From the NCBI GenBank assembly GCA_963718915.1, contig CAVRAI010000001.1, forward strand, positions 180,001 to 212,000: a DNA stretch of 32,000 bases, written 5' to 3'. This DNA comes from an uncultured Chloroflexia bacterium (lineage in GTDB: Bacteria > Chloroflexota > Ktedonobacteria > Ktedonobacterales > JADMIN01). Both the position numbers and the translations under genes were made by a program. This document shows positions 1-32,000 of this stretch, one piece after another. The notes under the pieces are model-generated. The model did not search any database. It was not told the DNA's origin and saw only the letters and a program-made list of their open reading frames with translations. Within the stretch, counting starts at the first letter, position 1. The number at the start of each line of letters is the position of its first letter.

Positions 1-230
1 GCAGTATAGCACATGCGCCGGAAGCGAGCAGCGCCAGCCAGTAGGAGACTCGCATAGCGTGATGATTCCCGCAGATGACAAGTCAACCATCGGTCAAAAC
101 GCCTTCAACTGCCATTCCAAATTATTTGGCATAATCGATAGTAGGAGGCACTGTGTGCTTGACACTCTATCTCCTATGAACTATCTGACTGCAAGCGACA
201 GAGAACATATGGGAAGGGCTGGCGATTCAT

Positions 231-2792
231 ATGCATGTAGGCAGTAATAGCCAAGGGCATTCGTTCTATGAGTGTTTTGTAAGCTCAACCTCGGTGGATT
301 TGCCTGCTTATCGGGAAGCCATGCGTCGGGCGATAGAGACGCTCCGCCAACATCCGCTGATGATGGAGGACTTCGGAGCCCAGGACGGTGATGCTACCGT
401 TGTCTCGACTGCAGAGGTAGCCAACGCAGATATCTTCCTGCTTGTCGTGGCCTGGCGTTATGGCCATGTGCCCAATGGCGAGACGCGTTCCGTGACCCAC
501 CTAGAATATCTGGAGGCTGTACGCTTAGGCAAGCCGCGCCTCGTCTTCCTGGCCGCTCCTGAGACGTCCTCACGCGACGACATTTTCCCCTTTGCCACGC
601 GCGACAACCAATATGCTGAGGCGCTTCAGGCCTTCCGGGAGTCAGTGGAGCGGGACAGAGTAGCGGCGTACTTTACCTCTCCAGAGGAGTTGGAGCGCGC
701 TGTTATCCGAGCGCTCAGCGGGTATCTCCGCACCCATGTTCCTGGCCAGGATATGAATACTCGACCGCAGCTCGACTTGCCACTTCCCCGTGATGTGGTA
801 GACCGCGATCTGCTCCCAATGGGCGACCGCGCGGCTGCTTCCTTCAGGTATTTGAGCGATCCTATCCAAGAGCAATTTGATGATGCCCAGACTTTGCTTT
901 CGGCTGCGAGTCAGGGTGACGGCCCAAAGTCCGGCATCATAATCTATGGCGAGGCGAATGCAGGTAAAACTCGCATGGCCCTCGAGGTTCTACAGGCCAC
1001 ATTGCCGGATTGGCCTGTCCTTGTCTGGAGTGCCTCGACACCGATTGAGCGCGAGCCTAGCGCTGCCGTCCTCCAAGACCGCAATCTCGTCCTCCTTCTG
1101 GATGATCTGCCCTATTTCGTTGCGGCTACATCTAGTGGATTGGGACCTCCTGCGCCGGGGCTCGCTGATGCCGCGGCACGGTTGCGCACTTTGATACCAT
1201 CGCTCCGCCAGCATCTGCATAGACTTGTGATAGTGGCTACTTGCCGCATCGAGGGCAAACTACGCGTGCAATCTGGCCTCAATTGGCTGCTAGATGAATT
1301 GGCCGAGGTGAGCATCCCTACATTTGCAAGTAGTGAAGAGGCCGAGAATATCAAGTCTCTATTCTCTGCCCAAGATGCCCCGTCAGCTGAGCAGTTCGAC
1401 GGTACAATCGGTTCCTGTGTCTTGGGTTTGCGAAAGAAGCGCGAGCAATACGCGGACTTCGTCGCGCAGGGCAGTCATGCTGGTGTTGTCCTGCATGCCA
1501 TGAAGTTACTCAATATACATGGTATTCGGGAGCATACTGAGACGCGTATAAGACACATCTGTTCCGGCGTATTTGGTGAGCGCGCCGTGGTTGAAGAGGA
1601 AAAGATATGGCGCGAGGTAGCTGCGGAACTTATTAGACTTCAGTTCGTTACCCAGGATATTGGGGAGGAATCGGAGGAGCCGACGCTCACCATTCGCAAG
1701 GACGCTTATCTCGATCGTGCTGTCATTGACTACCCATTTGAGGGCCAGCGATACCAATTCGAGCAAGACCGACGACGGCTACTCGACGTATTAGTTGGCT
1801 TACAAGACGGGTCGGCACTAATTTCCGCCGTCGCAGCCTTCATCGACTATGCCCAGTATCACGAAGCGTTAGCTGTCTGCGATCGCGTCATCGAATTTGA
1901 TCCATCCAACTTCTTGATATGGACACTAAAAGCGTATGCGCATCTTGGGCTTCACGACAATGAAGTCGCCGCCGCCGCCGCAGATCGTGGTATCGAGATC
2001 GAGCCAGAGTTTGCATACCTTTGGCTCATTCGTGCGGGCGCACTTATGGAACTCAAGCAGTATGAAAATTCGCTTCGAGCGATTGAGCAGGCTCTTGCAA
2101 TGGAACCCGATCTTGACGAGGATCCGCTTACCCAAAGACCACAAGTCGTAGCCTTACTTGGGCTTGGTCGAAACGAGGAAGCGCTGCTGGTCGGCGAGCA
2201 GGCTGCCAAACTTCATTCAGATGACGTTACTTCGTGGTTGTTGTATTCGAAGGCCTTGATCAGTACCGAGCGGTTTGTGGAGGCGTTAGAGGCAGTCGAG
2301 CATGCTTTCCGGTTTATCCCGGAGATTCAGGCAGGATGGGCAGAAATAGGAAAGTTCTTAGATACATTTGGTCTCCCGCAGGCGACTATTGATACTTTCG
2401 AGCAGGGAGTTGCAGAGTTTTGGCTCACGAAGGCTGCAGCACTTGGAGGACTTGAAAGATACGAGGAGGCGCTGACTGCTTGTGATGAGGTGTTCAGTCG
2501 GTTACCGGACAATGGCCCACTCAACGGCGCTACCTGGTCGATCCAGGCGTTCGCTCTGAATGCCCTTGAGCGCCGTGACGAGGCATTGACCTCTATCGAG
2601 CGTGCCCTAGAATTCAACCCCGCTGACACCGATTCGTGGTCAGAGAAGGGGGAGATTCTGGCCTCGCTAGGTCGCTATGATGAGGTAATACAGGCGTACG
2701 ATGAGTTACTGCGCCTGGCTCCGGACAATGAGTCTTGCTGGGATAGTAAATGCAATGCTCTCGGAAGCTGGGACGGTGGGAGGAGGCGTTAG
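231..2792 (+). CDS. DUF4062 (TIR-like) / STAND-type P-loop NTPase / TPR-repeat protein; reading frame breaks near 2760
   Basis: 853-aa ORF with an ATG at 231. The N-terminus (FVSSTSVDLPAYREAMRRAIETL ... IFLLVVAWRYGHV ... THLEYLEAVRLGKPRLVFL) fits the DUF4062 pattern. Walker A is GEANAGKT (nt 945-971) and a Walker B-like LVLLLDD follows. The C-terminal half is a run of 34-aa TPR-like repeats. G+C is visibly lower (about 50-55%) than in backbone genes. Confidence 0.8.
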   Translation: MHVGSNSQGHSFYECFVSSTSVDLPAYREAMRRAIETLRQHPLMMEDFGAQDGDATVVSTAEVANADIFLLVVAWRYGHVPNGETRSVTHLEYLEAVRLGKPRLVFLAAPETSSRDDIFPFATRDNQYAEALQAFRESVERDRVAAYFTSPEELERAVIRALSGYLRTHVPGQDMNTRPQLDLPLPRDVVDRDLLPMGDRAAASFRYLSDPIQEQFDDAQTLLSAASQGDGPKSGIIIYGEANAGKTRMALEVLQATLPDWPVLVWSASTPIEREPSAAVLQDRNLVLLLDDLPYFVAATSSGLGPPAPGLADAAARLRTLIPSLRQHLHRLVIVATCRIEGKLRVQSGLNWLLDELAEVSIPTFASSEEAENIKSLFSAQDAPSAEQFDGTIGSCVLGLRKKREQYADFVAQGSHAGVVLHAMKLLNIHGIREHTETRIRHICSGVFGERAVVEEEKIWREVAAELIRLQFVTQDIGEESEEPTLTIRKDAYLDRAVIDYPFEGQRYQFEQDRRRLLDVLVGLQDGSALISAVAAFIDYAQYHEALAVCDRVIEFDPSNFLIWTLKAYAHLGLHDNEVAAAAADRGIEIEPEFAYLWLIRAGALMELKQYENSLRAIEQALAMEPDLDEDPLTQRPQVVALLGLGRNEEALLVGEQAAKLHSDDVTSWLLYSKALISTERFVEALEAVEHAFRFIPEIQAGWAEIGKFLDTFGLPQATIDTFEQGVAEFWLTKAAALGGLERYEEALTACDEVFSRLPDNGPLNGATWSIQAFALNALERRDEALTSIERALEFNPADTDSWSEKGEILASLGRYDEVIQAYDELLRLAPDNESCWDSKCNALGSWDGGRRR

Positions 2793-2980
2793 AGGCCTAT
2801 GAGCAGGCGCTCGAACTAGACCCAGACAATGCGACATATTGGGTTGACAAGGGCGTTGCTCTGGCACGCCTGGGACGACCTCCAGAGGACCGGCTGGCGG
2901 CCTACGATGCAGCGCTAGCGCATAACCCAAACGATGCCACTGCATGGAATAATCGCGGCATCACTCTTTACGCCCTCAAG
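2765..2980 (+). pseudogene. Continuation of the TPR array of the previous gene in another frame (apparent 1-nt indel), then abrupt truncation
   Basis: ORF 2750..3019 reads LGRWEEALEAYEQALELDPDNATYWVDKGVALARLGRPPEDRLAAYDAALAHNPNDATAWNNRGITLYALK. These are perfect TPR units continuing the CWDSK..AL unit of the 231..2792 frame. The TPR signal stops after YALK, at about nt 2980. Confidence 0.65.
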
Positions 2981-3545
2981 TGCGGCTACCCGGCCTCATT
3001 CTCCTTGCAGCCACCCTGACTACGGCTGTGCAGTCACTTGCTTCTTTCGGCCTCGGTGCAGTAAACACACCAAGCCATTTGCTCACCATGCCCCTCGGCA
3101 AGGTAGTCGTCAGTCATCCACTGCCTAGCGCACTCGTGGTAGCTGCCTGCCTGCTGCTTGCGCTTTTCAGTCACTTCCTAGCGCTCCGTTCCAATCCATC
3201 CGACAGTTCTGCCGCGTTGAGCGCTCACGCATCGACTGGTATTGAACCCACCGAACGCAGTGTGAAGTAACCAGTAACAGGACTTGCCTGGACATAGGTC
3301 GCTAACGTTGTTCTCACGGTTACTCCATCTCCACCGTATGGACCTAGACTGGTAGTGACTGATCTCACCCGCCACCAGTTCCAAGCATTCGCCTCATGAA
3401 ATTTCCTCTGCCATGGTGAACGCTTGCCGGCGAAGGCCGCTTCAGGCAAGGCATCCAGCGCCAATCAACAAGAGGCGCATGCGATGGTTCGGATGGTCAG
3501 GTAAATTCAAAAGGAGAAGATGAGGAAGGAAAAGGAGCGCGAACC

Positions 3546-3866
3546 ATGGCGATCAAAGAGGGCTGGCGCGGACGCTTCTTCGAGGACTTCGCTGTAGGCG
3601 ATGTCTACCAGCACCCGCTGGGGCGCACGGTCACCACGACCGATAACCTGTGGTTCACGCTGCTCACACAGAACACCGCCCCGATCCACTTCGACCACCA
3701 TTACGCGGCCCAGACCGCGTTCGGCAGGCCGCTGGTGGACTCGACCTTCACGCTGGCGCTGGTGACCGGGCAGAGCGTCACCGATATCTCGCAGAACGTC
3801 TTCGCCAATCTCGGCTGGGACGACGTGCGGCTCCCACAGCCCGTATTCGAGGGCGACACGATCTAC
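3546..3866 (+). pseudogene. MaoC-like (R)-hydratase / hot-dog fold dehydratase, N-terminal fragment interrupted by IS insertion
   Basis: The sequence MAIKEGWRGRFFEDFAVGDVYQHPLGRTVTTTDNLWFTLLTQNTAPIHFDHHYAAQTAFGRPLVDSTFTLALVTGQSVTDISQNVFANLGWDDVRLPQPVFEGDTIY is typical MaoC dehydratase sequence. Similarity ends after GDTIY (nt 3866). An RBS AAGGAG lies upstream of the ATG at 3546. Confidence 0.8.
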
Positions 3867-3932
3867 CGAAAAATCGGGCTGGGCCTTGGCTTGAGCTACG
3901 GACAGAGACGGGAAAAGCCGATAGGGCTACTC

Positions 3933-3961
3933 TTGACAGGCAAGCGCTTGTCTCCTATACT
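3933..3961 (+). promoter_or_regulatory. Near-consensus sigma-70 type promoter inside the IS left end, positioned for a leaderless tnpB mRNA
   Basis: TTGACA (3933-3938), a 17-nt spacer, then TATACT (3956-3961). The tnpB ATG at 3968 lies 7 nt after the -10 hexamer and no Shine-Dalgarno is present. Confidence 0.5.
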
Positions 3962-3967
3962 GGCCAC

Positions 3968-5140
3968 ATGAGTTATCGTACGATAGAAGTTGTGTGGCTC
4001 CCACGCACCAGCGCCGATTGGGCCACCTTCAGCGCCAGCCGCCAAGAGGCGGCACGGCTCTGGAATGATCTGGTGCGACGCCATCATCGTCTTCGCCGCC
4101 TGGCGTGGAAATGGCCCAGCAAGGCGCGCTGGCAACGCTGGGCCATCACCCCCGCGCGTCGCTATACTGGTTTGTCCGCGCAATCCACCCAGCAGATTAT
4201 CGGCGAGTTCTGCGAGGCCGTGGACTCGTGCCGCCAGTTGCGCAAGAACGGGCAGGCAGAGGCGCGCTATCCATGGCGTTTGCGCCGTTATCACGATATC
4301 GTCTATACCAACCAGGACGCGCGTATCCGCGACGGGTGGCTCATCCTGCCCCATGGCGCCAGTGGCACATTACGCATTCGTCTGCCCAGTACCATTACCC
4401 TGCCCGGACGGCTGATTGAAGTGCGCTTGTCGTACGGCCTCGTACGTCTGATCTGCGAGGTACCCGACGCGCAGCGCCCCCAAGCAACTGTGATCGGTGT
4501 GGATCTGGGGGTGAATACTCTGATCGCTGCCACGGATGGGCGAAAGGTCATCCTCATTAGCGGGCGCGCGGCCAAGGCGACCGTCCAATACCGCAACAAG
4601 CGGCTGGCCAGCATCCAGCATGCGCAAGCAGGCAAATCCAAAGGCTCGCGTCGCCACAAGCGCTTGCAACGCCGCAAATACCGGCTGCTGGACAAGACAG
4701 CGCGGCGCATCCGTGATCTGTGCCACAAGGCCACGCGGCAGGTCGCCGAGGCGTTCCCCGGCGCGCTGTGCTATGTGGGTGAGCCGTTCAACGCGGCTGC
4801 CCGGCGTATCGGACGAGTCCAGGCTCAGCAAGTGAGTACGGCGTGTACCCGCAAACTCATCCAGCAACTTGACTACAAGGCGGCTGGGGTGATCACCCTC
4901 GGCGAAAGCTATTCCTCGCAGACGTGCCCCGTATGCGGGGAGCGGAGCAAGCACCGCAGGATTTACCACTGCCCCACGTGTGGGGCAACGGCCCCACGGG
5001 ATGCTGTGGGTGCAGTCAATATCCTGTCCCTCGGCGTCCATGGCGCCATGCTTCCAGGTCGCGCTATTCCACAGCGCATCAAGTATCTGCACCCTTGGTG
5101 CAGTAGTTCCGGCGGACACCCGGCACGTAGCTCGGCCTAG
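3968..5140 (+). CDS. tnpB: TnpB (IS200/IS605 OrfB) RNA-guided endonuclease family protein, 390 aa
   Basis: The protein runs MSYRTIEVVWLP... with RuvC-like motifs VIGVDLGVNTL, CYVGEPF and RDAVGAVNI. A zinc ribbon CPVCGERSKHRRIYHCPTCG is present. The upstream part of ORF 3650..5140 is out-of-frame read-through of the MaoC fragment and is not part of the gene. Confidence 0.9.
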   Translation: MSYRTIEVVWLPRTSADWATFSASRQEAARLWNDLVRRHHRLRRLAWKWPSKARWQRWAITPARRYTGLSAQSTQQIIGEFCEAVDSCRQLRKNGQAEARYPWRLRRYHDIVYTNQDARIRDGWLILPHGASGTLRIRLPSTITLPGRLIEVRLSYGLVRLICEVPDAQRPQATVIGVDLGVNTLIAATDGRKVILISGRAAKATVQYRNKRLASIQHAQAGKSKGSRRHKRLQRRKYRLLDKTARRIRDLCHKATRQVAEAFPGALCYVGEPFNAAARRIGRVQAQQVSTACTRKLIQQLDYKAAGVITLGESYSSQTCPVCGERSKHRRIYHCPTCGATAPRDAVGAVNILSLGVHGAMLPGRAIPQRIKYLHPWCSSSGGHPARSSA

Positions 5141-5160
5141 CGTGCTAGCCGAGAATCCCC
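4990..5160 (+). ncRNA. Putative omega RNA (reRNA) scaffold overlapping the tnpB 3' end and right end; extent is a guess
   Basis: In characterised TnpB elements the guide RNA scaffold overlaps the 3' end of tnpB and the right end. Here a terminal hairpin (5131-5153) straddles the tnpB stop codon (5138-5140). No covariance model was run. Confidence 0.3.
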
Positions 5161-5176
5161 CAGATTTAACTGCGGG

Positions 5177-5290
5177 GAGTGTCACAACCAGGATGGCGTC
5201 GTCGTCATCACGTTTCAGCGCACGATCATGGTCTACAAGCGTGGCCATGCGCCCGAAATCCCTCGGCTTGGCCCAGTGGAGAGCCAGTGA
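5177..5290 (+). pseudogene. MaoC-like dehydratase, C-terminal fragment
   Basis: This frame gives ECHNQDGVVVITFQRTIMVYKRGHAPEIPRLGPVESQ*, the typical C-terminal strands of MaoC hot-dog proteins. About 15-20 residues expected between GDTIY and NQDG are not cleanly recoverable. A different frame at 5148-5190 reads AENPPDLTAGSVTTR. Confidence 0.7.
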
Positions 5291-5460
5291 AAGCCATCTG
5301 ATTGCCTCCCCGGCACGCACCCGAGTGTCTGGGTGGCGATGATCGAGGGCGGTTCGGTTGGCATCCGAGGCGTGGCAATATGCCAGGTCGATACTTCATA
5401 CTGGCGAGGAGGCAGCAGCCATACACGAGATAGCGGCGAGAAACAGAGAGGGGCGATACG

Positions 5461-6915
5461 ATGAAGGTGAAGATGATCTTACCCGCGCTGACCGAGGCGC
5501 TCAGCCCCTACTTCCGCCCCATCAAGTATTCGCTCTTCCCGCCGCTCGGCCTGGCGACGCTCGCGGGCTATCTGGACGCCGACGACGAGGTGACGCTCCA
5601 GGACGAGCATGTGGAGCGGCTCGACCTGGACGACGAGCCAGACCTGGTGGTCATCCAGGTCTATATCACCTCGGCCTCCCGCGCCTATGCGCTCGCCGAT
5701 CACTATCGCGCCAGAGGGGCGTACGTCGCGCTGGGCGGGCTGCACGTCACCTCGCTGCCGCGGGAAGCCGCCCAGCATGCGGATAGCATCTTTCTCGGCC
5801 CCGGCGAGGACACCTGGCCAACCTTCCTGGCAGACTACCGGGCAGGACACCCGGCGCCAGTCTACACATCGACCGTGCGCACACTGCAGGGTATCCCACG
5901 CATCCGGCGCGACCTGATCAAGCGGAGCCACTACCTCGTGCCTAACTCCATTGTGGTATCTCGCGGCTGCCCGCATGTCTGCGACTTCTGCTATAAAGAG
6001 GCCTTTTTCAAAGGGGGCAAATCGTTCTACACGCAACAGGTGGACGACGCGCTCGGCGAGATCGCGCGGCTGCCCGGACGGCATCTCTACTTCCTCGACG
6101 ATCACCTCTTCGGCAATCCACGGTTCGCGGCGAGCCTCTTCGAGGGCATGCGCGGGATGGGGCGACTGTGGCAGGCGGCAGGCACGGTGCAGTCGGTGGT
6201 GCGGCCGGGATTATTGGAGCAGGCCGCCGCGTGTGGTCTGCGCAGTCTCTTTGTCGGCTTCGAGACGCTCAATCCCGCGAACCTGCGGGAGCAGCGCAAA
6301 TACCAGAATCTCAACCGTGACTACTCCGCCGCCATCCGTCGCCTGCACGACCTCGGCGTCATGGTCAACGCGAGCTTCGTCTTCGGCATGGATGAGGACG
6401 ACGTGAGCGTCTTTGATCGGACCATCGAGTGGGCCGTTAGCCAGGGCATCGAGACGGCAACTTTCCACATTTTGACGCCCTATCCCGACACCGCTCTCTA
6501 CAAACGCATGGAGTCGCAGGGACGGCTGCTCCATAGCAACTGGGACCTCTACGACACGCGCCATGTCGTCTACCGCCCGGCCAAATTGACGCCCGAGGCG
6601 CTGGAGTCGGGCTACTGGCGCGCGTACCGGGACTTCTACCGCTGGAGCGCGATTGTGCGCGGGGCAGGCGCCCATGAGCGCTGGGGCGAACGCTTGCGCC
6701 ATGTCGCCTATGCTGGTGGCTGGAAGAAGTGCGAGCCGATGTGGGATCTCATTATCCGCGCCAAACGCGCATCAAGCATGCTCCCGGTTCTTGAGACGGT
6801 GCTGGCGGCGTTCGGCTCGCGTCGCCCACTGCGCGAAAGCGCCCCCGAGCCGGAGACGCTGCCTGTGCCTGTGCCTATACCTGAGCGTTGCGCCCCCTCG
6901 CCTGATGTTGCCTGA
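5461..6915 (+). CDS. B12-binding domain-containing radical SAM protein (class B radical SAM)
   Basis: 484 aa. The N-terminal B12-binding-like domain reads ILPAL...PPLGLATLAGYL...VVIQVYITSA. The radical SAM cluster motif is CPHVCDFC followed by GGKSFY. The C-terminal region is like DUF4070. An RBS GAGAGGGG lies upstream. Confidence 0.85.
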   Translation: MKVKMILPALTEALSPYFRPIKYSLFPPLGLATLAGYLDADDEVTLQDEHVERLDLDDEPDLVVIQVYITSASRAYALADHYRARGAYVALGGLHVTSLPREAAQHADSIFLGPGEDTWPTFLADYRAGHPAPVYTSTVRTLQGIPRIRRDLIKRSHYLVPNSIVVSRGCPHVCDFCYKEAFFKGGKSFYTQQVDDALGEIARLPGRHLYFLDDHLFGNPRFAASLFEGMRGMGRLWQAAGTVQSVVRPGLLEQAAACGLRSLFVGFETLNPANLREQRKYQNLNRDYSAAIRRLHDLGVMVNASFVFGMDEDDVSVFDRTIEWAVSQGIETATFHILTPYPDTALYKRMESQGRLLHSNWDLYDTRHVVYRPAKLTPEALESGYWRAYRDFYRWSAIVRGAGAHERWGERLRHVAYAGGWKKCEPMWDLIIRAKRASSMLPVLETVLAAFGSRRPLRESAPEPETLPVPVPIPERCAPSPDVA

Positions 6916-6978
6916 TGTTGCCTGATGTCGCCTGATGTCGCCTGATGTCGCCTGATGTCGCCTGATGTCGCCTGATGG
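6901..6978. repeat. 10-bp tandem repeat CCTGATGTYG, 7 full copies plus an 8-nt partial copy
   Basis: Read directly from the sequence: 2 x CCTGATGTTG, 5 x CCTGATGTCG, then CCTGATGG. The radical SAM stop codon (6913-6915) lies inside copy 2. Confidence 0.95.
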
Positions 6979-7066
6979 ACGTTGTGGAGAGGATCGAGCC
7001 GAGAGACCATACCTCTGAGGGCGGAGATGGTGTGGGCTGGCGTTGCATCCAGCTGAATTGGGGAGA

Positions 7067-7094
7067 ACCCGGACTGGTTGATTCCAGCCCGGGT
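7067..7094. terminator. Candidate bidirectional hairpin terminator between convergent genes
   Basis: ACCCGGACTGG - ttgatt - CCAGCCCGGGT forms an 11-bp stem with one mismatch. No clear U-tract follows. Confidence 0.4.
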
Positions 7095-7108
7095 GAATCG
7101 CTGGTGGC

Positions 7109-7747
7109 TTACGGCTTCAGTTCGATCAGGCGCTCTGCCAGCGCCTCGCGGTGACCCTGGGCATTCAGGTCGAAGACTGGCATTGCCGGAGTGGCGCCCT
7201 CCTCCTCGATAATGAAATCACAGTCAGCGAAAGGGTGGCCACACTCCTCCAGCAGGAGCGATAGATCGCCAGGCAGGACATAGACATCGAGCAGATCGGA
7301 ATCGATCAGCGTCGTGGCGACGATGTCGATTAGCTTCTCGGCCATGTCAGCCTGATAGCCCTCCCGCACGAAGCGTTCGAGCAGCTTGTCGAGGGCGCGC
7401 TCGCCTTCATAGCGCCGTCGCCGAATCTCCTCATTGCTATAGCGCGCACGATAGCGGCTCCAGTGTGACGGATCGAGCGTTGACTCCGGCAACAGGTGGG
7501 CTGACTCATCGCCATCGCCGGTCGGGACATATTCCAGTTCTTCCGGGATGCGCAGATGGCGAAAGAAACAAATCGCATCGCCGAAGTCGGCAAAGTAAGT
7601 ACACCATTCACCCATCGGAATCGCGCGCGCGGACTCGAAGATAACACACGATGTGGGCGACAATCCCTCATCCCATGGCGCCACTCTGCACTCAGGCGTC
7701 ATAGCATCCTGCCAACGCTGCTGGTACTCTGCTAATGTTCTGCTCAT
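7109..7747 (-). CDS. Hypothetical acidic cytoplasmic protein, no family recognised
   Basis: The 214-aa ORF in the track starts at a TTG (7753). An ATG at 7747 with GAGAGGT upstream is the more likely start. Composition is coding-like and no motif was recognised. Confidence 0.55.
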   Translation of the reverse strand: MSRTLAEYQQRWQDAMTPECRVAPWDEGLSPTSCVIFESARAIPMGEWCTYFADFGDAICFFRHLRIPEELEYVPTGDGDESAHLLPESTLDPSHWSRYRARYSNEEIRRRRYEGERALDKLLERFVREGYQADMAEKLIDIVATTLIDSDLLDVYVLPGDLSLLLEECGHPFADCDFIIEEEGATPAMPVFDLNAQGHREALAERLIELKP

Positions 7748-8058
7748 GGCCAATACCTCTCATCGAAGGTGGAGCGGCGAGAACGAGCTGTATCCCGCCC
7801 GTCGTCTTCCCGCTACGGCAATGTAAGACCAGCGCCCAATGCTGGTCGTGGCGGCATTTTTCAGGCACACGCTGGTACCTGTCGTGTCCTCAATGACACA
7901 TGATCTCACGTCGAATCATGCCAAGCGCCACATCTGCACATCTGCTGTATACCGTATTTGACGCAGCGCACTCGCTCTAACTCTAAGGCTGTTTCGACCT
8001 GTCCGATTCATTCGACCCAACACCTAACAGGACAATCGCGATCAACCATCGGCGCTGC

Positions 8059-8529
8059 TCAGGCGCTTGCGCGCGCCAGCAGAATGGTCGGCGACTCGGC
8101 TTCGCGGGCCGGTACGTGATTGCACGCGCCCAGCCGGTACTTCATCTTGCGAGCAATGGAGCGCAACCCCCGCCGGTTACGGTAGATGGTGATGACATCT
8201 CCGTCTGAGGAGACGATCACAATCGAGCCTTCCAGCCGCGATACCCAGCTCGCGCGGCGGTCGCATGGGGGAATATCGCGCCGACCAAGAAAATAGAACA
8301 GTGCGCCCGTCCGCTGGATCATCCGGCCATGTGCCAGCACATAGTCCACCGCGTCTGGCGCCACATTGCGGCGAGCGCTCCGCCTGCGCGCATGTCGGGT
8401 AAACGAGGCGACACTCGATCCCAGCCCCTGTTCTGTGAATGAACCTCCCTCCTCCAATACCTCCATCGTGTCCAGCACATCACGTACATCCACCATACCC
8501 ATCGTGCCCTGCCCACTCTCATCTCTCAC
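8059..8529 (-). CDS. DUF4258-like protein (toxin-like small nuclease fold), start uncertain
   Basis: The core FTRHARRRSARRNVAPDAVDYVLAHGRMIQRTGALFYFLGRR...GSIVIVSSDGDVITIYRNRR follows the DUF4258 pattern (HA..R...R.I....I......G..I ... VIT.Y). The track start is a GTG at 8529, with alternative ATGs at 8502 and 8496. Confidence 0.5.
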   Translation of the reverse strand: MRDESGQGTMGMVDVRDVLDTMEVLEEGGSFTEQGLGSSVASFTRHARRRSARRNVAPDAVDYVLAHGRMIQRTGALFYFLGRRDIPPCDRRASWVSRLEGSIVIVSSDGDVITIYRNRRGLRSIARKMKYRLGACNHVPAREAESPTILLARASA

Positions 8530-8670
8530 ATCTCTCGCGCCGGTTTTTGCTCTTGCCGTCTATGGTTTAGATGCGTCATTCGCGGACAAAAGCGGAAATG
8601 GGGTAGAAGGATCTGCGATTTTTCGTGGGAACAGAGGGCGCTGGCGGCTGCCCTGCACACCGTCTTTGTC

Positions 8671-8708
8671 GGCCAGCCCTTCTACCCAGTCCCTGCCTGG
8701 CCTGCTAC
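8671..8708. repeat. 38-bp repeat, copy A (31/38 identical to 9490-9527)
   Basis: GGCCAGCCCTTCTACCCAGTCCCTGCCTGGCCTGCTAC versus GGTCAGCCACTCTATCCAGCCTCTGCCTGACCTGCTAC, aligned by eye. The two copies flank the esterase gene. Confidence 0.7.
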
Positions 8709-8783
8709 CGCGCCAGTTCATACGCGGTGAGAAGAGACATCTGCGCATACTATCAGAAAAGCTTACAGAGCAGAGGTGCGAAA

Positions 8784-9446
8784 ATGAATGACCGAGCCAT
8801 CGCGGGAGAGTTTGTGAGCGAGACATTCGACTACGACGGTGGTCGGCAGGTTACGGTGTATGTCCCGCCAGATCCGCCTGAGGCAGTCGTCTTCGCTGGT
8901 GACGGGCAGAGGATCTCGCAGTGGGGCCGGTTCCTCGAGGCAGCCGACGTACCGCCGACGATGATCGTCGGTATACATGGGCTGACGGACGAGAAGCTGC
9001 GACTCCAGGAGTATTCACCGGTCTTTGACGCTGAACGGTTCGCAGCACATGAGCAGTTCTTCGTGGAAGACGTCCGCCACTGGACAGCGTCGCAGTTTGG
9101 AGTAGCCCTGCCCACTGAACGCACCGCGGTGTTCGGCGCCTCGGCGGGTGGAGAACTCGCGCTCGCTCTTGGGCTCCGGCATCCCGACGTTTATGGCGCG
9201 ATCTTCTGCGCCTCGCCGGGCGCGGGCTACCAACCGGCCGAGGTGATGTCGAGTAGGATTCCGCGCACGTACCTTGTTGCCGGCACGCAAGAGCCGTTCT
9301 TCCTTGAGAACGCGGCGAGGTGGGCGGCTGCGCTGCGCGCTGCGGGCGCCGACGTCGTCATGAAAGAGCGGGTCGGATCGCACGGCGGCGCGTTCTGGCG
9401 AAATGAGTTCCCGCTGATGGTGGCGTGGGCGTTTGGACGCAAATAG
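8784..9446 (+). CDS. Alpha/beta hydrolase, putative esterase family (enterochelin-esterase-like)
   Basis: The protein starts MNDRAIAGEF... from an ATG at 8784 with AGAGGTG upstream. The nucleophile elbow is GASAGG, and PxxxxYLVAGTQEPFF and GSHGGAFW are typical of the putative-esterase family. Confidence 0.75.
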   Translation: MNDRAIAGEFVSETFDYDGGRQVTVYVPPDPPEAVVFAGDGQRISQWGRFLEAADVPPTMIVGIHGLTDEKLRLQEYSPVFDAERFAAHEQFFVEDVRHWTASQFGVALPTERTAVFGASAGGELALALGLRHPDVYGAIFCASPGAGYQPAEVMSSRIPRTYLVAGTQEPFFLENAARWAAALRAAGADVVMKERVGSHGGAFWRNEFPLMVAWAFGRK

Positions 9447-9482
9447 AATACCTTCTACGTAGCAGGAAATTGCTGAAGAATT

Positions 9483-9528
9483 CGTAGCAGGTCAGCCACT
9501 CTATCCAGCCTCTGCCTGACCTGCTACG
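9483..9528. repeat. Perfect 13-bp inverted repeat with 20-nt loop (terminator or REP/MITE-like element), overlaps copy B of the 38-bp repeat
   Basis: CGTAGCAGGTCAG (9483-9495) pairs with CTGACCTGCTACG (9516-9528). An extra CGTAGCAGG copy lies at 9458-9466. The element sits between convergent genes. Confidence 0.8.
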
Positions 9529-9725
9529 AAATACCTCCGTACAACGTGTCGGGTAAACCAGCCGGAGCCTGCCAGGGAATAGGCTGGGGATGCGGGAAAT
9601 TCGCCGTAGCATTCACGCTACGGTCTGCCTCGCCTACCGCGACATATGGTGTTCGGAAGAAAAAGTGAAAGTTCATAACGATCCAGCGCAGATCCCAAGT
9701 GACAACAGCTCAAGCACATGTGGTG

Positions 9726-12700
9726 TCAGTTGCTCGTGGCGGCGGGTATTGGGCTGGGATCGGCGCTCTCGGGGTCGGATGGGCAGACATAGCAGAAGGC
9801 GCAGGCGGCGCAACGACGCTCATTGGGGCGTGGCGCGAAAGCACCGGCGACGATACCCCTCGCCGCTTCATCCAGTTTGTCCAGCTTCGAGCGGCTCTTC
9901 CGCTCTGGGTCAAGATAGCGTTCGGCGGCTTTGCGCGCTTCATCGGTGACATCGCGCTGATGCCGTGGATCATACGAGTCCGCCGAGTCCGCCGAGTCCG
10001 CCGACGCATCATCCAGCGTCCCGCTAGTGTAGGCAAGGACGATCCGTACCGGAACTCCAGGGTGTTGCTGTTGATACGCCAGATAGTAGAGCGGCAGGGT
10101 CAGATCGTCTTTATGGGCGTCGCGGGGACGCCCGGTATGCAGTCGCACCAGGATGGTCAGCGGCGCGGCGCCCTCACCAGAGGAGATGCTACCGTCGATC
10201 TCGCGGTCAGCCGTCACCTCGACGACGCAGTGCTTCAGGTCGGCCTGTAGTGGCTGCGCCAGCCGCACCCGCTCGGACGCCGCCACTCCCTCCGGCGACG
10301 TGATCGCCCGCCACTCTTCGCGCAGAATAGCCTCCGCAGCCTGCCGATAGAAGTCTTCGTAGGCATGCCCCGCTGGGCCGACCTCGTCCCAGAGCGGTTG
10401 AAGTCGCGCCTCGGCGGCTTTCCAGTCCGCTCCGGGGCTGGCTGCCTGGACATCACGTAATGTCCGCGCGCCCTGGCGGATGAACGCATGGAAGCTGTAG
10501 ACAGCCTCTCGCGCGGGATCGCGAAAATCGTGGATGCGCAGGTATTTGTATTGCAGTGGACATTCCAGATACTGGTTCAGGTCGTGCAGCCGGAAGACTG
10601 GCTTCTCGCGTGGCGATTGCGCGGGCGTCCGCTCAGACACAGGCGCCGCAGCGAACGAACCATCGCTCTCGCTTTCGTCCTCTTCGTCGTCGTTCGTCTC
10701 CTCGAAGGTGGCGGCGACGGCCAGCAGACGCTCGCACTCCTCGTCGGAGAGCAGCGGTTCGGCGGCCTCCCAACCCGGCGCGCCATCCATGAGCGCCAGC
10801 AGCGATGATCGCTCCGCCGTGCGCCCGTTGCTATAGCTGGCGGCGCGACTGAAGGCAACGATATCGCGCGCGCGGGTGACGCCGACGTAGAAGAGGCAGC
10901 GCTCCTCCGCGTCACGCTCGCCGGGTGTATCGCCATCGCGAAATCCGGGCGGCGCAATCTCTTCGCGCCCAGGCCTGCCCGCCGGAAACTGGCCGTGCGC
11001 CAGGTTGGGCAGCAGCACTACCGGAAATTCCAGCCCTTTGCTCTGGTGCAGTGTCAGGATATGGACGGCATCCTCATTTCCAGCCGGGACAGGCACCGCG
11101 ACATCGGTTGCCCGCAGCGCGCGCAGATAGTGCAGAAAGCAGGTCACTACCGGGACGGCCTCGTCAGGTTGCGCGGAGGCAGGGGCAGCGGATGGCATGA
11201 CATCGGCATTGGGCGCGGGAGCGAGCGTATCGGGTTGCGCGGCGCGCGCCGCCTTCCGATGGCGTACCGCGCGGCTCAATCGGGCGCGGAACTCTGGCTC
11301 TGCCTGCCAGCGCGCGTCGAAGCGCCATGCCAGCCGCACCAGTTCGCCGAGCGCCGCCAGCGCCTGGCTCGCCTGCCCAGCGGTCTCCAGGCCAGGAAGC
11401 GCATCCTGTCGCTGTGGCGCATCCTGGCCATCGGCGACGCGCGCCAGCCGCCAGGCATATCCTCCCGACAGCAGCAGAAAATCCGCCAGCTTGGCGCCCA
11501 CGAAGGAGCTATTGCGCAGTCCTGTTGCAATTTCGCCCAGCCGGACGAGTCCGGCGCGTGTCGTCGGCGCGAGCGGCGGAATCTGGCCAAGCATGTGTCC
11601 GTCCCGTAGCGCGCCAGGGAGCGCGCGCTGCTGGATTGAGAGATAGCGCGCCGTGGCGGCAAGCTCATTCCCTGCGGGAGCTGAGCAACCAAGGGCGACC
11701 AGGAGCGGAGCGGAGCGCAGGACTCCGCGCGCATCTGGTCCCGCCGCCAGTGTGAGCAGCATCAGCGCGTCCTTCACCTCTGACCGCTCGAAGAAATCGC
11801 CAAGCTGGCTGACGGGTACGCCTCGTCTGGTGAGGATGGCGGCGATCTGGCGCGCCTGCTTGTGCGTGCGACAGAGAATCGCCTGGTCGCCATAGCGATA
11901 GTCGTGCACATGGAAGCGCTCGATGGCCGCCGCCAGCCCAACGCGCTCGTGTGCCGCGCTGGCGAATGTCTCCGTGCGCAGAATGGGTTGATGGGCGCCG
12001 TCGCCACGCGCCGGTTCCAGGTCGAGCGGTTGCAGCGCCTCATGCAACGCGCCTGTGGATGGGACTGGGGACAAGGAGGTCGGGGCCAGCCGCGCCAGCT
12101 GCGTCGCCATCGCGGAACCGAGCCGCACAATGCCTGGCACAGCGCGATAGCATCGTCGCAGCCTCAGCACACGCAGATTGGGGTAGCGCTCCGCCAGTCG
12201 CGGGAGATTGCCCGGTGAGGCGCCACGAAATCGATAGATCGACTGATTCTGATCGCCCACCACCCAGAGACCGCCGCCAGCGTCGCCCGCGATCAGCAGC
12301 AGCAATTCGGCAGCCGCGCGGTTGGTATCCTGGAACTCATCCACGAGAATCTGGGAATAGCGCCCACGTACGTGGGCCAAAACGGCGCGATTCGCTCGCA
12401 ACAACTCGACGGCGCGTTGAATCAGGCCGCCAAAGTCCACCAGTCCGCGCCGACGCAATGCACGATCCCAGACCGCATAGGCCGCGGCCCGCTCGCGCGC
12501 TCGTGCAATCTGCTCATCGGTAAATGCGCCATCTGGCGGCTGAATCTTCCGGCTCTGCCTTTTCCGCGCGCTCCCTGGCGATTCGATCTCCGTTGATGCG
12601 TCTGGCGCGGGCATCCGCGGCATCGCATCCACCAGCGCCAGGTAGTCCATGGGGGTCAGCAGCTCGTCGCGCGCGTGGGAGAAATCATCCAGGAGCGTGC

Positions 12701-13796
12701 GCAGGTGCGCGGTGGGATTGCCCAGCGAGCGGTAGTAGTGCAGTGGCAACTCGCCGAGCAACCCCTCCATCAGCAGGAAGGCGTTCGGCTCGTCGAGAAT
12801 GCGGAAGTCGGCGGTGAGTTCGGCCTCGTCGGGCGTGTGTGGCGCTTGCGAGGCGTATTCGCGCAGGAGCGTGGCGGCGAAGGCGTGGATCGTCATGATG
12901 GGCATACGCTCGCCCGGCAGTCCGCTTCGCTCCAGGCGCTCGCGCATCTCGCCAGCGGCACGGTTCGAGAACGTCAATGCCAGCACCTCTTCTGGCTGGA
13001 TGTGGCGTTCTTCGATGAGATGGGCGGCGCGACCAACCAGGGTCGCCGTCTTACCTGTTCCAGGGCCAGCCACGACCAGCGCGGGGCCGGGCGCGCGCGC
13101 GGCCAGCCGCTGCCCGTCATCCAGTTGCGCGATCAGTTCACCCGGAGCGTGTGCTTCACCGCTGTTTGCCTCTTGCGATGGTGCGGGCGCGCTTATGCCA
13201 TCCGTCGGTCGCTCCGGCGCCAGGACAGCGTCGATGAGGCGGCGGCGCGCCAGCAGATGCGAGATGCCAAAGTGGAGAGCCAGTTGCGCGGCGCCTATCG
13301 CGGAGCCTGAGGTAAAGATGCGGCGCACCTCGGCGCGTGGGGCCAGCAATTCGGCGGCAAAGGCGTTGGCCTCCTGTTCGCGCCGAACCCGTGGCGAATA
13401 TTCCTCGACGACACGGTCTTCGCTACGCAGGGCGGCGGCATCGGTCTGTTGATTCACTGCCCGCTCGTCACATGGCGCAAAGAGGCGGATACCCTCGCCG
13501 CGATGGAGCATGTAGTGGCCCAGTTCGTGCGCGATGGCAAACCGCCGCAGTTCTGGGTCCAGGTCGGCGCTCAGCCAGATGGCGCCGCCGAGACGGGGAT
13601 TCTCCCACGCCCAGAGTTGCAGCCGTGAATAGGCGCCGCCCAGCATCACATCGTCGCTGGGGCAGGGCTGAAGCTCGATCCCCAGGATGACGCGCAGGTG
13701 GTCGCTGTGGACGGCATCCGCGCTGGTGTCAGCGATCAGTTGCGCGCGCAAGGTAGCGGCGGCGCGTTCAATAACTTCGATACGTTTTGTAGGCAT
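9726..13796 (-). CDS. Fusion protein: ImmA/IrrE-type (M78) metallopeptidase + UvrD/PcrA-type SF1 helicase + C-terminal Cas4/AddB-like PD-(D/E)XK nuclease with Cys cluster
   Basis: 1356 aa from an ATG at 13796 with TGAGGA upstream. Peptidase motifs are HELGH (aa 90-94) and EQEANAFAAELLAP. Helicase motifs are GPGTGKT, TFSNRAAGEM, VDEFQDTN, GDQNQSIYRFRGA, LHQSKGLEFP and EERCLFYVGVTRA. The nuclease part has YLECPLQYKY, LPLYYLAYQQ and a terminal CAACAFCYVC. Confidence 0.9.
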   Translation of the reverse strand: MPTKRIEVIERAAATLRAQLIADTSADAVHSDHLRVILGIELQPCPSDDVMLGGAYSRLQLWAWENPRLGGAIWLSADLDPELRRFAIAHELGHYMLHRGEGIRLFAPCDERAVNQQTDAAALRSEDRVVEEYSPRVRREQEANAFAAELLAPRAEVRRIFTSGSAIGAAQLALHFGISHLLARRRLIDAVLAPERPTDGISAPAPSQEANSGEAHAPGELIAQLDDGQRLAARAPGPALVVAGPGTGKTATLVGRAAHLIEERHIQPEEVLALTFSNRAAGEMRERLERSGLPGERMPIMTIHAFAATLLREYASQAPHTPDEAELTADFRILDEPNAFLLMEGLLGELPLHYYRSLGNPTAHLRTLLDDFSHARDELLTPMDYLALVDAMPRMPAPDASTEIESPGSARKRQSRKIQPPDGAFTDEQIARARERAAAYAVWDRALRRRGLVDFGGLIQRAVELLRANRAVLAHVRGRYSQILVDEFQDTNRAAAELLLLIAGDAGGGLWVVGDQNQSIYRFRGASPGNLPRLAERYPNLRVLRLRRCYRAVPGIVRLGSAMATQLARLAPTSLSPVPSTGALHEALQPLDLEPARGDGAHQPILRTETFASAAHERVGLAAAIERFHVHDYRYGDQAILCRTHKQARQIAAILTRRGVPVSQLGDFFERSEVKDALMLLTLAAGPDARGVLRSAPLLVALGCSAPAGNELAATARYLSIQQRALPGALRDGHMLGQIPPLAPTTRAGLVRLGEIATGLRNSSFVGAKLADFLLLSGGYAWRLARVADGQDAPQRQDALPGLETAGQASQALAALGELVRLAWRFDARWQAEPEFRARLSRAVRHRKAARAAQPDTLAPAPNADVMPSAAPASAQPDEAVPVVTCFLHYLRALRATDVAVPVPAGNEDAVHILTLHQSKGLEFPVVLLPNLAHGQFPAGRPGREEIAPPGFRDGDTPGERDAEERCLFYVGVTRARDIVAFSRAASYSNGRTAERSSLLALMDGAPGWEAAEPLLSDEECERLLAVAATFEETNDDEEDESESDGSFAAAPVSERTPAQSPREKPVFRLHDLNQYLECPLQYKYLRIHDFRDPAREAVYSFHAFIRQGARTLRDVQAASPGADWKAAEARLQPLWDEVGPAGHAYEDFYRQAAEAILREEWRAITSPEGVAASERVRLAQPLQADLKHCVVEVTADREIDGSISSGEGAAPLTILVRLHTGRPRDAHKDDLTLPLYYLAYQQQHPGVPVRIVLAYTSGTLDDASADSADSADSYDPRHQRDVTDEARKAAERYLDPERKSRSKLDKLDEAARGIVAGAFAPRPNERRCAACAFCYVCPSDPESADPSPIPAATSN
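9975..10001. repeat. 9-bp tandem repeat CGAGTCCGC x3 inside the helicase-nuclease gene
   Basis: Read directly from the sequence. On the minus strand it encodes SADSADSADS in a linker just before the C-terminal Cys cluster region. Confidence 0.9.
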
Positions 13797-13870
13797 GATG
13801 AATCCTCAGCGGCTCTCTCATCGCTGCACTTAAAGCATTTCGTGTTGTGTATTGGGATATGTGGGCGGGG

Positions 13871-14515
13871 TTACGGGCTGTTATTCGCCTCCGCGCGCAC
13901 GATCTCGGCCCACTCACGCTTGCCTTCGGGGGAGAGCGCGCTGGCGTCGACCGCGTCGAGGAAGGTCTGCTGCTTCTGGTCTGGCTGCTGGTCGGCCATG
14001 TAGAAGCCGCCCGCTGGCGTTGCGTTCAGATACGCGCGGATGACCTCGGGCGCCGTCTTCAGCACGTCGGCGAATCGCTGGATGAGCGCGCGCGGGATGG
14101 ACGCGGCGCTGATGGCGTGCGCCTCCAGCCTTTGCAGGAGCGCGCCGGTCAGGCCAACGGCCTCGGCGAGTTGTGGTGGTGTGTAGTTGGCGCGTAACCC
14201 CAATTGCACCAGGCTTTCGACAGCGACGGGCGCCGCTTGCACGCTCTGTGCCCGTATCCGCGCCATCGCCTTCTCGGCTGCGGGCGATAAGACGGGATCG
14301 GGTGGCCCAACCAGCGATTCGGTCGCAAATCCGATAGTATGGTAATAGACGGCAAACTCCAGCAGTTCGCCGGTATATTGCGGGTAACGCCGCACGTAGT
14401 CTTCGATGCGTGGCGATTGCCCGGCATGATAGGCGTCGACGTACTGCGCAATGATGCTGTCGATCTCGTACTGGCGCTTCCGCTGTGCGCGTCGAGCATT
14501 ATTCTGATCAGACAC
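13871..14515 (-). CDS. XRE-like helix-turn-helix protein (ImmR-like or anti-sigma-like partner), otherwise uncharacterised
   Basis: The preferred start is a GTG at 14515, preceded by GAGGAGGG and overlapping the sigma gene stop by 8 nt (GTGTCTGA). The alternative is an ATG at 14539. The HTH-like segment reads YTPPQLAEAVGLTGALLQRLEAHAISAASIP. Confidence 0.65.
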   Translation of the reverse strand: MSDQNNARRAQRKRQYEIDSIIAQYVDAYHAGQSPRIEDYVRRYPQYTGELLEFAVYYHTIGFATESLVGPPDPVLSPAAEKAMARIRAQSVQAAPVAVESLVQLGLRANYTPPQLAEAVGLTGALLQRLEAHAISAASIPRALIQRFADVLKTAPEVIRAYLNATPAGGFYMADQQPDQKQQTFLDAVDASALSPEGKREWAEIVRAEANNSP

Positions 14516-15509
14516 CGTTGCCCTCCTCACCGCCGCCATAGCTCACGCCGAGTTCGCGCAGGGCTTTTTTCAGAAGATACCGTACCATCCGGGGAGTGAC
14601 ACCCAGTTTCGCGGCCGTTTCGTCCTGAGGCAGACTCTCCCGGAACCGATCGATGATCACTGTTCGCTGGTCTTCGGGCAACTCGCGCACCTTGTCGAGC
14701 AGATCACTCAGATCAACCTGTCGAAACGGCGTTTGAGCGTCCATATCTTCCAGTTGGTCGTCGAGCGGAAAGTCGCCTTCACGCTCTGGCGTTGCCTGTA
14801 TGCTATCTATTACATTGGTAGGGACGCGAGTTGGCTTTTCTACACCTGGCCGCTGCCACTCCCCCGCTTTTTTCATGACATCCTGGGCAACATGTTGCCG
14901 CAACCGTAAGAACGCTGTCTCAAAGCGGGTGAGCAGGAATATCTCATCATCGCTAGCTTCATCGTCGCTCAACTCCTGCCACAGTTTAATGAAGCACTCC
15001 TGCTCAAGATCCTGCTGAAGTTCTGGTTTCATGCCGGAGCGCGCCATTCCGGCGACATCCCTGGACCAATGCTTTACGCGGGGTTGAACCCGTCGCCAGA
15101 TCATCTTCAGAACACGGTTCGCATCATCGTTTGCGCCAGCGGCATAACGCTCGCGGTAACAGCGCGCCAGCACCTCCAATGGCAACCGCTGCTCGGCAAT
15201 TGGCTGCTCGATGCGCTGCCAGTAGTCGCCGCTGCCAACTGGAGGGAGCGCGTGGAATTCCGCGTCCAGTTGCGCGCGCAGGGGCGCATAGGGATCATCC
15301 TGGGTATCTTGCACGCCTGACTCCTTCATTTGATAGTAGTCAGTCGCGTCGCCGTAATTCGCTGGCCTGATCGCCGTGGCATATGCCAGAGCGTCGTCAG
15401 TCAGTGGGCGCTCGCGATTACGCCCAGTATAGGAGATTGCGCTGCCAGCGTCAAAGTCTGACGTAAAGACATCGCGCGGGTAATGACCTGACATCGCGAC
15501 ATTGTCCAT
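14508..15509 (-). CDS. Atypical sigma-70 family (ECF-like) RNA polymerase sigma factor with long N-terminal extension
   Basis: 333 aa. A region 2-like segment reads LEQECFIKLWQEL. The region 4 HTH reads LPEDQRTVIIDRFRESLPQDETAAKLGVTPRMVRYLLKKALRELG. About 160 aa at the N-terminus have no motif I recognise. A strong RBS GAGGAGGGG lies upstream. Confidence 0.7.
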   Translation of the reverse strand: MDNVAMSGHYPRDVFTSDFDAGSAISYTGRNRERPLTDDALAYATAIRPANYGDATDYYQMKESGVQDTQDDPYAPLRAQLDAEFHALPPVGSGDYWQRIEQPIAEQRLPLEVLARCYRERYAAGANDDANRVLKMIWRRVQPRVKHWSRDVAGMARSGMKPELQQDLEQECFIKLWQELSDDEASDDEIFLLTRFETAFLRLRQHVAQDVMKKAGEWQRPGVEKPTRVPTNVIDSIQATPEREGDFPLDDQLEDMDAQTPFRQVDLSDLLDKVRELPEDQRTVIIDRFRESLPQDETAAKLGVTPRMVRYLLKKALRELGVSYGGGEEGNGV

Positions 15510-15539
15510 CAGCGCATTCCCCTCCTCTGGCCGTAGCGT

Positions 15540-16475
15540 CTATCTATCCCATACAGCACGATCAGAGGGAAGCGGAAAACCCCACCTCACTCGAAGACGC
15601 CGCGCGCGACCATACGCACATCCCCGGTGACGTATACCGCCGCGATCACCCCATCCGCGCCCTCGACCCGGACACGCATCTGGCTGGGCCGACTCGAGGA
15701 AACGCCCCTGTCGCAGGGTGATTTCCTCATTAGGCGACGCTAACCCATGCTGGACGAGATAGGCGCCGACCGGGCCAGCCGCACTGCCAGTGGCAACGTC
15801 CTCCACGCGGCCGTCGTTATCCCAGGTGCGTCCCTCACGAGTAGGTACATGTAGCACGTAGACGAACTTCGCCCCGACTGAGGCAAGCAATGCCTCGAAT
15901 CCAGGCTGCACAATCGCGGCGCGCTCCAGCCCACTGGCGAGCGGCGCCAGCAGATACGGCAGTCCAGTCGAGACGACCTCCAGCGGCAGACCGGGATAGA
16001 GATCGCTTTCTTCGAGATCGAGCGCGGCGAGGATCAGACTGACCATCTCCGCACCCAGCGTCGCGCCAAATTGCGGACGGCCCTGATCCATCGTCGCCTC
16101 ATACCAGCCCTCGCGGCGGATGGTGCTGACCTGGATTGGTCCCACCGGAAGCTCCAGCGTCCACTCGGCGCGCTCGCCCGCGTCGCCGACATAGTACAGC
16201 CGCTCGTGCAGCACACAAGCCGCGCCAAGCACGGGATGCCCCGCGAACGGCAGTTCTTCCTCCATTGTGAAGACCCGCGCCCCGACGCGATGTATCTCAG
16301 TAGTCGGCATGAGAAAAATCGACTCGAACTGACGCATTTCCCGCGTGATGCCCTGCATCGTCGCAGGCGCAAGCCCACCCGCCTCGGGAAAAACGATCAG
16401 CCCATTGCCCGAGAGCGCCTCGCGCGTGAATACATCGACGTGGCGATACTCCAGACCCTGCAATGACTCATCCAT
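15540..16475 (-). CDS. PhzF-family isomerase/epimerase with an apparent 1-nt frameshift near its 3' end
   Basis: YRHVDVFTREALSGNGLIVF...MRQFESIFL...LPFAGHPVLGAA is a clear PhzF signature. After ITLRQG (about nt 15690) the family-typical C-terminus RPSQMRVRVEGADGVIAAVYVTGDVRMVARGVFE* is read in another frame, with its stop at 15587-15589. The annotated frame runs on to 15540 with Arg/Gly-rich junk. Confidence 0.8.
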   Translation of the reverse strand: MDESLQGLEYRHVDVFTREALSGNGLIVFPEAGGLAPATMQGITREMRQFESIFLMPTTEIHRVGARVFTMEEELPFAGHPVLGAACVLHERLYYVGDAGERAEWTLELPVGPIQVSTIRREGWYEATMDQGRPQFGATLGAEMVSLILAALDLEESDLYPGLPLEVVSTGLPYLLAPLASGLERAAIVQPGFEALLASVGAKFVYVLHVPTREGRTWDNDGRVEDVATGSAAGPVGAYLVQHGLASPNEEITLRQGRFLESAQPDACPGRGRGWGDRGGIRHRGCAYGRARRLRVRWGFPLPSDRAVWDR

Positions 16476-16632
16476 CGCGTGCCTCGCAATCATGCCGCAA
16501 TTTTCTACCCGGTAACTACGGCTTGAGTATACGCCGCATGGTGCGACAAAGGTCGCAGCCAACGTGGCTCGCCGGGCGGTAGCGTAGAGAGAAGCGAGAC
16601 CATCAGCGGACGAATTCGCGAGGAGGGTAACT

Positions 16633-17007
16633 ATGAGCCAGATGAACCAGCAGAGCCAGTTCGACCAGAGAGAGCCTGCCGCTGAGGATGCGCCAGCGGC
16701 GACGGAGAAGGTGATCGGCGAGATTTACGAGGCGCTGCACAACGTCTACGACCCAGAACTGGGTATCAATATCGTTGATCTGGGGCTGGTCTACAATGTC
16801 GATCTGCGCGAAGACGGCTTCGTGACAATCACGATGACGCTGACAACGCCCGGCTGCCCGATGCACGAGTCCATCGGCGAGGGTGTGGGCGCCGCGCTCC
16901 AGCCCATCGCGGGCGTGACCGGCGGTACAATCCAGCTCGTCTGGGAACCGCGCTGGGAGCCTTCGATGATGACCGAGGCGGGCCGCGCCGAGCTGGGCTA
17001 CTGGTGA
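16633..17007 (+). CDS. DUF59 / MIP18-family Fe-S cluster assembly protein (SufT/PaaD-like)
   Basis: VYDPELGINIVDLGLVYNVDL...VTITMTLTTPGCPM is the canonical DUF59 core. Confidence 0.85.
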   Translation: MSQMNQQSQFDQREPAAEDAPAATEKVIGEIYEALHNVYDPELGINIVDLGLVYNVDLREDGFVTITMTLTTPGCPMHESIGEGVGAALQPIAGVTGGTIQLVWEPRWEPSMMTEAGRAELGYW

Positions 17008-18359
17008 GTGGGATGGGCGAGCGCTTTATGCGGGGCGAGGATGCCCACGACGTTCGCCGCGGCAAGGATCAGCCCGACGCCAAGGGCCACCGCGGCGATC
17101 TGGAGCGGGATAACCCAGTCGAGCAGGGCAGTCACGGCGACGAGCGGCAGCGCTCCGTTCACCAGCCAGAAGCTGATCGTCGCCCAGCGCTGATGCACCA
17201 GGTCGCGCATGAGCGGCACTTTCTGCCGTCCGACGAGCGCGCCGTAGCGTGACTGCCAGACCAGGAACGGGACGATCTTATAGAGATAGCCCAGCGTGCT
17301 CTGCCCCAGCCAGCCGACCAGCGCCGCCAGCCCCAGCGCGGCGAAGAGGCGCGGCGATCCCCAGCCGACGAGCGCGGCGACAACCCCCAGTGGGATAACC
17401 ACCGCGAGATAGCTTACCGCCGCGATGCCGTGATGCTGGGTCACATCGAGCACCCTGCGTTTGCGCTGGAGCAACATCCGCGCGTAGTCCCAGGCGAAGA
17501 GCCAGACGGCGGCAATAAGCAGCAGCCCGCCGATGAGCGCGAGTGGCGGCCAGGAGAGCGCGAAGCCCACCGCCATCCCCACAATGCCGCCATTGAGCAG
17601 CGCAAAGACACGTCGTCCCGGCATATCCTCATGCCCATGTACCAGCGCAAACATCCGTACGAGCGTATAGGAGACGCCCATCAGCGTGCACGTCAGCCAG
17701 CCGACGACGCCCAGCGTGATATGCGCCAGCAGCAGCCGGCCTGTCCCCGCGCCAAGGAAACCGAAGGCGAGATTGAGCGCGGCGGTCAGTCCAAGACAGA
17801 CGACAAGACAGAGATAGATCAGCGAGGCGGAGAGATAGCGCGCCGTCAGCGGGTGTGTCTCATGCTGCCGGTGCGCGTAGATGAGCGTCGCGCCGAGGAT
17901 GGTGGCATAGTGCGCGACCGCCAGCGCCACCAGCGAGCCGCCGACAATCAGCAGTGGCATGCGCCAGAACCAGAAGCCTGAGAGCAGCAGCGCGACCCCC
18001 ACGAGGTAGATGGGATATTGCCAGCGCGCAAACCGGGCCGCTCGTAGCGGGCTGGTGAGGATAACCGGAGCCAGTTGCAGCGAGGCCCCCATGATCGTCA
18101 TTGTCAGCCAGCCGAGAGTGGCCGTATGCACAAGCGTGAGCACATGCGGAAACCCCGGCGCGAGGATGGCCTGTGGCGCGACCCACGGCAGCAACGTCCC
18201 GAACAGCGCGGCGCCCAGGACGCCCGTCACCAGAAACGGCAGCGGCAGCCAGAGCGGCACGCCCCCACGCGCGACGCCGCTCAACCCCTGGATGGCGACC
18301 AGAGGCGCGCCAGCGGTTGGTGGCTTTGCAGTCTGAATGGGACGCATGCTGGGCTGCAT
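16998..18359 (-). CDS. Polytopic membrane protein (about 12 TM) with conserved His pairs; function unknown, possibly a heme/copper-binding oxidase-like or NnrS-like protein
   Basis: 453 aa and almost entirely hydrophobic helices. His-containing motifs are HVLTLVHTATLGW, LLAHITLGVVGW and LVHGHE. It lies immediately downstream of a DUF2249 gene (19-nt gap), with an RBS AAAGGA. Confidence 0.6.
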   Translation of the reverse strand: MQPSMRPIQTAKPPTAGAPLVAIQGLSGVARGGVPLWLPLPFLVTGVLGAALFGTLLPWVAPQAILAPGFPHVLTLVHTATLGWLTMTIMGASLQLAPVILTSPLRAARFARWQYPIYLVGVALLLSGFWFWRMPLLIVGGSLVALAVAHYATILGATLIYAHRQHETHPLTARYLSASLIYLCLVVCLGLTAALNLAFGFLGAGTGRLLLAHITLGVVGWLTCTLMGVSYTLVRMFALVHGHEDMPGRRVFALLNGGIVGMAVGFALSWPPLALIGGLLLIAAVWLFAWDYARMLLQRKRRVLDVTQHHGIAAVSYLAVVIPLGVVAALVGWGSPRLFAALGLAALVGWLGQSTLGYLYKIVPFLVWQSRYGALVGRQKVPLMRDLVHQRWATISFWLVNGALPLVAVTALLDWVIPLQIAAVALGVGLILAAANVVGILAPHKALAHPTHQ

Positions 18360-18377
18360 GGGCGTATCCTTTCGCCG

Positions 18378-18638
18378 CTACTCCTGCTCCCGGACAAAGC
18401 GAACGATCCACTCGTCATCCGCGACGCGCTCCGTGGCGTGCGAGAATCCGCGCCCGCCAAGCGCCTGGTAGAGTGGCGCTGGCTCGAATGGCGCGATCAA
18501 CACCAGCGCTTTCCCCGGCGGGATGCGCTCCGCCGTCTCCATAATCTGCACGAACGGCTCGCCACCCTCGGCCAGCACCGGCCGGACGTCGAGTATCTCG
18601 GCGGCATCTATCTTCCACGATGCGGCGTTGCTGCTCAT
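18378..18638 (-). CDS. DUF2249 domain protein
   Basis: 86 aa. LDVRPVLAEGGEPFVQIMETAERIPPGKALVLIAPFEPAPLYQAL matches the DUF2249 pattern (LD.R.l...g.P...I......l..G..l.l...feP.PL...l). An RBS AAAGGAAA lies upstream. Confidence 0.8.
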   Translation of the reverse strand: MSSNAASWKIDAAEILDVRPVLAEGGEPFVQIMETAERIPPGKALVLIAPFEPAPLYQALGGRGFSHATERVADDEWIVRFVREQE

Positions 18639-18743
18639 GATATTTTCCTTTCAGCTACCAGTCAGCTATCATGCAATGCGCTCGCTGCTCTTCCCGACAC
18701 GGACAGCCAGAGTGTACGCTCATAGCGGGGACAGGACAGCGAC

Positions 18744-18757
18744 TTAGGTCGCATCAA
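18744..18757. promoter_or_regulatory. Weak Crp/Fnr-box-like site in the divergent intergenic region
   Basis: TTAGGTCGCATCAA compared with the consensus TTGAT-N4-ATCAA. The right half is perfect and the left half matches 3/5. Confidence 0.25.
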
Positions 18758-18828
18758 GCGCCAGAGACTCAACGCACGAGGCCAGTGGAACATGGCGGCG
18801 AGCAGGACTTGGGCGAGAGGAGTGAGCG

Positions 18829-19509
18829 ATGCCGGTTGAGAGTGAGGAACTGCGCAAGGCGTCGCTCTTTGCGCCACTATCGGACGATGATATGGCGCGC
18901 GTCGCGGCGGTGACGGTCGAGCGCCACTACGAGCGTGGCGATATCATCATCCTCGAAGGGGATCGCGGTGGCGCGCTCTATTTCGTGCGCAGTGGGCTGA
19001 TAAAGGTCTTCAAAAGCTCGCCAGGGGGCAAGGAGCAGGTGCTCCGGCTGATCGAGGCGGGCCGCACCTTCAACGATGTCCCCGCGCTGGACGCCGGGCC
19101 GAATCCCGCGAGCGCGGCGGCGCTGGAGCCAAGTGTCGTCTACGCGACGGGTGGCGCTGAGTTGCGGCGATTGATCGCCGAGCGGCCAGGAGTCGCGCTC
19201 GCAACGGTGCAGGCGCTGGCGGGCGCGTTGCGTCACCTCGTCGCGCTGGTCGAAGACCTCTCCTTCCGCCATGTCACGGCGCGCGTGGCCAAGATTCTGC
19301 TTGAACAGGATGTCGGCGTGGTTGCCAATAGCGGCGCATCGGGCAAGGCGGCTCACCGGCTGACCCAGCAGGAAATGGCGGCGATGGCGGGTACGGCGCG
19401 CGAGATGGTCGGCCGGGCGCTCAAAGAGCTGGAGGCAAGCGGCGCGATCCGCATCCAGCGCGGACGCATCACGGTGGTCAGCCGCGAGCGCCTCGAAACG
19501 TTCGCGTGA
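18829..19509 (+). CDS. Crp/Fnr family transcriptional regulator
   Basis: The cNMP-binding-like beta-roll reads GDIIILEGDRGGALYFVRSGLIKVF...GKEQVLRLIEAGRTFNDV. The C-terminal HTH reads LTQQEMAAMAGTAREMVGRALKELEASGAI. An RBS GAGAGGAG lies upstream. Confidence 0.9.
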   Translation: MPVESEELRKASLFAPLSDDDMARVAAVTVERHYERGDIIILEGDRGGALYFVRSGLIKVFKSSPGGKEQVLRLIEAGRTFNDVPALDAGPNPASAAALEPSVVYATGGAELRRLIAERPGVALATVQALAGALRHLVALVEDLSFRHVTARVAKILLEQDVGVVANSGASGKAAHRLTQQEMAAMAGTAREMVGRALKELEASGAIRIQRGRITVVSRERLETFA

Positions 19510-19605
19510 ACCATCCAGCCCCAAGCAGCGCGTGAAAAAGACCACCCTCTCGGAGCCGCATCGTTGAGGGCGAGGGGATGGCTATCGCGGGGTGCGCGCT
19601 AGTCG

Positions 19606-19866
19606 CTATTCTTTATAGTGATCGGCGTTGATCTTGGTATACTCCTGCCACTGCGGCGGCACAGCGCTTTCCTCGAAGATCGCGGTGACGGGACACGCTG
19701 GCTCGCAGGCGCCACAGTCAATGCACTCGTCGGGATTAATATACAACTGGTCGTATTGCTCATAGTCGGACTCGCCCGATGCTGGGTGGATGCAGTCCAC
19801 AGGACAAACATCCACACACGAGCCATCTTTCACGCCGACACATGGCTGGGTGATTACGTAGGTCAT
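19606..19866 (-). CDS. fdxA: 7Fe ferredoxin ([3Fe-4S][4Fe-4S], FdxA type)
   Basis: [27 protein letters not shown] ... [13 protein letters not shown] is the canonical Cys spacing. Confidence 0.9.
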
Positions 19867-20141
19867 AGGCTGTTCTGAGACTTTCTTATGCTGGTCTGGC
19901 TCTGGCTGGCCGAGGCAAAAGCGATGGTAGTGGTGATGGTAGTGGTGTGGCGACGCTCGCAGGCGCAGGGAGCAGCCGCGCTCCGGTACAGCGCAATATG
20001 GCCGTCGAAGCTGGGAGGAAGCGGCCCACGCTGTATCAGCGCGACATGACGGAACGACCTATCGTCCACACGCGTGTAGTCCCCGGCAGGCACGACTTCG
20101 CCTGCCTCATAGAGATCGGTTCCACACTCGTCACAATGCAT
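19863..20141 (-). CDS. Small Cys-containing (CxxC ... CxC) hypothetical protein, translationally coupled to fdxA
   Basis: An ATG at 20141 is preceded by GGGAGG. The protein reads [22 protein letters not shown]...APCACERR. Its stop overlaps the fdxA start as ATGA (19863-19866). Confidence 0.5.
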
Positions 20142-20324
20142 GACAGCCTCCCTGGCGCGCATCGTCACACCGTCAGCGGTACACCAGAATCCGCAGGTAT
20201 CCGGTAGGTATCCGTCGCATCGTAAGCATGACACCGCGCGACGCATTCGGCTGTGATAAACGTCGCTTTTGCGCGCTATGGTTACTCTGAGGTAATCGTG
20301 ATAGTTCTGGTTGCTGTGCGGATA

Positions 20325-20876
20325 TCAGTAGTAGAGTTGCGGCGGAAGACCTTTGATGCGTACGACATGGCGGACATAGCCCTCCCATTCCGAGAGGAGT
20401 TGCCGAGCTTCTGGAGAGCGTTCGACATTAAGTGATTCGGGGTCATCCAGGTTAAACTCTGGCAAATATGCGCCAGTAACACCTCTCTCCAGGATTCCGT
20501 CCGCAATAACGCCACGCTCCCTGAGAATAAGTATAGGCAGTCCCATCTGGAATGCCATCGCTGTCTCGATGTGGCACCAGGGACTCGTGAGCCAGACGTT
20601 GCCCAACGAGGTGGCCTCCTGCTGTTCGAAATCGGCGCCATCCCGCACCATTGCCGATGTGATGTGAACGCGACGAAATGCGACCGCCAGCAGACCGTTC
20701 GATTCAATCAGCATACGCCGGACCGCCGTCAACGGAGCATGAGTGTCATAATCAGTGACGCCAAGGGTACGCCGCTCCAGCCCACGACTCACCAGGTAAT
20801 CCTCAATATGTTTTATGAATGCCGCCTGCTTTGCCGTATACGGACGTGGAACGCTGACAAACACCGAAACGCCCAT
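20325..20876 (-). CDS. Stand-alone TIR-like / nucleoside 2-deoxyribosyltransferase-like domain protein
   Basis: An ATG at 20876 is preceded by GAGGGGGA. The protein starts MGVSVFVSVPRPYTAKQAAFIKHIEDYLVSRGLE. It contains a LLAVAF strand and SPWCHIETAMAFQMGLPILIL, resembling the TIR S.WC..E..A motif followed by a P.L.L strand. G+C is about 50%, lower than the flanks. Confidence 0.6.
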   Translation of the reverse strand: MGVSVFVSVPRPYTAKQAAFIKHIEDYLVSRGLERRTLGVTDYDTHAPLTAVRRMLIESNGLLAVAFRRVHITSAMVRDGADFEQQEATSLGNVWLTSPWCHIETAMAFQMGLPILILRERGVIADGILERGVTGAYLPEFNLDDPESLNVERSPEARQLLSEWEGYVRHVVRIKGLPPQLYY

Positions 20877-21092
20877 AGTTATCCCCCTCAGCCTGACAAT
20901 TGCAGAAGATGTATAGCCTGTTTGACACACTCCATTCTACCAAACGTAGCAAAGACAATTGTGGGGTTGATCTATGCGCGTCGCTGGGGATTATCTGCCG
21001 AGCGCTAACCAACTGACGCCTGGGCATAGAATAGGAAAGCGGATACGATCACCAACAGACATATGCGCAAGAAAAAGGAAAGGAGAACTACA

Positions 21093-21464
21093 ATGGCGCA
21101 GGCAGGCGTCACGGTGGCGCAGAAACGAGTCTATGAGGAGCCGGAACCCAGCGATGGCATGCGCGTGCTGGTGGATCGGCTCTGGCCGCGGGGCCTTTCA
21201 AAGGAACGGGCGCGGGTGGATCTCTGGCTGAAGGATGTCGCGCCGAGCCGGGAGCTGCGCATCTGGTTCGGGCACGATCCGGCGAAGTTCGCGGAGTTTC
21301 GCCGCCGCTACGAGGCGGAGCTTACAGCTGACCCGGGCCGCGCCGCGCTGACTGAGCTACGCGCGCTGGCGCGGAAGCAGCACGTGACACTGGTCTTTGC
21401 CGCACACGACACCGAACACTGCAACGCCGTCGTCCTGCGCGAGCTACTCGCCCAGCCCGGCTGA
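21093..21464 (+). CDS. DUF488 family protein (YeaO-like)
   Basis: KRVYEEPEPSDGMRVLVDRLWPRGLSKERARVDLWLKDVAPSRELRIWFGHDPAKFAEFRRRY is the canonical DUF488 sequence. An ATG at 21093 is preceded by AAAGGAG. Confidence 0.9.
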   Translation: MAQAGVTVAQKRVYEEPEPSDGMRVLVDRLWPRGLSKERARVDLWLKDVAPSRELRIWFGHDPAKFAEFRRRYEAELTADPGRAALTELRALARKQHVTLVFAAHDTEHCNAVVLRELLAQPG

Positions 21465-21623
21465 CGGCAATAGCGTGAAATGTGCGACAATCCTGATCAG
21501 GTAAAATATACCTAAAGGTAGCCACCTCCGCGAAACCGTGATGAAAACGTGACTTCCGCGCATGTATCCTGCTGGTGGAGGCCCCGAGGCGTTGCGCGCC
21601 TGGCTACCTGGAAGGAGCGGACA

Positions 21624-23705
21624 ATGAGCGCACAGAGCTTGCCGCCATATGACGAACCAGACGATCAGGGGCGGCCAGACGGTGAGGCCGACGCTGCTGG
21701 CGCTAACGAGATCTCGTCCTTCCCAGGGGATGACGATGATGCAGCCCTGGCGCACTATGATGACGCGGCCCTGGCGCACTATGATGACGCAGCCCTGGCG
21801 CGCTATGATGACACGGCGCTGACACGGTATCAGGAACTCTTCGCCCACATGGCTGTCGGCGTGGTCTTCCAGGATGCGGATGGGCGCATCATCGACGCCA
21901 ACCCCGCAGCGCAGCAACTGCTTGGCCTGACGAGAGAACAATTGCTGGGGCTGACCTCCTTTGACCCACGCTGGCGTACTATCCAGGTAGATGGCGTCGA
22001 ACTCCCCGGAGTGATGCATCCCGCTATCGTGGCCCTGCGCACTGGCCAGGCGGTGCGGAATGTGATTATGGGCATATTCACTCCGGGCGAAGAGCGCTAC
22101 CGCTGGCTGCGCGTCAACGCCATCCCACGGCTGGCTCCTGGCGGCGAGCGCCCGGTGGGGGTCTTCGTGACCTTTGACGATATCACCGAGTGGGACTACC
22201 TGGAGGAGGGCGCGCGGATCCTGATAACGCGCTACCAGGCGCTCATGGAGCAGGCCGCGGATGCTGTGTTTGTGGCCGACCTCGAGGGACGCTACATCGA
22301 GGTCAATCCCGCCGCCTGCGCGCTGCTTGGCTATTCACGCGAAGAGCTTCTTAACAAACGCATTGCGGATATCATCCTGCCTGAGGACGAGCCTGGCCTG
22401 ATTGAGTCACGGGAAAAGATGTTGCGCGGAGAGACTCACCGCGCTGAGCAGCACCTGCGTCGCAAGGACGGCTCGCTCGTGCCGGTCGAGATCAACGCGC
22501 GCATTATCTCGGATGGACGCTGGCAAGCTATTGTCCGCGACATCACCAGGCGCAGGCAGATGGAAGAAAAACTGCGCGCGCAGACCGAGATGCTCGAACG
22601 CACGTTTGAGGCGGTACATGAGGGCGTCTACATCTATAACCGCACTGGCGAACTGATCCAGATGAACGCAACGGCGCGGTCAGTCGCGGGATATGACGAG
22701 CACCCCGAGATGGAACGAGAGACGACGCACGAGCGACTTACACGCCTCCAGCTACGGGATCTCGCGGGGAACAGGTTCCCCGCTGCGGACTGGCCCGTGT
22801 ACCGGGTGCTGCGAGGAGAGATCGTTTCCGCGACGACGCCCATCGAGATGCTCGTCACGTCGGCGACGGGTCGTGAATTGACCTTGCAGGTCAGCGGAGC
22901 GCCGCTCCGTAACGTCGATGGCCAGTTGATGGGCGCGGTGGTGGTCACACGCGATGTCACCCTGCAGCGGCGACTCGAGCAGCAGCGCATGGATATCTTC
23001 AGGGTTGTGGCGCATGACCTGGCCAATCCACTCGCTGCCATCAAGCTCTATCTGCAATTGCAGCAGCGGATGATCGAACGCGGGCGCGCGCCCAGCACGC
23101 CGGATCCCGATGTGCTGGCGACGATGGTTCATGAAGTCGTGCGGATGGAACGCCTGCTGAGCGACATGCATGCCGTGGTTGGCCTCGATTCGAACAAGCT
23201 TGTCCTCGACCAAAAACCGTTTGACCTGGTGACGCTCTGCCAGCAGGAAGTGCGACCCATGCAGATGGCAGAGACGCGCGAGATCCACGTCAACATGCCC
23301 GATGCGCCGGTCATGGTGCAGGCGGATCGCGACCGTATCGGCCAGGTGTTGTCCAATCTGCTCTCGAATGCCGATAAGTACTCGCCGGTCAGACAGCCGA
23401 TCACCCTGACGCTCCGTGTCGAACACGCCACACCCGACACTGATGGTGCGGATGTCCAGCAGGCCCGAGTGCTCGTCCAGGATGGGGGGCCAGGAATCCC
23501 GGAGAAGGAGCAGGAACAGATCTGGGAGCGTTTCCATCGCGTGCAGGGCGTCCAGGCCCAGACGACTAAAAATCCCAGCCTTGGCCTGGGGCTGTACATC
23601 AGCCGCCAGATTATCGAGCAACATGGCGGTACGATAGGGGTCGAGAGCACGCCAGGTAAGGGCAGCGCCTTCTGGTTCACGCTGTCGCTGGCCCCACCCG
23701 CATAG
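21624..23705 (+). CDS. Multi-PAS sensor histidine kinase (orphan, no adjacent response regulator)
   Basis: An ATG at 21624 is preceded by GGAAGGAG. At least three PAS-like segments are present (for example DANPAAQQLLGLTREQLLG, VNPAACALLGYSREELL, MNATARSVAGY). The H-box is VAHDLANPLAAI, the N-box LSNLLSNADKYSP, and the G-boxes DGGPGIP and GLGLGLYISRQIIEQHGG. Confidence 0.9.
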   Translation: MSAQSLPPYDEPDDQGRPDGEADAAGANEISSFPGDDDDAALAHYDDAALAHYDDAALARYDDTALTRYQELFAHMAVGVVFQDADGRIIDANPAAQQLLGLTREQLLGLTSFDPRWRTIQVDGVELPGVMHPAIVALRTGQAVRNVIMGIFTPGEERYRWLRVNAIPRLAPGGERPVGVFVTFDDITEWDYLEEGARILITRYQALMEQAADAVFVADLEGRYIEVNPAACALLGYSREELLNKRIADIILPEDEPGLIESREKMLRGETHRAEQHLRRKDGSLVPVEINARIISDGRWQAIVRDITRRRQMEEKLRAQTEMLERTFEAVHEGVYIYNRTGELIQMNATARSVAGYDEHPEMERETTHERLTRLQLRDLAGNRFPAADWPVYRVLRGEIVSATTPIEMLVTSATGRELTLQVSGAPLRNVDGQLMGAVVVTRDVTLQRRLEQQRMDIFRVVAHDLANPLAAIKLYLQLQQRMIERGRAPSTPDPDVLATMVHEVVRMERLLSDMHAVVGLDSNKLVLDQKPFDLVTLCQQEVRPMQMAETREIHVNMPDAPVMVQADRDRIGQVLSNLLSNADKYSPVRQPITLTLRVEHATPDTDGADVQQARVLVQDGGPGIPEKEQEQIWERFHRVQGVQAQTTKNPSLGLGLYISRQIIEQHGGTIGVESTPGKGSAFWFTLSLAPPA
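21735..21830. repeat. 24-bp tandem repeat x4 inside the histidine kinase N-terminus
   Basis: It encodes DDAALAHY DDAALAHY DDAALARY DDTALTRY, read directly from the sequence. Confidence 0.9.
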
Positions 23706-23849
23706 CCAGCCCGCGCCACCTCAGCTATCCACTTGCGCCGTATCATGCTCCTTGCTATACTATGCGCCACGGCCGTACGATTGCTACCCAGACGTGTGTC
23801 AGGAGCACACGCAGGCATACAACGAGCAGCCGTGGAGCGAGAAGACCTG

Positions 23850-25283
23850 ATGAGACATGCATGGACGAACCGCATCGGGCGTTTGCTGGCGATCCTCCTG
23901 TTGGCCATGGTGAGCGCGCTGCTGCTGGTGGCGCCCGCGCGGGCTGATGGCGTCACAGTAACACTCTCAACCTCGAACGGCACGAGCTTTACCTATGATG
24001 GTACGCAGCCCTTATTTACTGTGGTCGTGACATTCGCAACGAAGCCGACGATAAACAACTGTGGGCAAGAATACGTACATATCGATAGCGGACAAGATAC
24101 TGCTGTGGGTCTCGGGCCATCAGTCAGCCCAGATGGGCTGACCTGGACATTTACGCAAATCAGACCTGTTGGTACGATCCCCGTTGGCCCGCATACCGCG
24201 GTCGCGACATTCCTTGCTCCTGGGGCATCATGCACAACTGTCCAGAGTGCTCCATTGAGTTTCACGGTGAATAAAGCGACGTTCGCGCTGACCTGTAGTC
24301 TTAACGGGCCTGACGCGTATCTTGGAATCAATGGCCAAACGCTACACGTCCTGATGGCGCCTTATTCCGGCGCGGGGCAGTTGCCGACAGAGTTGCAAAC
24401 AGGGACCTACAATGTCTCGCTGGATGGGCCAACCCACGTCGCGGCGACGAATCTCACCCTCAATAGCAATAATGAGGCGACGATAACTGGCCCCACGCAA
24501 ATCGGCCTGTATAGGCTAACGTGTACATTCAATGGATCTGTGTCGTATACACCATCCACCATCACAGACACCAATCCCTACATGTTCAGCGCGCTGCATA
24601 GTCTGGGGGTCGTCAAACTCTACACCAACCCAACGACCCTGATCGCGGGAAGGAGTGCGGACTTCTATGTCGTATTCCATCCGGCGTCAGGATTGCCGAT
24701 GCCTACAGGGGAATTTTCTATCTGGCTCGGCCAAAGTCATACCATGCTCATGACGTTGGGGCCAACTGGCGCGTATCTGGTTCACGTCGACAAAATACCA
24801 GTGCTTGCTGGTGTGAGCAACATCGAAATCTTCTATCCCGGTGACCTGTACTACGCTCCGTCTAGTGTCGACTTCCCGCTCACCAATCCACCGATCCCAT
24901 CAGGTGTTGGCTCAGGAGGCACAGGCTCTACAGGCGGATCATTTGGCAATGCTCCGCAGGGGACAGCGACGGCGCAGGGAACGCCCGACACAACGGCGAC
25001 GGCGGATAGCGGCGCAGCAACGCCAACAACGGCCGTCGCGGGCAGCGCGGCGCCGACCACGCATTCCCAATCGGGCGATAATGGTGGGCTGTGGCTGATC
25101 GTCATCCTCGCGCTGGGCGGTCTGATCGTCGCTGGTGGTGCGGTTGGCTCCGGCATCTTCCTGATGCGACGCGCCAGAATATCTTCGAGCGCGGTTTCGC
25201 AGGCGCCGCGCGACTTCTACGTCCCGCCATCTTATACGCCACCGAGTGATGGGACGTGGCCTCCTCTCTACGACAATAGATAG
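23850..25283 (+). CDS. Secreted, C-terminally membrane-anchored protein with Ig-like beta-rich repeats and a Pro-rich cytoplasmic tail
   Basis: An ATG at 23850 begins the signal peptide MRHAWTNRIGRLLAILLLAMVSALLLVAPARA/DG. A Thr/Ser/Gly-rich beta-type ectodomain follows, then a G/T/A-rich linker and the TM segment LWLIVILALGGLIVAGGAVGSGIFLM followed by RRAR. The tail reads YVPPSYTPPSDGTWPPLYDNR. Confidence 0.7.
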   Translation: MRHAWTNRIGRLLAILLLAMVSALLLVAPARADGVTVTLSTSNGTSFTYDGTQPLFTVVVTFATKPTINNCGQEYVHIDSGQDTAVGLGPSVSPDGLTWTFTQIRPVGTIPVGPHTAVATFLAPGASCTTVQSAPLSFTVNKATFALTCSLNGPDAYLGINGQTLHVLMAPYSGAGQLPTELQTGTYNVSLDGPTHVAATNLTLNSNNEATITGPTQIGLYRLTCTFNGSVSYTPSTITDTNPYMFSALHSLGVVKLYTNPTTLIAGRSADFYVVFHPASGLPMPTGEFSIWLGQSHTMLMTLGPTGAYLVHVDKIPVLAGVSNIEIFYPGDLYYAPSSVDFPLTNPPIPSGVGSGGTGSTGGSFGNAPQGTATAQGTPDTTATADSGAATPTTAVAGSAAPTTHSQSGDNGGLWLIVILALGGLIVAGGAVGSGIFLMRRARISSSAVSQAPRDFYVPPSYTPPSDGTWPPLYDNR

Positions 25284-25310
25284 ATTGGCGGCCATACGAT
25301 CTACGACAAA

Positions 25311-25338
25311 GCCCCTTCCATCACTCGGCGGAAGGGGC
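25311..25338. terminator. Candidate bidirectional terminator hairpin between convergent genes
   Basis: GCCCCTTCC (25311-25319), a 10-nt loop, then GGAAGGGGC (25330-25338), giving a perfect 9-bp GC-rich stem. Confidence 0.55.
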
Positions 25339-25371
25339 ATGCGCGACTTCAGGATACACGTGCGATCACAA

Positions 25372-26520
25372 TCACTCACCAGTTGTTTCGTCGGGCATGT
25401 TGGCTGACGGCGTCTGCTCATGGCGGATGGAGGCCAGGCCCGCGGTGACACGCTGCCGCAGACCGCGCAGACGCGCCACCTGTGTCTTGCCCTGGGCGCC
25501 AACCTGCGCCGTCGCCTCGTTCCACAACTTGCCGGTATTCTGCCGCAGGTGCGCGAGCCTCACCTCCGCCGATTGTTGCACGCGGGCAGCGCCAGCCCGC
25601 GCATCCGCCGCGAAATCCCGGTGTGTGGGTGGCGTCGCGACTGGTGTTTCCCGCGTTATCGGCGGCTCAGGCGCTGGTGTGGCGGGCGCGACGGCCGGGG
25701 CAGCCGAGACGACAGGCACAGTGTTCGGCACGGACGCTGGCTCAGCGGCTACCTGCGCCTCCACCGCTGTTGCCACTACAGGCTCGGCCGTTGCCTCTAT
25801 CGCCGTCTCCGCAGCTGGCTCGACCAGCCGCCGGGGGCCGGGCTGCGCTGCGGGCTGGACTGGCTGCTTCACGGGTACCGCCTGCGCGTCAGCTTCAGAT
25901 GCGGGCGTCGCGATACGTCCCACGGGAACGGGGCGCGCCCGGCGGGCGGCGGGAACCGGGGTGGTGGGACGGGCAACGGGAGCGGGAGCCGTCTGTGGCA
26001 GGAGACGGAGCGCGGTTGCCGCGCTGGACGCATGGCTGGCGGCTGGCCGGGCGATACGCAGGGCGGCAAGCTGGTCGCGCGCCTCGTCGCGCTGGGCCGT
26101 CACCCGGTCGTGATCGTCCGCCAGCGCCTGGTGACGCGCCAGCACCCGCTCGTGACGCGCCAATAGATCCTCATGCTGCTCTATCAGCCGCGCGCGCAGC
26201 TCCTCACGATCCTCGATGTAGTCCTCTTGCTCCTCCAGCAGATCCTCGCGATCCACCAGCAGTCGCTCCAGGCTTCGTACATCACGTTCGAGCGCGCGGA
26301 CATGCAGTCCGGCGGCGAGTCGGCCCGGCAGCAGGAGCAGCAGCGCAATCACGAAGCCGAAGACCGCCGCACCCAACATCACGAACGCTACGTTCACCGG
26401 GTATTGCGCTTTGATCAGGTCAATTTGAATCGTGTAGTGATTGAGCGCCAGAAAGATGAGTACCATGAAACCCAGAACCGATACCATCACATACAAGATC
26501 AAGAAGCGTATGATGCGCAT
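25372..26520 (-). CDS. LapA-domain (DUF1049-like) two-TM protein with coiled coil and Ala/Pro-rich low-complexity tail
   Basis: The N-terminus MRIIRFLILYVMVSVLGFMVLIFLAL...VAFVMLGAAVFGFVIALLLLLP gives two TM helices as in the LapA domain. A charged heptad-like segment (RDVRSLERLLVDREDLLEEQEDYIEDREELRARLIEQHEDLLARHERVLARHQAL) follows, then A/P/T-rich sequence. Confidence 0.65.
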   Translation of the reverse strand: MRIIRFLILYVMVSVLGFMVLIFLALNHYTIQIDLIKAQYPVNVAFVMLGAAVFGFVIALLLLLPGRLAAGLHVRALERDVRSLERLLVDREDLLEEQEDYIEDREELRARLIEQHEDLLARHERVLARHQALADDHDRVTAQRDEARDQLAALRIARPAASHASSAATALRLLPQTAPAPVARPTTPVPAARRARPVPVGRIATPASEADAQAVPVKQPVQPAAQPGPRRLVEPAAETAIEATAEPVVATAVEAQVAAEPASVPNTVPVVSAAPAVAPATPAPEPPITRETPVATPPTHRDFAADARAGAARVQQSAEVRLAHLRQNTGKLWNEATAQVGAQGKTQVARLRGLRQRVTAGLASIRHEQTPSANMPDETTGE

Positions 26521-26671
26521 ATTGTTGCCTCACTATTCCGCGTGTTCCATCCACGCTGAAGGCATGCTATTCACAAACATTCTCCACCAAACATGCTCAA
26601 TGACAGTATGACGAACTGGGAGGCTGGCGGCTACATAGGCAGGACCGCTTGTGTTATGTCGCGCGACAGAA

Positions 26672-26706
26672 AGCGGCCCAGGCCGGAAATGACCTGAGCC
26701 GCTGAG
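26672..26706. repeat. 35-bp direct repeat copy 1 (identical to 27375-27409), contains an internal inverted repeat
   Basis: The sequence is AGCGGCCCAGGCCGGAAATGACCTGAGCCGCTGAG. AGCGGC pairs with GCCGCT. It lies about 30 bp downstream of the toxin pseudogene stop. Confidence 0.9.
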
Positions 26707-26738
26707 GGAGATTCCATCTGGGATTGTGGCGTGATGGC

Positions 26739-27026
26739 TTACAAGCGTGCGAGCAGTTTATCATACTTGTCATGCGTGCCAATCCAGAACCAGAGCATAT
26801 GATCGGGCTTTCTTTTCGCCATGACGCGATATTGTTGATTGACCCGCGCCGAATAATACTCGCCCCGCGTATGGAGGCGCTCAAAGTTCAGGCCGGGATG
26901 ATTTGGATTGGTTTCATAGAGTTAAAAGGCTTTGCGTGCCTGTTGTTGCACATCCTCAGGCAAGTCAGCCAGCAGCGCGCGAAACTGTTGAGTGGTTCTA
27001 TTGGGCCAGAACCGCTCGCTACTCAT
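26739..27026 (-). pseudogene. RelE/ParE-superfamily type II toxin with in-frame TAA at codon 35
   Basis: My own translation is MSSERFWPNRTTQQFRALLADLPEDVQQQARKAF*LYETNPNHPGLNFERLHTRGEYYSARVNQQYRVMAKRKPDHMLWFWIGTHDKYDKLLARL*. The stop is at 26922-26924 and the frame is unchanged across it. The ATG overlaps the antitoxin stop (ATGAGTAG). Confidence 0.7.
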
Positions 27027-27240
27027 AGCTTTCACTCAGCGGGCGCGTGAGACCAGCGGCGTCTTCCGCATCGCCATCCGCTGAGAGCATATCGAGCAAA
27101 TCGTCTGTCTTGGGGTGACTGAGCAAGCGCTCCCATTTCTGTTCGTCGGCGAAGGCCAACATCTTTGCCGCGATTTCGTTTTGCGCCTCTTCGGGCAACT
27201 GTTCAATTTGCTCTAGCGCACGTCGCAATTGCTCAGTCAT
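27019..27240 (-). CDS. Putative type II antitoxin (small acidic helical protein)
   Basis: 73 aa reading MTEQLRRALEQIEQLPEEAQNEIAAKMLAFADEQKWERLL.... It lies immediately upstream of, and overlaps, the toxin-like ORF. The family was not recognised precisely. Confidence 0.6.
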   Translation of the reverse strand: MTEQLRRALEQIEQLPEEAQNEIAAKMLAFADEQKWERLLSHPKTDDLLDMLSADGDAEDAAGLTRPLSESYE

Positions 27241-27270
27241 ATGCTCAATCTCTCTGCTCTATTCACCTTG

Positions 27271-27312
27271 TCATCTTATCATCTTTCATCTATCTTATCA
27301 TCTTATCATCTT
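27271..27312. repeat. AT-rich cluster of five TCATCT(T/A) heptamers just upstream of the antitoxin gene (candidate operator/promoter region)
   Basis: Copies start at 27271, 27279, 27286, 27298 and 27306. The cluster is strikingly AT-rich within a high-GC context. Confidence 0.6.
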
Positions 27313-27374
27313 AGTTCTCAGGTCGGGTAGCGAATACACTGTATCACAAGCGGATCAAGGGGTTCATGGCAAAC

Positions 27375-27409
27375 AGCGGCCCAGGCCGGAAATGACCTGA
27401 GCCGCTGAG
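27375..27409. repeat. 35-bp direct repeat copy 2 (identical to 26672-26706)
   Basis: The 35-mer is identical to copy 1. Here the stem extends to CAGCGGC/GCCGCTG. It lies about 28 bp downstream of the dioxygenase stop. Confidence 0.9.
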
Positions 27410-27436
27410 AGATGGGATATATATAGTGGCGAGCCG

Positions 27437-28486
27437 CTATGCGATTGTGCCTGAGCCAGTCGTCATAGGCGTTGGCAGCGGACGCAATCCCGCCTCTATC
27501 TCGCGCCGGTGTGGCTCCAGGAACGGCGGCAGCGCCAGCGTCTCGCCGAGATGCTCCGCATCCTCGTCCGTGGCGAAGCCGGGGCCGTCGGTGGCAATCT
27601 CGAAGAGCACGCCGCCCGGCTCGCGGAAGTAGATCGAATGGAAGTAGAAGCGGTCGATCACTGGCGTCACGCGAAGCCCTGCCTCGTCGAGCCGCTCGCG
27701 CCAGGCGACGTGTGTCTCGTTGGTTGGCGTGCGGAAGGCGACGTGGTGGACGCCGCCGATGCCGACTTGGCCCATTCGCGGGTCGCCGACGCGCTGCTCC
27801 AGATGTACCTCTGTGCCGGGGCCGCCGTTGCCCACCTGATAGATACGCACCAGCCGGGTCTCGCCGCCCCCCTCGCTCGGCGGCAGGGTATACTGGCCTG
27901 ACTCGCGGAAGCCCATCGTCTCCGTGAGCACGTGCAGGGTGGCGTCCTCACGCGCCGAGAGCAACCGGACACCGTGCAGCCCGCGAATCTGGTATTCCGC
28001 CGGGATGGGGCTGCGCGCCCAGGGCGTGCCACCCGCGACGTGCTGCTCCTCGCCCTCTGCCGGGGCCACCAGCTCCAGCCGCTGCCCCTCAGGGTCGCTG
28101 AACGGCAAGACCGCACGGCCCGCGCGCTGCTGGACGCCCTCATGCGCGACGCTTCGCTCATCGAAGTGCTGCACCCACCAGTCGAGCGCGGCGCGGTCTG
28201 GCGCGCGCAGCAGAATCGCGGCGACGGTTCCCACGCCATGGCGCGCGGGGCCAGCGTCGGGCCAGTCGAAGAAGGTCAACTCGGTGCCCGCGTGGCCGCT
28301 CTCGTCGCCGTAGAAGAGGTGGTAGGCTGAGACATCGTCCTGGTTGACGGTCTTCTTGACCAGCCGCATGCCCAGCACCTGTGTGTAAAACGCGACATTG
28401 CCCGCCGCGTTGCCGGTGACGGCGGTGATGTGGTGCAGCCCGCCGAGCCGCGAATTTGCTGTATTGGTTGTCTCAATCTTTTCCAT
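27437..28486 (-). CDS. VOC-superfamily ring-cleaving dioxygenase (glyoxalase family, MhqA/MhqO-like)
   Basis: An ATG at 28486 is preceded by GGAGCAGG. GLHHITAVTGNAAGNVAFYTQVLGMRLVKKTVNQDDVSAYHLFYGDESGHAGTELTFFDWP and the later GGVHHVAFR...FHSIYFREPGGVLFEIATDGPGF are typical of this family. Confidence 0.85.
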   Translation of the reverse strand: MEKIETTNTANSRLGGLHHITAVTGNAAGNVAFYTQVLGMRLVKKTVNQDDVSAYHLFYGDESGHAGTELTFFDWPDAGPARHGVGTVAAILLRAPDRAALDWWVQHFDERSVAHEGVQQRAGRAVLPFSDPEGQRLELVAPAEGEEQHVAGGTPWARSPIPAEYQIRGLHGVRLLSAREDATLHVLTETMGFRESGQYTLPPSEGGGETRLVRIYQVGNGGPGTEVHLEQRVGDPRMGQVGIGGVHHVAFRTPTNETHVAWRERLDEAGLRVTPVIDRFYFHSIYFREPGGVLFEIATDGPGFATDEDAEHLGETLALPPFLEPHRREIEAGLRPLPTPMTTGSGTIA

Positions 28487-28563
28487 GATCCTGCTCCGTT
28501 TCGGTCTGCGTGTAGTGCCAGCGGAAGCCATGCCAGCCCCTCTGATACACTATACCTTCTACA

Positions 28564-28585
28564 AATAGTTTAGTACTAAACTATT
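28564..28585. promoter_or_regulatory. Perfect 22-bp AT-rich palindrome, candidate operator
   Basis: AATAGTTTAGT/ACTAAACTATT lies 78 bp upstream of the dioxygenase start and 109 bp upstream of the MazG-like start, in the divergent intergenic region. Confidence 0.45.
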
Positions 28586-28693
28586 GAACTGTCAACAGGC
28601 GGACGGCTATCATCGTGAGGTTAGGTCATACAAGCGGCATATGATACACTTAAGTCGCACGCTTAAATCATTCAAAAATGTGAGGAGACCTGC

Positions 28694-29032
28694 ATGGATA
28701 TTCAGGATTTTCAAGCATATCAGCAAGCATCGCGAAAGACCTGGGGAGCGATCCCGATGGATAGTCCCATTGTATATCCGACACTCGGACTCACCAACGA
28801 GGCTGGGGAGGTTGCAGGAAAGATCAAAAAGATCTTTCGCGATAAAGGGGGAAAGATTTCCGCAGAGGATCGTGAAGCCCTGAAATACGAATTAGGGGAC
28901 GTCCTGTGGTATCTCACCCAGATCTGTACAGAACTGGATCTGACCCTGCAAGAAGTCGCATCAGCGAATGTTGAAAAGCTCTATTCGCGCCTGGAACGCG
29001 GTCAGATTCGTGGAGAGGGCGATAAGCGGTAA
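28694..29032 (+). CDS. MazG-like nucleoside triphosphate pyrophosphohydrolase (small all-alpha NTP-PPase)
   Basis: 112 aa with an RBS GAGGAG. LGLTNEAGEVAGKIKKIFRD (EXXE) and ELGDVLWYLTQICTELDL...NVEKL are typical of the small MazG family. The region is low-GC. Confidence 0.8.
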   Translation: MDIQDFQAYQQASRKTWGAIPMDSPIVYPTLGLTNEAGEVAGKIKKIFRDKGGKISAEDREALKYELGDVLWYLTQICTELDLTLQEVASANVEKLYSRLERGQIRGEGDKR

Positions 29033-29274
29033 AGAGCCATATGAAGGAGAAAGACGAGCAGTCAGGTTCTCTCGTGGTCAGTCCGCTGGGATTGAAGATT
29101 CTGCGGGTCAAACCACCTACTTTACCCGAATCCCTGGGGGTGGAGGCGACGCGCGGGTTCCAGTGTATGCCGCCCAAAGTATTCTGTGACATACTGTGAA
29201 AGGTGAATGGCGCAGCGCACATGCGTTGTGGCAGAGAATACCTAGAGACACATTACAAGGGCTACATAGTGTCC

Positions 29275-29484
29275 ATGCATTCCACTTCAGCACAGATAAC
29301 GACTGATCCGCAGGTCCTCAGCGGCAAACCGGTGGTCGCTGGCACACGTATCTCAGTGCAACTCATCCTCGAAAAGATGCGTGATGGTTGGACGATCACA
29401 GACCTGCTTGATGACTATCCCCACCTCACCCGCGAGCAGATCGTTGCCGCTCTCGCCTATGTTGCCGAAGCCATGGGAGCATAG
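29275..29484 (+). CDS. DUF433 domain protein (antitoxin-like HTH), no cognate toxin gene adjacent
   Basis: TTDPQVLSGKPVVAGTRISVQLILEKMRDGWTITDLLDDYPHLTREQIVAALAY is the canonical DUF433 pattern. An ATG at 29275 is the likely start, whereas the track ORF begins at 29203. Confidence 0.8.
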   Translation: MHSTSAQITTDPQVLSGKPVVAGTRISVQLILEKMRDGWTITDLLDDYPHLTREQIVAALAYVAEAMGA

Positions 29485-29517
29485 GGCGCCTGATGAATTT
29501 TATGCGCACTTATTAGA

Positions 29518-31422
29518 TCACCTCGCAGATCGCTGGAAGGCCTCGACCATCCGCTGAGCGATCTGGCGATGGCCATGAAGGTGGGCAGGGAGTGATAACA
29601 GTTGATAATTCTCTGAGCCTCGTATATGGCCTATAACACCTGTTCCTGTTAACCAAGATGATCCTCGGACGACCAAGTTATCTAACTCGCTGAAGGCTGT
29701 ATAGCTTTCATGACCGAATAGACGACGCACGATCCCTGTTGGATAGATTATCAGCATCTCCGGCACGTTTCCTGCCCTCTCAAGCCGATGAATTCCCAAA
29801 GGGATAAGGACAAATATTCCAGCGGCATACAGTACCGGCATAAGGACTTGGTTGAGTATCCCTCCCGTTGCTAGGATGCCACCAAGGAGCATCAGGAAGA
29901 GAAGATCCCAACGCGTCAACTTGCCGCCGTAAAATACTTGCTCGTCGGGAAGCGGAGCCTTCATCATTCCTCGTGCGAGAACATAGATTGGAGCATCTTC
30001 TCGGTGCATGGTTATTTCTTCTGGAAGCACGCCAGTTCTCTCTAAGGCAAACAGTATTTGCAAGAAACCGGTATAATGATCCTTTCGCATATCGGCATAA
30101 ATGTAAGGACGCAACTTAGCAGGGATAGACCTGCACGCCTTTACCATGACACCAATCACGGGCTTACCTAAGTCCAATGCCGTCGTATATTCTTCTTGAA
30201 CGGCTTCAGAACGCATAGAATCAGGGGAAATGAAGACAGCGAGCGCTGAACACTGTTGGATAGCGGTTCGGATCTCCTGTTTCCACCGCTTCCCAGCCAA
30301 TAGCCGACTACGATCAACCCATGGCTGCAAACCGTTCTCCCGGATTCCCCTTTCAGCGTCATCGACGACTTGTGGGTTACTGCGTGCATAGCTCAGGAAG
30401 ATAAGTGGCCTGTGTTCACTAGGCTGATCACTTGTTCTGCTCTTCTGGGCGTGTCGGAACGCAACGACAATCCTTGCCGCGATCACTTGCGTGATTTTGC
30501 TTAGCGAGCGTCCTGGCTGGAAATTGAATGTTGCTGGGATCATCACCGTCTTCCGTGTCCCATCATCCTCGACTACTGCTAACGAAGATCCGAAGAGATC
30601 GGCAACACGAGCGGAGACTCCTTTTTTTAAGGACTTGTAATCGACACTTTCAAGCTCCAAAATCTGGATTGATTGCAGCTTTGCAAATGGATATGACACA
30701 ACCCTTCCAGGCTCATTGATCAGAAATCCGTGCGGGGTTAGGACGATTAACGGGCCATATTTTACAACTTGCCAAATCTTTGTACGATAGGCTCTGAAGA
30801 ATGAAATAGCAAATATAACTCCGAACACGAGATATACACCCGACTCGTAATAGGCTCGCTGAAATTGGTCAATCACAAATGCGAGAAACGAAATGATCAT
30901 TACCAATGCAGCTGCGGTGAACGTTTCACGCGTGACGATGCGATACGAACGCGAGTGACGGCGATAGACCTGCCAATCAGGGGGAGTAAGACCATTCTGG
31001 GCCCGCACCAACACGACATCGGGATCAAACAGTGACGGATCATTAGGCCAGTGACTCAAGCCCTCCATATCAAGCGCAAGCAGCAATTCGCGCCACCCAA
31101 AATCAAACGACCGTGTAAAATCGCTCCACTGCAAGTCTCGAAGCGCATTGGGCAACTCGCGCCTTTTGTAAATAAGTAGCGGAAGAATTGGTCGTTGAGC
31201 CGTTGTAGCAACAGCAATTGCTTTATTTACAAGGGAGACATATTGCTTCTGCTCAGTAATGCCAATGCAGATTGCGGCAAAAGGCGACAGCCGCTGCAAT
31301 TGAGAGTTGTCGCTGACGAGCGAGATGCGTAGGCCCCGCGCAACCAATCCTTCAGCAATTCTTGCACCTAGCGTTTGCTCGGTTGTTGGTAAGCAAACGA
31401 TGATGTGAGGAGCATCAGTCAT
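29518..31422 (-). CDS. Membrane protein with internally duplicated [TIR - 2 TM helices - PH-like domain] architecture
   Basis: 634 aa with an RBS GAGGAGGGGG. The second TIR (aa about 338-465, nt 30028-30411) reads PLIFLSYARSNPQVVDDAERGIRENGLQPWVDRSRLLAGKRWKQEIRTAIQQCSALAVFISPDSMRSEAVQEEYTTALDLGKPVIGVMV. The first, TIR-like domain spans aa 5-118. TM pairs lie at aa about 167-212 and 505-546. Each pair is followed by a roughly 90-110 aa beta-rich segment. Confidence 0.8.
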   Translation of the reverse strand: MTDAPHIIVCLPTTEQTLGARIAEGLVARGLRISLVSDNSQLQRLSPFAAICIGITEQKQYVSLVNKAIAVATTAQRPILPLLIYKRRELPNALRDLQWSDFTRSFDFGWRELLLALDMEGLSHWPNDPSLFDPDVVLVRAQNGLTPPDWQVYRRHSRSYRIVTRETFTAAALVMIISFLAFVIDQFQRAYYESGVYLVFGVIFAISFFRAYRTKIWQVVKYGPLIVLTPHGFLINEPGRVVSYPFAKLQSIQILELESVDYKSLKKGVSARVADLFGSSLAVVEDDGTRKTVMIPATFNFQPGRSLSKITQVIAARIVVAFRHAQKSRTSDQPSEHRPLIFLSYARSNPQVVDDAERGIRENGLQPWVDRSRLLAGKRWKQEIRTAIQQCSALAVFISPDSMRSEAVQEEYTTALDLGKPVIGVMVKACRSIPAKLRPYIYADMRKDHYTGFLQILFALERTGVLPEEITMHREDAPIYVLARGMMKAPLPDEQVFYGGKLTRWDLLFLMLLGGILATGGILNQVLMPVLYAAGIFVLIPLGIHRLERAGNVPEMLIIYPTGIVRRLFGHESYTAFSELDNLVVRGSSWLTGTGVIGHIRGSENYQLLSLPAHLHGHRQIAQRMVEAFQRSAR

Positions 31423-31740
31423 ATCCCCCTCCTCGTAGATATTCAGAGATGAGTGGAGCAGCGCAATACATCATTCTTGCTGCGAAAGAAGAGAGAGTGG
31501 TTATCTACCCCTTCTTCGAATTGTTCATATGCCATCGCATGACGCATGGCTGCGTGACAACGTTATCTACCCATGGTCAGCTTTGTGGCTTTCATCAGAC
31601 GCCTTTTAGCCCAGCACTGCTTCCTTAATATATCATCTCTGGCAATGGCTCCGCGAACTGCATTGCATGAAGTACTCGCTAGCAGAAGGAAGCGAATATG
31701 ATCAGCCCATATATTGGGTGAATTATAGCCCCTCAACTCT

Positions 31741-32000
31741 CTACCGTGTCCAGAAGCCCTGGGGGTCGCACTCGCGGATGATGCGTAGCTCGTCGGCGGT
31801 GGGTGGCGGCGTCTCGTGGGCGTCGGGGGCTACGCGCAAGTCCCAGCCGGTGTTCGCGCGCACCTGCTCCGCGCTGCTGCCGGGATGCCACGAGCGTAGC
31901 TCCATCTCGTGCGTATCGGCGGTGAAGCCGAGCACCGCCAGCGTCGTAATCACCGCTGCTGGGCCGCCACGCGGCAGCCCCACGCGCGCCCGCCAGTCGC
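31741..32000 (-). CDS. CoA-transferase subunit B family protein, C-terminal part (gene continues beyond the window)
   Basis: GLPRGGPAAVITTLAVLGFTADTHEMELRSWHPGSSAEQVRANTGWDLRVAPDAHETPPPTADELRIIRECDPQGFW matches the C-terminus of 3-oxoacid/glutaconate CoA-transferase B subunits. The frame stays open to nt 32000. Confidence 0.75.
   Translation of the reverse strand, partial: DWRARVGLPRGGPAAVITTLAVLGFTADTHEMELRSWHPGSSAEQVRANTGWDLRVAPDAHETPPPTADELRIIRECDPQGFWTR

What the first reader, a model, noticed from the sequence alone, without database searches (positions are those of the whole stretch)
9726..15509. Three-gene operon: atypical sigma factor, XRE-like HTH protein, and an ImmA/IrrE-UvrD-nuclease fusion, a candidate undescribed DNA-sensing regulatory or defence module
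All three genes are co-directional. The sigma stop and the HTH start overlap by 8 nt (GTGTCTGA, with GAGGAGGG just upstream), and only 74 bp separate the HTH gene from the 1356-aa gene. From established biology, ImmA/IrrE (M78) peptidases act on an adjacent XRE-family repressor after DNA damage or element activation; ImmR/ImmA of ICEBs1 and DdrO/IrrE of Deinococcus are the known examples. Here the peptidase is covalently fused to a complete SF1 helicase and a Cas4/AddB-like nuclease. Its predicted HTH substrate is in turn translationally coupled to a sigma factor carrying an unexplained 160-aa N-terminal extension. My inference is that engagement of the helicase-nuclease with damaged or foreign DNA could switch on the peptidase. 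The peptidase would then cleave the HTH protein and thereby change sigma-dependent transcription. I do not know a described system with this composition.
Basis: partly seen in the sequence, partly recalled or inferred. Interest (0 to 1): 0.85.

Follow-up and report, generated by a model that had tools for sequence, protein, structure and literature searches.

The report
Conserved sigma–HTH–protease/helicase switch cassette
The three genes are real and belong to a widespread, unnamed cassette (an alternative sigma factor, a small helix-turn-helix protein and a protease fused to a DNA helicase) that probably switches on other genes when the cell detects broken or foreign DNA.

Summary
All three genes lie on the minus strand. 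The 8-nt sigma/HTH overlap, the 74-bp gap and the M78 + UvrD + PDDEXK_1 architecture are all present. Correction 1: the "160-aa N-terminal extension" is mostly a start-codon error. The sigma gene most likely starts at GTG 15314 (268 aa). The upstream 195 nt hold a conserved TTGACG-17-TATACT promoter and a conserved 5' leader. Correction 2: the nuclease-like domain keeps its four Fe-S cysteines, but its catalytic DxK motif is replaced by RxH.

The sigma → HTH → fusion order recurs in Chloroflexota, Acidobacteriota, Verrucomicrobiota, Cyanobacteria and Alpha-, Beta- and Gammaproteobacteria, including 71 plasmids. In most proteobacterial copies examined, a ubiquitin-like "Bub" operon or another E1-type operon follows directly. 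A bipartite motif (TTWCSG-N16-17-SGATT) sits at two fixed positions, one of them just before that cargo.

The best reading is a CapH/CapP-like (DdrO/IrrE-type) protease switch. Its sensor is a helicase and its output is an ECF-like sigma factor. The window copy has no adjacent cargo, so its targets are unknown. I found no published description and no PADLOC model. I rate it a new variant of a known kind.

The parts
15426..15454 (-). Sigma-70-type promoter of the operon, TTGACG-17-TATACT
Evidence: It matches 10 of 12 consensus positions. The same element (TTGACN-17/18-CCTATACTG) lies upstream of the sigma gene in L081, L083, L089, L090, L095 and L096.
15315..15425 (-). Conserved 5' leader of about 110 nt, with a predicted long-range TCGCG/CGCGA stem and a hairpin that pairs CUGACU with the Shine-Dalgarno region AGGAGUCAG
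   Evidence: It is almost identical at the nucleotide level in L095 and L096, where sigma is only 55% identical, and the differences are not synonymous-biased. L089 has in-frame stops here. The RNAalifold consensus has 32 pairs, 4 of them with compensatory changes. No Rfam family matches. The structure is tentative because only 5 sequences were used.
14508..15314 (-).
   Evidence: Sigma70_r4_2 2.7e-10 and TIGR02937 above its cut-off. The AF2 model has pLDDT 80, and its best PDB matches are all ECF sigma factors: sigmaE 1or7, sigmaH, AlgU, SigW and CnrH.
13871..14515 (-). 214-aa three-part protein: an N-terminal helical domain (aa 1-60), a central XRE/Cro-type HTH (aa ~100-165) and two C-terminal helices. 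A conserved motif (F/Y-x-A-D..P..F, P178/F185) lies in a low-confidence loop.
   Evidence: AF2 pLDDT is 85.5. Foldseek matches 434 Cro, SinR, C.BclI, the CapH N-terminal domain (7t5u, TM 0.74) and DdrO. The family has no Pfam model and 1427 representatives at E<=1e-10. The gene overlaps the sigma gene by 8 nt.
9726..13796 (-). 1356-aa fusion protein: M78 peptidase, SF1 UvrD-type helicase and an AdnA/AddB-like Fe-S nuclease-like domain
   Evidence: Pfam hits. About 90 full-length homologues with the same architecture occur in Ktedonobacterales, and more distant ones occur elsewhere.
13236..13589 (-). M78 (CapP/IrrE/ImmA-type) metallopeptidase domain, aa 70-187
   Evidence: H90, E91, H94 and E140 are invariant. 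C109 is invariant in the 15-sequence alignment and lines up (within one position) with the CapP 'cysteine switch' C113. The best solved sequence relative is CapP 7t5t (with the CapP residues taken).
10842..13124 (-). SF1A UvrD/PcrA-type helicase core, aa ~225-985
   Evidence: UvrD-helicase 1.6e-57 and UvrD_C 1.4e-27. Walker A (GPGTGKT), DEFQD, QSIYRFRGA and TRAR are invariant.
9777..10601 (-). RecB-family nuclease-like domain with four Fe-S cysteines, aa ~1066-1340; catalytic motif III is degenerate
   Evidence: PDDEXK_1 3.4e-9. The best solved relative is mycobacterial AdnA at 2e-10. C1079, C1329, C1332 and C1338 are invariant. AdnA's VVDLKTG aligns with LVRLHTG here, and with R-x-R/H/K across the family.

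Best explanation
The three genes form one operon encoding a DNA-state-sensing transcriptional switch. It follows the logic of CapH/CapP, DdrO/IrrE and ImmR/ImmA.

Shown:
- The components are an ECF-like sigma factor, a co-translated XRE-HTH protein and a CapP-like zinc peptidase.
- The peptidase is fused to an intact SF1 helicase and to an AdnA/AddB-like Fe-S domain that has lost its nuclease motif.
- The gene order is conserved across phyla.
- In most proteobacterial and cyanobacterial relatives examined, the cassette sits directly upstream of a Bub or other E1-type ubiquitin-like operon. A cassette-specific bipartite promoter-like motif marks that junction.

Inferred:
- The helicase/Fe-S module loads on DNA ends or damaged or foreign DNA and produces or tracks single-stranded DNA.
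- This single-stranded DNA activates the tethered peptidase, as free ssDNA activates CapP and PprI/IrrE.
- The peptidase cuts the HTH protein, probably in its conserved disordered loop around P178.
- Cleavage releases the sigma factor if the HTH protein acts as an anti-sigma, or lifts repression if it acts as a repressor.
- The sigma factor then transcribes its target promoters.

In the window's organism (Ktedonobacterales) the cassette stands alone on the chromosome, is read from a housekeeping-type promoter, and its target genes are not identified.
For: Architecture and active-site conservation:
- Domain hits and invariant catalytic residues.
- CapP is the best solved relative of the peptidase, and the cysteine-switch-like C109 is conserved.
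- The sigma fold matches ECF sigma factors.
- The middle protein has an XRE fold that matches CapH and DdrO.

Gene order:
- The order is conserved with overlapping or abutting genes in 5 of 5 longer Ktedonobacterales loci and 5 of 5 metagenome fragments.
- It is also conserved in L085, L001, L002, L005-L012, L014, L015, L018, L022 and L050.

Cargo:
- A multiubiquitin/ThiF/DUF6527 operon follows the cassette in E. coli, Acinetobacter, Klebsiella, Rhizobium and Leptolyngbya records and in L008, L009, L011, L012, L014, L015, L018 and L050.
- Weaker ThiF or JAB matches follow it in L006, L007, L010 and L013.

Promoter-like motif:
- TT[AT]C[CG]G-N16-17-[CG]GATT gave 24 strict hits in 433 kb of cassette loci. 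About 20 of them lie at two fixed positions.
- Control loci gave 9 hits in 804 kb.
- All 6 predicted sites were found in three loci fetched after the motif was defined.
- The copy inside the sigma gene always uses the codons GCG-ATT. From each locus's own codon usage the joint probability is about 1e-11.7, a figure that ignores shared ancestry.
- In L005-L007 the first copy lies upstream of the sigma gene instead.

Published precedent:
- ssDNA activates CapP (Lau et al., bioRxiv 10.1101/2022.04.27.489752) and PprI (title of PMC10904395).
- Lau et al. also report 24 CBASS systems with capH, capP and a sigma factor.
Against: - Nothing biochemical is shown. Cleavage, sigma binding, DNA binding and RNA polymerase binding are all inferred.
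- The window copy and the other Ktedonobacterales copies have no conserved downstream cargo. They also lack the TTWCSG...SGATT motif, so the output side is unknown there.
- The motif could be an operator rather than a promoter.
- Pfam Sigma70_r2 is below threshold.
- The peptidase lacks the GAF domain that CapP and IrrE carry, so activation may work differently.
- Some fusion homologues have no sigma/HTH neighbours: L086, L003 and L004.
Confidence: 0.5

Rival explanations
1. Same switch, different wiring. The HTH protein is a conventional CapH/DdrO-like DNA-binding repressor of the operon and cargo promoters, not an anti-sigma factor. The sigma factor is an independent positive factor.
For: - The central domain has a standard XRE/Cro fold that matches the CapH N-terminal domain and DdrO.
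- CapH is a repressor that CapP cleaves.
- C-terminal helices after a linker resemble the 'HTH plus dimerisation domain' layout of CapH and DdrO.
Against: - The sigma and HTH genes overlap by 1-8 nt in nearly all loci, as is typical of sigma/anti-sigma pairs.
- The extra conserved N-terminal helical domain (aa 1-60) has no counterpart in CapH.
- No palindromic operator was found. The two TCGCGA boxes in the leader pair with each other in the predicted RNA fold instead.
Confidence: 0.2
2. The fusion protein is itself the effector: a stand-alone anti-phage helicase-nuclease that destroys foreign DNA. On this view the sigma and HTH genes only tune its expression.
For: - The helicase core scores strongly against GajB and DRT-helicase models in PADLOC.
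- The architecture resembles AdnA, AddA and RecB.
- The cassette is common on plasmids.
- One homologue sits next to BREX genes (L004).
Against: - The PADLOC hits are generic UvrD similarity, and sigma and HTH hit nothing.
- The catalytic DxK motif is replaced by RxH/R/K in the whole family.
- A fused, catalytically intact peptidase and a dedicated sigma factor are hard to explain for a simple nuclease.
- A cassette-specific motif precedes separate cargo operons.
Confidence: 0.15
3. It is an ImmR/ImmA-type immunity module of an integrated mobile element (ICE or prophage) that controls the element's induction.
For: - M78 peptidase next to an XRE protein is the classic ICEBs1 and prophage arrangement (established knowledge).
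- Proteobacterial copies ride on plasmids beside IS elements.
- A TnpB gene lies 4.6 kb from the cassette in the window.
Against: - No integrase, conjugation or phage structural genes lie next to the cassette in the window or its relatives. The flanks are housekeeping genes and differ between genomes: SecA, NAD kinase, RsfS and PhzF.
- None of 50,697 phage records encodes the middle protein.
- GC content matches the surroundings.
Confidence: 0.07
4. It is a housekeeping double-strand-break repair helicase (AdnAB/AddAB-like) whose neighbours are unrelated to its function.
For: - AdnA is the closest solved relative of the C-terminal domain.
- NCBIfam shows partial PcrA, UvrD and AddA similarity.
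- The chromosomal context is stable in Ktedonobacterales.
Against: - All repair-enzyme models score far below their cut-offs.
- There is no partner subunit, and the nuclease motif is lost.
- The sigma and HTH neighbours are conserved across phyla, with translational coupling.
Confidence: 0.05

Closest known systems
CapH + CapP, regulators of CBASS, Bub and other immune operons (Lau et al. 2022, bioRxiv 10.1101/2022.04.27.489752; PMC13373217)
   Same: - An M78 zinc peptidase with HExxH, a downstream Glu and, here, a cysteine at the 'cysteine switch' position.
- An adjacent XRE-type HTH partner.
- In relatives, a position directly upstream of Bub-type immune operons.
- Twenty-four CBASS-linked capH/capP pairs also carry a sigma-70-family sigma factor.
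   Different: - The peptidase has no GAF domain. It is fused to a ~1100-aa SF1 helicase plus an Fe-S nuclease-like domain.
- The HTH partner is twice as long, with extra N- and C-terminal parts.
- An ECF-like sigma factor is a constant member of the cassette.
- The genes run sigma-HTH-peptidase as one operon.
- The window copy has no adjacent immune operon.
DdrO / IrrE (PprI) of Deinococcus
   Same: - A chromosomal, non-mobile protease/XRE pair.
- PprI is reported to sense ssDNA directly (PMC10904395).
- DdrO appears among the fold matches of the middle protein.
   Different: - IrrE is a stand-alone peptidase-HTH-GAF protein.
- DdrO is a repressor of a known regulon.
- No sigma factor or helicase is involved.
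ECF sigma / anti-sigma pairs regulated by proteolysis (e.g. sigmaE-RseA, SigW-RsiW)
   Same: - A two-domain sigma-2/sigma-4 factor whose fold matches sigmaE, AlgU, SigW and CnrH.
- The downstream gene is translationally coupled.
- In some relatives the candidate cognate promoter lies upstream of the cassette's own operon.
   Different: - The partner is cytoplasmic and contains an XRE HTH rather than a known anti-sigma domain.
- The protease is an M78 enzyme encoded in the same operon and tied to a DNA motor.
- The sigma factor has a ~70-aa family-specific N-terminal part.
AdnAB / AddAB / RecBCD helicase-nucleases
   Same: - A UvrD-type SF1 motor followed by a RecB-family domain stapled by four Fe-S cysteines.
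   Different: - It is a single polypeptide with no partner subunit.
- Nuclease motif III is changed from DxK to RxH.
- An N-terminal peptidase is present.
- Scores are far below the family cut-offs.
CapK + CapS and CapW/BrxR, other 'controllers of adjacent pathways' (PMC13373217)
   Same: - Portable modules placed just upstream of Bub and other immune operons. They are reported to respond to DNA damage.
   Different: - The proteins are unrelated (kinase/STAS, WYL) and no sigma factor is involved.

Membership tests
CapP / IrrE / ImmA (Peptidase_M78) regulators | M78 fold with the HExxH zinc site and a downstream Glu ligand | tested here: met
   Pfam PF06114 scores 46.6 bits against a 22-bit cut-off. 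H90, E91, H94 and E140 are invariant in 15 sequences and kept in 26. CapP 7t5t is the best PDB sequence hit, though weak at E 0.02.
CapP / IrrE / ImmA (Peptidase_M78) regulators | C-terminal HTH-GAF sensor part, as in CapP and IrrE | tested here: not met
   Pfam finds no GAF domain. The helicase begins about 40 residues after the peptidase domain ends.
CapP / IrrE / ImmA (Peptidase_M78) regulators | Cleaves the adjacent XRE-family partner on a DNA-damage signal | not testable with these tools
   The adjacent partner does have an XRE fold. Cleavage needs an experiment.
CapH-type partner | Short protein (~100-130 aa): N-terminal XRE HTH plus a C-terminal oligomerisation domain | tested here: inconclusive
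   The HTH fold matches the CapH N-terminal domain (TM 0.74). However, the protein is 214 aa, its HTH is central, and it has an extra conserved N-terminal domain.
Group 4 (ECF) sigma factors | Sigma-2 and sigma-4 domains only, recognised by family models | tested here: met
   TIGR02937 scores 46.7 bits against a 42.9-bit cut-off, spanning both domains. Sigma70_r4_2 is above its cut-off. All top Foldseek matches are ECF sigma factors aligned over 190-216 columns. Pfam Sigma70_r2 alone is below its cut-off at 13.9 versus 24 bits.
Group 4 (ECF) sigma factors | Binds core RNA polymerase and directs it to a cognate -35/-10 promoter | not testable with these tools
   A candidate bipartite motif is found in relatives but not in the window.
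AdnAB / AddAB / RecB helicase-nuclease | RecB-family nuclease with catalytic Asp and the (D/E)xK motif | tested here: not met
   The profile alignment to AdnA puts LVRLHTG (family: R-x-R/H/K) opposite AdnA's VVDLKTG. The Fe-S cysteines are kept.
AdnAB / AddAB / RecB helicase-nuclease | Scores as an equivalog; second subunit encoded alongside | tested here: not met
   AddA scores 119 bits against a 708-bit cut-off, and RecB 109 against 696. The neighbours are the sigma and HTH genes, not a second motor.
Gabija (GajA + GajB) | GajB helicase paired with a GajA OLD-family nuclease | tested here: not met
   Only the helicase core hits GajB models. The two neighbours hit nothing in PADLOC, and the flanking genes are PhzF and an esterase.
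Bub (Ub-6E) operon with upstream controller | Multiubiquitin, ThiF E1 and DUF6527 genes directly downstream | tested here: not met
   tblastn with the Acinetobacter Bub proteins finds nothing in the window. The next gene is a convergent esterase. The feature is met in many proteobacterial and cyanobacterial relatives.
ImmR/ImmA module of a mobile element | Located in an ICE or prophage next to integrase or excisionase genes | tested here: not met
   The flanks are housekeeping or metabolic genes. The middle protein has no match in the phage collection.

The most novel reading that the evidence does not exclude
In Ktedonobacterales the stand-alone chromosomal cassette may be a master regulator of a DNA-break response, functionally replacing or supplementing LexA/RecA or DdrO/IrrE. 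On this reading, an AdnA/RecB-like end-tracking motor with a disabled nuclease directly licenses its own fused protease. The protease destroys an XRE-type anti-sigma factor and so frees an ECF-like sigma factor. The same device has been mobilised on plasmids as a fourth class of 'controller of adjacent pathways' that drives bacterial ubiquitin-like (Bub) immune operons.
Probability: 0.25. Interest if true: 0.85.

Novelty: new variant of a known kind. Interest (0 to 1): 0.7.

Why it matters
How bacteria decide when to switch on costly or suicidal immune operons is an active question. [quoted passage not shown] They are reported to respond to DNA damage or to single-stranded DNA.

This cassette would be a fourth controller, with two new features:
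- The sensor is an ATP-driven DNA motor physically joined to the protease. This could couple signal generation and signal reading in one protein.
- The output is a dedicated sigma factor with its own promoter motif rather than simple de-repression.

The Bub preprint reports that no Bub operon has yet been shown to protect E. coli against phage, and that the pathway's biological role is open. The cassette gives Bub operons a testable induction route.

The cassette also defines a large protein family with no Pfam model (1427 representatives at 50% identity). For the window's lineage it points to an unrecognised damage-response regulon.

Tried and rejected
- The genome-contig scan with the fusion alignment was swamped by generic UvrD motifs. 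I used the look-up of encoding contigs and a metagenome scan with the HTH protein instead.
- P0001 itself is not on record for a context look-up, so the source genome was not identified beyond 'Ktedonobacterales-like' homologues.
- I searched the window and the Ktedonobacterales loci for the proteobacterial motif and found none. I compared the HTH-fusion spacers and the post-fusion regions and found no shared element beyond the ribosome-binding site.
- I considered the two TCGCGA boxes in the leader as operators. RNAalifold instead pairs them with each other, so this stays open.
- Rfam gave no credible match to the leader.
- Seven literature searches, the full texts of the Corbett-lab papers and one supplement set gave no description of a sigma/HTH/M78-UvrD cassette. 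The supplementary tables of the Bub preprint are not held, so I could not check whether these loci were counted there as 'CapH+CapP'.
- No multimer prediction was possible with the tools, so sigma:HTH and HTH:peptidase contacts were not modelled.

Full report
**1. What is in the window**

All three ORFs are on the minus strand.
- The sigma stop codon (TGA, 14510-14508) and the GTG start of the next gene (14515-14513) overlap as GTGTCTGA, with GAGGAGGG just upstream.
- 74 bp separate that gene from the 1356-aa ORF at 9726-13796.
- Pfam hits on the large protein, all above the curated cut-offs: Peptidase_M78 (aa 70-187, 3.5e-12), UvrD-helicase (1.6e-57), UvrD_C (1.4e-27) and PDDEXK_1 (aa 1073-1339, 3.4e-9).
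- The first protein hits Sigma70_r4_2 (2.7e-10). It passes the NCBIfam sigma70-ECF superfamily model over both domains (46.7 bits against a 42.9-bit cut-off). Pfam Sigma70_r2 alone is sub-threshold.
- The middle protein hits only HTH_31, below its cut-off.
- GC content matches the surroundings.

**2. Correction: the sigma N-terminus**

The 333-aa ORF is the longest possible reading, not the likely gene.
- In the 70%-identical relative L089, the frame upstream of the conserved KESGV has stop codons.
- Most homologues are called at 261-277 aa.
- AAGGAG lies six bases before GTG 15314.
- A TTGACG-17-TATACT promoter (15454-15426, 10 of 12 consensus positions) lies inside the supposed extension. 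It is conserved upstream of the sigma gene in six other Ktedonobacterales loci.
- The ~110-nt leader between promoter and start is nearly identical in L095 and L096, where the sigma proteins are only 55% identical. The few nucleotide differences all change the hypothetical amino acid. That pattern fits non-coding conservation.
- RNAalifold predicts a long-range TCGCG/CGCGA stem and a hairpin pairing CUGACU with the Shine-Dalgarno region. Four pairs show compensatory changes, but only five sequences were used. No Rfam family matches.

The sigma gene is therefore most likely 14508-15314 (268 aa). About 70 residues still precede the sigma-2 match. They are conserved across the family and modelled as helices with high confidence.

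**3. The proteins**

*Sigma.* The AF2 model has pLDDT 80, with a helical N-terminal domain, a disordered linker and a four-helix C-terminal domain. Its best PDB matches are exclusively sigma factors. ECF members lead: sigmaE-RseA, sigmaH, AlgU, sigmaL, SigW, CnrH and BldN.

*Middle protein.* The AF2 model has pLDDT 85.5 and three parts:
- Helices at aa 2-60.
- A five-helix domain at aa ~100-165. It matches 434 Cro, SinR, C.BclI, the CapH N-terminal domain (TM 0.74), DdrO and HigA.
- Two C-terminal helices.

A conserved motif (consensus YKAD..P......F; window FYMADQQPDQKQQTF; P178 and F185 nearly invariant) lies in the low-confidence loop between the HTH and the C-terminal helices. I take this as a candidate cleavage or docking site. 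That is inference only.

*Fusion protein.*
- HExxH, the downstream Glu, Walker A, DEFQD, motif III and the arginine finger are invariant in a 15-sequence alignment reaching down to 33% identity.
- The best solved sequence relative of the peptidase domain is CapP (7t5t, E 0.02). The invariant C109 falls within one position of CapP's 'cysteine switch' C113. Gammaproteobacterial members lack this cysteine. This parallels CapP, where only 33% of proteins carry the cysteine-switch loop.
- The best solved relative of the C-terminal domain is mycobacterial AdnA (E 2e-10). All four Fe-S cysteines are invariant.
- AdnA's catalytic VVDLKTG aligns with LVRLHTG here, and with R-x-R/H/K throughout the family. 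The domain is therefore probably not a canonical nuclease.

**4. Is the gene neighbourhood conserved?**

Yes.
- About 90 full-length proteins with the same architecture occur in Ktedonobacterales assemblies at 40-82% identity, and more distant ones occur elsewhere.
- The sigma-like gene and the ~200-220-aa gene precede the fusion gene, overlapping or abutting it, in these loci:
  - L081/L082 (51% identity), L083 (43%), L089 (70%), L090 (61%) and L085 (32%).
  - All five metagenome fragments found with the HTH protein.
- The flanking genes differ between these genomes and are housekeeping or metabolic.
- The same trio, with proteins that align end to end (A2, A3), is found in a Chloroflexi MAG, an acidobacterium, Roseiflexus, a verrucomicrobium and many Alpha-, Beta- and Gammaproteobacteria.
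- Exceptions are L086 (two-component genes upstream), L003 and L004, the last in a BREX context.
- The middle-protein family has 1427 representatives (50%-identity clusters) at E<=1e-10, and no Pfam domain is recorded for nearly all of the homologues listed.
- It occurs on 71 plasmids and in none of 50,697 phage records.

**5. What the cassette sits next to**

- In Acinetobacter pXBB1-9, the E. coli CP61 chromosome, and Klebsiella, Rhizobium etli and Leptolyngbya plasmids, the trio is followed directly by three genes. They encode a multiubiquitin-domain protein, a ThiF-family E1 and a DUF6527 protein. In those records the trio itself is annotated as hypothetical / hypothetical / UvrD-helicase.
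- These three genes are the Bub (Ub-6E) operon studied by the Corbett laboratory (bioRxiv 10.1101/2024.11.21.623953).
- The same cargo follows in L008, L009, L011, L012, L014, L015, L018 and L050.
- Weaker ThiF or JAB matches follow in L006, L007, L010 and L013.
[quoted passage not shown] None of the texts I could read mentions a sigma/HTH/UvrD-fusion controller.
- The Ktedonobacterales copies, including the window, have no Bub genes and no conserved downstream gene.

**6. A cassette-specific DNA motif**

- The spacer between the fusion gene and the Bub genes carries TT[AT]C[CG]G-N16-17-[CG]GATT.
- Scanning all cassette loci gave 24 strict hits in 433 kb. About 20 fall at two fixed positions on the coding strand: just after the fusion stop, and ~200 nt before the HTH start, inside the 3' part of the sigma gene. 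Control loci gave 9 hits in 804 kb.
- In L005-L007 the first copy lies upstream of the sigma gene instead.
- In three loci fetched after the motif was defined, both predicted sites were present in each, 6 of 6.
- The intragenic copy encodes Y/F-R......A-I. The Ala-Ile codons are GCG-ATT in all ten loci, although ATT is only 6-50% of Ile codons and GCG 13-47% of Ala codons. The joint probability is about 1e-11.7, ignoring shared ancestry. This points to selection on the DNA itself.
- The two-box layout with 16-17 nt spacing looks like a -35/-10 pair. I propose it is the cognate promoter of the cassette's sigma factor. An operator role is not excluded.
- The motif is absent from the window.

**7. 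Mechanism**

*Shown:* the parts list, the intact peptidase and helicase sites, the degenerate nuclease site, the conserved operon, the association with cargo operons and the motif.

*From the literature:*
- CapP cleaves CapH and is activated by ssDNA.
- PprI/IrrE is reported to sense ssDNA directly (PMC10904395).
- Twenty-four CBASS systems encode capH and capP alongside a sigma-70-family sigma factor.

*Inferred:*
- The helicase/Fe-S module engages DNA ends or lesions and presents ssDNA to the fused peptidase.
- The peptidase cuts the HTH protein.
- Sigma-dependent transcription follows.

Whether the HTH protein is an anti-sigma factor or a repressor is open. The tight translational coupling and the extra N-terminal domain favour an anti-sigma role. 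The standard XRE fold favours a repressor.

**8. Comparison and novelty**

- The system works like CapH/CapP, DdrO/IrrE and ImmR/ImmA. It is not a plain member of those families because it has no GAF domain, the partner protein is larger, and a sigma factor and a DNA motor are obligatory parts.
- It is not a Gabija, AdnAB/AddAB or ICE immunity module (see the membership table).
- PADLOC v2 has no model for the sigma or HTH proteins and gives only generic helicase hits for the fusion.
- I rate it a new variant of a known kind. The held literature is incomplete, so prior description elsewhere cannot be excluded.

**9. Window context**

The surrounding genes are a mixed chromosomal neighbourhood, not a tight defence island:
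- A DUF4062-AAA-TPR protein (231-2792).
- A TnpB/OrfB_IS605 gene (3650-5140).
- A B12-radical SAM gene.
- A weak DUF4258 ORF.
- An esterase.
- PhzF.
- A Crp-family regulator.
- A PAS histidine kinase.
- A TIR-domain protein (29518-31422).

Noticed in passing
window 15315-15425 (- strand): The 5' leader of the operon is conserved almost base for base in relatives whose proteins are only ~55% identical. It is predicted to form a long-range stem plus a hairpin that sequesters the Shine-Dalgarno sequence. No Rfam family matches. It may be a cis-regulatory RNA.
   Followed up: partly
L050 4980 and 9154; L087 7223 and 11408; L091 7764 and 11966; and others: The bipartite motif TT[AT]C[CG]G-N16-17-[CG]GATT occurs twice per cassette in relatives. 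One copy is embedded in the sigma coding sequence with fixed GCG-ATT codons. The motif is absent from the window.
   Followed up: yes
L001 about 9290-9320: Four tandem copies of GATTTCG lie directly after the fusion gene's stop codon in the acidobacterial locus, at the position where other loci carry the bipartite motif.
   Followed up: no
window 3650-5140 (+): A TnpB-like ORF (OrfB_IS605 plus the Cas12f1-like TNB domain). A TTGACA-N-CTCCTATACT promoter-like site at 3933-3961 lies inside the long ORF, so its start codon may also be over-called.
   Followed up: no
window 231-2792 (+) and 29518-31422 (-): A DUF4062-AAA_16-TPR (STAND-like) protein and a 634-aa TIR-domain protein. Both are conflict-system-type genes, but both lie far from the cassette.
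   Followed up: no
P0337: A 494-aa protein that matches the sigma-like profile (E 1e-24) carries a reverse-transcriptase domain (PF00078). It may be a fusion of the sigma-like module to an RT.
   Followed up: no
L004 5890-14510: An M78-UvrD-nuclease-like homologue without sigma/HTH neighbours. It is followed by a DNA methylase-like gene, HicB and a BrxL Lon-like protease, which is a BREX-type context.
   Followed up: no
L009 9430-11800: In Sphingomonas fennica the Bub genes after the cassette appear rearranged: parts of the multiubiquitin and ThiF genes match on the opposite strand.
   Followed up: no
L092 (Rhizobium etli pRetNXC12d) 5313-16555: The six-gene unit is flanked by DUF6088/AbiEii upstream and by a PD-(D/E)XK nuclease-family gene downstream, a defence-island-like setting. 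The sigma-like gene is annotated there as a 'response regulator transcription factor'.
   Followed up: no
window 15540-19509 versus L089 1938-6149: The genes upstream of the cassette (PhzF-family isomerase, a ~450-aa protein with no Pfam match, and a Crp-family regulator) are syntenic with the 70%-identical relative. They are not syntenic with more distant Ktedonobacterales loci.
   Followed up: partly

Follow-up and report, generated by a model that had tools for sequence, protein, structure and literature searches.

A CapP-like peptidase fused to a UvrD helicase and a degenerate Cas4-like domain, a probable sensor arm of a three-gene transcription switch

In the 32,000-nucleotide stretch of bacterial DNA analysed here (the window), one gene, gene C (9726–13796, minus strand, as are all features below except the esterase gene), encodes a 1,356-aa protein that combines an M78 metallopeptidase, a UvrD-type helicase and a Cas4-like Fe–S domain. 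This protein is most likely a DNA-sensing, gene-activating switch rather than a DNA-cutting enzyme, because the cutting residues have been lost and because the gene is part of a conserved cassette that also encodes a small DNA-binding protein and a sigma factor. We assign a probability of about 0.6 to the reading that it supplies the sensing and proteolytic arm of a three-gene transcription switch, gated by DNA through the motor and the dead Fe–S module. The best reading of the whole system is a novel form of CapH/CapP.

The fusion protein and its domains

The ORF and all of the motifs that an earlier note had quoted from it are real, and their positions were verified in window coordinates. 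That note had considered that the gene could be an assembly chimera; this is ruled out by a GC content that is even along the whole gene and by the identical full-length architecture in more than 100 independent assemblies. At least five phyla are represented among the more than 200 protein clusters that have this architecture. The fusion was not recognised in the earlier note, and a search of the accessible literature turned up no account of it. Pfam scores exceed the curated cut-offs for Peptidase_M78 (46.6 bits, cut-off 22), UvrD-helicase (195.7), UvrD_C (97.5) and PDDEXK_1 (37.5, cut-off 22). Across 114 full-length homologues, H90, E91, H94 and E140 of the peptidase, the helicase motifs and C1079, C1329, C1332 and C1338 of the Fe–S domain are near-invariant, and the Pro/Ala-rich linker at aa 196–220 (13137–13211) is variable (conservation 0.21, with gaps).

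The N-terminal region (aa 1–195; 13212–13796) is a CapP/IrrE-type M78 metallopeptidase with an HTH-like linker, as indicated by profile matches to the structures of CapP (7t5t, E = 1.5e-12) and IrrE (3dte, 1.1e-7) and by the PADLOC capP model (E = 6.5e-16). H90, E91 and H94 of HELGH (aa 90–94; 13515–13529), C109 (13470–13472) and the third zinc ligand E140 (13377–13379), in EQEANAFAAELLAP (aa 140–153), align with H96, E97, H100, C113 and E129 in the sequence of the CapP crystal structure, in which C113 is the cysteine switch, and the alignment runs on through the HTH-like linker of CapP. The ImmA/IrrE-family HEXXH peptidase proposed earlier is thus borne out by Pfam, by the CapP and IrrE structure profiles and by residue conservation. 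Within the family, the residues aligned to the zinc ligands, catalytic Glu and cysteine switch of CapP are invariant; the switch Cys is invariant in the Ktedonobacterales group and present in only two of seven plasmid fusions, so activation through a cysteine switch cannot be universal. There is no space for a GAF domain, as the helicase Q-motif begins at aa 229, after the variable linker. Judged from its sequence, the N-terminal domain is CapP-like, with the peptidase and HTH-like linker kept and the ssDNA-binding GAF domain replaced by a helicase. The closest relatives of the M78 domain among 1.84 billion representatives are nearly all fusions, and 109 of 141 demonstrably combine M78 with a Walker A motif.

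The centre of the protein (aa 221–1000; 10797–13136) is a UvrD/PcrA-like SF1A helicase core (Pfam UvrD-helicase, E = 1.6e-57; UvrD_C, E = 1.4e-27). The full set of UvrD motifs was located as previously described and is conserved in homologues: Walker A GPGTGKT (aa 244–250; 13047–13067), DEFQDTN (aa 486–492; 12321–12341), GDQNQSIYRFRGA (aa 514–526), SKGLEFP (aa 919–925) and VGVTRA (aa 971–976). Q229 and motifs III–VI are intact and all motifs are essentially invariant in the 114 homologues; the invariance of the ATPase and translocase motifs argues for selection on motor activity. The top NCBIfam match, PcrA, reaches 228 bits, far under the equivalog cut-off of 911, and the AddA and RecB scores also fall far under their cut-offs.

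The C-terminal region (aa 1061–1340; 9777–10616) has a Cas4/AddB fold: an AF2 model (pLDDT 86) matches ACE1 best in a Foldseek search of the PDB (9iab, E = 1.8e-7), followed by AdnA, AddB, Cas4, Exo5 and Dna2. Its cysteine ligands are C1079 (10560–10562), within YLECPLQYKY (aa 1076–1085), and C1329, C1332 and C1338 (9783–9812), within the terminal CAACAFCYVC (aa 1329–1338). Three cysteines of this terminal block, to which the earlier note had drawn attention, are essentially invariant, but C1335 is conserved in only 58 of the 114 homologues, and the ligand set is therefore C-X249-C-X2-C-X5-C. The description of a four-Cys PD-(D/E)XK nuclease holds for the fold and the cysteines and fails for the word nuclease. 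D1197 is retained (10206–10208), but the sequence R1218-L-H1220 (10137–10145) replaces (D/E)xK and T1233 occupies the position of the motif-IV Gln, changes that the earlier note had overlooked. They are clade-wide: R-x-H/R replaces (D/E)xK and the Gln is lost across 114 + 74 + 7 fusion proteins, whereas nine related UvrD–Cas4 proteins that lack M78 retain GRxDRVD, DYK(T/S) and LQLxxYA. The earlier likening to helicase–nuclease effectors (AddAB, Nhi-like) therefore points in the wrong direction. On this residue evidence, the C-terminal module is a Cas4/AddB fold that has its Fe–S ligands and has lost its cutting residues; as D1197 and a His remain, loss of (D/E)xK is not strict proof that all nuclease activity is gone. 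In AddB, the Fe–S 'staple' is required for binding of dsDNA ends and not for ATPase activity or translocation (PMC3378879).

A conserved cassette, its promoter-like motifs and its outputs

The fusion is the third gene of a cassette that begins with genes for an ECF-like sigma factor (A) and an XRE-HTH protein (B). Sixteen of 19 loci have this order; the sigma/HTH pair is missing in three (L085, L086 and L091). Cassette genes overlap, and the loci span Chloroflexota, Actinomycetota, Alphaproteobacteria, Cyanobacteriota and Abditibacteriota, with all A proteins belonging to one homologous family and all B proteins to another. This context, missed by the earlier view of a regulatory protease on an enzyme, indicates that the protein serves as the sensor arm of a CapH/CapP-like transcription switch rather than working as an enzyme on its own.

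Gene A (14508–15314) probably encodes 268 aa, with a GTG start at 15314 (verified) preceded 6 nt upstream by the ribosome-binding site AAGGAG. The protein matches NCBIfam TIGR02937 across regions 2–4 (46.7 bits, cut-off 42.9) and Pfam Sigma70_r4_2 (E = 2.7e-10), and has an extension of around 70 aa N-terminal to region 2. Orthologues are 252–309 aa long, and PGAP names the Mesorhizobium huakuii copy a sigma-70 family sigma factor. Gene B (13871–14515) overlaps the stop codon of gene A by 8 bp and encodes a 214-aa XRE-type HTH partner that is the putative protease substrate and a putative anti-sigma factor, repressor or both. Pfam gives weak, sub-threshold HTH_31 and HTH_3 matches at aa ~100–165; the AF2 model (pLDDT 75) contains a five-helix XRE-like domain, for which Foldseek recovers, at weak E-values, XRE folds that include the CapH N-terminal domain and DdrO. 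The searches detected no anti-sigma domain in the partner. The family comprises around 100 clusters, nearly all without annotation, with homologues also in cassettes from other phyla, and its conservation peaks in the C-terminal segment FYYAD..P..Q..F(L)DA..S.L.P..K.EW.

Ten cassette loci have a TTCCG(G/C/A)-N16-hexamer motif ahead of the sigma gene. The motif also lies in seven of ten intergenic regions between fusion and output genes (P about 5e-6), compared with none of the ten on the opposite strand; the other three output regions and several regions upstream of sigma genes lack it. A scan of the window yielded four matches to the TTCCG-N16 pattern versus 1.01 expected. These include two candidate promoters for the cassette sigma factor, TTCCGC-N16-TGTATG upstream of the sigma operon (15550–15577) and TTCCGC-N16-CGCATC upstream of a DUF4258-like gene (8570–8597). 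Inside single loci, sigma and output motifs agree in their hexamers (24/32 identical in L084; CGATCA at both sites in L094; TTTGTA and GTTGTA in L100). The motif could alternatively be an operator. A near-consensus housekeeping-type promoter, TTGACG-17 nt-TATACT (15426–15454; coordinates and spacer verified), lies around 110 nt ahead of the start codon of the sigma gene and occurs as TTGAC(G/C)-N17/18-CTATACT in the window and in L001, L083, L088, L089 and L090. It falls within the N-terminal extension of the automatically called gene A ORF, and this extension is therefore probably not translated. The presence of this strong promoter in the window counts against the favoured reading.

In seven plasmid or defence-island loci, a ubiquitin-like Bub/Bil-type operon follows the cassette immediately downstream on the same strand, and in four of these loci (L084, L094, L098 and L100) it is preceded by the TTCCG-N16 motif. 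CapH and CapP are carried by 31% of Bub operons (PMC11601596), and 24 reported CBASS systems have capH and capP plus a sigma factor. The candidate output in the lineage of the window is the DUF4258-like protein (147 aa; 8059–8502), on the basis of synteny: in L088 and L090, the gene immediately 3′ of the fusion encodes a homologue (56–67% identity), with the motif at the homologous position. All three proteins match PF14076 below threshold (22.8 bits versus 25), and the linkage holds in only three of nine Ktedonobacterales-type loci. In the window, an esterase gene (8625–9446, plus strand) separates the DUF4258-like gene from the fusion gene.

Proposed mechanism and alternatives

CapP and IrrE are ssDNA-activated proteases that cut an XRE-HTH repressor; their ssDNA site lies between the peptidase and GAF domains, and ssDNA bound there has been suggested to push the cysteine switch aside (bioRxiv 10.64898/2026.05.16.725639, 10.1101/2022.04.27.489752; PMC10904395). 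From the computed domain identities, residue conservation and loss, gene linkage and shared promoter-like motif, we infer each of the following steps. In the resting fusion, Cys109 would cap the active-site zinc, as in CapP. The helicase and Fe–S module would load on ssDNA or a DNA end arising from damage or invading DNA, and ATP-dependent engagement would displace the cysteine-switch loop. The activated protease would then cut the HTH partner, probably within its conserved C-terminal linker or helix region, and thereby free sigma-dependent transcription at TTCCG-N16-hexamer promoters. These may drive both the cassette itself, in positive feedback, and the adjacent output operon, which would be of the Bub/Bil type on plasmids and in defence islands and the DUF4258-like gene in the Ktedonobacterales-type genome.

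It is improbable that the protein is instead a defence or repair effector, a helicase–nuclease that degrades foreign or broken DNA as do AddAB, AdnAB and Nhi, with M78 only tuning its own activity or maturation. The likeness in fold and motifs to AdnA, AddB and Cas4, the UvrD-type GajB models that are its best PADLOC matches and the location of some fusion loci in defence islands would fit such a role. However, nearly every fusion has other residues in place of (D/E)xK and Gln, which relatives without M78 retain, the AddA and RecB scores are low, no GajA/OLD partner or second nuclease subunit adjoins the gene, none of the phage records searched carries the fusion, and the tight linkage to sigma and HTH genes points to regulation. 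We similarly consider it unlikely that the signal is redox or metal stress, with oxidation or loss of the [4Fe–4S] cluster or oxidation of the zinc-bound Cys109 activating the protease and the helicase serving only as a chromosome tether. The four Fe–S cysteines are conserved despite the lost catalysis, as is the cysteine switch in the Ktedonobacterales group, and radiation and oxidative stress both elicit a response from the IrrE system; against this, the motor motifs are invariant, ssDNA directly activates CapP and IrrE, the AddB cluster has a structural role in DNA-end binding and five of the seven plasmid fusions lack the switch.

The protease could also act on another substrate, trimming a sigma pro-sequence (the extension before region 2) or cutting the fusion in cis at the flexible linker between peptidase and helicase to free the latter. 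We doubt this, as every characterised M78 regulator (ImmA, IrrE and CapP) cleaves an adjacent XRE-HTH protein. Linkage is also tightest for partner B, which has homologues across phyla and whose invariant, disordered-to-helical C-terminal segment is of the kind that such substrates usually carry. Least probable, and very unlikely, is a type II toxin–antitoxin-like pair whose large protein would be a toxin, restrained by the HTH protein and without a signalling role. COG2856–Xre pairs have been predicted as toxin–antitoxin systems (PMC3632139), and the fusion weakly matches the NCBIfam spr1629 repressor/antitoxin family, but conservation extends to the sigma factor as third partner, to the position directly upstream of output operons and to the common promoter motif, and the C-terminal domain has no remaining destructive catalytic site.

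Relationship to known systems

The DNA-gated switch that we favour most resembles CapP and CapH ('controller of adjacent pathways'), found with CBASS, Bub and other immune operons: the zinc ligands, aligned switch Cys and HTH-like linker are shared, as are the pairing with an XRE-type HTH gene and the position directly upstream of Bub-type operons. CapP, however, has around 290 aa and senses ssDNA through a C-terminal GAF domain, in place of which the fusion has ~1,150 aa of UvrD and dead Cas4-like sequence. Partner B (~210 aa) differs from CapH in having an additional helical domain at its N terminus and its HTH in the centre rather than N-terminally, and the sigma, HTH and protease genes follow one another in that order, pointing the same way as the output operon. 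IrrE/PprI with DdrO (the Deinococcus radiation response) and ImmA with ImmR (ICEBs1 and prophages) share the peptidase family and the logic of a protease that inactivates an XRE repressor after DNA damage; unlike these, the fusion has no GAF domain, has an ATP-driven motor and a sigma factor, and in the window is not in a phage or ICE setting.

AddAB, AdnAB, RecBCD, Cas4, ACE1, Dna2 and Exo5 provide the parallel for a UvrD-type SF1 motor followed by a RecB/Cas4 fold with a C...CX2CX5C [4Fe–4S] 'iron staple', but the fusion is a single polypeptide without a partner subunit, bears an N-terminal protease and belongs to a clade that lost the catalytic (D/E)xK and Gln. The single-chain UvrD–Cas4 proteins without M78 (L006, L022, L027, L029, L033, L045, L050, L054 and L069) are colinear with aa ~220–1340 at 28–36% identity and have the same Cys ligands; they differ in keeping canonical nuclease motifs and lacking the peptidase, and likely resemble the ancestral form. 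Finally, as in ECF sigma/anti-sigma systems activated by regulated proteolysis, translation of the partner gene is coupled to that of the sigma gene before it, a protease provides the activating step and an autoregulatory promoter is common to the target operon. Unlike in those systems, partner B has an HTH and no recognisable anti-sigma domain, the protease is cytoplasmic and, in the proposed model, DNA-gated, and TTCCG differs from the common GGAAC-type −35 element.

Domains of the fusion protein

The 1356-aa protein encoded at window positions 9726–13796 on the minus strand combines, we conclude with high confidence, a genuine CapP-type protease with a helicase and a dead nuclease in one chain, and its gene belongs to a conserved regulatory cassette. 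Four Pfam domains exceed their curated cut-offs: Peptidase_M78 (PF06114; aa 70–187, 46.6 bits, cut-off 22), UvrD-helicase (PF00580; aa 229–538, 195.7 bits, E = 1.6e-57), UvrD_C, which extends to aa 983, and PDDEXK_1 (aa 1073–1339, 37.5 bits). Translation confirmed the window coordinates and placed every motif at the residue number that an earlier note had quoted, and the domain search for which that note called recovers the N-terminal peptidase with the other domains. The note had also raised the possibility of an assembly chimera; this is excluded by even GC content across the gene, an identical protein found by homology search on a 510-kb contig and more than 100 full-length homologues (30–82% identity, mostly labelled Ktedonobacterales) that carry the same three Pfam domains. 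The HEXXH and Cys residues proposed for checking (H90/E91/H94/E140 and C1079/C1329/C1332/C1338) are essentially invariant among 114 full-length homologues.

The peptidase is, on sequence and profile evidence, a CapP-type member of the ImmA/IrrE/CapP M78 (COG2856) family. In the PDB, a profile built from the first 228 residues matched CapP (7t5t, E = 1.5e-12) and IrrE (3dte, 1.1e-7); the profile was needed, as a search with the N-terminal domain as a single sequence gave a marginal match to CapP only. PADLOC capP is the best match to the domain in a defence library (E = 6.5e-16). The HEXXH motif and the downstream Glu, the third Zn ligand, are invariant in 111 of 111 aligned homologues (H90/E91/H94/E140), and H90/E91/H94/C109/E140 align with CapP H96/E97/H100/C113/E129 when a +2 offset in chain numbering is allowed for. 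CapP C113 is a ‘cysteine switch’ that completes Zn coordination and is proposed to keep the enzyme off until single-stranded DNA (ssDNA) binds. C109, which is kept in 108 of 111 homologues, is a candidate for such a switch, a Cys in a loop inserted after HEXXH that would cap the Zn; a Cys at this position is present in only two of the seven plasmid-borne fusions. The alignment runs on through the central HTH-like linker of CapP and is followed by a variable Pro/Ala-rich linker (aa 196–220) and the helicase Q-motif from aa 229. No GAF domain was matched anywhere in the fusion protein, and the helicase occupies its place.

The motor is intact: motifs Q, I, Ia, II, III, IV, V and VI, including Q229, GPGTGKT, DEFQD, GDxNQSIYxFRGA, KGLEF and VGxTRA, are all invariant or nearly so in the 114 homologues. 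NCBIfam scores fall below the equivalog cut-offs for PcrA (228 versus 911 bits), UvrD (216 versus 1144) and Rep (202 versus 951), which argues against an orthologue of these helicases. A scan of genome contigs was dominated by matches to the generic helicase pattern VDEFQDTN and yielded ordinary UvrD/PcrA genes rather than orthologues. It also surfaced UvrD–Cas4 proteins that lack the M78 domain, which serve here as a comparison set.

An AF2 model of the C-terminal region (aa 1060–1345, pLDDT 86) has the Cas4-family protein ACE1 as its best Foldseek match (E = 1.8e-7), followed by AdnA, AddB, Cas4 SSO0001, Exo5 and Dna2. C1079, C1329, C1332 and C1338 are kept in at least 110 of 114 homologues and in 71–72 of 74 further fusions; C1335 is not conserved (58/114), so that the predicted cluster ligands follow the AddB/Cas4 pattern C...CX2CX5C. 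The earlier reading of a helicase with a four-Cys PD-(D/E)XK nuclease thus stands for the motifs, the fold and the Cys residues, but not for the nuclease, because the catalytic (D/E)xK and Gln are replaced. The family reads L-V-R1218-L-H1220-T-G-R where enzymes have h-h-(D/E)-x-K-T-G. Among the 114 homologues, the acid position is R in 99 and the Lys position is H in 74, R in 16 and K in 5; the motif-IV Gln position holds A, R or T, and the sole catalytic residue retained is the motif-II Asp, D1197. The replacement extends to the 74 further full-length fusions, which are 50%-identity representatives (acid position R in 44, K in 8 and D in 3), and to the seven plasmid-borne fusions, in which the motif is R-x-(R/Q/K)-(T/A)-G. 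Profile-to-PDB alignments place ‘lvRlHtG’ over ACE1 ‘IVDFKTG’ and ‘ILDLKTG’, although these matches are weak (E = 0.14–0.24); a single-sequence PDB search with the C-terminal domain gave no match, and a profile was needed. In contrast, nine M78-less UvrD–Cas4 proteins from other phyla, colinear with aa ~220–1340, keep GRxDRVD, hhDYK(T/S) and LQLxxYA and have Cys ligands that line up with those of the fusion. The conservation of the Cys residues together with the loss of catalytic residues points to a nuclease fold that has become a DNA-binding or sensing module.

Distribution of the family

We searched the M78 domain alone (aa 1–200) against 1.84 billion representatives and obtained 656 matches. 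The best 150 of these include 141 new proteins, 74 of which are at least 1000 aa in length, and 65 of the 74 carry HExxH, Walker A and CX2CX5C. In 35 shorter matches among the best 150, a Walker A motif still follows HExxH by ~130–150 residues, identifying them as truncated fusions. Taken with the 65 complete proteins, they indicate that, within the best 150 of 656 matches, this M78 subfamily occurs almost only as helicase fusions. The family comprises at least ~110 clusters at 50% identity from five phyla. In databases its members currently carry the names PcrA, UvrD or ATP-dependent helicase, which miss their most likely role.

Homologues of the fusion (P0008) and of partner B (P0162) lie on one 8.5-kb contig labelled ‘Nitrososphaerota archaeon’; they are 60–64% identical to Ktedonobacterales proteins, and the contig was probably mis-binned. 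The 230-aa N-terminal extension of another homologue, P0334, was considered as a fused HTH partner (‘Rosetta stone’) and rejected: it has no profile match and looks like a mis-called start.

The cassette, its promoter-like element and downstream operons

Upstream of the fusion gene are gene B (13871–14515, minus strand), whose 214-aa product has a central HTH of the XRE type, and gene A (14508–15314, minus strand), an ECF-like sigma factor that exceeds the TIGR02937 cut-off and covers regions 2–4. Genes A and B share an 8-bp overlap, and a Shine–Dalgarno sequence lies 6 nt before the start of each of the three genes. The HTH assignment draws on sub-threshold Pfam HTH_31/HTH_3 matches and an AF2 model with a five-helix domain, for which Foldseek returned SinR, 434 Cro, CapH-NTD and DdrO with weak E-values. 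The A–B–fusion arrangement was found in 16 of the 19 fusion loci examined, namely the window, eight metagenomic loci (32–70% identity) and seven plasmid records; A and B genes are absent from the other three. One plasmid record is from an Abditibacteriota isolate and the others are from cultured, tractable hosts (Rhizobium leguminosarum, R. phaseoli, Mesorhizobium huakuii, Sinorhizobium medicae, Roseovarius sp. THAF8 and Leptolyngbya boryana NIES-2135). The fusion and partner B have the accessions BAY59486.1 and BAY59485.1 in L. boryana, and WP_233938990.1 and WP_233938987.1 in R. leguminosarum.

Across phyla the A proteins form one homologous family, as do the B proteins, with no cross matches between A and B. 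PGAP names the M. huakuii A protein a sigma-70 family sigma factor, and nearly all of the ~100 clusters of family B are unannotated ‘hypothetical’ proteins. Conservation in partner B is highest in a C-terminal segment that passes from disordered to helical (FYYAD..P..Q..FLDA..S.L.P..K.EW) and recalls the regions at which CapH, DdrO and ImmR are cleaved; the scissile bond is predicted near F171–Y172 of the 214-aa protein. Pfam, NCBIfam and Foldseek found no anti-sigma domain in partner B.

The surroundings of the cassette vary. In a 5.07-Mb Ktedonobacterales contig (L001/L002, 2420–4273), an SMC_N/AAA_23 protein, possibly RecN-like judging from those two domains, lies ~2 kb from the cassette, and NAD kinase and RsfS are also nearby, a housekeeping context unlike the plasmid and defence-island contexts of other phyla. 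At L086 (2209–5904), which is without the sigma/HTH pair, two HisKA_3 histidine kinase/GerE response-regulator pairs lie directly upstream on the same strand and may represent alternative regulatory wiring.

In 7 of the 10 short intergenic regions that separate the fusion from the following co-directional gene, a TTCCG(G/C/A)-N16-hexamer element occurs (per-region chance 0.114, P ~5e-6); on the opposite strand it occurs in 0 of 10. Ten loci also carry the TTCCG-N16 element upstream of their sigma gene. It is two-block and asymmetric, has fixed spacing and lies 60–95 nt ahead of start codons. The copies at L084 are identical at 24 of 32 positions (CGATTG and CGACTG), those at L094 both have CGATCA and those at L100 have TTTGTA and GTTGTA. 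On sequence, the element fits an ECF-type promoter for autoregulation and for the output operon; an operator is a possible alternative, and inspection by eye of the sequences upstream of sigma revealed no convincing palindrome in common.

Scanning the window for the pattern gave 4 matches versus 1.01 expected. On the minus strand, one lies upstream of the operon (15550–15577) and another upstream of a DUF4258-like gene (8570–8597). The matches at 10569–10595, inside the fusion coding sequence, and at 27064–27090 on the plus strand (TTCCG-N18-GNAT, with no gene downstream) were treated as chance; the latter overlaps a 73-aa ORF (27019–27240, minus strand) in a ~900-bp stretch without a larger ORF. 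A near-consensus promoter of the housekeeping type, TTGACG-17-TATACT, which is conserved in six loci, is likewise present at the window operon. The sigma leader (~110 nt) ends in CTGAC...AAGGAG TCAGG (15315–15345, minus strand), as do the leaders of the related loci L088 and L089, and CTGAC and TCAGG could pair into a 5-bp hairpin around the ribosome-binding site. Its conservation in these closest relatives could be a sign of translational control or just of common ancestry. No known RNA elements emerged when the window was scanned with Rfam.

In seven loci, a ubiquitin-like (Ubl) conjugation operon begins 70–110 bp past the fusion gene on the same strand. The operon at L084 (Acidimicrobiia-type) encodes Multi_ubiq–E2, JAB–ThiF and BubE; those at L096, L098 and L099 encode multiubiquitin and ThiF, with DUF6527 in L099; and four genes at L097 resemble a Bil-type Ubl/E2/JAB/E1 operon. 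L094 has a similar set of hypothetical genes, including a 456-aa protein with a weak ThiF match (E = 0.013), and L100 a putative one in which the genes are annotated as hypothetical. The biological role of these operons is still unsettled in the field. CapH and CapP are carried by 168 of 544 Bub operons (PMC11601596), and capH and capP occur together with a sigma factor in 24 CBASS systems. All five regulator columns are empty for the L. boryana Bub operon in Dataset EV1 (PMC13373217); in L. boryana NIES-2135 (L096), the same species, the cassette lies directly upstream of a Bub-type operon. Published ‘CapP’ entries, such as those for R. phaseoli Bub operons, may correspond to the fused form.

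Homologous DUF4258-like genes occur in the window (8059–8502, minus strand), L088 (10201–10620) and L090 (10194–10610). They encode proteins of ~140 aa that match DUF4258 below threshold and contain the invariant motif H-A-R-x-R-x-A-R-R-N, and may be toxin-like output genes of the cassette. The gene directly follows the fusion in L088 and L090, with a TTCCG-N16 motif, and an esterase gene (8625–9446, plus strand) intervenes in the window. We rejected it as a core cassette member because it is found in only 3 Ktedonobacterales-type loci, and regard it as a lineage-specific candidate output.

Other window genes were recorded. Proteins of 214 aa (7109–7753, minus strand) and 453 aa (16998–18359, minus strand) have no Pfam match and are conserved in L088 at 61% and 82–86% identity, so synteny with that locus extends beyond the cassette; the 453-aa gene is in the stretch with the most extreme AT skew in the window (0.307 at 17001–18000). 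An 853-aa protein (231–2792, plus strand) that combines DUF4062 with an AAA_16 NTPase and numerous TPR repeats resembles STAND-type NTPases, a kind often found in conflict systems. A 634-aa protein with a TIR_2/ThsB-like TIR domain (29518–31422, minus strand; E = 1e-23) may serve in defence, although its gene lies ~16 kb away from the cassette. A TnpB/IS605 OrfB-type protein with a Cas12f-like TNB domain (3650–5140, plus strand) is a relative of transposon-associated RNA-guided nucleases. ARAGORN predicts a tRNA-Thr(CGU) at 31783–31874 (plus strand) that, at 92 nt, is unusually long for a Thr tRNA and could contain an insertion or be mis-called.

Interpretation as a probable regulatory switch

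The most economical reading of the overall role, to which we assign a probability of about 0.6, is that the cassette works as a CapH/CapP-like switch whose input module is new. The helicase and Fe–S module would engage ssDNA or DNA ends; this engagement would relieve inhibition by the cysteine switch; the protease would then cleave partner B; and the sigma factor would finally transcribe the cassette and the output operon. A more specific version is tentative: an ATP-driven translocase, as the input module, may together with its dead Fe–S module actively probe DNA for ends or ssDNA and, by way of a cysteine-switch metalloprotease, free the dedicated ECF-like sigma factor, turning on Bub/Bil-type immune operons on plasmids and, in Ktedonobacterales, a chromosomal stress or damage response with the DUF4258-like output.

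Other roles appear less likely. One is an effector that degrades DNA, and here an intact motor and a nuclease fold stand beside a degenerate active site. A complex of the AddAB/AdnAB/RecBCD type was rejected, since there is no second motor or nuclease subunit among the neighbours in 19 of 19 loci and the nuclease site is degenerate, and so was Gabija, for which the GajB matches reflect generic UvrD similarity and no GajA-like (OLD-family) gene lies beside the fusion. A redox sensor, to which conserved Fe–S ligands might be assigned, is also less likely; the AddB cluster is a structural ‘staple’ for binding double-stranded DNA ends and not for ATPase activity or translocation (PMC3378879). The same grade applies to a protease that processes the sigma factor or itself, considered alongside a partner B that is present in 16 of 19 loci and has a cleavage-region-like segment, and to a toxin–antitoxin pair, considered alongside a linkage of three genes. 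A prophage or ICE immunity module was rejected: no phage record has the fusion, and no phage genes surround it in the window.

If the CapH/CapP-like switch has a translocase as its input, it would be the first whose sensing step consumes ATP. To our knowledge, the immune-operon regulators CapW, CapH/CapP as well as CapK/CapS all bind ssDNA passively. Replacement of the passive ssDNA-binding domain of CapP by a helicase and an inactivated Fe–S module suggests active, ATP-dependent sampling of DNA as the trigger, and the protein would be a clear case of a repair-type helicase–nuclease turned sensor. When bacteria commit to immune operons that are costly or suicidal is an actively studied question, and the cultured, tractable carriers make the switch model directly testable. 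We found no description of the fusion in the searchable literature, and no mention of a helicase in PMC11601596, the CapK/CapS paper or two CapP papers. Compared with CapH/CapP, IrrE/DdrO and ImmA/ImmR, the known pairs of M78 protease and XRE-HTH repressor, the fusion has a whole SF1 motor and an inactivated Fe–S nuclease in place of the GAF domain and is accompanied by a dedicated sigma factor.

Follow-up and report, generated by a model that had tools for sequence, protein, structure and literature searches.

The segment at positions 28535-31740 of the analysed window (the whole 32,000-nt stretch of DNA) is probably a composite, built by successive insertions between the 3′ end of a CoA-transferase gene and a dioxygenase gene in Ktedonobacterales, and the double-TIR membrane protein that it encodes would be a stand-alone NADase. 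The preliminary description had presented this segment as a single, horizontally acquired 3.2-kb island, whose MazG-like, DUF433 and TIR genes could form a nucleotide- or NAD-depleting abortive infection module. The gene identities were borne out by Pfam (PF03819, PF04255 and TIR_2 PF13676, respectively), but comparison with relatives revealed a multi-layer hotspot between CoA-transferase and dioxygenase in place of one island, and the trio did not hold together as a module, the TIR homologue loci examined being without MazG or DUF433. Horizontal acquisition is retained for the DUF433 and TIR part; MazG is resident in most relatives and has diverged like the flanking genes.

The G+C content of the block is 0.497 (300-nt windows span 0.43-0.54), whereas the dioxygenase gene has 0.68 (windows up to 0.72) and the CoA-transferase end 0.72. 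GC3 values of 0.49 (TIR), 0.51 (MazG) and 0.60 (DUF433) contrast with 0.83 and 0.87 in the flanking genes. The compositional deviation proposed for 28535-31740 was thus confirmed by the computed windowed G+C and GC3; the drop itself is real, but the earlier estimate by eye of 40-48% was 5-8 points too low. The block constitutes the 3 kb of lowest G+C in the window. Further patches with G+C of 0.51-0.58 are located at positions 1-3000, 14500-15500, 19500-21000, 24000-25000 and 26400-27450.

The variable region proper starts at approximately 28600-28620, because the region upstream of the dioxygenase gene (28532-28620) is conserved in all relatives, with blastn homology to loci L006-L010, L059 and L060 extending to 28595-28620. 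The G+C content of 28532-28693 is as low as 0.43, but the dioxygenase upstream region is conserved and therefore lies outside any insertion. The other end of the variable region is the CoA-transferase stop codon at 31741. The adjoining region upstream of the TIR gene (31423-31740) has a G+C content of 0.47, and its last portion (31713-31740; 10-28 nt beside the stop codon) recurs where other cargo ends in relatives: homology on the CoA-transferase side reaches 31727 in L006, 31713 in L007 and 31732 in L010, and AGAGTTGAGGG... near the stop codon also occurs in the SLFN cassettes that L006 and L010 carry. An 8-mer, AGCCCCTC, had been reported at both edges of the block as a possible target duplication. 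Two copies do exist, at 28535-28542 and 31727-31734, but the left one lies 10 nt away from the position originally assigned to it (28545-28552). The copy number is that expected by chance (mean of 1.13 in shuffled sequences, with two or more copies in 31 out of 100) and neither copy is placed at a real junction; the 8-mer is no target duplication.

On one side, the variable region is flanked by a backbone gene encoding a two-domain, VOC/extradiol-dioxygenase-like protein of 364 aa (27437-28531, minus strand; Pfam Glyoxalase and Glyoxalase_4; G+C 0.68), and on the other by the 3′ end of a CoA-transferase subunit gene (31741-32000, minus strand), which continues past the window. In the related Ktedonobacterales loci L006-L010 these proteins share 85-88% and 93-95% aa identity, respectively, with those of the window, and the CoA-transferase homologue of L059 bears the CoA_trans domain (PF01144); in the nearest relatives compared, the flanks are no closer than ~84% nucleotide identity. 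The content between the two flanking genes differs from locus to locus. L008 and L071 contain the dioxygenase, MazG and CoA-transferase genes and nothing more, while L009 also encodes a sigma factor of the ECF type and an af470-like monooxygenase. To the content of L009, L010 adds a SLFN_AlbA_2/HATPase_c_4 gene, flanked by 120 bp that repeat the CoA-transferase 3′ end; the sequence downstream of this repeat is the same as that downstream of the CoA-transferase gene in L009. An unrelated gene encoding a 282-aa protein occupies the locus in L007. A 63-bp CoA-transferase 3′ fragment is common to L006 and L059, and in the latter it is intact, at the homologous place and beside the same DUF433 cassette as in the window.

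In the window itself, the final ~35 nt of the CoA-transferase gene recur in degenerate form at 29125-29160 (direct repeat D10; 29125-29141 versus 31750-31766, 15 of 17 positions identical). The local alignment score of this copy is 14, versus 8.7 ± 1.6 for shuffled sequences, and was reached by 21 of 2000 shuffles, a moderate significance when taken alone. We regard 29125-29160 as an old target-end fragment left behind by insertion. In L010, L006 and L059 the repeats of the CoA-transferase end are clear, whereas the window has a degenerate one, and the 3′ end of the CoA-transferase gene appears to be a recurrent insertion point. No recombinase domain was found in or beside the block, nor in the relatives' cargo examined. 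The only transposase-like gene of the window is tnpB at 3650-5140.

The MazG-like protein, a single-domain NTP pyrophosphohydrolase of 112 aa, is encoded at 28694-29032 (plus strand; PF03819, E 2e-11, 44.3 bits at a cut-off of 22). Its best PDB match is YpjD (2gta), with which the acidic residues of the stretches NEAGEVAG and ELGDVLWY align. Phages often carry small MazG proteins of this type, as previously stated (941 phage records at ~50% identity). Homologues with 94-97% aa identity are found at the same locus in L008, L009, L010, L060-63, L069, L071 and L073, at least nine related loci have MazG without TIR, and the 3′ flank of the gene, up to ~29124-29163, is conserved together with it. 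The synonymous difference is 0.14-0.19 for MazG versus 0.18-0.25 for the dioxygenase. Since the gene is widespread at the locus and its synonymous divergence is like that of the flanks, it should be older than the rest of the block. The G+C content of MazG is 0.52 in the relatives' loci too, beside genes of 0.68 G+C, and this gene is a long-standing low-GC resident of the locus; given such a juxtaposition across species, low G+C alone cannot date an acquisition. Ordinary nucleotide housekeeping or hydrolysis of stress nucleotides is its most likely role.

DUF433 (COG2442) proteins are predicted antitoxins of PIN toxins and are abundant in Chloroflexi (PMC2701414; PMC5499597). The window gene (29203-29484, plus strand; PF04255, E 6e-24, residues 32-86) has a maximal ORF of 93 aa, and an alternative ATG start at 29275 would give a product of 69 aa; close homologues have 65-75 aa. 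It shows 91% nucleotide identity to L059 (5895-6232) and 75-84% identity (tblastn alignments) to the relatives' copies at the same locus, in which a PIN_10 gene follows a few nucleotides on. DUF433 is succeeded by PIN_10/DUF5615 in L060-63, L069 and L073, and the pairs are intact in L060-63. In L059, where the DUF433 cassette is enclosed by the CoA-transferase gene and the fragment of it, the PIN homologue is a frameshifted or error-laden copy. A tblastn search with the L060 toxin matched L059 (6225-6566) and nothing in the window. Three-way alignment with L059 and L060 placed a vestige of the toxin, ATG AAT TTT (Met-Asn-Phe), at 29493-29501 (plus strand), after which homology to the relatives ends (the aligned toxin starts are ATGAATTTC... 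in L059 and ATGCATTTT... in L060, whose toxin begins with MHFLVDENV...). With the search blank and three toxin codons left, DUF433 is indeed an orphan whose PIN-like partner is absent, as had been proposed. It appears to be the remnant of a DUF433-PIN_10 pair with a displaced toxin, and is now likely a decaying or free DNA-binding remnant; an orphan antitoxin can be a mere leftover of this kind.

The place of the toxin is filled by a segment of ~2.2 kb (29502-31740) with the TIR gene, which is missing from every relative at this locus. The TIR gene runs convergently to DUF433, whose reading frame is intact, and 33 nt separate the two 3′ ends. In the reconstructed history, the simplest arrangement (dioxygenase, MazG, CoA-transferase) would have received a DUF433-PIN_10 cassette at the CoA-transferase 3′ end, leaving a copy of that end. 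Later, the 2.2-kb segment with the TIR gene alone would have taken the toxin's place, orphaning DUF433. The order and timing of the insertions, as well as the deletion of the toxin, are reconstructed from the compared loci. Layered insertions at one hotspot would make the three genes neighbours by accident, not parts of an operon.

The TIR gene (29518-31422, minus strand) encodes a protein of 634 aa, composed of two repeats of a TIR domain, two transmembrane (TM) helices and a beta-sandwich with a C-terminal helix. The first repeat comprises a degenerate TIR (residues 1-120), TM helices 165-187 and 195-211, and a sandwich (214-327); the second a catalytic-type TIR (340-462, with E411), TM helices 504-523 and 525-552, and a sandwich (556-631). 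The C-terminal TIR matches TIR_2 (PF13676) at residues 341-453 (E 1e-23) with 84.5 bits, well above the cut-off of 28, while the N-terminal one scores 17.2 bits, below it. The homologues of the N-terminal domain in the distant family members P0134-P0139 pass this cut-off (31-53 bits) and the two halves of the window protein align with each other (hhalign probability 96.7%, E 4e-10). The earlier designation of a double-TIR membrane protein therefore stands, with one TIR at the Pfam threshold, the second recognized by homology, and four hydrophobic helices predicted by hydropathy and by the AF2 model (pLDDT 79.5, pTM 0.74). In this model, a pair of TM helices leads in both halves into a seven-stranded sandwich with the C-terminal helix as its cap, a topology that fits the layout of bPH_2 proteins. 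No Pfam match to a bacterial PH domain was obtained for the protein; a Foldseek search placed two GRK2 (PH-containing) chains at low rank, with the first model only, and the NCBIfam STM3941 family matched weakly (E 0.003, residues 169-253). Bacterial PH domains were described by Xu et al. 2010 (PMC2817789).

Foldseek searches with the AF2 model retrieved the TIR domains of SPARTA TIR-APAZ, SARM1, TRR-2, MyD88 and ThsB (probability 1.00, TM-score up to 0.80 on the target). Residue E411 is invariant in 12 out of 12 family members and aligns with the Glu of the WVPHE stretch in the Bacillus cereus TIR 8fz9 (ThsB). The N-terminal TIR has Ala68 at this position, i.e. the catalytic Glu is kept by the second TIR only. 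Conservation in the family does not extend to the Trp of the common WxxxE motif. TIR NADases, such as SARM1, AbTir, ThsB and SPARTA, need both TIR-TIR assembly and the conserved Glu.

From the sequence and the predicted fold we infer that the protein is a stand-alone, membrane-anchored NADase, the product of a gene that may act alone. Two helical hairpins would hold it in the membrane, with all soluble domains on the cytoplasmic side. The second TIR, whose Glu411 is placed like the catalytic Glu in ThsB and other TIR NADases, would cleave NAD+ once triggered, possibly by a membrane or envelope disturbance sensed via the hairpin and PH-like modules. Within an asymmetric TIR pair, the first TIR, degenerate and with Ala68, would act as a brake or as the non-catalytic partner, and an infected or damaged cell would stop growing or die as a result.

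The TIR family is very small: when 1.84 billion representative proteins were searched exhaustively with the membrane-module region, 14 matches were obtained, ~10 of them full-length members. Gene neighbours differ in all homologue loci and no gene partner is conserved. Members with named hosts belong to Ktedonobacterales exclusively, and no phage or plasmid match was found for the family. Some homologues lie among housekeeping or membrane-organisation genes (Pro_dh, MFS, NfeD-Band_7), an observation that gives no pointer to defence. These features are consistent with a lineage-specific, non-immune protein, i.e. a membrane scaffold or a programmed-cell-death or developmental factor of the filamentous, sporulating Ktedonobacteria. 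We consider this unlikely, as the gene has a patchy distribution, is absent from the relatives at this locus, is inserted in a variable hotspot and deviates in G+C; moreover, the invariant catalytic-type Glu favours an enzyme over a scaffold, and one homologue lies inside a TIR/NLR-like cluster of five TIR genes.

The same cluster, together with weak similarity to ThsB (Pfam ThsB_TIR, E 1e-6; PADLOC ThsB, E 0.0014) and the match of 11 out of 12 family members to the NCBIfam Thoeris type III ThcB4 model (best E 7e-9), would suit a protein that, in the manner of ThsB in Thoeris, makes a nucleotide signal read by an effector encoded elsewhere in the genome. Such an activity seems rather improbable, because no ThsA-like protein (SIR2, Macro, SLOG) is present among the window neighbours or in the homologue loci examined, the matches do not go beyond the TIR domain, and membrane anchoring and a duplicated module are foreign to ThsB. 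The PADLOC and NCBIfam TIR matches are all domain-level and far below the family cut-offs. There is no APAZ or PIWI gene of a SPARTA or short pAgo system nearby, and the PADLOC Aga_TIR matches are confined to the TIR part (residues 338-469). Similarly, no CBASS or Pycsar cyclase is encoded in the block, and the SAVED_TIR match is confined to model positions 4-94 of 404 (TIR part). The PADLOC check suggested in the preliminary description thus returned domain-level TIR matches alone and recognized no system.

A new toxin-antitoxin-like pair, in which a recruited DUF433 would regulate the TIR protein or act as its antitoxin, is very improbable: the genes are immediate neighbours and the DUF433 frame is intact, but they are convergent and so not one operon, the same cassette has a PIN toxin in L059 and three codons of it survive here, no other TIR family member lies near DUF433, and Makarova et al. 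found COG2442 without a partner other than PIN (PMC2701414). One acquired 3.2-kb island of three cooperating genes can hardly be maintained and is largely refuted by the comparative data: the uniformly low G+C, the conflict-associated nature of TIR and phage-type MazG and the co-occurrence of MazG and DUF433 in relatives are outweighed by the retention of MazG without TIR and its divergence in step with the flanks, the PIN toxin and different gene order wherever MazG and DUF433 co-occur, the separation of TIR homologues from both genes (neither is adjacent in L002-L005 and L064-L068), the CoA-transferase-end remnant between MazG and DUF433, the opposite strand of the TIR gene and the lack of a system recognized by PADLOC.

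For the preferred stand-alone NADase, a wider reading is put forward tentatively and with some doubt: the duplicated TIR-hairpin-PH-like unit would be an undescribed single-gene immune or suicide device, whose own asymmetric TIR pair at the membrane depletes NAD+ on an envelope cue, and the CoA-transferase 3′ end would be a cassette hotspot for one-gene cargo (TIR, Schlafen/AlbA_2-type, toxin-antitoxin), with no recombinase linked to it. To our knowledge, such a doubled TIR, membrane hairpin and PH-like architecture has not been described before. The TIR protein is the lasting item of this locus, with a built-in pair of TIRs at the membrane, one catalytic and one degenerate. Should it prove to be an active NADase, it would offer a compact system for studying paired-TIR switching and its link to the membrane.

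In Escherichia coli, mazG is located downstream of the mazEF toxin-antitoxin genes. L060-63, L069 and L073 resemble this mazE-mazF-mazG order, with DUF433, PIN_10 and MazG consecutively on one strand; in the window, by contrast, MazG comes first, a CoA-transferase-end remnant precedes DUF433 and the toxin is absent. The window MazG is also nearer to phage MazG (~50% identity) and YpjD than to the two-domain E. coli enzyme. Among type II pairs of DUF433 (COG2442/VapB45-type) and PIN_10 (DUF5615, Mut7-C group), the window DUF433 is a typical member, but its pair is broken, with the toxin reduced to its first three codons. As in other 3′-end integration hotspots, the same site holds different cargo in different genomes and the final 63-120 bp of this target gene, to the stop codon, are copied beyond the cargo; however, the cargo amounts to one or two genes and has no integrase or recombinase in or beside it in the loci examined. 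Each half of the TIR protein is predicted to resemble proteins of the bPH_2 or YdbS/YdbT type in its TM hairpin followed by a seven-stranded sandwich. With TIR NADase effectors and sensors (ThsB, TIR-APAZ of SPARTA, TIR-SAVED and other CBASS/Pycsar effectors, and SARM1-type proteins) it shares the TIR_2 match, the superposed fold and the invariant Glu, as well as a patchy distribution of its gene and a location in a variable region. In contrast to these systems, neither the protein nor its neighbours include Argonaute/APAZ, ThsA, a cyclase, SAVED or a cyclic-nucleotide-binding domain, and the protein is a tandem TIR-hairpin-sandwich repeat in which one TIR is degenerate.

The low-GC block at positions 28535-31740 carries genes for a MazG-like NTPase, a DUF433 protein and a double-TIR membrane protein, as a preliminary description of this DNA had stated. 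That description took them for one acquired island, possibly an abortive-infection module; its observation was confirmed in part and its interpretation is partly supported, the three genes having three separate histories. We hold our account of the structure and history of the locus with high confidence, and the same account combined with the mechanism proposed for the TIR protein with moderate confidence. The main points of note are the rare double-TIR membrane protein and an insertion hotspot that lacks a recombinase.

The G+C content falls sharply at both edges, as described (in 300-nt windows, 0.64-0.72 within 27450-28500 and 0.63 at 31650-31949, with 0.43-0.54 inside the block), but the earlier figures of 38-48% were some 5-8 points too low: the block has a mean of 0.497 versus 0.604 for the whole window. 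GC3 values are 0.49 (TIR), 0.51 (MazG) and 0.60 (DUF433) versus 0.83 for the dioxygenase gene and 0.87 for the CoA-transferase gene. Since several further patches of the window have a G+C content of 0.51-0.58, mixed composition is normal for the source genome. The 8-mer AGCCCCTC reported at both edges does occur at 31727-31734, while its left copy lies at 28535-28542, not at 28545. Its origin as a target duplication was ruled out: two copies in 32 kb match the chance expectation, the left one falls within the dioxygenase leader, which is conserved, and the right one within sequence common to relatives. A tRNAThr(CGT) called by ARAGORN at 31783-31874 (+), considered as an integration target, is almost certainly a false positive, being 92 nt long and internal to the GC-rich coding sequence of the CoA-transferase; a search of Rfam at E values up to 1 gave no match there. 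Promoter and terminator scans gave counts not above those of shuffled sequences.

The closest relatives of the dioxygenase (27437-28531, -) share 79-88% amino acid identity and come from MAGs labelled Ktedonobacterales, Ktedonobacteria or "uncultured Chloroflexia". A 2.3-kb Logan contig carrying the exact TIR protein is 99.96% identical to 29415-31759, and the highest nucleotide identity of the flanks to any other relative is about 84-85%. Comparison of the window with related loci (blastn and tblastn) revealed that the CoA-transferase gene (31741 onwards) and the dioxygenase gene, with its leader to about 28600-28620, are present in all of them, and that the content in between varies by genome. 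It consists of MazG only in L008 and L071; an ECF-type sigma factor, an af470-like monooxygenase and MazG in L009; the same set plus a SLFN_AlbA_2/HATPase_c_4 gene (549 aa) in L010; a SLFN gene of this type, called disrupted, and a 172-aa gene without assigned identity in L006; a 282-aa gene without assigned identity in L007; DUF433, PIN_10, MazG, monooxygenase and sigma factor genes in L060-63, L069 and L073; and a 121-aa gene without assigned identity, DUF433 and a PIN homologue in L059. The long-read MAG contigs L059 and L006 have frameshifted dioxygenase, CoA-transferase, PIN and SLFN genes; these frameshifts probably stem from assembly errors and do not mark pseudogenes, which leaves "disrupted" calls in both loci uncertain. 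A metagenome scan with the CoA-transferase 3′ end turned up just five loci, none with cargo of a new type.

Extra copies of the CoA-transferase 3′ end, reaching up to the stop codon, are present in L006 and L059 (63 bp) and L010 (120 bp), on the far side of the cargo nearest the CoA-transferase gene. In L010 the sequence past the extra copy equals that past the intact gene in L009. Such copies are the footprint that would be expected of DNA entering the 3′ end of the gene and bringing or copying a replacement end. No recombinase domain was found in the cargo of the block or its relatives; insertion could have occurred by trans-acting site-specific recombination or by integration of a circle through a single crossover. 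The SLFN/AlbA_2 and HATPase_c_4 (plus AlkZ-like) gene forms a single-gene cargo at this hotspot (L010 5417-7066, L006 2902-4551), bounded opposite the intact end by the CoA-transferase end repeat (L010 7139-7258, L006 4651-4713). Its CoA-transferase-proximal end (AGAGTTGAGGG...) resembles the end adjoining the TIR segment of the window.

Other parts of the window also merit mention. A second low-GC indel (26710-27369), between a LapA-domain gene and the dioxygenase gene, contains orf73 (27019-27240, -), which encodes an acidic 73-aa protein without a Pfam match. This gene is found in L006 and L010 (about 90% aa identity), and L007-L009 and L060-63 lack the indel stretch. The sole transposon-related gene seen, of TnpB type (3650-5140, +; OrfB_IS605 and a Cas12f1-like TNB domain), lies 24 kb from the block. 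Conflict-type architectures are represented by an 853-aa DUF4062-TPR protein (231-2792, +) and a 1356-aa fusion of IrrE/M78 peptidase, UvrD helicase and PD-(D/E)XK nuclease (9726-13796, -).

MazG occupies the same site in ten related loci (94-97% aa identity). It keeps a G+C content of about 0.52 next to genes of 0.68, and its relatives have the same 0.52 beside dioxygenase genes of 0.68-0.69. The fraction of identical residues encoded by differing codons, 0.14-0.19 for MazG, is similar to that of the dioxygenase (0.18-0.25) and CoA-transferase (0.17-0.25), so the gene diverged along with its neighbours and is no recent arrival. Recent exchange between species, suggested by an identity above that of the flanks, was ruled out by these similar synonymous differences. 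The protein is an ordinary family member with 7,527 homologues, of which the 120 listed, from several Chloroflexota lineages, share at least 79% identity. The 112-aa product of 28694-29032 is unusually conserved, with at least that identity among the listed Ktedonobacteraceae, Roseiflexaceae, Kouleothrix and Reticulibacter. Phage MazG genes, from 941 records that include cyanophages and actinophages, match it at about 50% identity, and its best solved relative is B. subtilis YpjD.

DUF433 (COG2442) is predicted to act as antitoxin to PIN toxins and is especially frequent in Chloroflexi (PMC2701414), and its pairing with PIN_10 has been catalogued (PMC5499597). The segment 29161-29500, with the DUF433 gene (29203-29484, +), is 91% identical to L059 5895-6232, where a 63-bp CoA-transferase fragment is followed by the DUF433 piece, a PIN_10/DUF5615 homologue and the intact CoA-transferase gene. 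At the place matching that fragment, the window has a degenerate CoA-transferase-end remnant of about 35 nt (29125-29160), which matches 31750-31766 at 15 of 17 nt; its local alignment score was reached by 21 of 2000 shuffles. Past the DUF433 stop the window reads GGCGCCTG ATG AAT TTT, resembling the toxin start in L059 (ATG AAT TTC) and L060 (ATG CAT TTT, MHFLVDENV...), with no similarity beyond. Given the L059 pair, this vestige and the known pairing, the orphan DUF433 gene is, judging from sequence, the survivor of a broken DUF433-PIN_10 pair.

The segment 29502-31740 has no counterpart at this site in any compared relative. It contains the TIR gene (29518-31422, -) with 318 nt upstream and nothing more; the TIR stop codon lies 17 nt from the toxin breakpoint, and the 10-28 nt that adjoin the CoA-transferase stop are common to the ends of other cargo. 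On the simplest reading, the segment would be a further insertion at the same hotspot, during which the toxin and any intervening CoA-transferase fragment were lost.

Full-length relatives of the 634-aa TIR protein are rare: among 5.8 billion clusters, a word-indexed search turned up just three more (62, 59 and 40% identity). When residues 125-335 were compared exhaustively with 1.84 billion representatives by HMMER, the total was 14 proteins, of which about ten are full-length (600-673 aa); the named family members are from Ktedonobacterales, and the phage collection gave no match. Residues 1-335 are homologous to 336-634 (hhalign probability 96.7%, E 4e-10, 235 columns). In the AlphaFold model (12-sequence alignment, pLDDT 79.5, pTM 0.74) each half has a predicted alpha/beta TIR-type domain, a linker, two long hydrophobic helices (165-187 and 195-211; 504-523 and 525-552, also from hydropathy), a seven-stranded sheet region and a long end helix. 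As each hairpin brings the chain back to the same membrane side, the four soluble domains should all be cytoplasmic. Foldseek matches in the PDB were TIR domains of SPARTA TIR-APAZ, SARM1, Hydra TRR-2, MyD88 and ThsB; the Pfam match of the N-terminal TIR is weak here (17 bits) and clear in distant members (31-53 bits). The catalytic-type Glu column of the second TIR holds Glu in 12 of 12 proteins (E411 here, aligned with the Glu of B. cereus TIR 8fz9). The same column of the first TIR (n = 11) holds Ala in six (among them the window protein and the four relatives nearest to it), Asp in three, and Glu and Val in one each.

No neighbour genes are common to the TIR-family loci examined, so the gene appears to work alone. 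Its homologues lie near a GNAT gene (L002), a methyltransferase fragment (L004), housekeeping genes (L066, L067) or, in L005, L064 and L065, within a group of TIR proteins, up to five in number, that includes a TIR-NB-ARC-WD40 protein. In L068 (10045-12432), family member P0147 is followed immediately downstream, on the same strand, by membrane-microdomain genes of the NfeD and Band_7 (SPFH) types. The run in L064 (6945-17836), which includes P0144 (40% identical), comprises TIR_2 (269 aa), the double-TIR protein, TIR-NB-ARC-WD40 (1222 aa), TIR_2 (163 aa) and Clp_N-TIR (1325 aa). TIR enzymes need a partner TIR surface. On the best-supported reading, still tentative, the protein would be a stand-alone TIR enzyme tethered to the membrane. 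Its second TIR would be the NAD+-hydrolysing domain, its first would provide the partner surface or act as a brake until a cue comes, and the hairpin and sandwich modules may serve to attach the protein to the membrane, to oligomerise or to sense. The main alternatives are that the gene has a non-immune role in this lineage of filamentous bacteria, which is unlikely, and that it functions as a signal maker, which is quite improbable.

What is new here is the architecture of the TIR protein; the rest of the block reflects ordinary genome dynamics. Literature searches on TIR together with bacterial PH domains, on TIR in Ktedonobacteria and on type III Thoeris brought nothing relevant. PADLOC, a check proposed in the preliminary description, assigned no named defence system to the block, and both it and NCBIfam gave TIR-domain-level matches only. 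Defining partners or domains of Thoeris, SPARTA, CBASS and Pycsar are absent, and the protein belongs to none of these systems; by its predicted domains it is a member of the TIR superfamily. In bPH_2 proteins a PH-type module is placed after a transmembrane hairpin, and the predicted sandwich module of the TIR protein, with the strand count and C-terminal helix of a PH-type fold, has the same placement. It is a putative PH-like module; Pfam gave no match to the membrane and sandwich modules, in either copy, of five family members, and NCBIfam only a weak STM3941-family match to the sandwich region. The DUF433 gene is an antitoxin-family member in a locus that holds no functional toxin-antitoxin pair. 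In L060 (3001-4109; also L061-63, L069 and L073), the genes for DUF433, PIN_10/DUF5615 and MazG follow one another on a single strand, with the dioxygenase gene on one side and the monooxygenase gene on the other, an order that recalls mazE-mazF-mazG of E. coli. The hotspot itself differs from integration sites at gene 3′ ends in having no recombinase, and otherwise resembles them.

Follow-up and report, generated by a model that had tools for sequence, protein, structure and literature searches.

A Ktedonobacterales membrane protein built of two paralogous TIR, transmembrane hairpin and PH-like units pairs a degenerate with a catalytic-type TIR domain

The window analysed here, a stretch of DNA of 32,000 nucleotides, encodes on its minus strand a 634-aa protein that consists of two collinear paralogous copies of one unit, namely a TIR domain, a transmembrane (TM) hairpin and a beta-rich PH-like domain with a C-terminal helix. 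A small family, whose function is at present a prediction from sequence, shares this layout. A preliminary description of the window had known of no published account of such an arrangement, and a literature search for TIR with PH and TM domains likewise found no description of the [TIR-2TM-PH-like] x2 layout.

29518..31422, minus strand: whole gene, 634 aa, [degenerate TIR - 2TM - PH-like] - [catalytic-type TIR - 2TM - PH-like] (ORF list, translation)
31425..31434, minus strand: ribosome-binding site GAGGAGGGGG; the GGAGG core lies 5 nt before the ATG at 31422 (direct sequence reading)

The open reading frame starts with ATG, and homologues begin at the same methionine. Public collections hold an identical protein on a contig of 509,910 bp (P0001), together with full-length homologues sharing 62%, 59% and 40% identity with the 634-aa protein. 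The repeat of a TIR domain, two helices and a beta-rich segment, initially noticed by eye, was recovered when the halves were compared directly. With BLASTP, aa 1-331 aligned collinearly with aa 332-634 at E 2e-4, and hhalign with four-sequence profiles returned a probability of 96.7% and E 4.1e-10 over 276 columns (aa 5-325 against aa 339-632). The parts also matched when aligned separately between the halves, with E values of 8e-5 for the TIR, 1.3e-6 for the hairpin plus beta domain and 8e-7 for the beta domain alone. In the AF2 prediction the order of secondary-structure elements is identical in both halves, each pair of membrane helices being followed by six to seven strands and a long C-terminal helix, with the full-length model reaching only a moderate pLDDT of 65. 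The helices proposed earlier (167-187, 195-212 and two within 505-546) agree with the AF2 limits to within a few residues.

The two TIR domains and their key codons are located as follows.

30028..30411, minus strand: C-terminal catalytic-type TIR domain, aa 338-465 (Pfam TIR_2, ThsB_TIR, PADLOC, PDB profile search, Foldseek)
30190..30192, minus strand: codon of Glu411, predicted catalytic glutamate (family invariance, alignment with SARM1 residue 642)
31048..31410, minus strand: N-terminal degenerate TIR domain, aa 5-125 (orthologue TIR_2 matches, profile match to SPARTA TIR, AF2, dN/dS)
31219..31221, minus strand: codon of Ala68, equivalent of the catalytic Glu position (alignments)

The assignment of aa 338-465 to the TIR fold was borne out by a Pfam TIR_2 match at E 1.1e-23 (84.5 bits against a cut-off of 28; aa 341-453, profile positions 1-118 of 122), accompanied by matches to PADLOC TIR models (up to 1.3e-14) and to Pfam ThsB_TIR (E 1.3e-6, over 52 residues only). 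Searched against the PDB, a family profile of this domain retrieved the TIR domains of SARM1, AbTir-type proteins, SPARTA and Cat1 at about 1e-8; these matches came with the profile, the single sequence giving no match with phmmer. Foldseek ranked TIR domains first, among them SPARTA and SARM1, and its structural matches also included 4c6t, the plant RPS4/RRS1 TIR heterodimer. The preliminary description had seen a kept acidic residue in the peptide SEAVQEEYTTA, which lies at aa 405-415 (window 30178-30210, minus strand); the family-profile alignment identifies it as Glu411 and sets it on SARM1 residue 642, the catalytic glutamate of that enzyme, on helix alphaC. This position is Glu in 24/24 active-type TIRs of the family, in sequences whose identity elsewhere has fallen to about 35-40%. 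By these alignments, the C-terminal TIR retains the predicted catalytic glutamate and the usual TIR_2 motifs of NAD+-cleaving TIR enzymes. A conserved glutamate does not by itself prove NADase activity, since some TIRs act as scaffolds or on other nucleotides.

The N-terminal domain appears to be a real but degenerate TIR, and it is under purifying selection as strong as that on the active copy (dN/dS 0.22 for the degenerate TIR versus 0.25 for the active one). Mean identity in the close group of homologues is similar for the two domains, at 55% and 51%, respectively. Alone, the N-terminal TIR scored 16.3 bits against Pfam TIR_2 (PF13676; E 0.014, cut-off 28 bits); the equivalent domain matched TIR_2 at E <= 0.01 in 15/16 family members, with a best value of 8e-14, and the domain profile retrieved from the PDB the TIR of SPARTA (E 3.6e-7) and that of MyD88 (E 0.02). 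With the beta-alpha alternation predicted by AF2, the segment first described as TIR-like (aa 5-118) can be classed as a diverged TIR. Its lack of the glutamate, read earlier from the peptide VSLVNKAIAVA (aa 62-72, window 31207-31239, minus strand), was also upheld: Ala68 aligns with Glu411 of the second TIR and is invariant in the four closest homologues, and aa 59-75 contain no acidic residue. With Ala68 replacing Glu, the N-terminal TIR appears to be without the residue needed by a catalytically competent TIR NADase. "Regulatory", the label given to it in the preliminary description, is a role that we infer.

The family is rare: we identified 16 full-length clusters at 50% identity in the unit order of the window protein, six clusters with the reverse order and two single-unit forms; homologues carry the organism label Ktedonobacterales. 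A genome-collection scan with a four-sequence alignment produced 23 pattern matches, of which 0 were confirmed. One TIR of each protein always keeps the Glu and the partner usually lacks it. In the degenerate TIR of the 16 window-type clusters the position is occupied by Ala (nine), Asp (three), Glu (two), His (one) or Lys (one), and in that of the six reversed-order clusters by Q, Q, Y, I, I or a gap. Given Glu in 2/16 and Asp in 3/16 of the window-type clusters, the "degenerate" copy may be active in some lineages. A neighbour-joining tree separated degenerate from active TIRs into two groups (189/200 bootstraps), and both unit orders occur in each group, indicating that the TIR pairing is old and was kept through the change of order. 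The single-unit forms (P0055 and P0152) carry an active-type TIR only, and one natural relative, P0039, has lost both hairpins and kept both TIR and both beta domains. Three apparent stand-alone degenerate units (P0018, P0021 and P0032) proved to be truncated or frame-shifted fragments.

Between each TIR and its beta-rich domain lie a juxtamembrane segment and a TM hairpin.

30931..31047, minus strand: juxtamembrane segment 1, aa 126-164, with the motif D..VVLARAQNGLTPP.W.VYR (conservation; counterpart before the second hairpin)
30784..30930, minus strand: TM hairpin 1, aa 165-213, helices 165-187 and 194-213 joined by a loop of ~6 aa (hydropathy, AF2, charge distribution)
29914..30027, minus strand: juxtamembrane segment 2, aa 466-503, with the motif ..VLARG....LPDEQVF (hhalign with segment 1)
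29770..29913, minus strand: TM hairpin 2, aa 504-551, helices 504-523 and 528-551 (hydropathy, AF2, charge distribution)

Juxtamembrane segment 1, predicted by AF2 to form a helix and a beta-hairpin, tops conservation in the close group of five homologues, with a mean identity of 64% (53% for segment 2), and across the 16 clusters it ranks second, at 41%, to the C-terminal TIR at 42%. On direct reading, the TM helices are strongly hydrophobic and bear Gly-rich packing motifs, and are not amphipathic. Summed over 32 hairpins, Lys and Arg amount to 2.06 per 10 residues before the first helix, 0.29 in the loop and 1.62 after the second helix; by the positive-inside rule, this distribution predicts that all four soluble domains lie in the cytoplasm. 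Because the outer loops of both hairpins are short, the four domains would also sit close to the inner leaflet. The preliminary description had named a location of the TIR domains outside the cell as evidence against itself; the 634-aa protein has no signal peptide, and the charges point to the cytoplasm.

Each hairpin leads into a beta-rich domain.

30442..30783, minus strand: PH-like beta-rich domain 1, aa 214-327, seven strands and a C-terminal helix (AF2, Foldseek)
29530..29769, minus strand: PH-like beta-rich domain 2, aa 552-631, six strands and a C-terminal helix (hhalign against domain 1, E 8.4e-7; AF2)

The hhalign match between the two agrees with the repeated C-terminal domain proposed earlier. 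An AF2 model of aa 143-331 (pLDDT 83.7, pTM 0.72) submitted to Foldseek against the PDB retrieved nearly exclusively PH or PTB folds, in weak matches with a best E of 4.9e-3. None of the Pfam families bPH_1 to bPH_6 matched any of 32 modules, whether or not the TM helices were included and with E limits of 1 and 10, and a PDB sequence search with the modules returned no bPH chain. Within the beta domain only a TP.G turn is near-invariant, and conserved ligand-pocket residues are not evident. The domain is predicted to be PH-like at the level of the fold only, and the "PH-like" label of the preliminary description applies in that sense, as no bPH family matches. The domain also fell into no other curated family, Pfam and NCBIfam scans of the 32 modules and PDB sequence searches giving TM-driven noise and sub-threshold matches only. 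The NCBIfam model STM3941_fam (NF041635) scored 21.3 bits on the window protein (E 2e-4, aa 169-253; below its 40-bit cut-off) and weakly matched 6/32 modules, with a best E of 2e-4; the other sub-threshold matches were DUF6585, Cpta_toxin and DUF2244. The Pfam models S_2TMBeta and SLATT matched none of the 32 modules at E <= 1, NCBIfam SLATT_5 appeared once at E 0.8, and a search with the 32-module alignment detected no homologous proteins at E <= 1e-3.

The window gene lies within a 3.2-kb stretch of low GC content (0.50 versus 0.60 for the window), beside DUF433, MazG and glyoxalase-family genes, of which MazG and DUF433 are specific to the window. No partner gene was conserved across the nine distinct loci examined, as would fit a one-protein system. 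No ThsA-like gene was found beside the window gene or any homologue examined, so that the Thoeris layout does not apply. Identity as a CBASS TIR-SAVED effector was likewise rejected: no SAVED domain is fused to the TIR, Pfam finding none and the PADLOC SAVED_TIR match being confined to the TIR portion of that model (positions 4-94 of 404). Most homologues are flanked by housekeeping genes and not by defence islands, and one resides in an island of TIR, TIR-NB-ARC-WD40 and Clp_N-TIR genes adjoining a serine recombinase.

TIR NADase active sites are known to form only by head-to-tail packing of two TIRs, as in SARM1, AbTir, plant TNL resistosomes and SPARTA, and in SPARTA only some subunits take the catalytic role. 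Our leading, though tentative, explanation is that the protein is a self-contained, membrane-tethered TIR NAD+ glycohydrolase, a single-chain pseudo-heterodimer with a built-in non-catalytic partner TIR. By analogy with these assemblies, the degenerate TIR would serve as a permanent non-catalytic companion to the catalytic one, whether as an activator or scaffold or as a brake. The TM hairpins and PH-like domains would keep the protein membrane-bound and regulate assembly of the units. A membrane cue, wholly hypothetical and conceivably infection-linked envelope damage or a change in lipids or membrane potential, would rearrange or cluster the units. This rearrangement or clustering would complete the active site and permit NAD+ breakdown, which could lead to growth arrest or cell death, whether as abortive infection or as programmed cell death. 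A more far-reaching version, which we regard as speculative and rather doubtful, is a hard-wired asymmetric TIR pair in which the degenerate TIR is an obligate half of the active site or a lock and the hairpin and PH-like modules sense the state of the membrane and set the TIR-TIR geometry, such that a change in the membrane is converted into NAD+ destruction or TIR signalling.

The same evidence can be read with the opposite sign, the N-terminal TIR being an autoinhibitor that sits on the surface through which the catalytic TIR assembles, until released by a trigger. The RRS1 TIR restrains the RPS4 TIR in a comparable manner, and Foldseek retrieved that heterodimer (4c6t). Both unit orders keep an inactive and an active TIR covalently joined, and the single-unit proteins with their active-type TIR show that an active unit can exist by itself. 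We consider autoinhibition unlikely.

Still less probable is a signal generator and membrane effector joined in one chain, a Thoeris or TIR-SLATT system in cis, in which the active TIR would make an ADP-ribose-derived messenger for the PH-like domains to bind. Oligomerisation of the four TM helices would then make the membrane permeable, and the cell would die of membrane failure and not of NAD+ loss. A small cytoplasmic beta-rich domain behind a pair of TM helices does recall nucleotide-gated membrane effectors, which include CBASS Cap15/S-2TMbeta and the type II Thoeris 2TM-Macro ThsA; and with no partner gene conserved, any effector function would have to reside within the protein itself. 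Reports of TIR genes beside 2TM SLATT genes, predicted to encode permeability effectors gated by ADPr derivatives, point the same way (PMC9503650; PMC7159879). However, 0/32 modules matched S_2TMBeta or Pfam SLATT, leaving the single SLATT_5 match noted above, Foldseek returned PH and PTB folds and not Cap15, the helices have the Gly-rich, non-amphipathic character already described, and the TP.G turn is not accompanied by an evident conserved ligand pocket. Moreover, P0039 retains its TIR and beta domains without hairpins, suggesting that the soluble parts work without a pore.

Equally improbable, in our judgement, is a non-enzymatic membrane scaffold or adaptor, its TIRs bringing proteins together as in TLR/MyD88 into a membrane-proximal complex, perhaps one that serves the development of filamentous Ktedonobacteria or contact between their cells, with no NAD+ cleavage or role in defence: the mostly housekeeping neighbourhoods, the profile match to the non-enzymatic MyD88 TIR and the conservation of a TIR that has clearly given up catalysis would suit it, but the Glu of the second TIR is invariant despite the divergence around it, the nearest solved relatives by profile are the active NADases SARM1, AbTir-type, SPARTA and Cat1, and a patchy, rare distribution and a low-GC islet are more in keeping with a mobile conflict gene than with a core gene of development.

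Read as a membrane-tethered NAD+ glycohydrolase, the protein shares features with several known systems. Its C-terminal TIR matches the TIR NAD+ hydrolases SARM1, AbTir, SPARTA TIR-APAZ, ThsB and Cat1, with Glu411 on the catalytic Glu of SARM1, yet it lacks ARM/SAM, APAZ/Ago, ThsA and CARF; to our knowledge, none of those five has the duplicated layout or a fixed degenerate TIR in the same chain. In RPS4/RRS1, TNL resistosomes and SPARTA tetramers, a non-catalytic TIR shapes or restrains the active site of a catalytic one, the role proposed by analogy for the N-terminal TIR; those TIRs are separate chains or identical subunits in differing conformations, whereas here the roles would be fixed in one membrane-tied polypeptide. 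A TIR enzyme combined with a two-helix membrane module in a conflict setting (PMC9503650; PMC7159879) also recalls TIR-SLATT, type II Thoeris (ThsB with 2TM-Macro ThsA) and CBASS Cap15/S-2TMbeta. There, TIR and membrane module mostly belong to different proteins, and the module is of the SLATT, Macro or beta-barrel kind. In Dictyostelium TirC, reported as a TIR NADase of bacterial origin, the TIR is tied to the membrane by a hydrophobic helix, a tether that its authors infer to restrain auto-activation (PMC13142454); the NADase activity of the window protein is a prediction. TirC, a eukaryotic protein akin to the TIR-STING/Pycsar TIR clade, differs in having just one helix, at its N-terminus, and one TIR, and it lacks a PH-like domain. 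The predicted order of two TM helices, small beta-sandwich and C-terminal helix also occurs in proteins of the bPH_2 (YdbS-YdbT) type and the STM3941 family; these families are not known to be fused to TIR, and none of the 32 modules matched a bPH Pfam model. In YdbT the 2TM and PH module is repeated within one protein.

In bacteria, plants and animals alike, TIR enzymes take part in immunity and cell death, and control of their assembly is a central question. Were the protein inactive or a mere scaffold, it would still represent an uncurated domain family of modest interest in Chloroflexota. The family offers a natural case in which the catalytic and non-catalytic roles, elsewhere usually divided among identical subunits in differing conformations, would be assigned to two paralogous membrane-anchored domains of one chain, and its natural variants, namely single units, the reversed order and the form without TM hairpins, make a ready comparison set. 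If the model is true, mutations in this simple system could tell the two roles apart, a membrane-coupled trigger would be added to the ways of activating a TIR, and direct sensing of membrane state by one polypeptide would be a principle so far unreported for TIR immune proteins.

The gene at window 29518-31422 on the reverse strand is a real open reading frame with an ATG start and a preceding GGAGG-type ribosome-binding site, and its 634-aa product is identical to a protein in public data located on a 509,910-bp contig. Two peptides quoted in the preliminary description were confirmed in this product, SEAVQEEYTTA at aa 405-415 and VSLVNKAIAVA at aa 62-72. A BLASTP comparison of one half against the other gave a collinear match (E 2e-4), and profile-profile comparison based on the four closest homologues aligned aa 5-325 with aa 339-632 over 276 columns (probability 96.7%, E 4.1e-10). 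The TIR domains (8e-5), the two transmembrane helices plus beta-rich domain (1.3e-6) and the beta-rich domain alone (8.4e-7) were each significant singly. The internal repeat is far above chance level, and the duplication that the preliminary description had claimed was thus borne out by both comparisons.

The C-terminal TIR domain matched Pfam TIR_2 (E 1.1e-23), ThsB_TIR (1.3e-6) and several PADLOC TIR models, making its identity unambiguous. When a profile built from the C-terminal TIRs of 16 family members was searched against the PDB, it retrieved the TIR domains of SARM1, an AbTir-type protein, SPARTA and Cat1 at about 1e-8, and the invariant Glu411 aligned with SARM1 residue 642, the catalytic glutamate of that enzyme. 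Glu411, lying in SEAVQEEYTTA, is the acidic residue previously noticed as kept in the second TIR; the domain carries the full catalytic signature. The N-terminal TIR alone matched TIR_2 only at E 0.014. The equivalent domain matched at E ≤ 0.01 in 15 of the 16 family members (best 8e-14), its profile found the SPARTA TIR at 3.6e-7 and also MyD88, and AF2 predicted a beta-alpha alternation for it that matches the second TIR's. On these grounds aa 5-118 are counted as a TIR domain, so that the fold proposed earlier is backed by profile searches through family members. As TIR domains, both parts fall within the TIR_2 group and have nothing unusual about them.

The catalytic position of the N-terminal copy is occupied by Ala68, which is invariant among the four closest homologues and agrees with the loss of Glu first read by eye; this copy also lacks FxSY, WxDR and G..W, three motifs present in the active one. 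Substitution patterns indicate that this degenerate TIR is conserved, with no decay: dN/dS, from small counts in one pair of close orthologues, was 0.22 both for the degenerate TIR and over the gene as a whole, compared with 0.25 for the active TIR, and mean identity in the close group is as high for the degenerate TIR as for the active one.

A word-indexed search yielded only three full-length homologue clusters (62%, 59% and 40% identity), each of which shares the window protein's layout; one of them is annotated from a Ktedonobacterales MAG. An exhaustive profile search, with matches sorted by local HMMs, widened the family to 16 full-length clusters at 50% identity in which the degenerate unit precedes the active one, six clusters in the reversed order (P0045, P0061, P0063, P0108, P0116 and P0130) and two complete single-unit proteins (P0055 and P0152) whose TIR is of the active type. 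The catalytic column holds Glu in 24 of 24 active-type TIRs; in the partner TIR it holds A (nine), D (three), E (two), H and K across the 16 clusters, and Q, Q, Y, I, I or a gap across the six reversed ones. When all 46 TIR domains were placed in a tree by neighbour joining, a simple distance method in which long-branch effects are possible, 189 of 200 bootstraps separated degenerate from active TIRs irrespective of where these lie in the protein. Because this split puts the degenerate TIRs of the reversed group together with their N-terminal counterparts in the window-type proteins, either the unit order was swapped after the paralogues diverged or two genes were fused twice independently. 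The active/degenerate pairing is therefore shown to be old. Among the further hits of the profile search (P0020, P0022, P0025 and P0043) are very large proteins carrying 7-8 TIR-like stretches; P0020 (2023 aa), for example, combines repeated TIR units with a coiled coil and, at its C-terminus, a beta-propeller-like region. P0043 (494 aa) is made of three near-identical TIR repeats, and tandem TIR arrays appear common in these metagenomes.

After each TIR the chain runs through a conserved juxtamembrane segment into a pair of hydrophobic helices (aa 165-187 and 194-213; aa 504-523 and 528-551). The segments lie as follows:

Window 30931-31047: juxtamembrane segment 1 (aa 126-164)
Window 29914-30027: juxtamembrane segment 2 (aa 466-503)

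Among 32 family hairpins, whose inter-helix loops span 3-17 residues, K+R density per 10 residues was 2.06 ahead of the first helix, 0.29 between the helices and 1.62 past the second one, and the window protein has no signal peptide. This charge distribution and the missing signal peptide place both TIRs and both beta-rich domains in the cytoplasm rather than outside the cell, the outcome that would have spoken against the preliminary description.

For aa 143-331, AF2 with a 32-row alignment gave a good model (pLDDT 83.7, pTM 0.72) comprising a pair of long helices, seven strands and a helix at the C-terminus. Foldseek matches of the beta-rich domain in the PDB were nearly all of the PH superfold (Rtt106, GRK2 PH, the PTB domains of ICAP1 and CCM2, FACT, Sin1 and BTK), with weak E-values (best 4.9e-3). 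None of the 32 family modules holding the beta-rich domain matched the Pfam bPH, SLATT or S_2TMBeta models or any PDB sequence, and the sole recurrent sequence signal was the sub-threshold NCBIfam STM3941_fam. "PH-like", as first suggested, accordingly stands for the predicted fold and not for a sequence match to bPH families: it is a fold-level label on an uncurated sequence family. The pre-hairpin segment (consensus D.EVVLARA..G..PP.W.VYR), predicted as a helix plus beta-hairpin, is the most conserved part of the close group (64%) and reaches 41% across all 16 clusters, against 42% for the C-terminal TIR. It may pack onto the PH-like domain, which would make the transmembrane hairpin an insertion inside that domain.

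Associations of TIR with SLATT proteins have been described (PMC9503650, PMC7159879), and by analogy the protein could be a cis-fused signal-plus-pore system. Against a pore stand the absence of SLATT and S_2TMBeta signals from the modules, the plainly hydrophobic character of the window protein's transmembrane helices, and P0039 (558 aa), a single metagenomic sequence related to P0037 (658 aa), in which both hairpins are cleanly missing and both TIRs and both beta-rich domains are kept. Read from its sequence, P0039 would be a natural, soluble version of the family. The remaining rival is a non-enzymatic scaffold, against which the invariant glutamate of the active TIR speaks.

The nearest neighbours of the TIR gene, beyond which lies a glyoxalase-family gene, are:

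Window 29203-29484, forward strand: DUF433 gene (E 5.9e-24), convergent with the TIR gene across a 33-bp gap
Window 28694-29032, forward strand: MazG-type NTP pyrophosphohydrolase gene (E 2.2e-11), just upstream of the DUF433 gene

The MazG protein clusters with Ktedonobacterales proteins. No partner gene for the DUF433 protein is visible, neither gene recurs beside homologues of the TIR protein, and a functional link of the TIR gene with either is unsupported. The MazG, DUF433 and TIR genes and the 320-nt spacer upstream of the TIR gene occupy an islet of some 3.2 kb with low GC (window ~28,450-31,700; GC ~0.50, range 0.48-0.54), the window as a whole having 0.60 and the glyoxalase-family gene 0.68. 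The difference is a hint that the islet is foreign or at any rate of separate origin, and it may be a horizontally acquired block. The window also holds three large, poorly annotated ORFs: a 516-aa protein (23733-25283, forward) with a hydrophobic N-terminus, a C-terminal transmembrane helix, a Pro-rich tail and no Pfam match; a 382-aa protein (25372-26520, reverse) with a LapA-type membrane domain and a long Ala/Pro-rich tail; and a 1356-aa protein (9726-13796, reverse) forming a singleton cluster in the protein collection.

The 40%-identical homologue (locus L003/L004, 8945-21480) shares an island with four further TIR proteins, of 269 aa (immediately upstream), 1222 aa (TIR-NB-ARC-WD40), 163 aa (TIR) and 1325 aa (Clp_N-TIR), and a large serine recombinase sits at the edge of the locus; the remaining homologues lie among ordinary genes. 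Since no neighbour was common to the nine distinct loci examined, the TIR protein appears to act alone, and genomic context lends limited support to a defence role.

A TIR NADase site becomes complete when two TIR domains pack head-to-tail, and not every subunit of such an assembly is active, as in SARM1, AbTir, TNL resistosomes and SPARTA. Because such sites need two packed TIRs, the degenerate TIR could, by analogy, be a fixed non-catalytic partner of the active one, acting as either activator or brake, and the hairpin/PH-like modules would govern how the protein assembles at the membrane. With a chance we put slightly short of even, the protein would be a TIR NADase that is self-contained, tethered to the membrane and the trigger of growth arrest or death. 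Dictyostelium TirC, a membrane-tethered NADase, offers a published parallel for restraint by a membrane anchor (PMC13142454).

In the literature searched, whose coverage is incomplete, we found no description of tandem [TIR-2TM-PH-like] units, the arrangement flagged earlier as not seen described, of an active/degenerate division of labour within such a tandem, or of that pairing kept in both unit orders. The family is of moderate interest because it provides a natural, genetically separable version of an asymmetric TIR pair, together with a possible membrane-coupled trigger for TIR.
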